A stretch of 62,883 nucleotides of DNA, counting the filler, from Hausera hauseri (lineage: Eukaryota): the NCBI GenBank assembly GCA_046269625.1. It is 11 parts of 11 records of this genome, joined end to end, with 100 filler letters (N's around TTAATTAATTAA, not from the genome) between each part and the next. Parts side by side here need not be neighbours in the genome. Positions count along the whole stretch, not along the records: positions 37,891 to 42,747 come from JBJURY010413700.1; 10 more parts are not named here. One strand, 5' to 3'. This document shows, in pieces, positions 1 through 62,883 of this stretch. The notes below the pieces were generated by a model. The model was not told where the DNA came from. It did not search any database and saw only the letters and a list, made by a program, of their open reading frames with translations. Every line of letters begins with the position of its first letter. Position 1 is the first letter of the stretch. Position numbers and translations under genes: made by a program.

Positions 1-459
1 TGAAACCGTGTTTTTCGTGTGTCTGGAGAAAAGTATACACGAGGTAAATAAAACGAAGCAGAAAATCAATACATTGTCGTACATAGTGTACATAAAGTAA
101 CTCAGAAAGTCTCTTTAAACAGACATTAACGATCGCTAATTGTGTTTAAATATTCTGTTACATCAGAACAATCGACCCTCCCTCCGTGTGTGTGTCGCAG
201 AATTATTGATTATTAGATGCTTCTATTGTTGTCCACTAAATTGGTCAAATGACTACATCGTTATTCGTACAATGTTGTTGTTGTTGTTTGACTTATGGAA
301 ACACAATCAAGTCCATATCAAGCTTTTATTTCCTATTTATGTGGTAGAACCAAACCCGAGTCTCCAATAATGATAAATTTGGATCACTACCACCACCACC
401 ACACAAACCACACGCACTAACCAATTCAGCATGAGAATAAATGAGTCCATCGTAATTAG

Positions 460-804
460 TTACACTGCAATGTTGCTTGAAACAAATCCGACCTGCCACG
501 TTGCAATGTTGGAATCACTTTTGACAAAATTTTCCACAAACCGTAATTGACGTGGATTGTCATCCAACGCCAATTTTTGATCAGTGCGAAAAATCTTGCC
601 GAATATCGTGCCCATGTCACCAACAACCTGCTTCATATGTCGTAAATAAGGTTCTTGTGGCCTCCAATTCTCCTCAGCATACCGAAGTATCTCTTCGGGC
701 GAACAGTATCGTGCATCATGTAAAGGTCTATCAAGATTGTAAAGGTGACTCCGGAGACCGTCAAACGACTGATATAAACGAATGAGTTGTGATAAATGGG
801 TCAT
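460..804 (-). CDS. hypothetical protein, divergently oriented upstream of pPolB (possible Polinton accessory gene)
   Basis: 114-aa ATG ORF with protein-like composition; no recognisable motif. Confidence 0.35.
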   Translation of the reverse strand: MTHLSQLIRLYQSFDGLRSHLYNLDRPLHDARYCSPEEILRYAEENWRPQEPYLRHMKQVVGDMGTIFGKIFRTDQKLALDDNPRQLRFVENFVKSDSNIATWQVGFVSSNIAV

Positions 805-1306
805 GTCGTAATGTCATACCGTAAAAAAGCATAGGTATTTATATTGAAATGTAACAAATAAGTTATTGTTTCACGAAAACAAACATATCAAAATAATATA
901 TATATGACTAAATACGGTCAGTCAACTTTTTCATTACAATACAAAGCGAAGCAGAAAATACAATTCCAATGAGGAAATTAATAGGTCGTTGCCACTTTCT
1001 TTTCCACTCATTATGAAGAGAGATCGAACTATTAATTCGATATACTCTGCTCGTCTGCTCATTATTCTGGTTTCTGTCAGCTCACATAGATACTGAACAT
1101 GAAACACGTGTCCAGTCATTTCATCTGTTAATTTCCGAATTTCACTTTCAATGTACTTTTCCATTTAAGTTGTAATATGTAATATGGCTGATATGTTTAT
1201 ACCTGCGTAAAAGAAATAAGTTAGCGTATATCAATTTATTATATAATTGTATTTAATGCTTTCAATTTAAAGTTAACATTTACTTTAATTTCTTTAAATT
1301 TAGAAA

Positions 1307-1735
1307 TGTTCACAATATCCCGCGTACTGCGTCTATCGCATACATGAGGAGGCAGAACAGTGCTATCAACAGATGGCGATATATTACAACGTTGGAATAG
1401 ACACATCTGTGTCCGACGTGTAATAATATTTCATCCAAATGTCCGTACCCCGATTTTTATGAGATGCACAAGCATCATCTCGAACCGTTTACACGGTCGA
1501 AGATGATGCTAATGCATTGCTCCATGTACCCAAGGTACTGTACAAGTACAGTGCACGACGCCGATGGTTTCCATAGTGCAATGGTGAAATACTATGGCGC
1601 CACAACCGTGCAGGGTAAACGGGCCTATATTTGTCCCGCTTGTTCAATAGTTGATGAAATCAACTATGAACAATTTTACAATGAGCACCAGGACCACTTA
1701 AACCAGTTTCAGCGGTGGTCGACAAAACAAATATT
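1307..1735 (+). pseudogene. two tandem copies of an unnamed Cys/His-rich domain 5' of pPolB
   Basis: Copy A: CSQYPAYCVYRIHEEAEQCYQQMAIYY-(frameshift ~1398)-HLCPTC..YPDFYEMHKHHL. Copy B: CSMYPRYCTSTVH..FHSAMVKYYG..YICPAC..YEQFYNEHQDHL. Homologous to 24647-25115. Confidence 0.7.
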
Positions 1736-1842
1736 AATTGAATCAACAAATATCAGCCTCATCCTTTCAACAACAACAACAACCAGTAGGAAACGTACGG
1801 CGTCAACAAGTCTGGAAAAATACATCAGAACCAGTACCGAGC

Positions 1843-1880
1843 TGCAAGAGCAACAGCAGGAGCAGCAGCAGTAGCAACAG
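1843..1880 (+). repeat. (CAG)n-like trinucleotide repeat, polyQ linker
   Basis: cagcaggagcagcagcagtagcaacag; contains a CAG>TAG stop. Confidence 0.7.
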
Positions 1881-4328
1881 TAAGAGGAAGAGATACAACT
1901 GGAACCGGACATTAATGTCAAGTACGATCTGAACAGATCGTACGTGGACAAAAAAGTAAAATGTGCGCACCCGGTTGGAATCAGAAGTGGAGAAATTCCA
2001 ACTCCAACATTGAAAAGTGCAATATAATGCACTTGCAGAATTTAAAAACGTTGATGACGGGAAACAATGGTACCTGTCGCATCGAGCTGTACAATATGCC
2101 AATGATTTTATTGCCGACGTAGGCGAAAAGCTCTAGAAGAAAATCGCCAACTAGATGGAAAAGGGTAGTGAATGGCGAATTACACGAATTTTCACCCTCG
2201 GCTCTATCGTAACAAAGTCGAGTGACATAATATATTTGTCTGGACGATCATTCATACTCTAAAGCCGTCTCTGGCGGTAGTGAATGTAAAATATACTAAC
2301 GATGAATACTATTTTCTTTACAGTATTCTGGCGGTATTGAAATATGACAAAGTGGACATACATAGTGCATCTTGTCCAAAACAGTATCAGAAATATTTTT
2401 CCGAATTGGATTTCGATGAAGGCTGGATGCCGATGAAACCGAAATCCATTCGCGCTTTTGAACGGCGTAATCCGCCAATGGCAATCAACGTATTCCGGTA
2501 TAACACAATCGTAGAAATACCGGCGGATGAAGAAATTTACAAAAATCCTCATGTGGATATAATCTATCGTAGTCGGAACCCAAATGGCCACTCAGTAATT
2601 TTGTTGATACTGGAACAAAAAGAAAAGTACCATTACGTTGCACTGACAAATCTGGACAGACTACTGAACATAGAGCATGACCATTTCCTCCAAAAACGGA
2701 TGTAGTGTAAATGGTGTCCTGTATATCTTTATGGATTCAGGTAGGAAACAACATGGGCGAAACATGTGACTCTGTGCAGACAAAATTCGTCAGGAATCAC
2801 GATGTACACCATGCCCGTCAAACAGGAACTCAGGTTCACTGATTGGTCAAAAACAGACAGCCCGACATATGTAGTATATTCCATTATCGAAGCAATCTTA
2901 CCACGGCGCAACATATGACCAAAAACATGTTCCAATTGCCGTCAGTATGTTGGCTGTCCCAATAAAAGCCGCAGGTCAACCTCAATATTATGTTTTCCAC
3001 GGATGGAATTGTGTACGCGATTTCTTGTAGAAGTTGCAAACCATAGTGGAAACTGAAATCGCACCCTGGTACAGTAGAAAGAGCAATAAACCTTTGATGT
3101 TGACAGATGAAGATGAACGCCTGACGTTTGCAGTCACAAATGAATGTTAACTGTGCCACAAAATATTACCGTTCGACGCACTGGAACGGCTCGTATCGGA
3201 TCACGATCATTTTACTGATCGATATCTCGGAGGAGTATGTAATTCAGGTAATTTGGTAAGGCGTGTGCGGCCATTCCTATCGGTGGTATTTCGTAACTCC
3301 AGGGGTTATGATTGTCACCATATTTTGAAATGGGCAATAAACGGATTTCCGCACTGGGAACTATCTATAATTCCGACTACGATGGAGAAATACCTGTCAC
3401 TGTCTGCTCGTATAAACCGGTTCCAGGTACGCTTCCTTGATTCATTGATATTTCTCAATGAATTATTGGCAAAGTTGGTAAATGCCTTGCCAGATGTGCC
3501 GATAGCACTGATGCAGTTCCCCGCACATATTGCATGCAGCAAAGGCATATTCTTATATGACTTTGTAACATCGTATGAGTGACTCCAGGCAGCAGAAGAA
3601 TTACCGACGCGATGGACAGGTATCGCAGTGAATGAATAACGGAAAACACAGAGGTGTTAGACAGAATTCGGCTGTAGAAACATGTGGGATTACATGCTCT
3701 AGTATCTTAAACTGGACGTGTACTTATATGCCGATGTGTTCCAAGTGTTTAGAGCGAAAGCGTTGGCTGAAGATAGGCTGGAGCCACTCAACTTTTATTC
3801 CATATCGGGAATGAGTTGGGCGTCAGATCTAATGTCACTGTATCGAGACATTGAGCTACTGCAAGACCCGGAAATGTACCAGCTGTTTGATGTTGGTATT
3901 CGCGGTAGCATGACATTTGTCAAAAAGCATCAGGTCAGTGCTACCGATACCACATCACTGATGTATATTGATGTTAATAACCTGTACGGCTGGGCGCTTT
4001 CGCAACCCTTGCCGAACGGTTCATTCGAATGGGTTGTCGACAGACAATATACGGACGACATAATGGTCAACCTACCACAAGCATACATGGCAGACTCAGT
4101 CTGATACCTAATGGAGATCGATCTCGTGGTACCAGATGAGTATCATGAAGTTTTGGCCGATTTTCCGGTCGCACCATTTAACCAATGTCCGACAGACTCA
4201 AAAATAAAGAAACTCCTCATGACGCATGAACCGAGGCTAAATTACGTGGTCCATTGGCGTCTGCTACAGTTCTACATGCATCTCGGTGTTCGCGTCACAC
4301 AGCTGCATCGTGCAATTTGATTTGCTCA
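1880..4328 (+). pseudogene. polB: protein-primed family B DNA polymerase (Polinton/adintovirus type), frameshifted, cut by contig end
   Basis: EKGSEW..I (GSGW-type), NDEYYFLYSILA / HYVALTNLDRLL, FRNSRGYDCHHI (ExoII), RFLDSLIFL, KGIFLYDF, GIRGSM, LMYIDVNNLYGWALSQPLP (motif A); many stops and frameshifts. Confidence 0.9.
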
Positions 4329-4428
4329 NNNNNNNNNNNNNNNNNNNNNNNNNNNNNNNNNNNNNNNNNNNNTTAATTAATTAANNNNNNNNNNNNNNNN
4401 NNNNNNNNNNNNNNNNNNNNNNNNNNNN
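4329..4428. other. artificial contig spacer N-TTAATTAATTAA-N; also at 10016-10115, 16270-16369, 24309-24408, 28636-28735, 32837-32936, 37791-37890, 42748-42847, 49115-49214, 58005-58104
   Basis: Identical 100-nt linker with stops in all six frames, present ten times. Confidence 0.98.
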
Positions 4429-5360
4429 ACGTTGCGTCGATTTATCACGTGACATATTGAAATATTTCAGTCAAGTCACCGAAAATATTGTCGACAGTTA
4501 CGTCTGGAAATCTGAATCAATTTTATGGCATAGTTTAGCCAGAAGCTGTAAAGCACCATCGATCGACGAAGTAACGCCGGTCGAACGTATTGAACAGTCA
4601 TTTAAACTTATTGTTGAGTCAAACCGAGAGAAGGGAGCAACGAAATCAGCAATGTGGACTGGTAGGCGAGTTGGTGGACCGAATATTTTGAGTAGCCAAA
4701 CAAATCAGGGTTCGTTTAGGCATGATGATGAATCTGTGATAGCTGCTGCACAACTTTTGTCATCGTCGGATGATGACAAATTATCCACGACAGAAGTAGA
4801 GACGAGAGCTAAAACGCCGTATTCGATTCGCCACGATTCTCTTGCTCTATTTTTTCGACATATGTATTTCCTGAGCAGTCTGCGATTGCGAGACATATGC
4901 GACCGCCTTCACATCAGCCGTAAACTCGTGTAAAATATGCACAACATTTGAACATGTAATCATGGACGAAACCCATCTAATGAAAGACCGTTACATGGAT
5001 CAGATTATTATGTGCTGCATATTTGCCGTTACACGGGTAGCATCTGGTCGCGGTTTGTCGTTCCATGAGATAATACAAATGTAGAAGTACTCATGGAAGT
5101 ATACAAAAAGGCCACCAGCATTACATGGGGTAATTTGCTACCAGACGCTAATAAATGTACCATGTATACATCACCGGGCGGTACACAGCGATTTGTCCGA
5201 CGTAAGGAAATCTATGATTACATAATCCGATTCTATAACGGAATTTTCCTGCCTAATTTGCACAATTGCGTCAAACGGTTCATGATAACGTACTCACTGT
5301 CATCAACAGGCAATTCGTCCCAAATACACCAGCCCCACTTGTCGCCTATGCCAACAAGTA
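4429..5360 (+). pseudogene. RBL: retinoblastoma-family (p107/p130-like) pocket protein fragment, intronless and disrupted
   Basis: End of pocket A: KYFSQVTENIVDSYVWKSESILWHSL. Pocket B: SLALFFRHMYFLSSLRLRDICDRL-(fs)-KICTTFEHVIMDETHLMKDRYMDQIIMCCIF..SFHEII, then IIRFYNGIF and PHLSPMP. These match recalled RBL1/2 motifs. Confidence 0.85.
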
Positions 5361-5511
5361 CTGTGAATTTATTTAAAAATACAAAACAGAGTGCTGATAT
5401 GAATGGTAACACGTTTGTGCAAATAACTGAAATACAATCGATATGGACTGCGTCAATAGAAGATTATGAGTACAAAGAACATCCTCTACTATTTCTTGTT
5501 AAAACTGTTGA

Positions 5512-6390
5512 TTGACAGTTCAAAGAACACAAACAATACAGAAATCAAATAGGCGTCATCCGTCATCTGTTTTGAATGATAGAATTATTAATATTAATAA
5601 TGCAGCTGTTGTTCCACACTCTGGTATACTAAAACCACAGCATCCATCATATGATCCTCCTATGCCTAAATACGGACTTGAACCATCCAATTTTGCGCTA
5701 ACCGCTCTCGATTCAGTTTTGTCCAACTGGTCCGCTATAGAAATATTATTTCTCACTGGTGATAAATCAGATTGGTTAAGCTGTATTAGTAATAATGCGA
5801 ATATAGTTAACACAATAGAATAAACCCACTTTCCGACGATGAGGTATTCTGAACTATCAAAGTTTTTCGGAACAATTGGATCAGTTTGTTTTTACCTTGA
5901 TTGCGAAAACGCCATAATCATCTGTTGATATCCTGTTGAATACAATTAATAAACAACTGCAAGATAAAAAATGCAAATATCAAATAAATCATCTAGAGTA
6001 AAACGAGTTGCATCGAGATTGATACATTCTATTGCAAGAACCTTTGTAGCTCTCCAGCTACAGATGGGTCCAGATTTTAACCGTAAACTTCAACAAAGTT
6101 GACTAAGCAGTAATGTTTACGTTTATTCAGCACAACCAAGACCCTTAGATGTTTGTAAACGAATTTTCGAAAGTCTACTCTTTGTGTCTTTGTCCGAACT
6201 ACCAAGAATCGCAGCGAGTGATATTGCTCCCCATTCGAATTTGTTCATTCGCAACTGGTGCATCTTGCGCGATATCCGCGATAACGATGCCTTTCTTTCT
6301 CAGTTTCAACTGACAGATATACAAAGTTTATTCTCCATCGTTACAGTCATTTATAAACACGTCTGGCGAAGCCCAGCAACTTGCCTTTAG
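5512..6390 (+). pseudogene. disrupted coding-like sequence, unidentified
   Basis: Protein-like ORF pieces (5512-5823, 6184-6390) separated by stops and frameshifts. Confidence 0.35.
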
Positions 6391-6441
6391 AACCGCAGAC
6401 TACGACGAACAGCCAGAGGGAAACTCGGCCACTCTGCATTT

Positions 6442-6450
6442 TGGCGCCCG
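6442..6450 (+). promoter_or_regulatory. candidate primer-binding site, tRNA-Lys-like
   Basis: TGGCGCCCG, a 9-nt match to the canonical Lys PBS TGGCGCCCGAAC; not conserved in copy 2. Confidence 0.35.
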
Positions 6451-6551
6451 CCCTGCCGGGGCGGAGGTCCCGACTGTCAACCGTGCGCCGGTCAGTCGGA
6501 CGGCGCCTTCCGCATCGGCCCCCCCCCAGGCGCACCACTTCTTTCCCTCCT

Positions 6552-6758
6552 ATTTTCATTTTTTTCAACAATACGCATATTTACACTCTCAATACATCAC
6601 GTACACACATTCCAACCCTTCGTACTTTCCTTTCTCTTTTACTCAGTTCTTCCAATTTCTATCTCACCCATAACGGCGCTATCATACGACTCACTGGAAC
6701 CCTACCGTCTTTCTTAAGTCACACTTGCCTCCACATACATCTCCGTATCTGTGGTGGC
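6552..6758 (+). CDS. ubiquitin-like domain fused in frame to the Gag N-terminus (copy 1)
   Basis: IFIFFNNTHIYTL..NFYLTHNGAII..LHIHLRICGG|MNSSP; 69 aa, di-glycine end, conserved in three copies. Confidence 0.75.
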
Positions 6759-7844
6759 ATGAACTCTTCGCCAACTATTGACACCACGGATACAACCAGC
6801 ACAAAACCAAAATCTGTCATATTACTTCAAAAACCCATTTCTACCCCTGCTAGCAACCTCCCATCTATTACCTCTTCCTCTCCTTTCCCTAACTAAATCA
6901 AATTTTTTATTGACAACCAAGGTTCCAGAAAAACTTGGTTGCAATTCCATTAGCTATGGCTACAGGCAAATAACATCACTAACTCTTTAACTAGAGCACA
7001 CAATCTTCTCTTCTTACTTCCTAATAATATCAAAACCCGAATTCACAACATCATCGAAATCTCTGAACTCCCTGACCCATATTCCCAACTTTCCAACGCA
7101 GTCCTTAAGATCACAGAACCTTTCATGGACACGATCATACAACGTTTCTTCCACAACAACGTTATAGGCACCCAACGGCCATCAGAATTCTTACGTACCT
7201 CCTTAGCACATCTCCATACCCTCGGCGTCACTAAAGAGCACAACCCAGAACTATTGCGCCACTCTTTCCTCAATGCGTTACCTAAAAAAATCCGGGCCCT
7301 ACTTACCGTGATGGGGGACTCCACACCGCTTGAGAAATAGGCCGAATTAGCCGATAGGACACACGACGTCTTACACTTAAATTCCCCACCAGTAGTTTTA
7401 GCAGCAGTTGCCACTAACGACATACAAACAAATAACACATCCATAGGACAACAGCTTAATCAGTTACGTGCTGAAAATATTGCACTGCATGCAACAATCA
7501 ACAATATCAATAACAAATTAAACGAATTGTCGCTGTCCTGCCGAAGGGGTTTTGCCGCTAATCGCGCCCGTTCTGTGTCTAAAAACCGCTTACCATCGCC
7601 TGCGCGTTTGTCGATCTGCTATTACCACAGCAGATTTAACACTAATGCTCAGAAGTGCTGCCTAGGGTGCAAATTTTATAACAAGAGTTTTTCCTCGGAC
7701 ACCGTTGTTTGCATATACCATGCAAGGTTCAAAAATCAGTCTTGTAAATGTATTCCAGGCTGCACTTGAAAATCAGATACGAACGACGGACGTACTGCCT
7801 TCCCTTCTAATAGTCATCCTAATTTACACTTTCAAAAAAACTAA
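6759..7844 (+). pseudogene. gag: gag with two tandem CHCC zinc knuckles
   Basis: CYYHSRFNTNAQKCCLGC and CIYHARFKNQSCKCIPGC; disrupted by stops and frameshifts. Confidence 0.85.
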
Positions 7845-7882
7845 GTTCGCCGCCAGAAGTCACGGCAAACTCTGGCAAAGGC
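7835..7882 (+). promoter_or_regulatory. -1 ribosomal frameshift signal (slippery site plus H-type pseudoknot)
   Basis: AAAAAAC-TAA..GCCGCCAG..CGGC..CTGGC; conserved at 42578-42626 and, on the minus strand, 46483-46532. Confidence 0.75.
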
Positions 7883-10015
7883 ACTACTTCACTTTCTGAA
7901 CACCGACACGTTTCTTTTGCTGTCTTTACTCTAAAGGATGCAGTTACTGCTCCTACAACGCAATCTGTTGACTTCTTCATTGATACATGTGCAGCGATTT
8001 CTTTATTGCCACAAACCTTCCCTGTAAAAAATTCTCCATTCAGACTTAAGCCCTTATACACTGCTTCAAGCCAACCGCTGCACATTTCTGGCATGGCTAA
8101 ATTGTCTTTCACTTTACCAAACTTTCCTTCACGTTACCACTGGACGTTCACAGTCGCTAACGTCCAGACAGCAATTCTAGGATCCGATTTTCTCTTACAC
8201 TATAATTCACTGGTTGACTGCAGCCAACGATGTTTGAGGAACGGCACCGTTGGTGACATTTCTGGGCATATCAGTAGCATTTCGACTACCGCGCAATCGA
8301 CCGGAATGCGGAGGTCAATCTTTAAAAAGTTAATAAATAATTCCACTTTCCATAATAATAACTCTATTAGTAAATTTTTAAATAATAATATTGATATACG
8401 ATCGAGGTTCGATGTCGATAATTGTGGTACTGCCACCAACGTCAATTTATTCGACGAAAATACTCCATCCAATACCATTTTTAATTCAACCATCTTACAC
8501 CAAATACCACTTGACTGCACATCACCTAACAATTCACAAATTGCATCCGCTACTACTCAAGCCGTTTCACCACTTTCACCAAATCTCTTACAGTTACCTA
8601 CAACTTTACAGCAATTTGTCAACACATCATGTCCACGCGTACTTAAAAAGACTGTACGTTTACTCTTGCCAACAGTACTGTACACCATATTGTTACATAG
8701 CATCAACGACCAATACGCCAAAAGGTGAGGCCTCTGTCACCTCGTCACAGACAGGCCGTAGAAGCCGAATTTCTTGAGCTAGAACGTTCAGGCATAGTAC
8801 GCCGTTCCAAATCTCCTTGATCATCACCGTTACATGTTGTACAAAAAAGGGCGGTACTTTTAGACCATGCGGTAACTACCGACAGCTAAACATCTTAACA
8901 ATCATGGATGCATATCCTTTACCACTCATCAAGGATATCTTGCATCGTCTTAATTCAACCACCATCTATTCAACCACTGATTTAGCTAAAGCATACCATC
9001 AAATACCGGTGGCATCCGAAGACAGAAAAAACTGCAGTAACTACTCCTTTTGGCCTCTATAAATACCTGTTTATGCAATTCGGTTTGCGAAATACCGCAC
9101 AAACTTTTCAGCGGTACACTGATTCAATTCTTTCCGACTTCCCATTTGCACACTCTTATATCGATGATATTCTAGTCGTTTCATCTTCTCCAAAACAACA
9201 CGAGGAACACCTTCGCGCAATATTCCAACGTCTTAACCACCATAATCTGCAAGTAAATGTCAACAAATGCCATTTTTCAAAAAGCGCATTAATTTTTAGG
9301 CCAATTTATTACACCAGACGGTCATTCTCCCCAATCAGACCGAGTCAAAGCTCTTAAAAACATCCAGTTGTCACGTACAACCACCGAAATGCGTAGCTTC
9401 CTTGGCACACTACACTTAGTCCATAAATATGTACCATATTGCTCCGAACTGACAGCACCATTCGCACACCTAAGCGGCTGCAAAAAACATCAACCAAGCC
9501 AGTGGACACCTGAATTGGTTGACAAATTTGACAATCTAGGCGAAGGAATCAAAACCGTCGATATTCTAGCATTCTCCAAGCCTAATGCAGAACTCATCCT
9601 CACTACAGACGCGTTAACCACGGCAATAGGCGCTGTACTGCACCAGATATACAATGGAAAAAATCAACCACTAAAATTTTTTTCTCGCAAGCTAACAGCA
9701 CCTGAAGCCAGATATTCCACGTTCGATCGAGAACTATTAACCATCGTTCTCGCTTTAAAGCACTTCTCTCACCTACTTGTCGCTGGTCACTTCACTCTAC
9801 AAACCGATCACAAGCCCTTACTTAACATCATGGTTATGAAACACCCTTCCACACGCCAAGAACGACAAATATCATACTTACGACATTTATTTTTGATATT
9901 AAACATATTAACGGGGTTAACAATATAGTTGCTGATTCTTTATCTAGGTCGGTTAGTTCGATTAATTTTTCACCGATCTTTACGCAAGATCAACTTCAAC
10001 AGAACCAGCCACCTC
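7845..10015 (+). pseudogene. pol: pol (protease, RT, RNase H), disrupted
   Basis: ORFs 8006-8728, 8817-9062, 9073-9357 (YIDD) and 9368-9928. Confidence 0.9.
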
Positions 10016-10115
10016 NNNNNNNNNNNNNNNNNNNNNNNNNNNNNNNNNNNNNNNNNNNNTTAATTAATTAANNNNNNNNNNNNNNNNNNNNNNNNNNNNN
10101 NNNNNNNNNNNNNNN

Positions 10116-10192
10116 CCAGGAATCGCGAGAGGTGGAGATCCATGACAGCCTGTGCTTCGCAGCACGGCACCTGATGATGATGATGATGATGA
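10116..10192 (+). mobile_element. 3' end of RTE-like LINE with (TGA)n tail
   Basis: ..cttcgcagcacggcacc(tga)n; same terminus as the inverted copy at ~12592. Confidence 0.7.
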
Positions 10193-10589
10193 AATATAAA
10201 TGGCAATTATAAATTTAAATTTGAATGCGTGTGAGTACTGAGTGTATGTGCGTGTGCGTGTGTTTTTAGTGCGTCTCCGTGTGTATGTGTGCTTACGTAT
10301 ATCTGTGTGTGCATGTTTTTTTAAAATTAATTTTTAGAATGTTTTCCCATATATTCGTTTCCATGTTATTTCTTTTTCTTTGATTTACAGTCATCGAGCG
10401 GCACCTTTTGTTGACCGTGTTATCACTAATTTGAAATCAGCATCACTATCTCATGTTGTACTTGTTTACTTACTTCAGTATTTAGGCTTTCGTGTGAAGC
10501 CAGTATTGCTCTTAGAACAATCAGTCCTGGCCATTTGTGAGCATAAAATATGTCTGAGTCACATCTGGCACCATGGACTAGACTAGGAG

Positions 10590-11810
10590 ACTAAACCACT
10601 ACATGTGACATCATAAAATAGCAATTATTGATAAAGAGCTCATAAGGTTGTGGATTGACGTTGCTGCACTGCAAGAAACAAGATTATCAGACCGTGGATC
10701 TGTTAAATAAATGAACTACACCTGTTACTGGCAAGACTGAGTTCAGATCCACCTCGACTATATGGAGTCGGATTTGCTGTGAGGAATAGCCTGGTGAATT
10801 TCAGCGAAACGCGGGTCGCAACATCTGAGCACATAATAACACTCAGACTATACAAAAAGTCCGTTTTGTAAATATCTTCAGCTCTTATGCCACAGGGGAC
10901 GATAAAGATAGATTCTATTACATGCTGCATACACACATTCCAAAATGAAGAGCAATTGTTTATAATGGGCGACATGAACGCCCGAGTTGGATCTAACCAA
11001 CATTCATGGCCTGTAAGTCAAGGTAACAATGGTATTGGGAAAGTAAACAAAAATGGTCAAAGATTGTTAGAACTCTGCTCAAATAACCACCTGTACATAA
11101 CCAACACCTTCTTTGGTGTCAAGAATTGCCACAAGGTAAAATGACGTCACCCAAGATCTGGACACTGGCACCAGCTGGACTTTATAATTACAAGTTGACA
11201 CCGACTGAACACAGTTAAAATCACATGCTCATACCACAGTGCAGACTATGATACCGATTATGCCCTCGTCATCAGCAAGGCTAAACTGGCAACAAGAAGA
11301 ATATTTAAATCCAAAGAGCTTCCAAAACCTAAAAATAAATGTCAGTGGATCATAGATACTAGAGAAAAAGGAAGAATTCAAACAAGAATTCACTAATCCA
11401 GTGGAATTGTCCAAAGAAAATTACAGCGTGAATGCCACACTGGACAAGCTTAAGAAAAACATATATGACAGGGCAATCATCTCATTTAGAAAGAACATAT
11501 TTTCAAACAAAGATTGGGTAGAAGAAAATGCTGCGACACTCACACCACTTATTGAAAACAAGAAAAATGCCTTACTGGATTACAAAATAAATCCCTACCA
11601 AAGCTCCAAGGGCTCTCTATGATATTAAAAATCTGTGCTGCAACGGGAATCCAGGAGATGTGCAAATTAATACTTCACAAATTTGTGCAAAACAATTCAA
11701 AGAGCAGCAGATATAGGAGATTGTAGAACTATGTATCAAAACATAAAAGCAAACTTGGACCAAAGATATGCACATTTGCTCCTTTAAAATCAGAGGCTGG
11801 GGAGCCAATC
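10590..11810 (+). mobile_element. RTE-clade LINE fragment (APE endonuclease region), decayed
   Basis: DVAALQETR, YGVGFAV, IMGDMNARVGS, NGQRLLELC..ITNTFF, HPRSGHWHQLDFII. Confidence 0.85.
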
Positions 11811-11922
11811 ACAGACAGAAACAATATGGGAAGTCCATCACAGATAGAAACAATATGAAAACCCTATCACATGCAGAAACAATATGGGGTGTCCATCATG
11901 GATAGAAACAATATGGGAAGTG
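11808..11922 (+). repeat. ~29-bp tandem repeat, about 4 copies
   Basis: Unit approximately atcacagatagaaacaatatgggaagtcc. Confidence 0.8.
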
Positions 11923-12099
11923 TCAATACAAGACCACTTTACATAAGGATGTACCTGTATTTTTACCTTTTGCTCACATGCCAGTACACGTTCTGTGATC
12001 AATGTAACTTTTCCTAGCTACAAAAAACAGTCAAGTTTTCACGCTTTTGCTTGTTTTCTTAATTAAATTTCGTTCATAACGTTTTTTTTTTTTTGACCA

Positions 12100-12362
12100 T
12101 GCCATGTTGTAAAAGTAAAAGCTGCAGTCTACTTCACGCCTACATACAGGCGTATAGAGAAATATAGACTTATTGTCACTGGCATAGGATTGCGTTATGT
12201 TGTTAGCATAACGCCAGGCCGCCTTTTCATTCCCAGAGAATTTCTCCAGTACTCATTTTTGAGGGTGGTTGGGCTCTTCGAGTCGTTCTGATAAATAAAA
12301 AAGTCCAGTGCCCAAAGCTGGGGTTGAACCCACGGCCACACAATAGGTAGACGAGCGCACTA
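12100..12362 (-). mobile_element. tRNA-derived SINE remnant
   Basis: Minus strand ttagtgcgctcgtctacc..gtgggttcaaccccagc, a tRNA-like head with B-box, followed by a non-tRNA body. Confidence 0.5.
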
Positions 12363-12591
12363 AATTGTAATTATTAATCCTGGACCATCCTGTGTGGTTC
12401 TTTCAGCGGGTTTCCCACCATGGTTTGTCCTTTTAGTTAAAAGAATGTTTATTTGAGATACTCAAGGACTTGTCTCGCGCGTCTGGTGTATACATTTGTT
12501 GGCTCCCCGCGTTGTGCCAGCAAGTTTTTTCATGATCACCATGCGTAGATTTGCGCTTCTTTGGTCCTTTTCAATCTGGACTTTCCATGTT

Positions 12592-13140
12592 CATCATCAG
12601 GTGCCGTGTTGCGAAGTGTAGTCTGACATGGATCTTCACCTCTCGAGATTCCTGGTATCTCCAATCATCTCTGCTGTTGACCTACTTCCGAGCCATTCTT
12701 TCAAACCATCCAGACACTTCATTCTTTACCGACCACTGCTTCTATTTCCTGGTATTTTGCATGTGGTGACCAAGTTCTCCAGACCTTCTCTTCTTAAAAT
12801 ATGGCCAATCATAGATGCTTGTCTCTTCCTGATTTTACTGATAAGTGTTCTTTCTGCATCTGCTTCTTGTAAAACATCTTCGTTTGCTGTCCAATGGATT
12901 TTCAACATTCTTCTGAGAAACCACATCTCTGTTGCTTTAAAAGAATTTTCCCAATTTTTTACTCAATGTCCATGATTCGCAGCCATACATTAGTATGGGT
13001 TCAATATATCACTGCAGGACTCTCTTTATCAACGGTAATGACAGATTCGTCGTACATAGTATGTTTTTCATTTTCTGGAATGCTGTTTTTGCCTGTGAAA
13101 TTCCTGATTTTGATTTCCGTATCACATCTGCGATCTGATG
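12592..13140 (-). mobile_element. RTE-like LINE 3' fragment (C-terminal part of RT ORF)
   Basis: MWFLRRMLKIHWT..NEDVL..RKRQASMIGHILRREGLE; ends cacggcacctgatgatg. Confidence 0.85.
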
Positions 13141-13239
13141 TTACAAGAGTGATGTTACAAGAGTTCCAAGGTATTTGAATTTCTACACTTGTTTTACTTT
13201 TCGATTTTATCATTACATTGCATACTTTATCAAATGCTT

Positions 13240-14600
13240 TATCCACCCACACTGTGAGTGTCTGTTTTTTTTTAAATCATGAAAGACGTCTTGTATTTCC
13301 TATGCTATGTAAGTGATCTGATCTTCAGTGGATTTGTGTTGTTTGAAGCCTAGTAGCTGGGTCATTAGTAAGTTTTCCTCTTCCAGGTGTCACATCTATC
13401 TATCTCATAGGTATGTAACTGTTTGGAGCTGCTGGATCCTTATCTTTTTTACTATTGATATCAATATAGCTTCTTTCCGTATCTGTGGTACAATTCCACT
13501 TTTCCAACTGCAATTTATGATTGCTAGGAGTTTCTTATTTGTCTTTGTACCCAGACCTAGCAGCATTTCCTTTGTGATTCCATCCTTTCCTTTTGATTTC
13601 TTTATTTTTAGTGATCCAAGTGCTTCTTCTATCTCATTCATAGATATATTAGCTATCATGTGTTCTCCTGGAGCATTCATTGTCCTATCATGCGTGTTTT
13701 CTTCTTTATAAACGGTTTTCTTTCTGTCCGCTTATGTGGATTGCTGGTGCATATTGTTCCATGTCTACATTTACAGATGTTTGTTCTCTGCAAATAAATT
13801 ATTATTCTGTTTAATTGTGATTTATTTGGGGTGGAATTCATTGCCTTGGGCCTTGGCTAATTTCCATAATATGTTTCCCTCTCTATCTAGGTTAAGTGTT
13901 TCAGTTTTTTCTTTCTTATTGTCTGATTTAATACGTTTGTGTACTTAGGGGAGGCTGCTTTAGTGAAATGTTTGCCTCAGTTGTCCGCTCTGCAATGTTT
14001 CTGGCGTGTGCTACTTCATTTTCGAGCTTTAGGGGATCTTCTGTTCAGCATGGTTTATAATTCTGCATGGCCACTCGAGGGATGGACTCAGCAGCTGATT
14101 TTGAGCACTAACGTGACTGGTCTGTGGTCGCTTGTTGCTAGCTGACAGTCAATTTTGTGACGCCTCATGTGGAGACAGATTCTGATGCTTATGTCCTTTA
14201 CTACTATGTGAATCCCTCTAAGTTCTGACTGATTGTTGGTTCATACAGTTATCTCACTACATGCTACGGTGTTTCGTGTAAGTATTATCACGACGCCTTT
14301 GTTTCCTTCGAAGTTTTAGCCTGTGTGTTTGGTAACGTCTTACTATTAAGGTGGGTTTCCTGTATGCATGCAAAATTAATCTCTTCTTCATTGAGACGAT
14401 TTGTAAGGGGAATTTTTTCTTTTGCACTCCTGCAGCATTCCACTGTAGAATATTTAGTGTTCTTGGTTTGTCTTGTTGTACCTTGGCTCCGGTAAGTGAC
14501 CACTTGGCACTTGGGGTGGACCCCTTCGATGCGGGGGGGGGGGGTCCGGTACTGTCACCTCCTGGCGGGATTCCATGGGATGAGCACCATTCTTTGTTTT
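13240..14600 (-). mobile_element. second LINE (APE-RT, I/Jockey-like) remnant
   Basis: LNILQWNAAG, ACIQETHL, EIEEALGSLK.KKSKGKDGI, WKSGIVP. Confidence 0.75.
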
Positions 14601-17579
14601 GTTTTGTGACATCATCATAAAGTGAATTACGTTGCACTGTTTTGTTAAGCATGTAGCCCAGTACATCTAATTTCAACATTTTCGGGTTTACCTTCCCTAC
14701 ATAGTTAGGAGTCTTCCTGTCCAGAGTCTTGTTCATCCAAACACTGCCCGCAGGAATCGGGGATTTATACAGTAGCCTTCTCTGCTTTGTTTAACCAGGG
14801 TGTGCTCTGCTCCCAGGACAAGTCTCAACGTGGTTAGGCACGTATCTGCCACATATGATAAAGGACTTGCACTGCCAGAGGTTTCTATAGGGTTATCTCA
14901 CACATAGTCTAGAAATGTTACCCCAGTGGGGTCTGGTTTGTTGACGTCAGATATTCGTCATTCGCCATTGCCGTGTTGGTAGAAGAAGGGTGTACTGGGC
15001 CTAGAGATCAGACCACACGGGCAGGTACGATTGGCTTGACTGGCATTTATCATTATTTATATGAGACCTATAGCAACCCTTACATCCTGCGGCTGTGACC
15101 AAGGAAATAGCTTGGCAACAGACGCAGAACGTCACTGATGTCTGCATACTCATTTGCACTGTGAGCAAGCTCTGTAATGTCACGACGGGCTTTACACGTA
15201 GACTTTGCCTAGAGTTTGTAAAGAGTCGCTGCAGAGTCACTTTCAACCTCACATAAGGGGACACAGAAAGAAAAAGAGAATGGAAAAGTATCAACGCAAT
15301 ATTCTGTATTCTGCTTCTTCTTTAGCTCACGATGATCTATATCTGCAAATGTGTCTCCCTGATAAACTGTTCTGGAGTTCTATCATGGAGCCATACAGCT
15401 TTGTGTCTAATGATGTTTCGTTTCACCAGTAACTGAGCCCCAGTGAATCACACTGCATACTCATATGCACAGTACACAGATAAAATTAAAATAAACAAAA
15501 ATATACAGACATGGAATAACAAAGAGGCACAGCCAAACACATGGATGGAAGGACAGACAGACAAACAGGACACAGTTGTTCTCTAATTTGTAACACTGAT
15601 ATGCAACAAAGAATATCTCGTCAAATATGCAAAGACCTTTAATATCATACTATTGCAATGATTACAAATCACATGAAAATTGGCATACTCTATGTTAGTA
15701 TAAAAAAACAGTGTTTAATTCATACATAATACACATTCATTGTTCAACTCACTGTACAGGTATATATATACTGTGTCATAGAAACTGACAATATAAATTT
15801 AAAATGCAATTACATTTTTTTATTCTTTTTACAGTAAACATTGGAAGCTATGTGTTACACTTTGTCGTTTAAAACTGGGTAATTATTGTATGTACCGTGA
15901 TTTCCTTAGTATCTCGTAGATAATTTTTAAAAATATAATATGTCTACACATTGTGGCAGTCCATATACATAACATAAATTAGCCTTTAAAAAGTCCGAGT
16001 ATATTCGTATGACCACTTGATAGTACCTCACGGTGAGAGGCAGCCACATCCCTATGGGATGGACCTGGATCCTAGTTTAGTTCCCCCACTCCTGCCTAGC
16101 TCACATATGGCTCCACGTGTCTGCTTGTGTACGGCAGCGCAATCCCCTGGACAACGGCTTTGGCTGGCCGGCTAAACTATGTGAGTGAATTCATTATAAG
16201 GGTGTCCCCCTTAGATAGTACACACAGCTGCTGGTGGAGGAGACGGAAGATCAATTCGTTTGACAACGANNNNNNNNNNNNNNNNNNNNNNNNNNNNNNN
16301 NNNNNNNNNNNNNTTAATTAATTAANNNNNNNNNNNNNNNNNNNNNNNNNNNNNNNNNNNNNNNNNNNNCAGCACCATGGGGTCCTTGGATCTGATTGGA
16401 CCAGATGGCACACAGGTCAGTCATGGTCCCGCCCACACTTGTCACTGCTCCACATAAAAAAAACAAAAGTACTTCAGATGGGTTGAGGAGAACCCCTGTG
16501 GAAAGATTATGAACAGTCACTATCTTACCTGTTGTAGAAGCTCTTTGAACAAACTCACTTTGGAGAAATAGTTTGTTTCATCAAACTGCAACAAACTGAC
16601 AGCTGCAGTCACAGGTGAGCAGGTGAACAGGAGGGGGCTCAGCACTCCTGGAGGAGGGGGGGTAGTGCTGAGGGTGGTGGAGGATAGGGAGCCATGGTGG
16701 ACAAAAAGTGTTTTCTTTTTCTCTTTTTTCAAACATGTTTTTTTTTTGTTTGTTTGTTTTTTTGTTTGCAATATTTTTAAACTACCACATCTTTTCTCTC
16801 CCATGTATTTTTGTTTTTCAATTCCTGAATGTTTTCATGAATATTTAGAAATAAAGAGAACTTTTTTGCCTTTGAAATTTTCTGGTAATTTATCAGATTG
16901 TCTTTTCAGTAACTGGCATCAGTCTGGTGTTTGAAGAATCTGCTGGTTTCTGTTTCTGTCGTAGTCCAAGTTCTTAGAAAACTGGCCAACGGTTCCAAAA
17001 TTCTATAGAAAAAACATGTTTTCTTTCATGTTATAACATGTTTCACATTTTAAAAACAACCCTATATTTAACAAAGCTAAAGCCAGAACAGGAAATTGAC
17101 ATAATTACTCTTTCAATAAGTCCAAAATAAAAGGTTTAAAACATATAAACAGCTACATTTCTCTTCTGAAGCTGAAGATGTTTAGTCTTGGTTTTACCAA
17201 TTCAAAATGAAAAACTACTTTTCCATTTTTCAGAACATTTAGTTTTTCATCTTCTGCAGCAGGTGAACAGTAATGCTTGTGTGCAGCTGTCTGATAAAGA
17301 TATATCTCATCAAGCACTTGGTGCATTTCAATGAGACTTTCAGGAAACACACACTACATGTACTTCTACAGCCAGTTACAGTTTGAAGACAACACAAGTC
17401 AAGATGGCTGCCACTACTGACCTAACAAAACACAGAAATGTCTCTAATTCCTTCAGTTTTCACATGTTGACTTGGTGTGCTTGTACTTGAGTTATAACAC
17501 ATACAACACTTTCATTCTCACATGGATCTTAACAAAGAAGAAAACAGAAATGATGCAATCAAAGAATGTTCATTTTTTA

Positions 17580-18470
17580 TTTATTAGACAAGATTAATGC
17601 TGATTTTGGGGACGGTTCCTACCTCTGAACGACAGTTACCTGCTTCTTTGCCTCACATTGAGCTGAGACTAAAAGCACGATGTGATCGTCACGCTGGGAT
17701 GGAGAATTCCCTAAAGTCAGACAAGTTGGACAAGTTCTACTTTGAAGACTCCCTGAGTGGGAAGTGTTTGATGAAATACTAGATAATAAACTACCTGAGG
17801 TGTAGTAGGAGGGTTGCTTCTTGACATTGAGGAGAACTCCCAGTGTTGGAGCATTCTTGGAGTTGGAGGAGTTGGAGGAGTTCCTGAGATGGAGGAATTG
17901 GAAGCGTTGGAAAAGCCCCTGATTTGAAACAGTGAGAGGAGTTGGATGAGTTGAAGAAGGAACAATTGCAGGATGTTTTGTGTCAGAAGAAGTGATGGAG
18001 GGGATGGATGGCCACCTGATCTGGAGGAGTTGGAGAAATCTCTGAACTGGATCAGTTGCAGGACTCTGAGTTGGAGGAGCTGCAGAGGTCTGGGACGTCT
18101 GATGAGTTGGTGGAAGGTGGAACAGTTGAAGACAGTGAGCTGTGTTCACCTGAAGGAAATCCTGACAATTTGAAACAAAATGTCAAAAGATGTGTTGAAG
18201 TGTAACAATCCTATCAGAGTAAGGACAAATGTAAATGTGTATTGTGTGTTTATTTCTACATATTGGTGTCTGCTCACACTGATGTACACTGCATGTTGTA
18301 CCTGAGGACAGCTTGCAGCTGATTAGAACCCACCCTTTATTAAAGCTGGGATCAAAATGCTGCCATGCAGCAAGTGATGCAGTAAAGCCCCCAGCTGCCA
18401 AACGCTTGAGCCTTGTACTTCTGCTGTTGATATGACTCTGGTGGGGGGGTCAAGTGGAAGGTTAACTGGA
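17580..18470 (-). pseudogene. 3' exons of a second, degenerate pim-related kinase paralogue
   Basis: SVWQLGALL..LISCKLSS exon (18300-18467); flanking intron sequence similar to 20470-20780. Confidence 0.6.
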
Positions 18471-20269
18471 ATACACACAATGACAAAATAATGAGTAAAC
18501 TGTGATAAAAACAAACATTGAGTTTAGAAAATCAGACAGCTTTTCTGTCAAAGTGAGACGATACAAACGTCTACTTAGCTCCCATTGACAGATATAACTG
18601 GACTGGGCGTTACGTAACCTGAGCATGCTTTGCAAGGGGGATTTTTATGCATTGAGCTAATGCTAATGCTAACCATTGAAATCAATGAGCAGAACGTAGT
18701 GTGGTGCAAACAAAGGCTTTAAAAATGTACAACTGGCACAAATACTTTGCTCTAAACTACAGAGATTGTTACAACATGTTTACAAGAGCAAAAACAGTTA
18801 CGTTTTACAGGTAAATATTAAGCATATTTAACCAAAAATGATTATTTTAATTGTAAAAACTCTATGCTAACATTAAAAAAGGTTCATTGTTCATGTTTTT
18901 TGTTCCAAATAAATAAAAATAAAAACTTGCCATGTTCTCTAAGTGAATGAGTTTTAAATGTTATTTTAATTTATCAGAAAGATCCACAAATTTCACTCTT
19001 CACAATTTTATGAAAACAACAAGGTTGTTGATGTGCTAAAAATGTTTATATTTACAATCATACTTTGACACAACTGCTCTGGGATAAATGTAATTCAATA
19101 AAAGATAAAATACAAAGAATAAATCATTTTAAATGATTACATGAGCTGAACCCATCTAAATATAATCTTTTTGAATAAAATAGTCTTTTAAAAACTAAAT
19201 CAGTCTAACAAACAAAACATTTGTTCTGTACAAAAGACAGATATTTGCTGCTTGGTCTGCAGAGTGTGGAAAGCTGCTTTAAACAAGGCCAAAGATCTAG
19301 AAGGCCAAACTACAGGAGTTGTACATCTCAGGGTGGTGTAATCTAACAGACATTTAAACATGAAATGTTCACTTTCAGATATTTATATGACACATGGCCG
19401 TGGCTCAGCCCATTGGCCGCTTAGCTAGTTTACAAAATGTATGCAGAGTAAAAAACAAACAAAATAAATCCTCTGATTTGGCATGATGTCCTGAGACATT
19501 AGCAGCTGATAGAAGGCATCATAAAACAGAACAGGGTGATATTAAATGCCCTGACAGCCCTGTAGATAAATGTGCTGAGGAAATGTGCTAATGTGTATGA
19601 ATATCCAGCTGCTCAGAACTCATTAACTTGTATAAAAAATACTTATTTAAAGTCACTGTTATTCATTTAAATTTGTTCTTTATTTTAAAATTCAATAATC
19701 ATAAAATTCTCACTTTCCTCAGCTTTACTTTGAACCAGTTTGTAAAAATCGAGCAAGAACTAATAAATTGATAAGAGTTTTTCATCAGGATAACACCTCA
19801 CAGTCCATTGACAAGCATTCATTTTGATGAGGCGCTTCAATGCATAACAAAGCTCCAGTGTGTGTGCATGTCGACGTAGCTAACAACGCGCTAGCCACGC
19901 CCACTCCAGTAATATATATCAACCGTAGCTCCTCTCCATAAATGTTTATGCAAATATATTATTTATTTTTAAACAACCGCTAGACACATTAAACTATTTG
20001 TCAAACTCATGGCTAACAAACTGCACTAATTTGAATATATATATAAACATAAACACACAATATGAACACAAATGTTCAAAGTGACACCACAGGATTACCT
20101 CAGTAGAGCTGAGGAGCACAGCAGGTCTTTGTTTGAGGACACTGATGAATACACCATGCTTATGTAAAAAAATAAAACAAAAAATCTAATTTAAGAACAG
20201 GTCCAGTCCAAAAATGCAACACATTATAAAGGCTTTTCCACACAACACTCACCATCCTCTGCAGCTGTT

Positions 20270-21852
20270 TCCCAGAGTTGTTGTTGAGTGGAGGAGTTAC
20301 AGGACTCCTGAGTTGAACAAAGTGAAGGAGTCTCTGAGTTGGAAGAGATCCTGAGTTGAAGAAGTTCAGGAGTTCCAGAGTTGGAGGAGTTGTTGTGGTT
20401 AGATGATGAACCTGAGTGACTCAGTGTTGGACAGCTTGCTGCACATGTGAAGGAACTCCTGACAAGCTGAAATAAAACACAAACATGTACTTGAGGCTAA
20501 CGGTCATATGAATAATGACAAACCTAAATTTGTATTGTGTGTTTGTTCTACATAATGCTGTCTGCTCACTCTGATGTAATCTGTGGGACTTACCTTTGGA
20601 CAGCTTGCGGCTGATTGGAAGCCACCCTTCTATGTATCTGTGCGTACTAAAACGGGTGGCGTGCAGCATGTGGTACATCATGGCCCCCAGCTGCCAAACG
20701 GTGGTCGGTTCAGCCTTGTACTTGTGGTCTTTAAACCACTCTGGGGGCGCAAATAGAAAGGTACCTGGAAAACACACATGAACACAATAATGACAAAGCT
20801 GTGTTAGAAATCACTCAAACATTATGAGCAATGATCTTAATTCTTTTGAAACGACCTGTATTTGTACTACAAGTCTAATGTCACACAAAGGAAATAGATC
20901 CATTACAATACTCCTCTTTTCCTAAATATACCTGCATGAAAGCAGGAACTTNNNNNNNNNNNNNNNNNNNNNNNNNNNNNNNNNNNNNNNNNNNNNNNNN
21001 NNNNNNNNNNNNNNNNNNNNNNNNNNNNNNNNNNNNNNNNNNNNNNNNNNNCTAATGTCACACAAAGGAAATAGATCCATTACAATACTCCTCTTTTCCT
21101 AAATATACCTGCATGAAAGCAGGAACTTAAAATGGTTTAAAAGAACTATGACTGGATCTTACCACTGAATCTCGTAAAGAAACCCAGCTGATGGTAAGTG
21201 CTGCATCCGAAATCAATGAGGCGGACGCGTGGGCTGGAGGAGCCGGTTTCTATTAATGTATTTGCAAACTTCAGGTCGCGGTGGAAAAGACCTTTCTGCT
21301 GCAAGTCCATGGCTGCCTCCAGCAGCTGAGACATGATTGTCTGAAATAAAAAACAACAAATGCACTTAATTAAAAAAGGCTCTGAGTTTGAAAATGTATT
21401 TCTGTAATAACAATCAGAACAAAAATAAAAACAAGCACATTTTAAAGATGCAATTTAACAAATGGACTGGAATGATTCAAATCCATATCAAACCACACGT
21501 CCTTCATTTATTTTAGGACAGTTCTTTCTATCAATAATTTAAAGTTTGGTCATTTCCTGACTGATCTTTAAAAACTGCAGTAAACTGTGTCCCTCACAGA
21601 ACACACAGTATTTGTGTCATCTGTAACATCATCAGGTCTAATACCTTAGCCTCACGCTCCGCCAAAGGGCCTTTTTTGGATCTCATGTAATCACTGAGAT
21701 CCATGCAAGGATCCGGTCTCTCCAGGACCAGGACTAGTTCCTGCTCAAAGCAGTACCAGTCCAACAGCGCCACTGAAGCACACTTCCCCACTGAGTCAGG
21801 CCCGCCTCCTGCCTTTAGAGTCAACTCTACCTCAGAGGGAAGAGTGTGCTCC
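20270..21852 (-). CDS. pimr: fish pim-related Ser/Thr kinase, multi-exon, partial
   Basis: Exons LLDWY..LVLERP (21643-21852), HRDLKFAN..IDFGC (21163-21341), GT..APPEW..TVWQLG (20593-20765), with GT/AG boundaries. Confidence 0.85.
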
Positions 21853-23539
21853 TAACAAAAAACAAAAGACAAATGTTTAACTAATGCAAAATTCACTGTT
21901 TTACATGTTTTTATGCTTTAATTTGGGTCTGCACTGAAACAGAAACAGTCCAAGCACCAACAATATAGAAATGGGTTTTTAGTGTCAAAAAACAAGAGTT
22001 TTCTAAAACCTGGGGATAGTGACATCACAGTCCTGGTGACCTACTAATGCCAAGGTGAGCCCAGCCCCTCACCTGGTAACCCAAGTGGAGACTCCGCCCA
22101 CTTTTCCCAGGACGCCCGCGTTAGTTCTGCTATGGAGAACCGTGGCTTGATTTTATTTTTCTTCTTTGTCATCATGATCCACATAGAGGTAATGATAACC
22201 ATGCGTTATGACTAATTAAAAAAATAAGAAAAATAAGTAACATAAAGTTTGGATATCCCATCTTAATATTGAATTTAAAAATAATCATTTATGGGTTATG
22301 TTCATTTTTATGTTAAAGTTGAATATTAAAACTATGGACACAACCAATATGGAATTTTTCCTAGCTACTCCCTGTTGCATCTATTAAGGTACTTAATTGA
22401 AAAAAATAATTATTTTATTTACAAGGAAAAGTCATAATATTTTGTCGCTGTATTCTGATTGAGAATATTTTTATTGCATTGAGCAAATTAAGACGGGAAA
22501 TTGACGATACTGATAAGTGGGAAGCAGCCATATTGAAAAATGGTAAGTTTGAAATTAATGAAATTTGAGTTGGTAAATAGTCGACATGATAAATCTCACC
22601 AAGAGGCATCTAACGATACCTTACGTCTCCGTCGATAAACGTCGTAAGGGGAACCCTAATGAAAAGCCAAAAACTATCCTCCGACCTGAATAAAATTAAG
22701 CAGTAATATGGTATAAATATCCACAAATTGAATGAGTGTCATGACATAATTTGACCGACGAAAAAAATCATGAAGTCAAAGTCAGTGGAGGTTTTAGTAC
22801 TAATACCACCTTTCGGAGCACCATTAGTATGACTATTATTGTTCAGTCCTCATTAATTCGGATTGGTAGAGACGTTTATTCACGTGTGAATTAATGGGGA
22901 GAACAAATTTATCTTCGTACGTTTACCCGCTATAAATGGGGCGAGACGGACACATGGACCTTACTTACGCTTAACCTATGAGTGATGTGTCGGGGACAGT
23001 AGCCTATGAGGCTGTATCTTTTGTTACGTCTACGGTTTTAATAAGTAGTACCCCTTACCTAGTTAGTGGGGCGTCGGACCGACCGTATATTGGGACCTGT
23101 GCCAATTATTTACAACGTTTATTTAGTTTATTTAACAATGAAACAGGAACGACAATTGTTCCTGTACGTAGAATAAACAAAAAGTAACGATTGAAAATAT
23201 AATTTTAATAAACATAAAATAAGTTAAGTAAAACAACACTTACATGAAGACGTGATGAAGAATAGTGCTCAGAAGTTCAAATTCACAAGTTCTAATTTTT
23301 AATATTTTGGACACAGTATTTATAGGCCCTGCTCGGGCACCACATATATCAGTTATTTGGTACAAGTGTGAATGAAATGAATGTATTACACATACAAATT
23401 GGTGCTAACACTTAAAAATTGGTACACATATTGTCATGGCATTATTAAGATCAGTATGACATAAAGGTGGATTCATCAATAAAAAAGCAAATGTTTAATC
23501 AATAAAGACTGTTAATGAATAATTAAGCAAATAAAAAAT

Positions 23540-24160
23540 TCACAGGGATCGAGGAAATTGACCAAATTTTATGGTTGAGGAGGAAGGAAGACTATCCAAA
23601 ACTTCCTCGTCCATGTTGAGTTTTCTCTTCTCATTGGATGTTGTCAGTGGGGCTTTTAACACCTTGTTGGGAGCCGTCTTTTCGTCGATAATTTCGTCTG
23701 ACCATTGTAATGTTCGATACAAGGCGTGGAAGCATTGCACCATTACTGTGCTTCTTAATGGCATAGTTCGGGTTTCGTAGAACTTTCTTGTTAACTCTCG
23801 TGGTTTAACTAATTCCATAGGATATTTACGGAGAATCTATTCGTTATATAAGATATTACGAATTCATAAGATTCACCGCAATGGACACTTTAGATAGGTA
23901 GAGATCGTATTAATTATGTCGGCCCCGATAACCATCTTGTCCGTTAGGATTTCCCAAATCTTGGCGTAAAACTGTTGGACTTCCATTTGGTTGGCTGTTT
24001 GTAGCTCAGTAAGACCGGTTACGTGGGTATCGTAATTATTTATCCGTTGACGAGGTGTTATTAGCGTATAGAATACCAGGTCTCCGTTGGATTTTATTAC
24101 TGAGCATTCAATAAGTTGCATCTATTTGTATTGGTCGTACGCTAACTTGATTTCCGTGGT
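23540..24160 (-). pseudogene. intronless DEDDh 3'-5' exonuclease (REX4/ISG20-like), frameshifted
   Basis: ECSVI..GDLVFYTLITP..INNYDTHVTGLT..ILTDKMVIG resembles the REX4/ISG20 core. Confidence 0.6.
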
Positions 24161-24646
24161 TCGGTGAAAAGATTTCTTTCAAGCTGACATAATTAGCTTT
24201 GGGAAGATTGAAACAATTACAAAGAGGGCTTGCCGGCTATTGTTTTTCGGCTTTTATTACCTCCACACCGAACATAATTTGATTAGACAATGATCTAATT
24301 TTGATGGANNNNNNNNNNNNNNNNNNNNNNNNNNNNNNNNNNNNNNNNNNNNTTAATTAATTAANNNNNNNNNNNNNNNNNNNNNNNNNNNNNNNNNNNN
24401 NNNNNNNNTACAAGTGCAGCATGTTGGAAACAATATACAATGCTGAATTTTCGCTACCATTAAAATTATTTATTTTTTCTACATGTTTGTTTTGTTTAAC
24501 CTCATCAATTATGACAATTAAAATAAAAATCAATAAAAATGGACAGTGCACGTTGACATGGCTACATATTTCATTATTTCCAATTCACTTCCAAGAATGA
24601 TGAGTTTTGTTATTTGTGCTTCTCAAATAATTGGTTGATTTTTGGA

Positions 24647-25115
24647 TGTGCAACTTCTACAATTTTGTATGGCGCAGAAACATGATGAACAGAATTGCCA
24701 CAGTGTAATGCAGAATTATTTTGGATACCAACACAACAGGACTCAATACTATATATGTCCTGAATGTGAGGTAGTTTGTCGGATCGGTTACGAGGAATTT
24801 TACAACCATTATAAACATTATCTGGATTCATTCACAAAATCGAAGAAAGAAATATTCAACAGTAATATTCCAATGACAGCATGTGTCTCAAAACCAAAAC
24901 AGATGTGCGGTTCCTATGCTTACTGCACATCGAAAGCACATAGTCCGCAACAGTGTCATGAAACGATGCAGCGGTATTATGGACACAAATGCATTACTGA
25001 TCCAATATTTTACGTGTCCGGGATACAAGACTGTATGCGGTTCAGATTACATACAATTCTATTATGATCACAAACATCATTGGAGTTACTTCGCAGCAAA
25101 ATCAAAGAAGGCCAT
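24647..25115 (+). pseudogene. two tandem copies of the same Cys/His-rich domain 5' of pPolB
   Basis: FCMAQKH..CHSVMQNYFG..YICPEC..YEEFYNHYKHYL and CGSYAYCTSKAH..CHETMQRYYG-(fs)-FTCPG..YIQFYYDHKHHW. Confidence 0.75.
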
Positions 25116-25264
25116 TTACAATGAGCAACATAATATTGATGCATCTGCTTCGCAGTATTCTGCCTCGCATTATGCTGCTGGATCTAGTGCAACAGCTGCA
25201 AATCATATTAGAGAATTGAAACGGGCAGCCGCATCAGGCGCATCACGCCCATNNNNNNNNNNGC

Positions 25265-28200
25265 GGCAGCATTAAACAGAAAAGCCCGCAAATATTTCAT
25301 TGATGCAACAGGTCAAACAACCATCAAGGAGGTCCTGGAGACCACACAAAGGACAAGACAGAGGGGATTCTTCAGGACAACATGGCTGAGCTGAAAGCCA
25401 TTAAAGTTAATATGAAACTTGAGGCCCCATACATCAATGTTGATGGCGACGAATCCGAAACGGCCTTCAAGATTAAAAATAGGCCAATTTTTGAAGCCAC
25501 CAATAGAGCAGAATGGCTTCATGAAGAGCATGCAAAGCTGATCCGTGAGAACCGGAGTTAAAAGAGTGGATTGACTCCGGAAACTATAAGAGATTGCTTG
25601 TGTATGTGCACAAGTATTCTCCAATGCGTGGCACTTCATATATTTAGTTCCCTGATTGGATCGCTAATAAAAAAGCATGTGTCAATGTCCTTAATTATGA
25701 CAACAAGTGTTTCATGTATGCCATTTTATGTAAACTCGTATGAGACAAAAAAACATGCAGCAGATCGAGTTTGGTTATATAATGATGTGAAGTAAAACTA
25801 TGACTTCTAATGTATTAAGTTCCCTCCATCCTTAGATGAAGTCAAGAAGTTCAGCCGAATCAACAACATATCCATCAACATCATTGGATTGAATTAGGAG
25901 GACAAATTTTATCCCCTGCAAATGTATGATACTAAATTGGAAGATCATAGGGATTTGCTCCTACTAGACAATGGAGAAAAGAAACATTATGTTTGAATCA
26001 AGAACTTTGAGCGTCTAGTAAGATCTCAAATTACAAAACGTACAACAAGAATCGAAATATGCAAACGATGCTTTTCTAATTTCAGCGGCGATAAGGCCGT
26101 GGACAAGCTTGCAGAACACAAGATGTACTGAAACAACAATTATTGTATCATACCAGAATTTCACAAGGAGGACTATATTGAATTAGAGGAGTTCGAGAAG
26201 ATCAAGGTCCCAGTAGTTATTCATTGTGACTTTGAAGCTATTCTCCGGAAAATTCATAGCTGCACTCCTAGTCCTCAACATAGCAGCACAACGGCATACG
26301 AATATCATGAACGATCATTGTATTGTATGTATGGCAAAGGATTGGGCAGTGAACCATTTCTATTCAGGGGTCCGGATGCAGCAACACATTTCATGAAACG
26401 ACTTGAAGATATGGCTCATAAGATTGAAAACATGCTTCAGCAGCATAAGGATACAATGAGCATGTCGTGGAAACAAGCAGAAGAATGGCGCAAGGCAACA
26501 GCATGTTACTTGTGCGACAAGTCCTTTACCAAGGAAAATCATAAAGTCAAGAATCATTGCCATTTTACAGGTGCATATCGATGGGCAGCATGCAACAACT
26601 GCAATCTTCGCTGAAAAACATGTACATATGTGCCTGTAGTGTTTCACAACCTCAGTGGCTATGATTCCCACTTCATTGTTTGGAAACTGGGCAGCATTGA
26701 AGGAAACATTTATGCGATCCCCAACAGTGAGGAAAAATACATCACCTTTACCAAGCATGTGGGTAAAATCAGGCTTCGCTTCATAGGCAGCTTTTGTTTT
26801 ATGTTGTCTTCACTGGACAGTTTAGTGAAGAACCTCCCTGAAGAAAAACTCAAAGAGACGAAGCTGTTCTTTCCCACTGCATTTGATCTCGTCAAGAGGA
26901 AAGGCGTGTTTCCCTATGACTACATAACCTCATGGGAAACACTGGATGAGACGTCATTGCCGGCAAAGAAGGACTTTTACAATATCTTATCTGATTGCGA
27001 TATCAGTGATGCTGACTACCAGCATGTCCAGAACGTCTGGCATGCATTTCAATGCCGAACAATAGGAGAATACAGCGACATATACCACAAGACGGACGTG
27101 CTGCTTCTGACAGATGTCTTTGACAGCTTCAGGGATGTTACAATGAAGAGCCATGCATTGGATCCGGCTCATTTCTTTACAGCTCCAAGGATAAGCTGGG
27201 TAGCAATGGTGCGCTATACTGGTATTCGACTGCAGATCATTAGAGATTACGACATGATCCTTATGATCGAGAAAGGCATTAGAGGCGGAATATGCCAGGC
27301 CATTCACCGGTATAGCGAGGCCAATAACAAATATATGATCGAATACGACTCATTCAAGATATCCTCATATATCATACCTGGATGCCAACAACTTGTATGG
27401 ATGGGCCACAAGCATCCCATTGTCATACGATGACTTCAAATGGGTCGAGAATCCTGAAAACATCCCTATATTGGACCTGGATCTCACAGAAAATACGAGA
27501 TACATACTGAAGTTGCATATGGAATATCCGGCTTCCATCCGCGCAATGAATCTACAGCTGCCTTTCCTCCCTGAGTGCAGGCCTTTGCCCCATGGCAAGC
27601 TGAGAAAGCTGCTCTGTCATCCGGGTAATAGGGACAGGTATGAAGTCCACTACATCAATCGCCATCAGGCAGTTAGACATAAACTTCGTATTACCAAGAT
27701 CCATAGAGCTCTGCATTTCATCCAGTCCATGTGGCTGCAGCCTTACATAGATCTCAATACGAAGCTGCGGACAAATGCCAAGAATGACTTTGAGAAGGAC
27801 CAGTTCAAGCTTTACAACAACTCGGTCTTTGGCAAAACTATGGAGAATACCCGCAACAGGATCAACATCGAATTGGTCTCTGAGTGGAAGCAGGCAAAGA
27901 AGCTCATTGCCAAGCCCAACTTCCACAGCAGCACCATATATGCTGAGAACATGGTCAGCATCCATATGCTGAAAACAGCACTGGTATTCAACAAGCCAAT
28001 ATATATGGGTATGGCAATCCTCGACCTGTCAAAGATCCTAATGTTTCATTTCCAGTACGATATAATAGTCCCCAAGTTCAAGTAGATGCAGCTGATGTAC
28101 ATGGCTACTGACAGTTTCATCTATTAGATCCATACAGATGATATTTATGAGGACTTTGCCGAATTGGCCCAACATATGGATACCTCGGACTAGACGAGGT

Positions 28201-28512
28201 GAATGGAGCAATCATCTCGAGATTTGCAGCTCTCAGGTCCAAAATATATGCACTAGACATATGTGGTCAGATCAAAAATAGAGACAAGGGCGTTCAAAGG
28301 GCTACATTGGCCAAGAAAATTGGCTTCAATGACTATGTGAGAATTCTGCATGAGCAGACTCATATCATATCAGAGATTCGAAAGATCTAGTCTAGGGATC
28401 ATAACATCCATACAGTAACAATGCATAAGAAAAGCCTAGATTGGGTAGATGACAAGAGGCAGATCCTGAGCGATGTAATCTACACACTACCTCACGGATA
28501 TGTGGCATTGTA
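25265..28512 (+). pseudogene. polB: protein-primed family B DNA polymerase (Polinton/adintovirus type) with OTU-like and EndoVII/HNH-like domains, disrupted
   Basis: NVLNYDNKCFMYAIL, KHYV, CDFEAIL (ExoI), CYLC..HCHFTG..CNNCNL, FHNLSGYDSHF, RKGVFPYDY, GIRGG, DANNLYGWA, KLYNNSVFGKTMEN, KPIYMGMAILDLSK, YMATDSF, DDKR. Confidence 0.95.
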
Positions 28513-29099
28513 AATAGTGTTATTCATTGTTGTTCATTGTTTAATAAATGTTGTATAGAAATATCGTGTTGCCTTCTTGATCAAGTAATGTGGGATATAG
28601 GATAAGGTCAAGTAAAACTAAGTAATTGCTATATANNNNNNNNNNNNNNNNNNNNNNNNNNNNNNNNNNNNNNNNNNNNTTAATTAATTAANNNNNNNNN
28701 NNNNNNNNNNNNNNNNNNNNNNNNNNNNNNNNNNNGTACATTATATATAATCATTAACATAAATTCATCAGAAAATTTATTTTTTCATACGAATAATGAG
28801 AATATACTCAACACTTTTGTATAATACACTTTATAATCACGATTTTATTGTAGCAGCATTTAAATCATTACCATAAAAATGAAACTGATCAAACTGCTCT
28901 CGATAAATAGGAATTGAATTTAAAATGTGAATCAATTTGTAACAAAATTTTTCAAAGTTTCATTGACGATGTCAAAATAAATCGATCGGATCTTTACTAC
29001 GACAATTCCTTTCGCACGAAATCAATTGATTATGCATTTAGATACAGTAATGTTATGAATTAAATATTAAAATAGAGTGTATTGATATGAAGGATAATA

Positions 29100-30060
29100 A
29101 TCATCATTCTAGACAACTTTCTCCATATTATCATCATATACTTAATCCAATTCATGCTAAGTGTGATGTCAATTATGTTGTGAATAACTAAAGAGTTTGG
29201 TCATAGTCGCTTTACACGTAACGTTTCATATAATTCTCCAGTTGCTAAACTCTGATAAGATTGAAGAGAAGTACATCGAAAAAGTATCTTCAGACATGGT
29301 ATTCAAGCAGGATACCTATTAGAAAATTTAACCGAGACTTCTGAAAATGACCATCCATTAGTTAGTTAAATGAGGGAATTGCCATATGTGCTTAGATCAT
29401 CACCAAAATCTTGTAAGAATAAATTACTTTGGACATTTCCAATGTGTGAAATTAATAAAAAGGAATACATCGATTTCGAAAGGATGCATGATGAAGTACA
29501 AAATTATTTCAATTTGTCAGGGAACAAAAATTAACGACGAGAATTCTTAACTATTTCAGCTTAACAAAGCATATGGAATAGAATTATTGTTGGCGAGTTT
29601 ATGGTAGTGCTGATTTGGATTGGCGTGGTTCGTCTAACCATAAAATATTCAGAATTTGATTTTGCAATAAATGTTTTTGTGTATTATGTTTTCCTGTGAA
29701 TGTTTGGTCATTGACTGGTTTCTGTAAATATTAAACATTGTTAGTCAGATTAATTGCACCATAGATACAAATTATATTTCTAAAAACAATCTAGTATCTT
29801 GTTTCAATTCACATTGATTCTTTCGTATTTATACTAATGTAAAAAACTTTGTAAACATGATAGTTCATGATAGTCATCGCACCAAATCCAAGTAGAACTG
29901 CCTTTTTTCAGAAATACTTTTACATGCTTCATTAATCATAATGCATCGACATATGAATTCTGCATTTTGATGAGATGTATATGGTATATTTGATATTGGT
30001 AAAAATCTCTCCTCAAACGTAAAAATGTCTCCTCTTTGGGAAACTGGAAGCAACTCATCC
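29100..30060 (-). mobile_element. heavily decayed PIF/Harbinger-like transposase
   Basis: CIYGAIN (GAIDG-like), GD..AY and HN-like remnants in the expected order, with many stops. Confidence 0.35.
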
Positions 30061-30200
30061 TAATCAACATCATCCTCATCGAACAGATGACCAACATCTT
30101 ATGGTGGTAATATAATAACACTTCTAATATTAGATCTGCTGCTTATCAATTCATTGGCAGCTTCTTTACAAGTTCTAAATAAATGCCTTTCCGCCTAAAT

Positions 30201-31200
30201 TATATCGGTCGTCCCATAAGTTTACGTAATAAAGTTAAATAACACAGTATTAAAGATAGTCACCTCGTTTATTTATCATCGCTTGGCTATCATCCTTCAA
30301 TGATTGTAACTGCCTTTGAAACCCTTCGCCGTAACGCATCCGAAGGTGACTTGTTAGAAACTTCTAAAATGTTTCCATGGAATTAAAACCAATGCCAAAT
30401 CCAGCAACTTCGAAGTCGAAAAATATAAATAGGTCGCGGAGATTAAAATCTGGAGATAGAGGGGGTTGCTTGACAATTGTTACTCCTCTATTTTCCAGAA
30501 ATTTGTTGAGTCACTGACTAAGATAAGCACGAGCATTGTCGTGCATGAGAATCTTCCTGTTCCATGTCAGTGAATTTTGATGCCGGGTGAAATTGTGAGC
30601 AATGTTTTGCAGAAAGTGTTTGTATTGGTCTTTTGCTTACCTTGAACCTTGCGCTACACTTTGGGTTTCTTTTTCTTAGGGAACATCCAAGCAGAATTTG
30701 ACTTTTTGATGCCCACCAATCTTAGAAAAACAAACTTTTCATGTTACCATCAAAGGGTCTTTAATTCCTATTTATCTAAATACGTGCAGCAAATTAGTGA
30801 CACACTCAATTCTTTCTTTTTTGTGGTGCTGTGTCAAAGTGTACGGCATCCAACGAGCAATCATCCATCTGAACTCCAGCTTTTCATTCAGGATTCTGAT
30901 CACGGTTGTTTTGTAGCACAGTCATAATCTTTTCTGCATTCTCATCTGAACAACTCAAAATTGGCCTTCCTGATCGATCAGAATCCTCAAAACTTTGGCG
31001 TTGACCACTTCCACTTCACGATAGAGCTGATACACCGTTGATAGAGCGACTGTGTCCTAACCCCATTCTCGATTGATAAAATCTCTGGCTTGTTGCGCCT
31101 TCATTTCCTTCCTACGACATGATTCTACCAACAAACGAACACCTTGACTATCAACTTGTAAAATCTTTAAAACTCTGACCAGCAGTAAGGTGCGTCAGAA
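30201..31200 (-). mobile_element. Tc1/mariner transposon remnant
   Basis: ARWMPYTL (WVPHEL-like, ~30835-30860), MHDNA (~30533-30547), QPPLSPDFN (YSPDL-like); TIR-like end at ~30201. Confidence 0.8.
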
Positions 31201-31589
31201 TGACACATTTTTGAATGAATGAAATCTTCCGAATTTAGTGTAAATACAAGATCGTGATAATTAAGTAAAATTTCATTTTACCGAAAATACATTTCCATAA
31301 TTTGTTACAGCACCTTTCAGTAATGACGATAATGAAATTATATGTTTTCTACTAAATGTTCTGAACTGGAGGTAATAAATGATTTACAAATTCAGCATTT
31401 TACTACAATTACTTATTCTGAATACACTGGTGATAACAAAACGGGCCAAAGTCTTAAAATATTGTAGAAAATAGGCAAAATAATTTTTACAAGGAACTTT
31501 TTTTCCAATCAGCCATTTTCATGAATTTTCAACACAATGAAATTTGACAAATTTTCAATATTTCAAAAATACTTAATGTTGAAAAATTT

Positions 31590-32400
31590 TTGATGGACAG
31601 CAAAAATAATTCCATTTCATTGTGGTCTCAAATTCTCACCTATACAAACTTTGCATTGATTGTATTTGTACCATTTATATACGTGAATAATTTGCTGATC
31701 ATTATGGCAATGATGAAATACAAACACGAGATCAAATTCAAATTTATTGATTGCAGTTTTGGTTTTCACAGTTTTGCTTTGTGGAGCTGTAACTTTACTG
31801 TCGTATGCTTATTTATATAGTTCGTATTTTTCTATCAGTATTTATGATACAAAGCACATTATTTACTCAGAAATGGCACCAGATATATTCATGTGAATTC
31901 AGTACTTTATTATTTTGTTAATGACCGTAGAAAGATACATCGTTATTGTTGTTGCATTTAAAGCCAAACAACTTGTTACGAAGAAATCAATACTGATATA
32001 CATATTCATAATAGCATTGATTAATGTCAGTTTAAATCTATTGGGGCTGTTTGATTATCATCCTGATACTTTGACTTACACCATTTTTAATTTCATTTCG
32101 AATGTAGTTTTAGATGTACCATTAATTCTTACAATTGCTTTATGTACAATTGTTATCTGGAAATTGAAGCAGTATCAAAATGAAAGTCTAAGACTACAGA
32201 ATCAGAACAGTAATTCCAAAGTGAGATTGAGTAAAGCTGATCAAAGAATGACTATTTCTGTGTGTATTGTTAATGGAACGATGTTACTTGGCTACACTTG
32301 TCTAATAATATAGTGGCAGTTGATCATCATGCTAAACATGTAGATCCATTTGTACTGGATGGCCTATTTACGCTGTCGTCAATTGTAAAGGTAGGTTTAT
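31590..32400 (+). pseudogene. rhodopsin-family GPCR-like gene, intronless and disrupted
   Basis: Hydrophobic segments; TM1 ending ..NNLLII; LMTVERYIVI (E/DRY motif); TM5 ..VPLILTI..IWKL. Confidence 0.65.
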
Positions 32401-32936
32401 ATTTCTGTAAAATAATATACGGAATATTTGAGTAAAAAATAGTCTGAACATCTATTTGTCGAATGTATCAACCAAAAATGTGATAACCAGAATTAACTGT
32501 GCACAAGAATGTGCTAACTAGAATTAATTGTGCAGACGAAAATTAACATTGACTGATTTGATTTGTCTTGTAATTTTATCAACATTAGACAAAATTTAAT
32601 CATGTTTAGTCTAACTGTGTGTACAATTTCAATTCTCACTTCATCATTTCTTAATTTTATTCTTGATTTTCTGTAAATAATGAAATTTTATTTGGATTTT
32701 CTTTCGGAAATTATATACCTCAAAAAAAGTATAAATATGGAATCTATTGAGACATAACTACAATAATTCTGTCATCATGCAAATGTACCGTTCATGTGAG
32801 TGTTATATTCTTTGTTTTTGTTATAACTTTTTATTANNNNNNNNNNNNNNNNNNNNNNNNNNNNNNNNNNNNNNNNNNNNTTAATTAATTAANNNNNNNN
32901 NNNNNNNNNNNNNNNNNNNNNNNNNNNNNNNNNNNN

Positions 32937-35900
32937 AGTTGGATGACAAAACATGTATTAAAATGCCAAAAATGGAAACAGTATCAAAACCAGAAATATT
33001 AAGTTTGATTAACTTACAAAGGAACCAAAAGTTCGAGGCCGTTAATGGAATATCACAAGGGGAAATCTATACGCAACAAAACTTAGAAGATTACAGACGA
33101 ATGTTCTTATTTCCTCAACAGAGACAACGAGTAATAACGGAATAAACCAAGAGAGTAATGTGGGACGGAGAAAGGTAACTATAGTGGGAAAATTTAATGG
33201 GAAGAGATTATTTGAAAAAAGTAACAATTGTTTTAGAAAATATGTGGAGAAAGTTTCTATATTTCAGAAAAGCAGCTTCCGGTTTCTTAGCGATATACTT
33301 TATTATTAGTGTCTTGCGGACAGTATTTACGGCGCTTGGTAAAGAATATGGAATACATACATTAGTAGGTTGCTCATGAAAGATTCTCATAACAAGGATA
33401 CCTCCAGTAGCAAGTTATTTCTTAGCAAACCACAACGCGCAATGGAAAAGGAAGGTATACCAGAAAAAGGAAGAGACTTGCCATATATTACGTTAAATTA
33501 CAAAAACAACGATTATGACAATCTAAGTACGAAATCGAAAAAGGACAAACATATATCTAGAATTAAGCAATTAGCACTGAAAGTGCGAAAGCAGAAATAC
33601 TGGCAAAGATCGGTAATTAAGTGACCTCAACTAAACCCAACAGAGGAATACCACGAACAGGTTTATAACGAACAAGTGCCGGTGAACCCATCAGCTCCTC
33701 GATATATGATATCCGCAGGACTGTACCTCACATATCAAATACAATGGATGAAACAGATTTTTGATGAAAATGTCACACCTTACAAGCATGAACCTACGTA
33801 TAAAACAAACGATAAGAATGAACTGCAGCCACCCATAAGACCGGAGGTAGAAATAGAAGTAAATGGATATCCGTTGACGGCTCTAATAGATACCGGATCT
33901 ACAACCACAATAAAGGGGAAAAGCCAATTACCGAAAGAACTAAAAAGTAAATTAAGGAAACCGACAACAACGTTAGTCAATATCGGAGCATTTGGCACAG
34001 AAGAAATCAAGATGGTTTTGGACACCGAAATTAAAATTTGTAAACAGACCTTAAAACACACTATAAAAATAGTGGAGAAATTGATCAGTGAAATCTTGAT
34101 TGGATGCGATAAATTGAATCAACTAGAAAATGCTTACATCTATGTGAGAATAGGCCAGCTCAAGATATTTGGTAAGGACCAGAATGAAGGAACAGTCTCA
34201 TTAGTAAGACAAACAGTAATCCCACCACGCTCTGAGATAGTGGTGACCGGCAAAACAGAAAGTAAATTACTAACTGAGGCTATACACTTCGAACCATTCA
34301 CACAAATTATAGAGAAATATGAAGTTCTGGTAGCCCCACACTCAGATATAGTAAGGGACGGAAAAATTCACCTAAGAATGTGTAACATGGAAACAAAGAA
34401 AAACGATTACGAAAATATACTAGATTAGGAAAGGTAACGGCGATCGAATAAGTATTAAAGGAAGAAGTTAACTCGTTAATTTCAGATGTAGATAGAATAT
34501 AAAAAATAATGACAGAAAACTTAAGGAAAGAAATAGAGATAAAGGAGAAAAGAAAGCCACCAATATTAATTGGGAAGAGAAGTTACAGACATGCGAGGTT
34601 CTGACTAAAACGAGAAGAGGATGTTAATCCAACTATTACAGAAAAATAACAATCGATTTGCGCAGAACGATTATGATTTAGGAACCATTTATCTTGGCAA
34701 CCGATGCAGGTGATTTCGGAGTCGGAGCGGTCCGGTCACAAAAGGGCGAGGATAGAAAGAAACATCCAGTGGCCTACGCCTCTAGAACACTCTAAACACC
34801 AAAGGAAATATTTAGTAATTGAAAAAGAGTTGTTAGGAGTAATATTCGCCTTGGAGTTACTTTCGCCCTATATTAGTGAAAATAAATCTCTTCTGATCTA
34901 TACAGATCATCGACCGCTACAATGGCTAAAACAACACGAAAATCCAAATGGTAGATTATTACGATGGGCTTTATAGTTACAACCTTACACGTTAAATGTT
35001 CAATATAAACCTGGAACGCGAAACTCAAACGCGGACTACTTGTCAAGAATGCCCGATAAACAAGAAACAGAAAAAGCAGTAGTTGTAGCAGTATGGAACA
35101 TGGACGGATCTGTGGGAAAAATTAAGGCAAATCAGGATGATGGCTTTGAAATAAGAGCCATTAGGAATTACATACAGGATAAAACGATATCAGGTAATAA
35201 AGAACTAGCTCGTCATCTGGCCCGATTAAGTGAAGTCTACCAAGGAAAAGAAGGATTCCTACATTTTATCCACCAAAATGGACCAGCCCTAGTAATTTCA
35301 AAGAAGAACACAGTAGTTCTGCTAACCCAATACCATGACGGATTACTTGGTAAACACCAATCAATAAGGAAGACGCTGAATAAATTGAAACGAATATATT
35401 TTTCGTCAACTATGACGAAGGACGTCCAAGAATGGTGCGATAGCTGCAAACTATGCTCCACCCGAAAGAACACGGAATCAAAATTTAAAGCTCCTCTCAA
35501 AGTATGGGATAACCCTTCCCCTCCCCCGCACCAGTCGAGTTCACCTTCATGGACATAACAGGGCCATTACCGCTAACAAGGAACGGAAATAAATACATTT
35601 TAGACTTCATCGACTATTTAACTCGTTGAGTTGTCGCTTTGCCAATGGCCGACATGAAAGCAGAAACAATTTCCAATAAATTTGTAGAAAACATTGTGTT
35701 CAACTATAGAGTTCCTCGAATTCTCTTAACTGATCAAGCATCTAATTTACCTGGAAACGTAATGCAGGCCATATACGATATAATGAGAATACTAAAACTA
35801 CGGTCAACACCGGGACACCCGGAGAACAACGGAATGGTTGAAAGATACATTGAGGATACTAGACATAGTGTTATATTGAATACTAAACAAGACGACTGGG

Positions 35901-37790
35901 ATGAATACATCAATGCATGTGTTTTTGTAAACCGAACGTCGGTCCATGAGGCTACAAAAGAGAAACCCTTTTATCCGATGTATTTAAGAGACTCAAGATT
36001 GCCGACCGACTTAGATTTCGATGTAAAACCTACTTTACATTTGATGGAAGTAGAGGTATACAAGCAATTAATGCAATAACGTCTCCAACTAGCATACAAG
36101 ATAATTGGAGATAATCAGAAAGATTATAAGTCGAAATATAAGAAGTATTACGACGAGAAGACTAAACAACCAAAAATGAAAATAGGAGACAATATGATGT
36201 TATATTCGCCACTGAAGAAGAAGGGTAAGACATCTAAACTAGATAGACCATATAAAAGACCATACGAAGTAGGAAAGGTGGATTTACCTAATATCTGCTT
36301 AAAGAAAAATAACGTCCCTCTCAAAATCTACGTCAACATGTGTAAACCATCAGCCAAAGAAAGTGAATTGACAAGAGAAGAACAAGATGTAGTACGAACC
36401 ATTAATGAGAAAGTAGTCGAAGTAAACCCTACACATAAATTCTATCAGACAAAGAAATATCAGATAAAGAAATATCTAATGTTGATGGTCCTCATATTAA
36501 TGCCCGGAGTTCTAAGCCAGATGATACAACAGGAAATTGAGCAAGCCAAAATACGACACACAACGCCTATAAGAGATGATATTCTAGTGAACAGTTTACA
36601 AAATAACGTACTCAAGGAAAGGCCAAAAATGCGTAATTTGGAATACCTCAAGACAACTGACTACGAAGTATATGATAGGAATACAAGTAATACCCTGGGA
36701 TGACGACAAAAGAAATGATAATAGACGACAATATGACTGCTTATTCCACCCATGGGTTACCGAAGTACAATGTGCGGTGTAAAACGCAAATATTCATTGT
36801 GTTTACCTAACGTTTATTAAGAAAAAGGGAGATTACTATAGAAGTCAATACACTAAATTTTATCGATTTATAAGAATCCCTACGAGGCATGAAATGAATG
36901 AGACATTATTAGATGAAATAATAATTACTCAGTTACTAGCAAGATCGATTGGATTTAAAAGTGGAAGAAGTTGCATCGAAATTGCAACGATAATAGAATT
37001 GGAATATATTCGACGGATAACCATAACTATAAAAGAAATACCAACTCAGACAATAACAAAATGTAGAATCACTGGCGAAGAACCGCGAGTCTGTTGTAAC
37101 GTGACAGGAGGAAGGATATACAACGCTGACTATACGCTGTCTCGAGAAGAATATGGTAAACTCCTAAATAGCTTGAAACGAAAAGGACCAACAATGTACT
37201 TGCGACATCATAATCATAAATAATATGATGAGAAACAAGATAGCGTCACGACGCCGGCAGTGCATTCCCCGCTGACAAAGGCAATTAATGAAAAAGAGAT
37301 GATTACTTTAATTAAACCCTATGCATCGTATTATTGCCAAAAACTCTCTATATTGGAAAACAACAATTATAGTTTTCCCAACTGCGCTCATAATATCTAT
37401 AAAACCGGATCTAGATTTCGCCAAAGTTGAGTTTACCTGTAAGATACGAGATGCGGTAGTTGCAAAAGGAGTTATAACTCCTGATGATCTAGTTGTGCCA
37501 TGTGCGGCACTAACTCTAATACAAGGTACACAATCATTCTTCAGTTGTTTGATGATTGTAATAAAATAATCTCTATCAAATTGATATCAGCGCTCACAAA
37601 AAGGGAAATGGACGTAAGGTTACCACATGAGATGGCTAATATAAGCAATAAAATAATCATAAGACCCGCACGTACGATATATAAACACTCTCGTATGGAG
37701 ATAATATTAATAAGCTCGATAGTACCTCTGGTATTCATACTAGCATTGGCAATAGCAATAAAGATAATAATAACGCCATGTAAAAGTAGA
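32937..37790 (+). mobile_element. Ty3/Gypsy element with env-like ORF; RT deleted; decayed
   Basis: PR ALIDTGS and ILIG; RH ATDAGDFGVGAV, EKELL, TDHRPL; IN H..H..CxxC, DITGP, TDQ, NGMVER, GPY/F-like; no RT motifs. Confidence 0.88.
36470..37790 (+). pseudogene. env: env-like type I membrane protein
   Basis: Signal-like YLMLMVLILMPGVLS; Cys-containing ectodomain pieces; C-terminal TM IILISSIVPLVFILALAIAIKIII; lies downstream of IN. Confidence 0.6.
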
Positions 37791-38176
37791 NNNNNNNNNN
37801 NNNNNNNNNNNNNNNNNNNNNNNNNNNNNNNNNNTTAATTAATTAANNNNNNNNNNNNNNNNNNNNNNNNNNNNNNNNNNNNNNNNNNNNTCTTCACCTC
37901 TTTACCACACTCTCTGTTTTCCATTGGACTCTAAGTTATTGAACTCCAGCACCTTTGTGACCTCTGCTCTTTGTATCCTCACTTTTCCACCTGCTTCCAA
38001 TGTTTTCTTCTTTATGGTACGTACATATGGGGGTGTCGTTTGTCAAGTTACACAGTCAAAAATTATCAGCAATATTTTGATTTATTTAAACTTTAATAAG
38101 AAAAAAACAGGGGTTTGTTTTTCAAAGGGAGTTTTTCCCCATGTGATTCATACATTTAAAAATGTCATAGTTTATA

Positions 38177-38292
38177 AACTAAATATTTAACTTTCAACTT
38201 AAATATTTAGTTAAAAAGCTAAATATTTGACTTGCAACTTAAATATTTAGTTAGCAATCTGAATATTTAACTTGCAACTTAAATATTTAGCT
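38177..38292. repeat. ~41-bp tandem repeat (3 copies) with internal palindromes
   Basis: aactaaatatttaact..caacttaaatatttagtt units. Confidence 0.8.
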
Positions 38293-39079
38293 TTTATTTC
38301 GATTCAATTTTTCAATTGTATTTTCATTTCTTTATGGAACTGTTTATGACCATAAAATCCCCATTAATCAGAAATGTTGCAGACAGTTTGGTGCTAGCGA
38401 CCTTTCGTGGAGGTAGGTTGATGCACTAACAAATTGAGGTTTCGAATCTTATTTTTGATACTTATTTTATGCAAGGAACGGGTTGATTTGGTGCAAATCC
38501 ATAGAAGCTAAACTAATATATGGTGTGAGAAAATCCTCATAATTCTATTGCAAAAGTCAGGCTCGGCAGATATAACAGACCCATTTTCGATGGACCTATT
38601 TATGGTGGCTGCGCATACCGAGGCCACCACTCAGATTACAGGTTGGTGTTTCTGATTGTTGTTTTTGGGCCACCCTGCAGCTGCACTTATGTTCTCTTCT
38701 AAACGCTTGTACTTTAAATACATGTTAACTCATGAAAATGATAAAAAACTGAATTAAAAGACTGTCTGATATTTTACGACTTCATGTGCATAAACTGCAG
38801 TGCCACAGCATAAATCATTCAACAAAGTACATTCGAATCATGGGCACTTCACCTTGAGACGGCAATTATAGAACTCGATCATGCTCCAAAATCCGAACTT
38901 CACTATGAAGCTTTCAGGGCTGTAGAGGATATTTGCAATTTATTGAGTACATAGAATATTACGTCTAAACCATGAATTTTGGCCAACTGCTATGCGTAAA
39001 CCGCAACAGCATTTCGCCAATTGGGAATCTCATATTGGTTTCATGCAGCAACATTACATAAATTTTTTTCAGCAAAGCA

Positions 39080-41180
39080 TACCGACGAAATTGACACTAA
39101 AAGATCTCAAAGATCCGTTAAGTCATATTTAAAAAAGTCTCCCAGTCGTACAAAAATGTGGAATTTGTAAAATGATCGCACCCAAACAATGCAATCCGTC
39201 ATTTGTAGTTGACTATAAAACCTTTAATTTTCGACCACGTGTCCAACGATTGAATGAAGTTGGGGTCCATGCGATAATAATAATAAGTTTTGTTCATTCT
39301 TTAGAGGCGTATTGGCAAGTTCAAAATTGCCGGTGGGAGTTGCCGATGGTTCGCAATAAAAAATTGGGTGTATTCAAGTTGCATAAAAAAGTAAAGAAAT
39401 ACGGCGGTGGCCAGCAGGCGACAAAGAACAAGCAATGGACACAGATTTGTCAGCTTTTAGGATTCGATGAGAAATCACATCATGTCTGTACGATGGTTCA
39501 AGAGTCTTTCAAAAAATTGATTAAACCGTATTTGGATTTCTGCTATGAGACACTTCAGAACTCCAATCTCAATTTGTTTCATGATCCAAATTTGATTCTA
39601 GGCCTCCAAAATTAGAATCAAAATTGACATTAATTTCGGATCGCCGAAAATAACTCGTTCAAAAAGCAAAGCATCGCAAAAGATCACGGACAGAAGTTGT
39701 AAAATTTATGAATCGGACAGCAATTCAAAACAACTTATACGTTATAGCAAATGTTGTGGTTGGTACCACATAGTTAGTCTCGGTCCGCCTTTATCCGATA
39801 TGCCACTGGGTAAACACTGGATGTGTATTCGTTGTAGTCACATAAATTGCCGGAGAGAACTAGCTAAGCTCGATGCTGAAGTGTTTGGGTTTGCTCAGTC
39901 CACGTGTAAATATAGTTTGGTGATATTTGCAACATACTCAGATAATTTCAAACACACGCATTCCAAGGACAGCAAAGTGATGGAGAATTCTTGGACATAT
40001 TACCCTGGTTTTAATCAGACATTTTTCTACAGAGACCGTCAATTTTTTGCCCGCCTGATTGGCTTATAAAAGTCCGCTTATCCGTGACAAATTATCGATC
40101 AGTCAAACATCCATCGATATTCTCTCATTACGAATTTGTCAGTAAAATGGAAACTGCCGTTGAATTACTCGATCTTCTTCTACTGAAAGCTGTTCATCAC
40201 GAAATACTCGTCATCCAACCAGAACAAAAACCATCAAGAATACAAATGTATTTATCAGTTCAAGTTACTTATCGAACTGAAAGATAGCAACTCGATAAAA
40301 TATCAGAAGACGAACCAGAACGTATTGTCTGTCGCACAACTTCGTTAATATCAGGTGTAACGCGTACCCTCTGTGGTACATTGTAAATGGAGTAACTAGT
40401 CTCAATCACATCAAAGATGTTTGTCACTGTTCAAATATAATAAAAATCATTTTAAAAAACCGTTATTCATTGGATGAAATTACAGGTCTAGCGAATAATG
40501 TTAACAAACATCTGGAACAATACAGACTGTGGAAGGCTCTTGTTCATCATTTGACAAAACCCAATTTCTGTGCTAATATCATTCCGGCTGAGGAATATCG
40601 ATTTATCAAAAATATTTCAACAGTTATTGAAAAGCCCAACACTCTGAAAGAGAAGAACATGAAGGCTGTGAATACTGAGAAAAAATGGACTTAGGGAGAC
40701 TCGGGATTCTTCTACAACACAAAAAGCATGAACTGTCCTTCTCATCTGTCGAACTTCTCAGAAGCAGTAACAGAGACGTGTTATCGAACAATGAACTTCA
40801 CAAATCAACTGTTGAATGCACATCAACAAACGGTCAAATTTGAAAAGCACGAAACAACAGAATCAATAAAATCCGAATTCAAATGCAAAAGTACTACTGT
40901 TTTCAAACGGAGTATTGCTGCACAGAAACATGAGAAACAAATTGATAAATCGACATTTCCTGAAATGCAATCATCTTTAGAGAAACTGAGAAGTCTATCG
41001 GACCATTTTCCACAACTTAAAGAGGCAGCACAAATTCCGAATTACAGTAATACCTGGAGGGAAAAGGTGAAATACGTCGTTCTAAGTCTGACTGTAACAA
41101 GCAATACGGACAGTAAATGGATAAATACTTTACTGTATTATGTGGACAAATGCGTTACTTCAGCCACCAAACAGGGTTCC
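39080..41180 (+). pseudogene. KDM5: KDM5/JARID1 histone demethylase relic (JmjN, ARID, PHD1, C5HC2, PLU-1), JmjC core missing
   Basis: DPLSHI..CGICKM..FRPRVQRLNE (JmjN); YWQVQ..KLHKKVKKYGG..KQWTQI (ARID); YHI..PPL.DMP.G.WMCIRC (PHD); FGFAQ..YSL; GFN..VNF..DWL; HIKDVCHC..RYSLDE. Confidence 0.9.
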
Positions 41181-41185
41181 GCCTC

Positions 41186-42747
41186 AACAGCCGAATTCTT
41201 CGGGGGGAGAGTTTTCCCCGGCACCTCTGTGTTATTGGTGCGGATCGACATCCTCGGTCGCTCATCACAGAGCCGTGGGTCGCGTGTCATGCAGTGCGGG
41301 GACATTACATCACGCCTCTGGCTCTAGCCATCCCTCATTTTCAATTCTCATTTTTAAATTTAATACACATTAAAACATATCACGCATGTAACAGTACATT
41401 AGGGAAACATATACACGTCGATTTTTAAAGTCTTCCATCTTTCTGAATTCACTCTATTTCTGAATGGACTTATTCTTTACCCCGACGAAATGATGTGCTC
41501 TTTTCAATCACTTCTTTCCTGATATCTTAATCTAGAGCTAATTCCTAAACTCCGCGGTGGCTCTGATCCAACCTCTGAGGAGATAAAGAAATCTCCAAAT
41601 ATAACTTTTGCTTCCCCAACTCCATCTTCTTTCCCACATTTTCAGTTCGCGGATTTTTCTTCGGTAGTCAAAACTCTTGTTGAACATGGCTAGATTTCCA
41701 GGCAAAGCGGAAAGTCCCACATAAAATCACTGATTCGTTTCAAAAGGCGAAAAGTCTACTTTTCCATCTGCCACCCAATATAAAATTCGGCATAACTAAT
41801 CCTTTTGACACCTTTAATCATTCTGATCTATACAAATCGCTACTTGACGCTGTAACTACATCAACTGAGCCTCCGCTAGATTCTAATTCAAAAATACTTC
41901 AACGAAAATGCTCTTGGCCAGCAAAAGCCTTCGGAATTCCTTCGGACCTCACTTTCGCAATTAAACTCATTCGGCGTAAACCAACAAAATAACGCGGATC
42001 TTCACAGACACTATTTCCTCTCATCTTTGCCAATCCAAATCCGCGCACTTCTCACTGTAGTGGAGGATTCTTCGTCGCTTGACAAACTGGCGCAACTGGC
42101 GGACAGAAGTTATGAAATATTTCATAACAGCAATTCACACACAACCGTTCTAAATCTACAAGCAACGCAATCACCAACAATAGTTGCAAACCTGCAATCA
42201 GCAAATTCATCAAACAATGCGCATACTACAATTAACCAAATTTAAAATCTGCAATCCATCAGGCCATTTGGGCCATTTCTAACAAACTTGACTCTTTGTA
42301 CCTGCCGCGTCGTGATCGTTTTAGCACAAACCGGAGCCGACAGTCGTCTGCAAACTCTACGCATGCTCAGTCACCTTCGCGACAAATGATGTGCTATTAT
42401 CACACTAAATTCAATAGAAATGCAAAAAATGATGTGTATGGTGAAAGTTCTATACAAAGCGTTTTTACTCACACAATGCAGTCCGCATCTACCATGGTAA
42501 GTTTAAAGACTGTGCAAAACGCTGCTTACCTGGGTGTAAGTTTTACACCCAAAACATTCCAACTTCTTCATCTATTCAAAAAACCACTAAAGCCGCCAGA
42601 AACTACGGCAAATTCTGGCAAAGGCCATCTGTTCCGTTTTGACTGCCGTACTTCTACCAATAGCGTTTTCTTATTGGATGCTGCACTCACATCTTTTCCT
42701 ATACACATTGAATTTATGATCGATTCAGGTGCAGCTGTTTCATTACT
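41186..42747 (+). mobile_element. CsRn1-like Gypsy copy 2: leader-UBL-gag-frameshift-PR start
   Basis: SEFTLFLNGLIL..LNLELIPKLRGG|SDP; LPIQIRALLTVV..LDKLAQLADR; CYYHTKF; IDSGAAVSL. Confidence 0.9.
41338..41561 (+). pseudogene. ubiquitin-like domain at the Gag N-terminus (copy 2), frameshifted
   Basis: ILIF..SEFTLFLNGLIL..LELIPKLRGG, with GG at 41556-41561. Confidence 0.7.
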
Positions 42748-43056
42748 NNNNNNNNNNNNNNNNNNNNNNNNNNNNNNNNNNNNNNNNNNNNTTAATTAAT
42801 TAANNNNNNNNNNNNNNNNNNNNNNNNNNNNNNNNNNNNNNNNNNNNACATGCATCATGATGTGAAAGCATTGAAATAAAAAAAATAAAAATTATAAATC
42901 TCTAACATAAAATAACGTCATAAAATACGTTACAACCTACACAATATAGAACAACTAACAACACTCTATCTAATATAAAAAGACTATGTACATAAACTAC
43001 ACATGAAAAACGTGAGAAAATACGATAACATTGTATTAAAGTATAGCTTGTGACAG

Positions 43057-43078
43057 GCACTACAATACTCCCCGTGGC
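43057..43078 (-). promoter_or_regulatory. polypurine tract and 3' LTR start
   Basis: Minus strand GCCACGGGGAGTAT-TGTAGTGC; same motif at 61362-61388. Confidence 0.7.
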
Positions 43079-46000
43079 TGAGATGAATTGTAAATAAAAG
43101 ATTGAAAGGAAATCCCGAGACCAAACTGTTTTAAAAGGTTTTGTGAGTACGAGGCGTTGTAATCCATCGTTATATAATTGTCTGCTATAGATGATAAATG
43201 TGATTGATTTTCGCTATATTTTCACTGTAGTGTCTGAATGCTTGCTGGGTTTGGCAAAAACACATTAGTTTTAGTATGATTGGGTGTTGTGTCTGGGGAA
43301 GGTAGAAAGAGATGATTGTAGGTAAATTATTCCAGTTTTCTGCGACAGTTTTGGAAGGTGATAAGTTGGCCGGTGAAGTAGAAATAGGCGAAGGTATAGA
43401 AATAGGGTGTGGAGCAGAAATATAGGTAAAGATAGACGTAGAGGGTAATGCAGAGATGGGGACAGGAGTGAGATTGGTAGATGACGATATATGTAAGAAT
43501 TTTTGTTATGTAAAAGTATGCAAAACGAATCTTTGATGATTATGACAAAGTGATCCTGTGCTGCTCGTATTCTATCGTCTGTAGAAGTCTCTTCAAGAGC
43601 GGTACAGAGGTTCCGAATAAAGCTTCCGTTGGTCAGCATCCTGTGGAAGTAGACGGGGTGTTCCATCATCCAAGCAGAACGAACGGAAGAAGAGTACTCC
43701 ACTTGGTGTTGGACTGTCCAAGGATTATAAGCGATGTTTTCAATGTTCGATGGAAGCGTTCGAGAAGGCCGTTCAATTGGGGATGATAAGGTGTTGTATA
43801 AATGTGGCTTATTCCCAATGGGTTGATTAGGGATTCAAACAAATTTGACTCGAATTACAGACCTTTGTCTAAGATGATATAACGAGGAGACCCGAATCTA
43901 CTAATCCACGTACGGATGAAAATATCGGCTATAGTATCAGTGTTTGTGCTTCGCAGTCGGATGGATTCCGGCCATCGTGAGGAACGGTCCATCATGGTCA
44001 GAATAAATTGGTGCCCGTTATCTATTGGAAGGGAACCGACGATATCAATATGTACTGTTTCAAAGCGTGATGTGCAAGGGAAGTGGAATAATGGTGGTTT
44101 TAAATGTTTTATGCTTTTATATTTCTGACAAGGCACGTACTCTTTAACGCACGCTTGCACATCGGAGTGCATGGACGGCCAAACTACCTGACGTTAAATT
44201 AAGCAAACGTTGCCTTGGCACCAGGATGATGTAATAAATGTACACTATCAAATGCTTTTTGTGTAAAGATGGGGCAAGAATTATTTTAGAATTTCCTGGT
44301 TTGGAAGTATCTAAGGCCACGCCGTTAACGATGTGGTGAGAATTGAACGACTTTAGAACGTCTTAGGATGGCTGATTTTCTTGCAGTTTTGTCTGAGTAA
44401 AAATTGGCGAAAAATTGACTGAACCGACTGATCTAGATTGGAAATCGGCAAATAGATTGTCAACACCGTCAATGTGTTTAATGTCAAAGTTAAACGTGGA
44501 TAAATTTGAAATTTGTCGTTCTTGTCGAGTTGAAGGATGTTTTATTGTCATTACATTAATCAGCGGTTTGTGATCAGTCTGTATAACAAAATGACGAGCT
44601 GTAAGTGAAATAAACGTCTTAAAGCAAGGACTATTTCCAGAAGTTTTGTGGTAGAAAGTTGAATATCTAGTTTTGGGCGGCGTTAATTTTCGGGGAAAGA
44701 ATTCTAGGTGCTGATTTTCGCCTTTATATAACTGGTGTAATACGGCGTCTACTGCGATGTTTGATGCATCTGCGGTCAAAATTATTTCAGCGTTAGGCTT
44801 AGGAAATGATAGTATTTCAACGGTCTTTAGTCCTTCACGTAGTCTATCAAACTTGTTAACCAGTTGTGGTGTCCATATGATTTTCTGGTGTTCTTTTTCC
44901 TCCACTTAAGTGTGCAAAAGGTGCTGTGAGTTCTGAACAATATGGGGTATATTTGTGGACGAAATGCAGGGTAGCAAGAAAACTGCGCATTTCACTGGTT
45001 GTCTTGGGTAGTTGGAGGTTTTTCAGAGTCTCAACTCGATCAGGCTAAGGCGAATGGCCTCTTGAGGAGATAATATGTCCAAGAAAATTAACATGTTTTT
45101 GGAAGTAGTTACATTTCGCAAAATTGATCTATAGGTTAAACTGATTAAGTTGTCTGAAGACATATCGTAGGTGTTCCTCGTGTTGTTTAACAGAAGAAGA
45201 AGCAACCAAGATATCGGCAATATATGGATGAGCAAAAGGGAAGTCTGAAAGAATTGTGTCGACTTGTCGCTGAAAAGTCTGCGCAGCATTCCGGAAGCCG
45301 AAAGGCATGTACAAATACTCATAAAGACCGAAAGGTGTGGTAACTGAAGTTTTTTCCATGTCTTCAGGTGCGACAGGAATTTGGTCGTAAGCTTTGTCTA
45401 AATCAATTGCTGAATAGACTGTAGTAGTATTAAGCCGATATAATATGTCTTTGATTAATGATAGTGGATATGCATCCATTATGGTTAAACTATTAGGCTG
45501 GGGATTATTGCCGCATGGTTGGAAGGATCCATCTTTTTTGGACAACGTCGAGAGGCGAAGACCATTGGGATTTAGACCTGCGGACAATACCTGATTGTTC
45601 AAGGTCAAAAAATTCCGCCTCTACTGTTTGCCTGCGGCGCGATGACAATGGACGGACCTTTTGTCGAATTGGTCTTTGGTATCGTGTAAATATATGGTGG
45701 TAAATGCCGCTTACAGGAATGGAATTCCGATCTTTCTGAAGTATACGAGGGCAAGAAGTATGGATGAATTGTTGTAAACTTACGGGTAGTTGCTGGAATC
45801 TGGGAAGTTACAATGAACCGATTTTGCTACCAGTACTTGGTGAATGTTGATTGATTGTTGGTGGAGAAATCAGTGGAGTTTGTCTGAGACCTTATTTAAG
45901 TACGTGTTGTTGTACGGTGATTTTACTGAAGATACAAGATCGTGAGTGACGTCATTGAGCTGTGACTGATTATCGACATTCCACTTTAAAAGCTTACGAG

Positions 46001-47618
46001 GTAAAACGTGATAGTTAAGAAAATCAGGGTGTTGTGTTGACTGTTTTAAGATTGATTGCCTACTTACCGTTGGCTGTGCTGTCGTCGGGTGCCTCCTATC
46101 CCTGCATTACAGTCTTCGGGTGTATTTGATTTCAAACATCGTTGGTTACAATCGACTAGCAAATTATAGCGCAACAGGAAATCGGAGCCAACTATTACCA
46201 TCTGAACGTTAGCGACTGTAAACGTCCAATAAAATAGTGAGGAAAGTTTTGGGTAAATGGAAGATAATTTGCAAGTTCCAGCAATATGCAGGAGTTGACC
46301 GGAGGCGGTATATAACGGTTTTGTTTCAAGTGAAGAATTCTGAACCCGGAAAAAAGTGGTAATGAGATCGCTGCGCCAGTATCGATGAGAATGTCTATTG
46401 CTTGAATGTTGGGATTAGAGATAGCAGCTTTTAGTGCAAAGACTGCAAATGAAGTGTGTCGGCAAGAAGAATTAGGACATTTGCCTTTGCCAAGATCTGC
46501 CATGAATACTGGCGGCGGAATCAGTTTTTTTTGGATTGATGAGGTTGGTCGATCAATGCTAGAGAAACTGGGGCGTATATCAGTAGTGTAACTACGGTTA
46601 GTTTTATAGTGGCAGCATGAAATACAGTTCCGAGCACTTGATCCATATGTTGCATGATAGATGCAAACAATGTTATCTGAGTGTAGATGTGAGGAATAAT
46701 ATCTACAGCCTAAACAGCATTTCTTTGTTTTGTTATTAAATTTGTTATAATAATAACATATGAATGAACATGTTGGTGACGGTGTTCCATTTCTTGAGAC
46801 ATAGCGCGTTCGATAGTGAAAGAAAGCATTCCGTCGATATCATGAAAGGTCATTCAGCTTATCATTGATGTTATTGATTGTAAGTTGTAGTGCCGCATTT
46901 TCGGCGCGTAACTGGTTCAATTGGTGTTCGATAGATGTATATCGTTGATTATCGTCGGTCGTAATTTAGGCTGATATGACGGGTTGTGATTGTATTAGTA
47001 AAATTTCGCGTGCTTTATCGTCCAATTCAGTTAGTTTATCTAAAGCTGCAGAATCCTCAACAACAGTAAGTAGATCCCTGATTTGGATGGGTAAAGCGTT
47101 AAGAAAATATCGGCGGAGTAAATCTGGAATTGTTCCTTGGTGACACCCAGGGTACGTAAGTGGGTCAACGAGGTCCCTAAGAAATTATTAAGTTTTGTTT
47201 CCCCATTGCGTTTTCATTAAAGAATCTTTGTATTATCGAGTCAATTGGTGGTTTTGTTAGTTTTAATACAGCACTGAACAATTGCATATAAGGGTCAGGA
47301 TGTTGAAAGATATCCAATAAGTTATGGATTGAGGTTTTATGGAGTTTGATAGAAGGTAGAGTAGATTATGGGCTTTGGTTAATGAATCGGTAATGCCGTT
47401 GGATTGAAGCCAATGTTGGTGGAAGTGGAGCCATGTCTTACTAGAATTTTCATTGTCTGTAAAGTATTCAGAGCAATGAGAACGTGTAATTGTAGGGGTT
47501 TTGTGAGAAAAACTAGTATCGGTCGAAGTGGTTAGTTGATTTGATTTTGGATAGTTGACAATGGATTTGGTTTTGTGGCCGCCTTATCTGTGAAATCACT
47601 GGTCGGTGAAGAAATCAT

Positions 47619-47832
47619 ACCGCCGCGGATTCTAGGGTGGATATGAATACCGAGGTAGTGTTGTGAGGACATGATGTATGGGAGTTCGGTTAAAATGAAT
47701 CCATTGTGTGTCAAATAGAATTCACTAAAGGCAGTGGCTTTATAAATAGTCATATAATCGTGATGTGTCGATACGTTGTGTAATATATGCGGTATGTATT
47801 AATTTATCATTTACAAAAAGATGGATGTGAAT
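47619..47832 (-). pseudogene. ubiquitin-like domain at the Gag N-terminus (copy 3)
   Basis: IHIHLFVNDKLIHT..-(fs)-SEFYLTHNGFIL..GIHIHPRIRGG|MISSP. Confidence 0.75.
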
Positions 47833-48453
47833 TATCGTTGGTAAGGAGCAAGATGGGTGGTGTCGTATCTCTACACATTTTTGGGTGTATTCTGAGTGAG
47901 TGATAACTTTGTGTCTTTGAATGGAAAAACGGTCAATCTCTTTTTAACAAAGAAGTATTCTCTACTGTACAGTGACTCGCGCAAAACATTCCAGGATTCC
48001 GTACCTGATTTTTAGATCGATGGAAAAAATAAACCAATGGAATTAAATACTTCAATCTCATTAATTAATGACGAATGTTCACAAGGAAATATGGCACACT
48101 CGTGAGACTCTTTAATACTGTGTTTAAACTTTGTTCTAGAACTGATGGGAAAAGCATTCTGATAGTCAATATCAACAGCACATGATATTCGTGGTCGTGT
48201 TGCAATAACATATAGGTGTGTCAATACCTGCAAATGGTATCTTTTTCCAGGATAGGTTGGAGGGAATCTTGGGAAAAAGACTAAGAAGAAATGCAGAGCA
48301 CTTTGTAGAATTACATAGAATAAGTGTTCCGCCGCCTATGAATAAAAGCCCAATGAACATAGACACCGTAATGAAGCATATCTTTAACTCTAATTATTGG
48401 TCGAAGGCTTCGAGACATACATAATCGCATTAAATTACCAATGCCGGATACAA

Positions 48454-49114
48454 TCATGCACGCCGATAATTAGAGGTTGGATAAAGCCTGATCATAAAAG
48501 TATTGCCCAATGTTCTCCAATAATTGCAATCATTTTTATTGGATAAGAATTCCTCAATGTGCGAAAGAATAGTAGCAAGACCATCCCGCTTATACGTATC
48601 AGGGTATCGCATGGATATTACAAAACTTGACCCCACGAGTAACAAAAGGAAACCCTCGTTGGTCATCAGAATATACTTTTCAACAAAATCTGTCGGTCGG
48701 ACCTGTCGAAGGGAGTCGAGATGCCGAGGAAAATAAAAGCGTCTATTATATAAAACACTTGGAATTAGTAGGGCAAATTGTACAATATCGGTATAACGTT
48801 CTGTCTTAAAGAACCGATTGAAACGGGTTTCGGGATTAAATTCATTACGTTGGATTCCGTTCGTTTCAAAATTTTCAATCACTCTTGTATGAGGTTTGAG
48901 AAGCGGGGCCATGAAATAATAATTTTCATTATTATTCATATCTTTGATAGTTGTGTCAAGGTAGACAATAATAAAGGCAATCTCGTCATAATTTATTACT
49001 TTGTTGAGTTCCATAATTCTTTGATAGAGGCAAGCATTGACGGCGGCAACTATTTTAGTATTGTTATTGGAGCATAGAGTCAACAAATAATAAAATCCAA
49101 GCCCGGTAAATTCC
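48454..49114 (-). CDS. possible BEACH-family (NBEAL-like) protein fragment
   Basis: KVINYDEIAFII..LD, ENYYFMAPLLK and FVEKYI resemble a recalled NBEAL1 segment preceding PH-BEACH; unverified. Confidence 0.4.
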
Positions 49115-49214
49115 NNNNNNNNNNNNNNNNNNNNNNNNNNNNNNNNNNNNNNNNNNNNTTAATTAATTAANNNNNNNNNNNNNNNNNNNNNNNNNNNNNN
49201 NNNNNNNNNNNNNN

Positions 49215-49791
49215 TAGTTCTCAAGCCGAAATAATCGGTACGCGGTGGTTAGTAAACACGCCCGAGAGAACCGCCACTATTGTCTATGACCAACATGACA
49301 CCTCTAGGGTGGTTGACTTGCCTGCTAAAACCATGTGGATTGATGTTCCGCTAGGTGCAGTGGTTCACATTGGCAATGTGGCTCTTTATCATCTCCACCA
49401 TGACCAATATGAAAGCAGTTTAGAGTTCCCAGACCTCCTCAAAAACTTAAGTTTAGAAATAGATCCTGAAATCTTAGAACAGATCCAATTTGAGGGGTCC
49501 AAGACCATAGATGTTGAGCCAGTGAACCAGGTTCTCAAGACTCTTAACACCCGTGCTAAAATTCCCACTCAGTCAATCAACTACTCATGGTCAACCCCCG
49601 ATACCCTTATCTTAACTTTGGTGCTCTCAAGCTGCGGATTAACAATCGGCTTAGCAGTAATGCATTTTAGATATGTACGATCTCTCAAGGCCAAGCTTGA
49701 CCGTTTCATTGCGCGCTACCACAAAGCTACCACACGTAGGTCTGAGCTCTCTCTGCAGGAGGTAACGGCTACTGCCTCCTCATACATGTAA
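49215..49791 (+). CDS. env: env C-terminus of the lokiretrovirus-like element
   Basis: Open frame ending in TM LILTLVLSSCGLTIGLAVM and a basic cytoplasmic tail, ~1 kb upstream of the PPT. Confidence 0.75.
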
Positions 49792-50743
49792 ACACCCACA
49801 TAACCATCTACACTCTTTTCTTTCTGTCTTTGTTTGTTATAACATGTGTGAAGTGGTTCACAAATGTCTGATGGAAGTTTAGAAATAATTGTTAGCCCCA
49901 ATCAGCTACTAACCAACCCTCAGGCTAACCCCTTTAAATTTAGCCAGTCTTTTTACCCACTAAAAGTTTAAGTCTAATGCCCCTCTATACTTTATAGCTT
50001 ATCTTGATTGCTAATTTGAGTAATCTCCCTGCCCTAAGCAGTTAGAGCCCTTTTGTAATGTTTTTAGGAACGTCACCTCTCAAGTTATCTCCACTCAGAG
50101 GTTCATATAGCTTGTTAAATATTAAATTAGTGTCAATAGGACAACCACAGTGCAACACTTAATCAGTGAGCCCTACGGAGCATCATCACCCTCATCTTCG
50201 TCTGAGATGACTTCGACATTCTCGTCGTCCCTGGTCTGCTGATTCCTCCTCCTCTCCACTCTACTCCTGGTGAATGTCCCACCTCACTCCATCCTCGTTG
50301 GTCTACGTCTGGTTCTGGTTCGTTTGGCCCTCCAGTCCTCCTAACGTCCCTCTGGTTGTTCCTGAGACATATCGTCACCTTTCGAGTGGGTTACCCATCG
50401 GATTACTACAGTCCTTAACTGGAATTACCTTTGGATTACCAATCATCATTATTTCTATTAACTGGGATTACCTGGGGTCCCCTTTTCCTCAACCGGGTCT
50501 AATTGGTTAACGTCCTGGAAGTTACCAACTCATAAAATTGAAAAAAAAAGAGGAACAAAAACACCCACAAGTTCACCCATAAATGTTCTTGGACATTTAT
50601 TACCTTGGATTACCACTATCGGATTATTGGATTACCGTTGTTATCGGACTTCCTTCCCTGTTTGGATTACTTCAAGATCTCAAGATCCCAAAGGGTTTTC
50701 CCTTATCTGTACAACTGGTCACCTTGAACTGGTAACAACTTGT

Positions 50744-50754
50744 AGAGGGGGGAG
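50744..50754 (+). promoter_or_regulatory. polypurine tract
   Basis: AGAGGGGGGAG, 2 nt before TGTAG. Confidence 0.85.
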
Positions 50755-50756
50755 TA

Positions 50757-52238
50757 TGTAGGTAAACCCCTCTTCCAGGCTGACCTTTGTCCTTGGTCAG
50801 CCTCTTCTGCTCTCTTGAGAAAAGGGACTGAAGTACCGTGCTAAAATTCTCTTCCCATGTTCTCTAGTTTACTGAGAGGGCCTCAAGGCCAGATACCAAC
50901 CCCCCCTTTTTCTCTCCTCTCAGTGTTTCATTCTAAACATGTTCCTCATTTATATTATATTTGTTCTCTGCTATTTTTGATTGTTATACTCTCTAGAGCT
51001 CTCGTTTAGTTAAAAATTCCTTCTTTAACTTGTTGTTAGTCTGGAATAACATGTTTAATTGTTTTATTGAATAGAGCTTGCATTGACATAATAAGAAGTA
51101 TTAATTAATCGATAGATGCAGAATTAACCATGCAGTAGAATGTACTTAGGTTAACTAATGTTTTACTTTGTTATATTCAAAGTATAAAAAGTAGTAAAGT
51201 TGTTTGGTGTATTTTTAATTAGATGTGCTTTATTCTCTGTTCACAGGAATGAGCAAACTGTTCGTGTGCTGAGTTACAGCTTCACAAACACATCCACACA
51301 CCTGCACCAAACATAACCATGTTTTCCTTTCCTTATCTTGTTTTGACTCCCGCTTCTCAGCGCTTAGCTCTGCGTTTGTCTGTCTGGTTAGTCAGTCTAC
51401 GTTTTGCCTGCTGGAGGACTCTTCGTCAGAGGACTTCAGCTGCGTCCCGCTTTTTGTGTTGAAACATCCTGCCGATGTTTCAGCTTTCTTCTTTCTGACA
51501 GCTTTTTGCTTAAACTTCACAAGTGAACTTTAAGATCGAGCCATATTTTTGGGCGACCCCTCTCCACTGGGTGTCCTGAGCCACGTCGAGGTGCCACACT
51601 TGGCCTTCTGCAAGCTACGAGTATCCAGACTCCCGTGAGCAAAGCTGTGACGGCCAGCACTGTCAGGGCCTCTTCTCAGCTGTCCATCAACAAGCTGAGA
51701 CGCTCCCAACACCAACTGGTAAACAAAGCCTTGGGTGCTGATTTCCCCCGTCCACTTACTCCTGCCACGGTAAGAGGCCACAGGCCTACGACTCGTCTGA
51801 CCTCGGGCAGAACCTCCGGCTCACCCTGGCTCACTGATTATTTGACATAATTAATATAATCTATATAGCTTTGTCTATGTCTCTCCCCTCTCCATCCCTT
51901 TCTTTACTCTTATCCACCTACACACACACTCACTCACACATACACTCTCACACATACACAGTCTGAAGGTGTAACGAAGCATTGTTTAATAATTATCCTC
52001 ATTAACGTGTTAGTTGTCACATCGAGAGCTCTTTTAATATTTAGTCACTCAATTGTAATCACTTCCTTTAATTTTTATTTTTAATAAAAAGCCTGGTTAC
52101 GTTGTAACAGGAATAAAATTGATTAGTGACTCCTTGGTGTTTCTATATAAATAAAGTCTGGGTATTTCTATATAAAAAGGCCTTAGAACCTTGATTAAGG
52201 TAAAACTCCGACTTTAGGTCTAGGGGTATTACACTACA
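50757..52238 (+). repeat. LTR, ~1.48 kb
   Basis: TGTAG...CTACA inverted termini between PPT and PBS; AATAAA motifs near the 3' part. Confidence 0.85.
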
Positions 52239-52242
52239 TATT

Positions 52243-52260
52243 TGGCGAGCCAGCGCGGAG
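52243..52260 (+). promoter_or_regulatory. primer-binding site, tRNA-Arg
   Basis: TGGCGAGCCAGC is complementary to the recalled 3' end of tRNA-Arg(ACG). Confidence 0.8.
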
Positions 52261-53235
52261 GTCTGAATATGAAATATCTGGGTTTTTAATTAATTATATA
52301 CAAAAAAACAGTTGACTTTGCTTCAGAGTGAGTTGTGCTGTGTCAAAAGGGTTTCCTTTTTTCCTTCTCTCCCCTGTGTGCTGATAGCGTTCCTGCTGGA
52401 CAGAGATGCATTTTGTACACATTCTTGTTTAATCCTTGTGAAGTTATAAGCTTTCTGCTGTCTTGGTTGTACTTTTTATGCTTTCAGTTATAATTGCTAT
52501 TGCTAAAGGGCATTCTGATATCATTTATTGTTTATGCATGCAAATTGTTATGTGATCGATCGAGGCGAGTGTTCGCCTGGGATAATTGTCCGCTTGTCCG
52601 CGTATTCCGGAAAGCCTGACAGTTTTTTCCCCCACTTCGTGTTGATTTTTCTGCTTTTGGCCAAGTAGAAAGTTGGCGCCTGCTTATTTTATAAGCTAAG
52701 GTAGAAGTGTTTGTCGCTGCGGAAATACTCCGTTTTAAGCTGCGGTTTTTAGCGGTTGCAGTTGACTTATTCCGTCAGCGTGATACTGACGGATTTCCAG
52801 AGCTTAGTGTTCTGAAGAGCAGCCTTTCGAGTCTGTTGGTAGAGGGGACCATCGCTGCGTGCGTTCGGTCATTGTGTTTCGTGATTACGGTATTAAAACC
52901 GTGTTGGTTGGTGGAGTGTCATTTCTGCCTCTCCGAGCGAGGCGAGCCAAGTGACGCCATTTTGGACAGAGAAACACTGTCTTTGAAGCCGCTCCCCCCA
53001 GGGTGGAGCATCGCTCTCATTGGTTTAGTAAACTTACCACCGTCATTAAATCCAAAAGTGCTTTAGTGCCATCGTGTGGACAATTTAAATTACTACTCCT
53101 TTGAAAAAAAAAAAAGTTTTTTTAAGGCAGTTTATAAGTTGAATTTAGGCTTCATTAACTCTTGATGTTAAAAGTCTTTTCACTTAAAACGCTTTAGAAA
53201 AAAAAATCATTCAAAAGTGTTAAATAACAGTAAAC

Positions 53236-56200
53236 ATGGCATCTGAGACAGATCTGACTGAACAAGGAGGAGACACATTCCTCCTAGATCATGAAGAGGA
53301 AAGACATGTTGTTACAGATTTAACGGAAAAAACTATTCCTGGCTATTTAGATGAGTTGGACAAACTGTCAGTTCCAATAGTTGAACAAGAATATGTTGCA
53401 ACTGCCCGTGGGGTCGTCACAGATAAACCAGGAGCAAAAGAAAGGCCTACAGTCCTAGGTAAAATGGTTTGTCAACTGGTGGTGCTGCGTCAACATAAAG
53501 AAAACAAATATGCAAATGAGGTCGAAGTTAACGAAAAACTCACAGAACAACTTAGACAAATGCAGTCTCAATTAAGGCAAACGCAAGACAAAATGACAGA
53601 GGTAAAAGAAAAACTCTCTGAAGAGCAGGAAAAAAATAAACAATATAAGGAAGACCTTGAAAACGCCAGAGAAAAACTCTCTGAAGAGCAGGAAAAAAAT
53701 AAACAATATGAGGAAGACCTTGAAAACGCCAGAGAAAAACTCTCTGAAGAGCATGAAAAAAATAAACAATATAAGGAAGAATCTGTTAAACAAAAGGCCC
53801 GTTATCAAAGCCTAGCAGATGAAATTGACCAAAAGCAGAATACTATTCAAAATCAAAAGGATGAAATTAACAATTTGAAAAGCGAATTACAAATTCGAGA
53901 AAAAGATCTCACCAACCTAACTGAGTCAAATATCCAGCTTAATCAGGATTCTCGTGAACGTGAAGAGGACTCAAGGTCCAAGGACCGGGAGAACGAACGT
54001 CTACGCCGTTTACTTAGTGAACGAGATGAAACAATCCAAAGACTAAGGTCCAGGAGAGACACTCCTGATGACACACGAGGCTCTGTGGGACCTCGAGACT
54101 CTTACGGTTCAATGGTCACTGATCCAGGTCTTCGGCCTGGCTTAGTGAGTCAAACTCCCCCAGATCCTCAGTCTAACAGAGTCCCCACTTACCCTGAACT
54201 GGATAAGCTAGTCAAGTCTATATCCCGTTTCGACCCGGTTCCAGGGGGTTCACATGACACTAGATCCTACCTACGTGACATTGATTTCTATTTAGAGCGA
54301 TTTCCAGATGCTACTGTCGCTCACAGGATTTACCTCATCAGATCTACGTCTAACCGAGAGGTAAGTAGGTTCCTTGAACGTCAACCCCCTGAGGTAAAAC
54401 AAAATTATCAGTTGCTGTGTGATGCCTTAGAAAGGCAGTTTTCTGGTCCAAGCTTACGAGCAGGCATTACAATGGCTTTAAATGTGAAACAGGATCGTCA
54501 GGAACCACCCAGTGTGTACTACGATCGTTTGTTCCGAGCTTATTTTGGGTCCAGAAATGAGCCAAATATGGAAGAAGATGTAAATTTTAAAGCTCTCTTC
54601 CTACAAAACCTACACCCTTTTGTGAGCGAACAGTTGGGTGTGACAGTTGATGCGCGCTCTAGCGCTCGCCAACTTGTCGAATGGACTACTATCGCTTTCA
54701 ATAAGCGTAAGGCCAGTAGGACCCCTGAGTCACATGTCTACGCAGTCGAGACTAGTTCTATGACAATGGAGCTAGAAGGAGCCTCCTCTGCGTCAGGCCA
54801 GACTAAAACACTTCCTTCTCCAAGGCCAGCCAGAAAAGAACAGTTTGGAAAAAAAAAAAGTAAGGGGTGGCAAAATTATCCACCTCGAGGATCCCCACCA
54901 CGATCGCCATCACAAGATGGACGTCCTATGAATAAGAAAAACTATGAGTACCAACGTTACCCTAAAGGGAACGAACGTGAGACACAAAGGGAGAAAAACT
55001 CTCCACCCCCTTTTCCACAGCAATTACGTTTTAAACAAGGTCAACAGCCACCAAAGACCAAAAAGAAAGCCCAAAAAGACTCTGAGGACTTTGAGTCTTT
55101 GGAACAGAAGTTGAAGGCCAGCCTGGAACTACAGAACAGATTGCGTCATTTATTATCACAGGGTGATAAAGGAAAAGATTCAAAAAACGCTGGAGTACTA
55201 TCCATTGTCTGTGATGACCCTCCTAAGGGTTCCCATCAAACAAGTGATGAGACTGACCCAGAACCTGATCCCCCTGGCCAAAATGGCTCAACCAATGACC
55301 CTGTGGATGCTGTTCCTAGCCCCACTGAGCCTCATTCAGAGCCAGAGCCTGAGTCGTCTGGTTCTGTGCTAGTGGTTCACACAGATAATGGGGATGGTGG
55401 GCCTTCTACAGACGGCAGCAGTGGTGTAAACAATGAACTGGTCCCAAAGGCTCAGTTTCTTTGTTACTTGAGCAAGAGGGGGGTCAACAGAAAAGTCTAT
55501 CTACCATTGGTTCTAGAACATGTTTTCCATCTCGATGCCTTAATGGACACGGCATCGGACGTAACTCTTATGTCCACTTCCTTGTTCAAAGAACTTCAAA
55601 CAGCAGTTCGCCTTGCTAACAGGGAACTCAAGGTACAGGCTTGTGCCTTGGACATTAGGCCCTACTCTCCCAGAGACACAACCCTATCCTCTGTGTCGTT
55701 GATACAGATACGGATAGGACCGATGACTCTGGTTCATCCGGTGTATGTGTCACCTTTGGAGAGTATCCCATTCCTTGTTGGCCAAGACCTCCTTATGAGA
55801 CTCGAACCAATGATAGACTGTCAAGGCTTAAAGCTATGGGCCCAAGTGAGTCATCCATTACCTGTTTCTTTCCCTCCTGGGGGTCTCCAGTGTCTACCGC
55901 TACTTCCCCCAGGAGACCCAGGTGCTTCCTCAACGGATAACCATCCAGTGAGTGACACCTCGGTAAACACAGATGAAGTTCAGGTAAGTGTACCTGTTTC
56001 TGACCCTGTAGGGGTTCAGATCGAACTGGTGGTCACCCAAGCCGACGCCTTAAACACTGATGAAGAAAGAGACAAGTTCAGGCAGCTCCTTCTAAAACAT
56101 AAGGGCTGTCTTTCAGTCGACTCTCTGGACTGTGGATTAACAACCATCCACACAGCCCGCATTCCAACTCCACCAAACGCCCCACCAGCGTTTGTAAGGC

Positions 56201-58004
56201 AATACAAAATCCCATTAGCATCACAGCAGCCTGTCCAAGAAATAATTGACAGCCTTTTGGAGAAAGGCATCATAAGGCCATGTAATAGTACTTACTCAGC
56301 ACCTGTGTGGCCTGTCATGAAGCCAAATGGTAAGTGGCGACTTACCATTGACTACAGACAGTTGAACAAACAAGTTCCGCTGTCTAGGTGGCCTATGACA
56401 CAGGTACAACAGGAACTCCCCAGAGTCACTGATGGTAAGTACTTTTCCACCTTTGACGTCGCTTCAGGTTTTTGGACCGTCCCTGTCCATAAAGACGACC
56501 ATCACAAACTGGCTTTCACCTTTGGAAGTCGCCAATACACTTGGACTAGGTGTCCCTTTGGATACTTAAACTCTCCAGCTGAGTTTAACATCTTTCTCAA
56601 CAAAGCGTGCCCCGACGCTACTGAACGCGGTACCTTAATTTATGTTGACGACATTTTGGTGAGACAGCCCACTTTGGATTCTCATCTGGCAGAGCTGGAC
56701 CATGTCCTGACCCAGTTAACAGCTGCAGGTTGCAAAATCTCACTGTTAAAGTGTCAATGGGCCAAGACTAAGGTGAACTACACCGGACTACTTGTGGGTC
56801 CTAATGGTGTACAGCCACAACTTAGTCGTGCCCAAGGTCTGGATGGTCTTAAGGTTCCTTCGAACCTAAAGGAACTACGCAGTTTTCTGGGCGTTTGTAA
56901 TTACTCACGCCAGTTTATAGAAAACTATGCAGACCTGGCGAAACCATTGACAGAACTCCTCAAAAAGGATGTTCCCTTCGTGTGGACTGACCGTCAGCAA
57001 CAAGCCATGGATGGCCTAAGGGCAAAGCTTAAGGCTGCTCCATGTCTAGCTTACCCAGACCACACTAAGGAATATCACATGGAAGTTGGCTTTTCTTCTA
57101 ACTGTCTAAGTTCGGGTTTGTACCAAATGCACGACCAAGATAAACGTGTAGTGGCCTACGCCAGCAGACCCATGAGCGGCCCTGAGTTTAAGTACTCAGA
57201 TTGCGAAAAAGCTTTACTGACCACTGTGTGGGCAGTTAAACATTTTTCTAACTACATTGGAGGCCAAAAGATTATCGTGGAAACTCATCACCAACCGGTG
57301 ACTTTCCTGAACAGTCAACGCATAAGAGATGGAGTTGTGACAAACTCCCGTGTGGCTGCATGGCTTATGGCTTTGCAAAGTTTTGACTTAGAAGTTCGTT
57401 ATAGTCAAAACAAAAAGTCACGGTTGGGCTCGGATCTGGCAATCTGCCAACAGTGCACTCAGGACATGCCTTTGACACGAGCTGTGCCAAACCCTCCTGA
57501 GACAGAACAAGACCCAAACCACCATTACTTTGATGAAACCATCTGCAAAGACATGCCAACTGTGTACGTGGATGGATGTTCGTTCCACCACGAAGCCGTC
57601 CGTAAAGCTGGTGTTGGGGTTGTGTGGAATCAAGGCCACCAACAAGACACCTTTAGCTTTAAACTGGGTTCCAAGACGTCTCAGTATGCTGAGATCGCCA
57701 GTGTCCTGGCCGCACTCCAAGTGGCCGTGGAGCGTTCTGTCCAAGCCTTAGTGGTTTGTACGGACTCTAACTATGCACGACTGAGTTTCTCTTGTCATCT
57801 TGCTTCATGGAAACAAAATGGTTTCCTCACTTGCAACAAGAAGCCTATCAAACACAAAGATTTGTTTGTGGCATGTGATCACTTGGTGACCTCACATGGC
57901 CTACACGTGTATTGGAAGAAAGTCAGGGGACACTCTCAGGTGCCAGGTGGTGACAAAGAGTGTAATGACCTGGCCGATTCTCTGGCCAAACGTGGAGCGC
58001 TGAA
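53236..58004 (+). CDS. gag-pol: open gag-pol polyprotein (coiled coil, Gag, PR, RT, degenerate RH tether, second RNase H), lokiretrovirus-like; cut by contig end
   Basis: About 1590 aa with no stop; DTAS protease; WRLTIDYRQLN; YVDD; RH1 MEVGFS; RH2 VYVDG..AEI..TDS..GH..NDLADSLA. Confidence 0.92.
53608..53780 (+). repeat. 63-bp coding tandem repeat, about 2.7 copies
   Basis: EKLSEEQEKNKQYKEDLENAR repeated. Confidence 0.9.
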
Positions 58005-59165
58005 NNNNNNNNNNNNNNNNNNNNNNNNNNNNNNNNNNNNNNNNNNNNTTAATTAATTAANNNNNNNNNNNNNNNNNNNNNNNNNNNNNNNNNNNNNNNN
58101 NNNNCTTTCGGCGGTTGTAAATAGAACATATTTTTAACATATATTCGCTATTGTTTTTAAAATTATGTCTAAATGTAACAAATATCTTTCTGTTGTGAAT
58201 CTTATAAAGGATGAATGTGTCTTTCCTTGAAGAATTATGTTTCACTTTAAGATAACCCAAAACTTTTCTAACTTTGATTTTATTCTTATAATTTTGCCTA
58301 AACGAGTAATTAAAAACAAAGAAAAAAAAAAGCGAAAATAACAATTCAAAGTTCGTAACAACATAGCAAGTGAACGTCAGGCTTTCTACTCACAGGAGAG
58401 AAATTTCCACTAGATCTGTCAAATGAGTCATGAAATCTATGCTTATGCCTTACAAATGAGCAGAAGTCCGTGGACAATAGAGCCGCCAAATGTGTCTTCC
58501 CAGCTTGTGAAATCTGATGTTTACGTCTGCATTAATTCAAGAAAGTCAATGGAGGATGGAGTCTCCAGTTTGTATTCTTGTGTTGGTGCAGATGTATTTC
58601 ACAGTGCCAAGTTCTTATGAAATTGTAGCTTTTTCACTTGACAAAAAAAAATGTATGCTGTCTGTCTTTAAAAAAAGTAACACATATTTTCTTCAGTAAT
58701 ATGAAGTAGTAGTTGTTTCATAAATTAGATGCAATTAATCCAATGCTTGTCAGACAAAAGTACGCCAGACCGGAAAAGTTCGATTTAAACAAATTTAATT
58801 CCCGTCATTGGACAAAATAACAAATAAATCAATTCATACGTTTTCACTAATCTGAACAGTTTAATTAAACATGCACTTATACAGTATCAGTCCATCGTGG
58901 AACTTATTCCAGTTAATTATCATCCTAACATGCATCTAGAAAATTTAGTTCGATTTTAAAATTTTATTCAATTTTACTATTCGATCAATATTGTATGATT
59001 GTTCGACGTTATTATTATGATACGAGAGACTGAAGATATTCGTGTGAAACTGTCTATTTGTGAATGATAACTAGAAGCTACTGCGATACCATAAAAATAT
59101 TCTATCAAACTATCAAAAAGTAACAAACGAATAATTTTAATCATTAAAACAACAAATGCAGCTAT

Positions 59166-60503
59166 TTAGACGTACGATGAAGATTGATCGGGAGACGTTT
59201 CCAACAATGTTCGTCGCATCATGTTGTTATATTTGGACAGAAGGCTGCTGGCATCATCGGACATTGTCATGGGGCTGTATCGACCATCTGTATGCCGCCG
59301 TGTGATCTCCATATTATTCCTAATGCGGTACTGTCTGATACGACTTGTCGTCATTGTACGATTAATCCGCGGCACCTGACGTGACTTAAATTGGTCCACT
59401 CGATTTGATGGGTCAGATCCAACATCTGCATAAATAGGCAAAACTCTTCGTGATGCTGTGATAGTTGTTTCACTATCCGTTGTCCGACGAGTTTGCACTC
59501 CATAATGACGCACAACTGGATGAACATCCAGATCAGTTGACCAATAGGAAATCAACTGTTGCGTCATTGTTGCTACGTCCTCACCATACACAGACATTGT
59601 CTGTATTGATCTGCCAGTAGTTTGTAATTCAGTCTGTGTAGATGCATTACGTTGTCGTCGAGGATCAATCAATCGAATATCAATGTAACCATCGTTACTG
59701 CCGCACTCTGCATTCGATGTATCGGGTGTATTCGTATTGACATGCGCATCGCTTGTTTGTACGAATGAGTCGCACTCTGTCGCAACGGATTTGACGGATT
59801 TCGATAGTAGATTGGCAATGATGCTGGTGAATGCAGACTTATCACTAGCTGCAGTAACGTATAGTCGTTCAGTTGTGTCGCGGTTGTCTGTGAATTGCGT
59901 CTGCTCGTCCGTCGTTACGTCCTGCCAAATCTGACTAACGAACTGTTGATTACTGTTGACTATAGGTATAAATGAACACACTGTTGTTTCTTCTACCGAT
60001 GTCTCTACTTCCTCCTGTTCATCATTTGTTCCTTCTGCTGATGCCGACAATACTGACTGTCTCAACTGCCGTAATTTCTCTTTGCATCTGCGCAGTTTAT
60101 ATCGTAACTTGTCAATCAGCTTTTGCTGCTTTTCTAATTGAGAATTATCGATAACAGTTGGTTCAGAAATGACAATGGGTTCGACAAATGTTTTATTATC
60201 ATCTGTAGCAGCCACAATCTCCTCCTCTACATATTTCCCATTTATTTTGTCACCCAACGCAAATCTAACGTTCCTTCTCGTCGCTGCCATGGCAACCGTT
60301 GTTGATGTGCCGAAAATCGAAAATTCATCACCGGAATTGTCGTAATTTTTCCCCCAGTTTGAACCATAATAAGTTCGGCTGACGTTCTCGACTGTTCCTA
60401 TTTTCCCAGTAACCAGAGACGAATTATCATAAATAAACTCATTTTCTGTAGAACCAGTAAATTGTGGACCTTTGTTGAAATATCGGTGTTTGTAAGACAT
60501 CAT
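59166..60503 (-). CDS. hypothetical 445-aa protein: coiled coil plus T/S-rich region with multiple TQT-like motifs
   Basis: Intact intronless ORF; RNVRF; QLEKQQKLIDKLRYKLRRCKEKLRQL; ASTQTE, SIQT, GVQT. Confidence 0.7.
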   Translation of the reverse strand: MMSYKHRYFNKGPQFTGSTENEFIYDNSSLVTGKIGTVENVSRTYYGSNWGKNYDNSGDEFSIFGTSTTVAMAATRRNVRFALGDKINGKYVEEEIVAATDDNKTFVEPIVISEPTVIDNSQLEKQQKLIDKLRYKLRRCKEKLRQLRQSVLSASAEGTNDEQEEVETSVEETTVCSFIPIVNSNQQFVSQIWQDVTTDEQTQFTDNRDTTERLYVTAASDKSAFTSIIANLLSKSVKSVATECDSFVQTSDAHVNTNTPDTSNAECGSNDGYIDIRLIDPRRQRNASTQTELQTTGRSIQTMSVYGEDVATMTQQLISYWSTDLDVHPVVRHYGVQTRRTTDSETTITASRRVLPIYADVGSDPSNRVDQFKSRQVPRINRTMTTSRIRQYRIRNNMEITRRHTDGRYSPMTMSDDASSLLSKYNNMMRRTLLETSPDQSSSYV

Positions 60504-60919
60504 GCATAAAACGTATCAATTCACTGTTGTGTGATAATTGAAATTATTGACTCATTAAAACAAAACTGCAGCACATTGAGCAGAGTAAAATGAGATTATG
60601 TATGAATGGAATTCAACAAAACCGTATATGTCAATACTTCAAATTCTCAGTTGAAAATGAAAGAAAAGTAGACAAACTTCGGTGAATTGAGTTCGTGGGA
60701 AGCTTGTGACGGTGACAATGCAAAATAACTCAATTGGGGGGGGAGGTGTAGTTTGGATAACATATAACTTCCAATAAATAAGAAATTCAAATAAAAACGC
60801 TGAAGCAGGCGATAAAACGATTGTATTTTTTTAACTTTCAAATTCAAATGGTCAATCTTCAATTCGGAATCAATAATTTGTACAGTTAAATGTATTTGCA
60901 AATATTTACACAGTTTTGT

Positions 60920-61354
60920 TCAGTCACACATGTTTCGAACAGAAAAGCGTCCAAGGAATGTTGTGAACGTGTGAGACGATGTAACTGACTCGAGTACTTC
61001 TTGTTTAACACTAGCAGGTTGTTCTGGTATAAAATTGGTAGGTCTATTCACTGATAATTGTAGTTTCATTCCAATATCATCATTGGCATCATCATCTGTC
61101 AAGTCGACTCTCTGCATAGCTTTGACATCTTTTAAGTAATCATCATTGATTTCGTTGTAAAAAGAGAAAGGGTTTTGCCATTGACTTGGTAGTAATATAC
61201 CCTTCTTGCTCGTCCTTTCCGGTCTCTGTAGATATGAAGTTTCCAACTTTCGCACTAACGATAATAATGTTGATTTTCGCGATTTTTTGTGTCGTATGGT
61301 CACATGGCGGGAAAGATCCTTCCATCGGCACACTAATTTCCCCAGTGCGACCAC
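60920..61354 (-). CDS. hypothetical ORF directly downstream of the copy-4 3' terminus
   Basis: 144-aa frame with a protein-like C-terminal half; no ATG start. Confidence 0.3.
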   Translation of the reverse strand: MVALGKLVCRWKDLSRHVTIRHKKSRKSTLLSLVRKLETSYLQRPERTSKKGILLPSQWQNPFSFYNEINDDYLKDVKAMQRVDLTDDDANDDIGMKLQLSVNRPTNFIPEQPASVKQEVLESVTSSHTFTTFLGRFSVRNMCD

Positions 61355-61361
61355 ACTCTAA

Positions 61362-62883
61362 GCACTACATCACCCCCCCCCCCGTGGCAGAAAAGACACG
61401 ATATGAAGGCGAAAGAAAACGCTGAAAATATGATTGATGAAAAACGAAGACTATGAAGAGAAGAAAATCAATGGAAATTATAGTAGGAAAAGGAAGAGCT
61501 TATACCTATTCGGTTTTGGTACGTGTTAGACGTTGGACTCCATCTATGAACTTCTCCCTGCTGGAAGTGCTAAACGTCACATGACGTGATCTGTTAGATG
61601 TTGCTAATGCTTGTGGATTTGTTCGAGGGAGAGATACTGTGGATTTTTTGGTACTGGAAGATACTTTATGAAGAGGTTAAAATGGAGAGGAAGCTGAAAA
61701 TGGAAAAGGATCACGCGAAGAAGACGATACTGGAGAATGCAGCGAACCGTGCGATGACAGTGAAAAGAGTAGTGGGTGTGCAGGCGATGACGGCGAAGTA
61801 AATGGTGAATGAGCAGTGAACGATGACGGAAATGAAAAGGACTTATTGTGATTCGATTGCTGCGACGGCTCAAAATTATCGAGAAAATTAGATAATGACT
61901 CGCGGGTAGAGAAATTAGAGTCAGGATTTGAAACAAGGCTGTTATCCTGGTCATCATCAACGAAGAATGCTGGCTTAAGATTAGAGATATGTACATTTTG
62001 AGGTTTGACTTGCGCAAAATATTAGCGGTGTGCGAACAAAGGTTTAGTAGTTTGTAAGGACCAACGTATTGAGGCCGAAAACCAGACGGTGAAGTATCCT
62101 TCAGCCATACAAATTTGGCTGAGTATATGTCCTCTGGAATATAAGATTTGTCTTTATTTACAAGACGGCAAAAGGCGTTTGAGTTTACCTCTACAAAGTG
62201 GGACTGTGCTGCACGAATGACTTCATCTGATTGATTTTCATCCATATTGGAGAGCTCAAATAGTACACGAATTGGTGTCCAAACGAGAACTTCAGCCCGG
62301 GCACAACCGGTGGTAATAGATGGCGTGTTGCGCCAACCAAGTAGAACAAGAGGAAGAATCGAGGTTCAGTTACGATTGTTGTTTGCCAGAATTTTTAAAG
62401 AAATCTTCATGATGCGGCGAAATCTCTGAAGAAGGCCATTTGCTTGGGGATTGTACGGCGTCGTATGGAAGTGGGCTATCCTCAAGTGCTTTACTAGAGA
62501 TTTAAAAAGATCAGTTTCAAATTGCGAACCCTGGTCCTTTATAATGTAACGTGGTGAACCAAAACGGCTGACACATATCTTGATAAATGCATCTGTTACT
62601 GAGTCAGTGTTGGTTGATCGAAGCGGAACGGCTTCAGGCTAGCGGGAAGCACGATCCATCATGGATAAAATATATTGATAGCCGTTGTCGGATAGCAAAG
62701 GGTCGACAAGATTCAAATGCAGTGTCAAAATGGGACGTACAAGGGAAGTGGTAAAGTGGGGGTTTTAGGTTTTTGTGGACCTTGTATTGCTGGCATGCTG
62801 CACATCCCTTGACCCAGGTCTGTACATCTGTACGCATAGTTGGCAATACAACGTGGCGTTGCAGTAGGCGAAATGTGGCTTTT
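61362..62883 (-). mobile_element. CsRn1-like Gypsy copy 4: integrase, tail, PPT and terminus
   Basis: CAACQQYK..PPLYHFP, KDQGSQFE, YNPQANGLL, PQYVGPYK (GPY/F); PPT GGGGGGGGGGTGA-TGTAGTGC. Confidence 0.9.

Follow-up and report, generated by a model that had tools for sequence, protein, structure and literature searches.

A GC-rich structured island ahead of a ubiquitin-like domain and Gag in decayed Ty3/gypsy retrotransposon copies of Hausera hauseri

Element copies in the window

The window, i.e., the whole stretch of DNA that was analyzed, comprises 62,883 nt of the Hausera hauseri assembly GCA_046269625.1 and consists of 11 short contigs joined by N linkers. Contig JBJURY010225409.1 (window 4429-10015) carries a GC-rich island and copy 1 of an element which, judged from its sequence, is a decayed Ty3/gypsy retrotransposon with a DUF7041-type Gag (Table 1). 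In copy 1, which lies on the plus strand, Pfam recognized a weak DUF7041 Gag as well as reverse transcriptase (RT; RVT_1, E 3.9e-17) and RNase H (RT_RNaseH, E 1.6e-26), and the region resembling a ubiquitin-like domain (UBL) shares one frame with Gag (6534-7844, with four in-frame stops). Two further diverged copies are present in the window, namely copy 2 on the minus strand near 43040-47800 and copy 3 on the plus strand near 41186-42747. The Ty3/gypsy order of Gag followed by protease, RT, RNase H and integrase was found, with RT and RNase H in copy 1 and integrase in copy 2, and full pol is present in the relatives L002 and L004. A polypurine tract and an LTR start are present in copies 2 and 4 and in L002; paired LTRs were looked for on these short contigs and not found, and the contigs of copies 1-3 yielded no 5' LTR, no primer-binding site (PBS) and no in-frame AUG upstream.

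Table 1. Coordinates of the features described in the text, as positions in the window
Feature	Position	Strand	Details or basis
Frameshifted retinoblastoma-pocket-like fragment, no evident introns, 5' of copy 1	4430..5515	+	Pfam, by eye
Copy 1 upstream reading frame to island, ends TAG 6388-6390	5965..6390	+	No Pfam or Atlas match
GC-rich structured island, copy 1	6408..6536	+	Several short hairpins, two GGCGCC palindromes
Main hairpin, copy 1	6467..6501	+	Outer helix with CGAC/GTCG, TCA bulge, 3-bp inner stem, loop 6483-6489
Loop-pairing 3' strand, copy 1	6529..6534	+	Pseudoknot, or base of the alternative long hairpin
Ubiquitin-like domain (UBL), copy 1, ends LRICGG	6552..6758	+	AlphaFold model, Foldseek, relatives
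DUF7041-type Gag, copy 1, two Cys/His knuckles	6759..7844	+	UBL frame; four in-frame stops
Decayed pol, copy 1 (protease-like, RT, RNase H), ends at contig end	7823..10015	+	Pfam
Probable -1 frameshift signal, copy 1	7835..7878	+	AAAAAAC, then GCCG/CGGC and CCAGA/TCTGG pseudoknot; putative function
KDM5-like fragment (ARID, PHD, C5HC2) 5' of copy 3	39133..41185	+	Pfam
GC-rich island, copy 3 (GC 0.58)	41186..41325	+	Stem CAC/GTG; loop AGAGCC 41269-41274 pairs with GGCTCT 41320-41325
Copy 3 UBL (LRGG end), Gag, protease start; heavily decayed	41344..42747	+	
Copy 2: UBL-Gag-pol with integrase, polypurine tract, LTR start	43040..47800	-	
Fourth related element, 3' end: integrase, polypurine tract, short GC-rich LTR-like stretch	61290..62883	-	

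The Gag-Pol junctions of all three copies carry similar signals, each consisting of a slippery run and a pseudoknot-like GCCG/CGGC, CCAG/CTGG arrangement (window 7835-7878, about 42578-42625, and about 46500-46530 on the minus strand). At L002:5845-5919 and at window 61290-61385 (minus strand), a polypurine tract is followed by 66-80 nt of GC-rich sequence running from TGT to ACGACA, which is possibly a very short LTR; the stretch in the fourth element is unrelated to the islands, and two more ORFs lie beyond it on the same strand (60923-61357 and 59169-60515). Elsewhere in the window, an intact 1593-codon ORF of retroviral type with RT and two RNase H domains occupies 53224-58002 on the plus strand, and its contig also has an env-like ORF; this ORF resembles lokiretrovirus-type elements of fish. 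As well, decayed Polinton-type ORFs resembling DNA polymerase B were read by eye on two contigs (463-4104 and 24639-28082).

The UBL-Gag clade and its upstream reading frames

In the AlphaFold model of the copy 1 UBL, residues 9-72 follow the order of a beta-grasp fold (pLDDT up to about 80), and the top Foldseek rows for this model are nearly all chains of the ubiquitin, ISG15 or SUMO type (probability 0.84-1.0, with weak E values of 0.02-0.24). By sequence alone, the window UBL had no match in Pfam or PDB; Pfam ubiquitin matched 7 of the 24 relatives' proteins scanned, one of them at E 3.7e-23. A beta-grasp fold that ends in Gly-Gly and stands ahead of Gag, as befits a ubiquitin-like processing domain, was thus found.

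The P0001 search of 1.84 billion representatives returned 1774 matches, and the UBL counts come from the 150 matches listed. Among these 150 cluster representatives, 27 have a UBL-GG before the Gag core (24 of them extend at least 10 residues upstream and 16 at least 100), and 8 more have two knuckles and no called UBL. In the Gag-core tree of 49 rows, which was midpoint-rooted and contains one long branch, all 32 UBL double-knuckle rows fall on one side of a 100/99 branch that holds the window element, the L001 and L002 proteins and the G001 loci, the contigs of the latter being eukaryote-like. The members of this clade resemble ordinary DUF7041 (PF23055) Ty3/gypsy elements (Metaviridae; L007-L010) in their Gag core, their protease-RT-RNase H-integrase order, their PBS-like sites, and their polypurine tract followed by an LTR starting with TG. 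However, the ordinary elements possess a 145-nt LTR and a PBS followed about 20 nt later by the ATG of a short Gag with one knuckle and no UBL, whereas the UBL-Gag clade has two knuckles and a UBL-GG, together with an in-frame extension that may reach about 850 codons and in some members contains host fragments.

The proposal that cleavage of the UBL gives Gag a defined N-terminus is a sound one, because the UBL-GG is fused to Gag across the whole clade, and on these sequences such cleavage may be expected. Only 4 of 41 sequences have a Met directly after GG; ATG 6759 is therefore not a conserved start. Two other UBL-Gag proteins (P0119/P0124) form a separate DUF7041 pair in the Gag-core tree. 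In addition, a UBL-GG is fused before an unassigned retroelement-like protein and after a long open upstream frame at L036:3-1301, and at L037:2-715 (minus) it precedes a protein that looks BEL/Pao-Gag-like by eye, with no Pfam support. The occurrence of UBL-GG before an unrelated DUF7041 pair and before other retroelement-like proteins suggests repeated gain of the tag.

The genome contig search gave 11 loci by RT, including the ordinary elements L007-L010, and none by Gag; the metagenome scan gave 4 loci out of 114 pattern matches; and no relatives were found in the viral contigs and phages scanned. A homologue search with the UBL alone returned none, and alignment A3 and the P0157 region had only 3 close relatives each. 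No UBL-Gag gypsy element and no IGR-type IRES of a retrotransposon were found in the open-access literature searched.

The reading frame of the UBL commonly continues far upstream in the relatives. In L001, the 852 codons ahead of the UBL are free of stops, whereas each of the other five frames contains 28-59 (P about 4e-20), and L002 has 346 stop-free codons upstream of its UBL. The JGI proteins P0013, P0010 and P0014 are exact contiguous ORFs (3/3 tested). Six of the G001 loci are clade members with a UBL; in five of these the frame stays open for 64-160 codons 5' of the UBL, and in the remaining one it is cut after 16 by the contig end; L004, where the frame closes inside the UBL at AT-rich DNA, is an exception. 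PBS-like sites of clade relatives lie 140-340 codons before GG; such sites occur in L031, L038 and L040, with a putative tRNA identity. L001:2231-2272 and L002:355-396 share a 5' segment, followed by a T-rich and GC-rich stretch, that is read through in frame; by eye it resembles the 3' untranslated region and polypurine tract of an element and may be a captured piece of another element.

Host gene families were found upstream in 5 of the 24 proteins scanned (CNOT1 plus Rrp44, histone H2A, SCC3, 5'-nucleotidase, and RING), and P0157 has a methyltransferase in the same position; the ENA proteins with host-family cargo may be spliced gene models. The upstream frame of L001 includes a fragment of cohesin SCC3. 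In P0166, a PBS-like peptide precedes a nucleotidase-like stretch, which places this cargo inside the element; such peptides presumably correspond to primer sites. The clade appears, from its open frames, to tolerate in-frame host-gene cargo, for which no prior description was found in the literature searched.

Host-gene-like fragments also lie 5' of copies 1 and 3 in the window. The retinoblastoma-like (Rb-like) fragment ahead of copy 1 matches Pfam RB_A (E 2.4e-6) and RB_B (E 9.8e-5) at 4430-4930, the rest to 5515 having been read by eye, and is covered by several differing contigs of run X1; it is probably captured cargo, a candidate for which no 5' LTR was found that would place it inside the element. 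The KDM5-like fragment ahead of copy 3 matches ARID (E 2.4e-15), PHD (E 3.5e-4) and zf-C5HC2 (E 0.0035), and an AT-rich 20-nt tandem repeat that is also palindromic lies 5' of it (38168-38313). Ahead of the UBL of copy 3, the frame from 40695 enters the island stop-free (0 stops in 208 codons versus 12 and 8 in the other frames), and 40695-41186 received no Pfam or Atlas assignment. The corresponding frame of copy 1 has 3 stops in 198 codons (5965-6560), versus 6 and 9 in the other frames. Searches of the ESM Atlas with the upstream frames gave only leads under 0.9. Two unassigned ORFs on the element's strand upstream of copy 2 (48454-49113 and 48172-48393, minus) are possibly further cargo.

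The GC-rich islands and their pairings

The original prediction described an AUG-less GC-rich leader closed by a pseudoknot, and its elements are present in the sequence. The island stands out in AT-rich DNA (GC 0.69 at 6408-6551, against 0.41 in the contig and 0.39 in the window) and is the most GC-rich of the five stretches in the window with at least 62 GC per 100 nt, two of which directly precede a UBL. The hairpin CCGACTG (6470-6476)/CAGTCGG (6493-6499) with its inner ACCG/CGGT and loop TGCGC was found, as was GCGCA at 6530, which is complementary to the loop, and the loop pairing and UBL strand 1 (6552) are six codons apart. No ATG occurs from 6408 to the codon after GG, the only ones within 6200-6900 being at 6287 and 6759. 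The pairing of copy 1 can reach 6-7 bp (6483-6489 with 6529-6535), and its 3' strand reads Gly-Ala in the upstream frame that ends at the TAG.

Taken alone, the copy 1 island is not exceptional. Folding of its 144 nt gave z -0.73 relative to shuffles (43 of 200 were as good), and its sub-hairpins reached z values of only -1.5 to -1.6. A loose 6-bp loop pairing occurred in 10% of shuffles, and the full pattern, which was defined post hoc, in 1 of 2000. The lack of an in-frame ATG is by itself unremarkable: it was seen over 351 nt in 1661 of 5000 shuffles, and the absence of ATG in any frame in 166 of 5000. Two nested alternatives, one with the loop exposed and the other with a long 3' hairpin, differ by about 5 kcal/mol in each of copies 1 and 3. 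The distance from inner stem to 3' strand is 36 and 42 nt in the two island copies. In run X1, the summed contig depth, which is not copy number, was 428-788 in the island bins, 43-169 in the upstream part and above 3000 in Gag, and a 326-nt contig covers the island. The search of sequencing runs yielded one run with matches and no RNA run among the matches listed. A frameshifting role for the island was dropped, as GGGAAAC at 6418 lies outside the slippery phase of the upstream frame and copy 3 has no such heptamer.

The match in copy 3 is what lifts the island above chance, although the geometry test was not blind. Copy 3 has a 3-bp stem and a 6-nt loop, and the 6-mer partner of the loop lies 36 nt before the UBL strand 1 end (35 nt in copy 1). 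The last base of its GGCTCT completes a codon in the frame of UBL strand 1, whereas copy 1 ends in frame only in a 5-bp register, the two copies differing by one base. The covariation that had been called for was thus seen in part: copy 3 keeps the pairing with two of six loop pairs and two of three stem pairs changed on both sides, in a comparison of only two copies. Both islands share the opening AACAGCC, a CGAC/GTCG helix, a TCA bulge and a loop ending in GCC, and of the five distances between anchors common to both copies, three have changed by a multiple of three (+15, -9, and +6) and the other two by +1 each. The copy 3 geometry occurred at the homologous place in 2 of 20000 shuffles, or in 35 of 20000 with 3 nt of slack, the test having been written after the pairing was seen, and at 71 of 59823 positions of the window background. 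No GC island was found ahead of the copy 2 UBL, and the pairing geometry was absent from copy 2, L001 and L002; the pseudoknot is therefore not needed clade-wide.

These figures bear on whether the island is a mere passenger, that is, a GC-rich captured or ancestral stop-free piece that is tolerated and whose matching pairings are partly chance. Such a reading would account for the z values of just -0.73 and -0.83 for the islands, for their number (two copies only, with copy 2 lacking one) and for the fact that their sequences are not significantly alike (p 0.63), and the geometry test was designed after both copies had been seen. However, the rarity of the same geometry at a homologous position (2-35 of 20000 shuffles), the shared opening, helix and bulge, and the adjacency of two of the five GC islands to a UBL all speak against it, and we consider it quite unlikely.

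Another reading takes the island as the end of a 5' LTR with a primer-binding site, so that the upstream gene fragments would be flanking DNA. In both copies a TGG-initiated stretch follows a short T run (6442 and 41236), and the ordinary relatives do have their short LTR, PBS and ATG in such an order. The two TGG stretches, however, diverge after three bases, neither island is matched by the start of the 3' LTR in copy 2 or copy 4, the 3' LTR start of L002 does not match its own 5' region, and the PBS-like sites of clade relatives lie 140-340 codons before GG; this arrangement is very improbable.

A self-cleaving ribozyme, which would trim the element RNA from an upstream transcript, had been listed as an alternative. 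The island would suit one in its size, in its GC richness and in having a pseudoknot-like pairing where the conserved part begins on its 5' side. An Rfam search of both islands with E up to 10 returned only sub-threshold, unrelated matches and no IRES or ribozyme family, and an ARAGORN scan found nothing. The usual hammerhead and twister cores are absent, and the loose HDV descriptor is uninformative because it matches both strands inconsistently (3/14 and 22/0). Moreover, cleavage at the island would cut the long open frames of the relatives. The ribozyme gained no support, and we regard it as extremely improbable.

Function of the island and significance

In the original prediction, the leader was supposed to initiate translation independently of Met, as in the intergenic IRESs of dicistroviruses (type 6), with the UBL then setting the Gag N-terminus. 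In this reading the island is an internal entry site, either intergenic or embedded in ORF1, acting alone or beside read-through, and an anticodon-codon-like loop pairing would start translation without an AUG at the codon that follows. The 6-bp pairing, which copy 3 retains despite changed bases in both strands, would be in line with it, as would the in-frame end of the pairing in copy 3 (and in copy 1 in the 5-bp version with a 7-nt loop). The distance between pairing and UBL, which is the same within a base despite islands diverged beyond recognition, suits an initiation role. In copy 1 a stop lies just upstream, namely the TAG 18 nt 5' of the island, which could be a true intergenic stop.

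Several observations weigh against internal entry. Besides the negative Rfam search, no nested 5' pseudoknot common to both copies was found among the helices of at least 5 bp listed, the usual L1.1-type motifs are absent from the islands, copies 1 and 3 need different registers for an in-frame end, and the structure is missing from copy 2, L001 and L002, all of which have UBLs. The linker of 36-42 nt between inner stem and 3' strand is not that of a compact PKI, judged against the usual linker length. The islands showed no significant homology to the peptides that lie upstream in P0002, P0003, P0152 and P0157. Peptides compatible with the pairing were no commoner than chance in P0003/P0152 (0.34-0.35), and P0157 and P0002 had none.

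Relatives also have in-frame AUGs, which are seen upstream of a GC-rich motif of the G001 loci. This conserved 96-nt motif in ORF1 (L038:425-520), with GGGGC...GCCCC and ACCACG...CGTGGT helices, is matched exactly by seven G001 contigs and with one mismatch by an eighth, and in the loci that reach the UBL it shares the UBL frame, at a distance of about 90-110 codons from the domain. In L038 and L040, a PBS-like site overlapping an in-frame ATG is followed by a second ATG in AAAATGGC, upstream of the motif, and L041 has one in-frame ATG, in AAAATGGC, likewise upstream; no stop intervenes between in-frame ATG and motif in any of the three, and the L038 frame continues into UBL strand 1. Thus, three of the eight motif loci have an upstream in-frame ATG and three are too short to tell, and the remaining two (L031 and L039) have none before the motif, in an open and stop-bounded frame. 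The motif had no Rfam match among 7 loci, showed no compensatory change of its pairs in 7 sequences, and as a model did not match the window islands, L001/L002 or the partial motif in L022. It lies downstream of the PBS-like site, as a packaging or dimerisation signal would, and is an analogy only, not demonstrably the same element as the window islands.

The claim of a Met-independent leader did not hold up well against these relatives, given the in-frame AUGs of L038, L040 and L041 and the open frames of L001 and L002. An in-frame AUG before the UBL, which had been named as counting against the idea, was found in sister lineages. The idea of an IRES is weakened rather than dropped, because embedded type 6 IRESs work inside ORFs (PMC12221177). 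Like the type 6 IRESs (PMC10516663; PMC12221177), the island is a structured RNA of about 130-145 nt that closes with a loop pairing a few codons ahead of a structural protein and has no AUG close by, and its size falls in the range of types 6c/6e (PMC10516663). It differs from them in its GC richness, its long linker in place of a compact PKI, and in that no nested PKII/PKIII, SLIV/SLV or L1.1 motifs were seen; since the defining nested 5' domain and compact PKI (PMC10516663) were not found, the island should not be classified as type 6. In the main text of PMC12221177, neither retrotransposon nor Metaviridae is mentioned. All in all, we regard internal entry as doubtful, and still somewhat less probable is its fullest form, a sublineage in which a factor-independent, tRNA-mimicking IRES embedded in ORF1 rides on a UBL-tagged gene-capture vehicle and makes Gag start-codon-free whatever the cargo. 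If it were true, factor-free initiation would be extended to retroelements, with a type 6-like IRES outside RNA viruses.

The reading that we prefer, and to which we give about even confidence, is that the island is a conserved RNA structure, situated between host-gene-like fragments and the UBL-Gag, likely read through from an upstream AUG and likely serving as a packaging, dimerisation or reverse-transcription signal, with UBL cleavage freeing Gag. Because the relatives keep a long frame into the UBL, it is more likely that ribosomes pass through the fold, as a signal within the frame, than that they enter there without a start codon. A packaging signal, which the original prediction had listed as an alternative, is thus our first choice for what the island may do, by analogy; the wider role in packaging, dimerisation or reverse transcription was chosen because of the position of the island and the analogy with the Ty1 5' pseudoknot and the G001 motif. 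The 5' pseudoknot of Ty1 TIPIRT is needed for retrotransposition, in cis for packaging and reverse transcription, and conformational switching was proposed for it (PMC5454406). What the two have in common is a pseudoknot with hairpin loops complementary to each other, placed toward the 5' side of an LTR-retrotransposon RNA. Ty1, however, is copia-type, and the PBS forms part of its domain at the very start of the RNA (PMC5454406), whereas the island lies far from any PBS found, behind cargo. By the same analogy, the island is likely a sublineage-specific cis element inside ORF1.

Under this preferred reading, translation would start at an AUG near the primer-binding site, a feature present in the sequence of sister loci and presumed for the window family. 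The ribosome would then read captured host mRNA pieces, island and UBL in one frame, as the open frames of relatives suggest for the window copies. Subsequently, a host protease of the deubiquitinase type would cut after GG and fix the Gag N-terminus, a step that we infer because of the UBL fold, the conserved GG and the precedent of pestiviruses. With cleavage after GG, the 5' part of ORF1 would be disposable, so that host pieces could stay if the frame is open; fragments acquired by template switching would thus survive and collect 5' of the island. The island itself may persist as the RNA needs a cis element, possibly with switching between the loop-exposed and long-hairpin forms. The structures and folds, and the open frames and ATGs of relatives, are seen directly; for the window family, read-through, cleavage, the internal position of the cargo in copies 1 and 3 and the island function are inferred.

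Precedents exist for two of these steps. In pestiviruses, an inserted ubiquitin was described as a processing signal that lets host hydrolases free the protein that follows, whose N-terminus is then authentic (PMC8310069). As in these cytopathogenic pestiviruses, the window element would carry a captured ubiquitin in a polyprotein, with predicted release of the downstream protein; the pestivirus ubiquitin, however, is a sporadic insertion before NS3, whereas here a fixed, diverged UBL precedes Gag clade-wide. As for capture, sense pieces of host mRNA were reported to be taken up inside LTR elements by template switching in the LTR-mediated retrocopies of animals (PMC5131818). Those retrocopies are described there as chimeras flanked by discontinuous, nonautonomous elements, unlike the UBL-Gag clade, in which an open UBL-Gag and pol follow the in-frame 5' extension (in L002, and in L001 to the contig end).

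The main interest lies in the cargo-carrying UBL-Gag clade more than in the idea of an IRES. A cleavable UBL tag would free Gag from whatever in-frame cargo precedes it, and, if the preferred reading holds, it is through host deubiquitination that a widespread gypsy clade detaches Gag from the reading frame 5' of it. Such uncoupling would account for the ability of these elements to carry and translate mosaics of host genes, including cell-cycle, chromatin and RNA-decay factors, with gag and pol kept, and would provide a route to exon shuffling, like the capture of oncogenes by retroviruses.

Follow-up and report, generated by a model that had tools for sequence, protein, structure and literature searches.

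Gene capture normally cripples LTR elements. In the yeast element Ty1, Gag starts inside the 5′ LTR and the primer site lies within the coding sequence. The ubiquitin inserts of pestiviruses are used as host-cleaved processing sites. In cytopathic pestiviruses (BVDV), the portion of the literature drawn on here describes captured ubiquitin or ubiquitin-like sequence at a polyprotein junction, often as mosaic inserts (PMC13517609). For LTR-mediated retroposition, including maize Bs1, the cited part of the account describes how pieces of host mRNA are captured by template switching; a capture may combine several genes, and the products are often in frame (Tan et al., 2016; PMC5131818).

The window considered here is a 62,883-nucleotide stretch of Hausera hauseri DNA made up of about 12 separate contigs with 100-nt N spacers between them. 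Four of these contigs, of 4.8–6.3 kb each, bear one copy apiece of a retrotransposon with a ubiquitin-like domain (UBL) before Gag, and the four copies share 64–70% DNA likeness over their alignable parts. The reading that we favor, and regard as rather probable, is that these are decayed Ty3/gypsy elements whose ORF1 starts upstream, whose Gag is released by a host deubiquitinase at the terminal Gly-Gly (GG) of the UBL, and whose disposable leader tolerates sense-strand captures of host mRNA. All four copies are incomplete: copies 1 and 2 have no 3′ end and stop inside pol at the contig end, copy 4 has no 5′ end because its contig opens in integrase, and the copy 3 contig holds 217 nt of 3′ LTR and 1.27 kb upstream of the UBL. 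The initial annotation had reported that no copy shows a conventional 5′ LTR. None is indeed seen, but since the contigs are truncated, its absence is not demonstrable from the window copies. No upstream sequence common to any two window copies was found, which weighs against the capture reading. The window yielded no tRNA genes, and Rfam gave zero matches in the window and in two intact relatives (L028 and L029), so that no ribozyme was recognized in the GC-rich linker. A scan of viral contigs found nothing matching.

Copy 1 shows the arrangement most simply:

4430–5300, plus strand: RB-family relic (end of pocket A, and pocket B), intronless as read and frameshifted (RB_A 2e-6; RB_B 6e-14 and 3e-7; end placed by eye)
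5530–6387, plus strand: decayed sense frame with no Pfam match (5 frame breaks against 9.5 in shuffles, p 0.013)
6357–6545, plus strand: GC-rich linker, open in the UBL frame (0 stops across 6357–6758)
6546–6758, plus strand: ubiquitin-like domain with Gly-Gly end (E 5e-11 with a profile built from the UBLs of relatives)
6759–10015, plus strand: decayed Gag (DUF7041-like, two CxxH boxes), protease, RT and RNase H, cut by the contig end

The 5′ side of the RB relic is missing, the contig start cutting through it. The earlier observation that the leader of this copy follows an RB-like relic and a second gene relic in the same orientation is borne out by the plus-strand RB_A and RB_B matches and the sense frame that comes after them.

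Copy 2 carries a longer host-derived region:

38521–38532, plus strand: candidate primer-binding site, with 2 mismatches to the family 12-mer
38805–39128, plus strand: eIF3a PCI/TPR-like fragment with stops (PF22591, E 1e-14)
39133–40550, plus strand: KDM5 relic (ARID, PHD1, C-terminal helix, C5HC2), intronless as read, with three frameshifts
40551–41330, plus strand: continuation of the last KDM5 frame and GC-rich linker, in the UBL frame
41331–41561, plus strand: decayed ubiquitin-like domain with LRGG end (E 0.009)
41562–42747, plus strand: decayed Gag and protease start, cut by the contig end, repetitive in sequencing run X1

The eIF3a fragment, which the initial annotation missed, adjoins the KDM5 relic (ARID 2e-15, PHD, C-terminal helix 2e-10, C5HC2 weak), and the copy 2 relic is therefore a mosaic. 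Between the PHD-side match and the C-terminal helix, where JmjC would be expected, there are only about 100 nt, so that the relic lacks JmjC. From 40299 on, the last KDM5 frame reaches the GG at 41561 unshifted, with 6 stops in 421 codons as against 28 and 22 in the other frames, which upholds the claim that the KDM5 reading frame continues into the leader on the same strand. Recognizable KDM5 similarity stops near 40550, however, and about 780 nt with no clear similarity follow in the same frame. Both relics, eIF3a plus KDM5 and RB, appear to be intronless sense host fragments, partly mosaic, as in LTR-mediated retrocopies, their intronless state being read from the relics themselves.

The 780-nt stretch bears on a different reading, namely that the element inserted in sense into a host coding sequence with its LTR open, so that the host promoter and AUG drive a host–LTR–UBL–Gag product and the relics are the disrupted host loci. 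We consider this unlikely. The stretch between KDM5 similarity and the UBL speaks for it, but no LTR start was recognized from relic to UBL, and neither the eIF3a–KDM5 mosaic (nor one of DIS3L and CNOT1 in relatives, below) nor the missing JmjC is explained by it.

The candidate primer site of copy 2 lies upstream of both relics. Its chance probability is 0.011 for the 914 nt before eIF3a and 0.056 for the whole upstream part, both being post hoc values. The DNA 5′ of 38521 is non-coding and repetitive in run X1, and it fits either an LTR or an unrelated repeat. Copy 2 is present in one sequencing run, X1, and no RNA run is listed as containing it. One X1 contig covers 40119–41747 with 0 differences; as X1 may be the source sample, this match speaks against misassembly and nothing more. 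The relic of copy 2 is low-copy in X1, a point against capture, but X1 depth falls already inside the UBL, so that a read-depth test of the relic has little power and is uninformative on the LTR.

The remaining two copies lie on the minus strand and supply the 3′ end of the element. Copy 3 reads as follows:

47850–49114, minus strand: sense-coding upstream region, including a 219-codon ORF at 48457–49113 (4 frame breaks against 13.6 in shuffles)
47619–47849, minus strand: ubiquitin-like domain with IRGG end (E 7e-5)
43300–47618, minus strand: decayed Gag, protease, RT, RNase H and integrase
42848–43075, minus strand: polypurine tract, then the 3′ LTR from TGTAG at 43064, of which 217 nt are present before the contig end

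Pfam identified its RT, RNase H and integrase, while its Gag and protease were recognized from their likeness to copy 1 and intact relatives; together they give the Ty3/gypsy domain order Gag–protease–RT–RNase H–integrase. The 219-codon ORF had been called NBEAL-like; it has no match in Pfam, PDB or Atlas, and we have dropped that identity. It had also been stated that copy 3 has no repeat of its 3′ LTR-like sequence. No direct repeat was found (p 0.42) in a comparison of 217 nt of LTR with 1.27 kb of upstream DNA; candidate 5′ copies of this LTR in direct or inverted orientation were not significant.

Copy 4 consists of:

61500–62883, minus strand: decayed integrase end
60747–61385, minus strand: polypurine tract, then the 3′ LTR from TGTAGT at 61369 to a candidate ACTACA end at 61059 or 60747
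59166–60515, minus strand: intact 449-codon ORF downstream of the element, co-oriented with it, no family found

The LTR end at 60747 has a p of 0.004. An arrangement of copy 4 as tandem units was ruled out, there being no UBL beyond its LTR. The 449-codon ORF is more intact than the element itself and is probably a host exon. This co-oriented ORF, together with a 3′ LTR that is nearly open in one sense frame, would suit insertion into a host coding sequence with read-through, as would a co-oriented CLN6 piece after the 3′ LTR of the relative L029.

We then placed the window copies within a family. A protein search with the copy 1 UBL-Gag frame gave 1806 matches with E ≤ 0.001, and the listing covers the best 150 of them. 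In the set examined, a ubiquitin-like GG motif is present in 28 of 47 proteins with two CxxH boxes versus 3 of 114 with one box, and many of the 19 two-box proteins that do not have it are short fragments. Pfam ubiquitin matches at E ≤ 0.05 were obtained for 9 of the 31 proteins scanned, with one (P0058) close to true ubiquitin (Pfam E 4e-23). A profile of the relatives' ubiquitin-like domains matches copies 1 and 3, and copy 2 weakly. By these matches the window domains appear to be ubiquitin-family sequences ending in GG. The residue that follows GG is Met in 3 of 29 proteins and Pro in none of the 29 (tally by eye); proline at this position blocks deubiquitinase cleavage.

In a Gag tree, the 40 UBL or double-box rows form one clade against 9 single-box rows with support of 100/100. 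Copies 1 and 2 group with P0010, P0011, P0013 and P0165 (100/99), the copy 2 row filling 35% of the columns, and two of these neighbors, P0011 and P0165, bear host cargo. A DNA pattern for the second CxxH box retrieved 40 loci, of which three were dropped as non-family (L002 and L023, bacterial genes; L024, an ordinary Gag). A slippery heptamer occurs at the gag end in 36 of 36 loci. The DUF7041 match is weak in the window Gag; by this match and its Gag box, the family may belong in the CsRn1/Kabuki-like clade of Ty3/gypsy.

Termini are best seen in circular relatives, seven units of 4.9–5.5 kb in which a polypurine tract, a TGT start, an AT-rich LTR and a 12-nt primer site are present in every case (7/7). 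Each circle contains one LTR copy, which fits either a collapsed pair or a 1-LTR circle. LTR length is 303–685 nt in 8 loci, and the exact primer-site 12-mer, which we take to be a match to tRNA-Leu, occurs in 17 of the 40 loci. From the primer site to GG, the Gag frame has 0 stops in 12 of 13 scored loci (one element being included twice), versus 6–31 stops in the other frames. The exceptions are a frameshift in L001 and one stop in L009, which was unscored, so that 12 of 14 relatives with a primer site are open throughout. Three loci were excluded from scoring with their 5′ parts unjoined (L016, L018, L038); L016 stays open over the 90 codons that follow its primer site, and the 453 codons read in L018 contain 4 stops. 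The first ATG is 94–324 nt 5′ of the primer site, and lies inside the LTR wherever an LTR start could be placed. Since stops are kept out of the frame that precedes the UBL, and Met is mostly lost after GG, we infer that translation of ORF1 starts in the LTR and that its product is cut after GG. Freeing of Gag from an upstream fusion is thus a candidate function of the UBL-GG with strong indirect support from these sequence patterns.

These observations weigh against the proposal in the initial annotation that the elements are LTR-less: the intact relatives have ordinary termini, and copies 3 and 4 have a polypurine tract and LTR start of their own. The annotation had named ordinary paired LTRs in young copies and random orientation of flanking genes as evidence against its view; the first was found in part, as ordinary termini in all seven circles, while no antisense host match was seen. 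We regard it as very improbable that the window subgroup is a special case lacking a 5′ LTR, perhaps with a leader sequence complementary to the polypurine tract as its primer in place of a tRNA. In its favor, copies 1–3 have no primer site close to the UBL. Copies 1 and 2 also have, immediately 5′ of the UBL, a motif that looks like the polypurine tract plus LTR start in reverse complement (p 0.04 and 0.05), and a similar polypurine-complement motif lies inside copy 4 (p 0.004). This motif is post hoc, however, is missing from copy 3 and reaches p < 0.05 in only 1 of 7 circles, and the closest relatives, P0011 and P0165, have primer-site peptide motifs. Under the capture reading, copies 1 and 3 probably have their 5′ LTRs outside the sequenced contigs, and copy 2 probably has its own 5′ of position 38521, which would put the window relics inside the element.

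Host cargo is not confined to the window. Among 20 clusters of relatives with at least 100 residues before the UBL, 6 have host pieces with tool support: DIS3L-like plus CNOT1, H2A, STAG, NT5C2, CARM1 and PP1. Labels of Arp8 (P0025) and HSP90 (P0026) were given by eye, had no Pfam support and were left out of this count. In translation the primer site is recognizable within ORF1 by its peptide motif (2 background occurrences in 35,056 residues; two readings were by eye, with one mismatch). By this reading, three pieces lie downstream of the primer site:

P0164: NT5C2 cargo with in-frame deletions
P0175: PP1 cargo, placement by eye
P0011/P0160: CNOT1 cargo

A primer site on the 5′ flank of cargo is suggested by these three peptide readings (P0164, P0175, P0011) and by one weak DNA site. 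The DIS3L, CARM1 and H2A pieces are upstream of the primer site (CARM1 placed by eye).

The locus L028 is the sole cargo case verified in DNA, with a single 1303-codon ORF that includes a STAG piece, UBL and Gag; its Gag and the 5′ part of pol that is present on the contig are intact. No convincing family primer site was found there in 2.7 kb. A protein 90% identical to L028 in UBL-Gag (P0020) has an unrelated N-terminal part, and shares a 120-residue upstream segment with P0019. In-frame indels set apart the near-identical members P0018/P0161 and P0011/P0160. The remaining cargo proteins may derive from spliced gene models, and no element with cargo was seen at full length with both LTRs present. 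The earlier suggestion of very long LTRs loaded with captured host sequence is retained in part: host capture at the 5′ end recurs (6/20), but in three relatives the cargo is, by the inferred primer site, in the leader and not in the LTR.

The position of these pieces again bears on host read-through. In P0011, P0165 and P0018/P0161 (and, as judged by eye, P0025 and P0026) the host pieces 5′ of the primer site, among them H2A, DIS3L and CARM1, begin near the host N-terminus, which suits host read-through just as well as capture. For the three to five relatives of this kind, LTR cargo, host read-through and spliced gene models cannot be told apart on protein evidence. Read-through leaves cargo downstream of the primer site unexplained, however, and in the circular relatives the first 100–340 nt or more beyond the pol stop are closed.

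Orientation and decay offer a further comparison. Six-frame scans of the four window flanks gave no antisense host match, and an unbiased tally over DNA gave only 5 sense host matches, in 4 loci, and 0 antisense. Cargo proteins of the relatives are sense by construction and carry no orientation information. The initial annotation had described host-gene relics as always co-oriented with the elements; this agrees with the tally, but the copy 3 flank is without a host match. We measured decay as the minimum count of sense-strand frame breaks per kb, in the flank and in the element's own ORFs. The values are 3.8 and 2.9 in copy 1, 2.7 and 3.5 in copy 2 (KDM5 part), 3.2 and 4.0 in copy 3, and 2.5–3.2 (LTR and downstream) and 2.9 in copy 4; the intact relatives L028 and L029 have 0.4 and 0.0. 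Flank decay is thus about equal to the decay of the element's own ORFs in the four window copies. Antisense strands have frame breaks like shuffles. The eIF3a part of copy 2 by itself is not significantly open (p 0.11).

This matched decay, present in 4 of 4 copies and in the two intact relatives, argues against the possibility that these are ordinary elements with lost or unassembled 5′ LTRs lying among unrelated retrocopies or pseudogenes, with co-orientation arising from chance and ascertainment. Host matches at only 4 DNA loci would indeed share one strand by chance in 1 case of 16, contigs of 4.8–6.3 kb favor such a view, and most cargo proteins could be gene-prediction artefacts. Nevertheless, the 421-codon frame of copy 2 is common to relic and UBL, and L028 is one continuous ORF. 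We thus consider mere neighborhood improbable, still more so than read-through.

The capture reading would work as follows. Polypurine tract, LTR and primer site would be ordinary, and the Gag frame would open in the LTR and remain stop-free through primer site, leader and UBL, as observed in the relatives. Translation would begin at an upstream AUG, and a cut after GG would give Gag a fixed N-terminus. Such cleavage would make the upstream peptide disposable. By analogy with LTR-mediated retroposition, reverse transcriptase may switch template to co-packaged mRNAs, placing intronless, often mosaic sense pieces in this region, and only in-frame captures would keep Gag expressed. Cargo would then undergo amino-acid drift and in-frame deletion with its frame open and, after the death of a copy, would decay jointly with gag-pol, the pattern seen in the window and its relatives.

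A broader version of this model seems to us possible, though we hold it tentatively and doubt it on balance. In it, a captured ubiquitin serves clade-wide as a host-cleaved release site, and the whole 5′ end, LTR and leader alike, acts as a translated cargo bay. Autonomous copies would pick up, shuffle and carry in-frame host mosaics, could borrow host start codons, and may express fragments of nuclear regulators (KDM5 without JmjC, RB pocket, H2A, CARM1, STAG) as decoys against silencing.

If the capture reading is true, a ubiquitin cut site before Gag would let an autonomous element carry and translate host fragments cost-free. Chimeric retrogenes could then arise steadily by this route, the ubiquitin insertions of pestiviruses would have a counterpart among retrotransposons, and the element would be expected to depend on host deubiquitinases. 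Our literature search, made over paper listings with few subscription journals among them, found no description of a ubiquitin-Gag retrotransposon.

The closest relatives in general design are the Ty3/gypsy elements (Metaviridae) with DUF7041 Gag, which the family resembles in domain order, polypurine tract, TG-starting LTR, the slippery heptamer at the gag end and, in the relatives, a putative tRNA-type primer site. It differs from them in the UBL-GG before Gag, the doubled CxxH box, an ORF1 that opens in the LTR and the host cargo within ORF1. The likeness to Ty1 is that ORF1 begins in the LTR and continues through the primer site; Ty1, however, is a copia element in which the stretch translated in this way belongs to Gag and neither UBL nor cargo is present. 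Captures of the Bs1 type, in the part of the account cited, replace element sequence and travel as non-autonomous chimeras (PMC5131818), whereas here cargo precedes Gag, and Gag is intact in L028. Finally, the ubiquitin inserts of BVDV, as far as the cited portion of that literature extends, are sporadic and belong to an RNA virus (PMC13517609), whereas the UBL described here is a fixed component of a large retrotransposon clade and has diverged within it.

Near-authentic ubiquitin stands ahead of Gag in P0058, a relative protein found by search with the copy-1 frame of Gag and its ubiquitin-like domain (UBL), and at L019, a DNA locus recovered with the pattern for the second CxxH (zinc) box. 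Because both are nested among relatives with diverged UBLs, these sequences suggest that ubiquitin has been re-captured repeatedly in UBL-Gag elements. P0131, another protein, carries a RING piece and a UBL ending in LRGG, both ahead of an ordinary single-box Gag. It was placed outside the main UBL-Gag clade, which may mean that ubiquitin was fused to Gag a second time. All 36 family loci examined (among L001-L040) have a slippery-type heptamer 3' of the second zinc box, which is consistent with a predicted -1 gag-pol frameshift in the family.

Short motifs in three window copies resemble the reverse complement of the polypurine tract (PPT) plus LTR start, with post hoc p values of 0.04 and 0.05 for copies 1 and 2, and 0.004 for copy 4:
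~6520-6545, copy 1, immediately ahead of the UBL
41299-41320, copy 2, immediately ahead of the UBL
60737-60752, copy 4, past the candidate LTR end

Host-like sequence was observed downstream of 3' LTRs. At L029, an intact relative, a CLN6 fragment (6439-6625; E 6e-13) lies on the element's strand, ~590 nt downstream of the 3' LTR start. Downstream of copy 4 we found:
59166-60515 (-), intact 449-codon ORF
This ORF has a coiled coil and, by eye, one RVxF-like and several TQT-like motifs; a family search returned no match.

A 77-nt exact duplication within a kinase gene (20875-20951 = 21052-21128), with one copy on each side of a spacer, is an assembly overlap, and this spacer therefore joins neighbouring contigs. 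The copy-2 contig begins with a high-copy fragment (37891-38290) that, judged by eye, resembles a LINE on the minus strand. Also present there (38168-38290) is a 20-nt palindromic tandem repeat. Further mobile-element sequence comprises:
53224-58002, open gag-pol-like ORF, 1593 codons
3151-4101, decayed protein-primed polB (PF03175)
26132-27430, decayed protein-primed polB (PF03175), on another contig
The ORF encodes RT and two RNase H domains, one of the retroelement kind and one of cellular type (PF00075), and its span includes 63-nt tandem repeats (53607-53795). An endonuclease VII domain precedes polB on one of the two polB contigs, both of which we take to be Maverick/Polinton-like.
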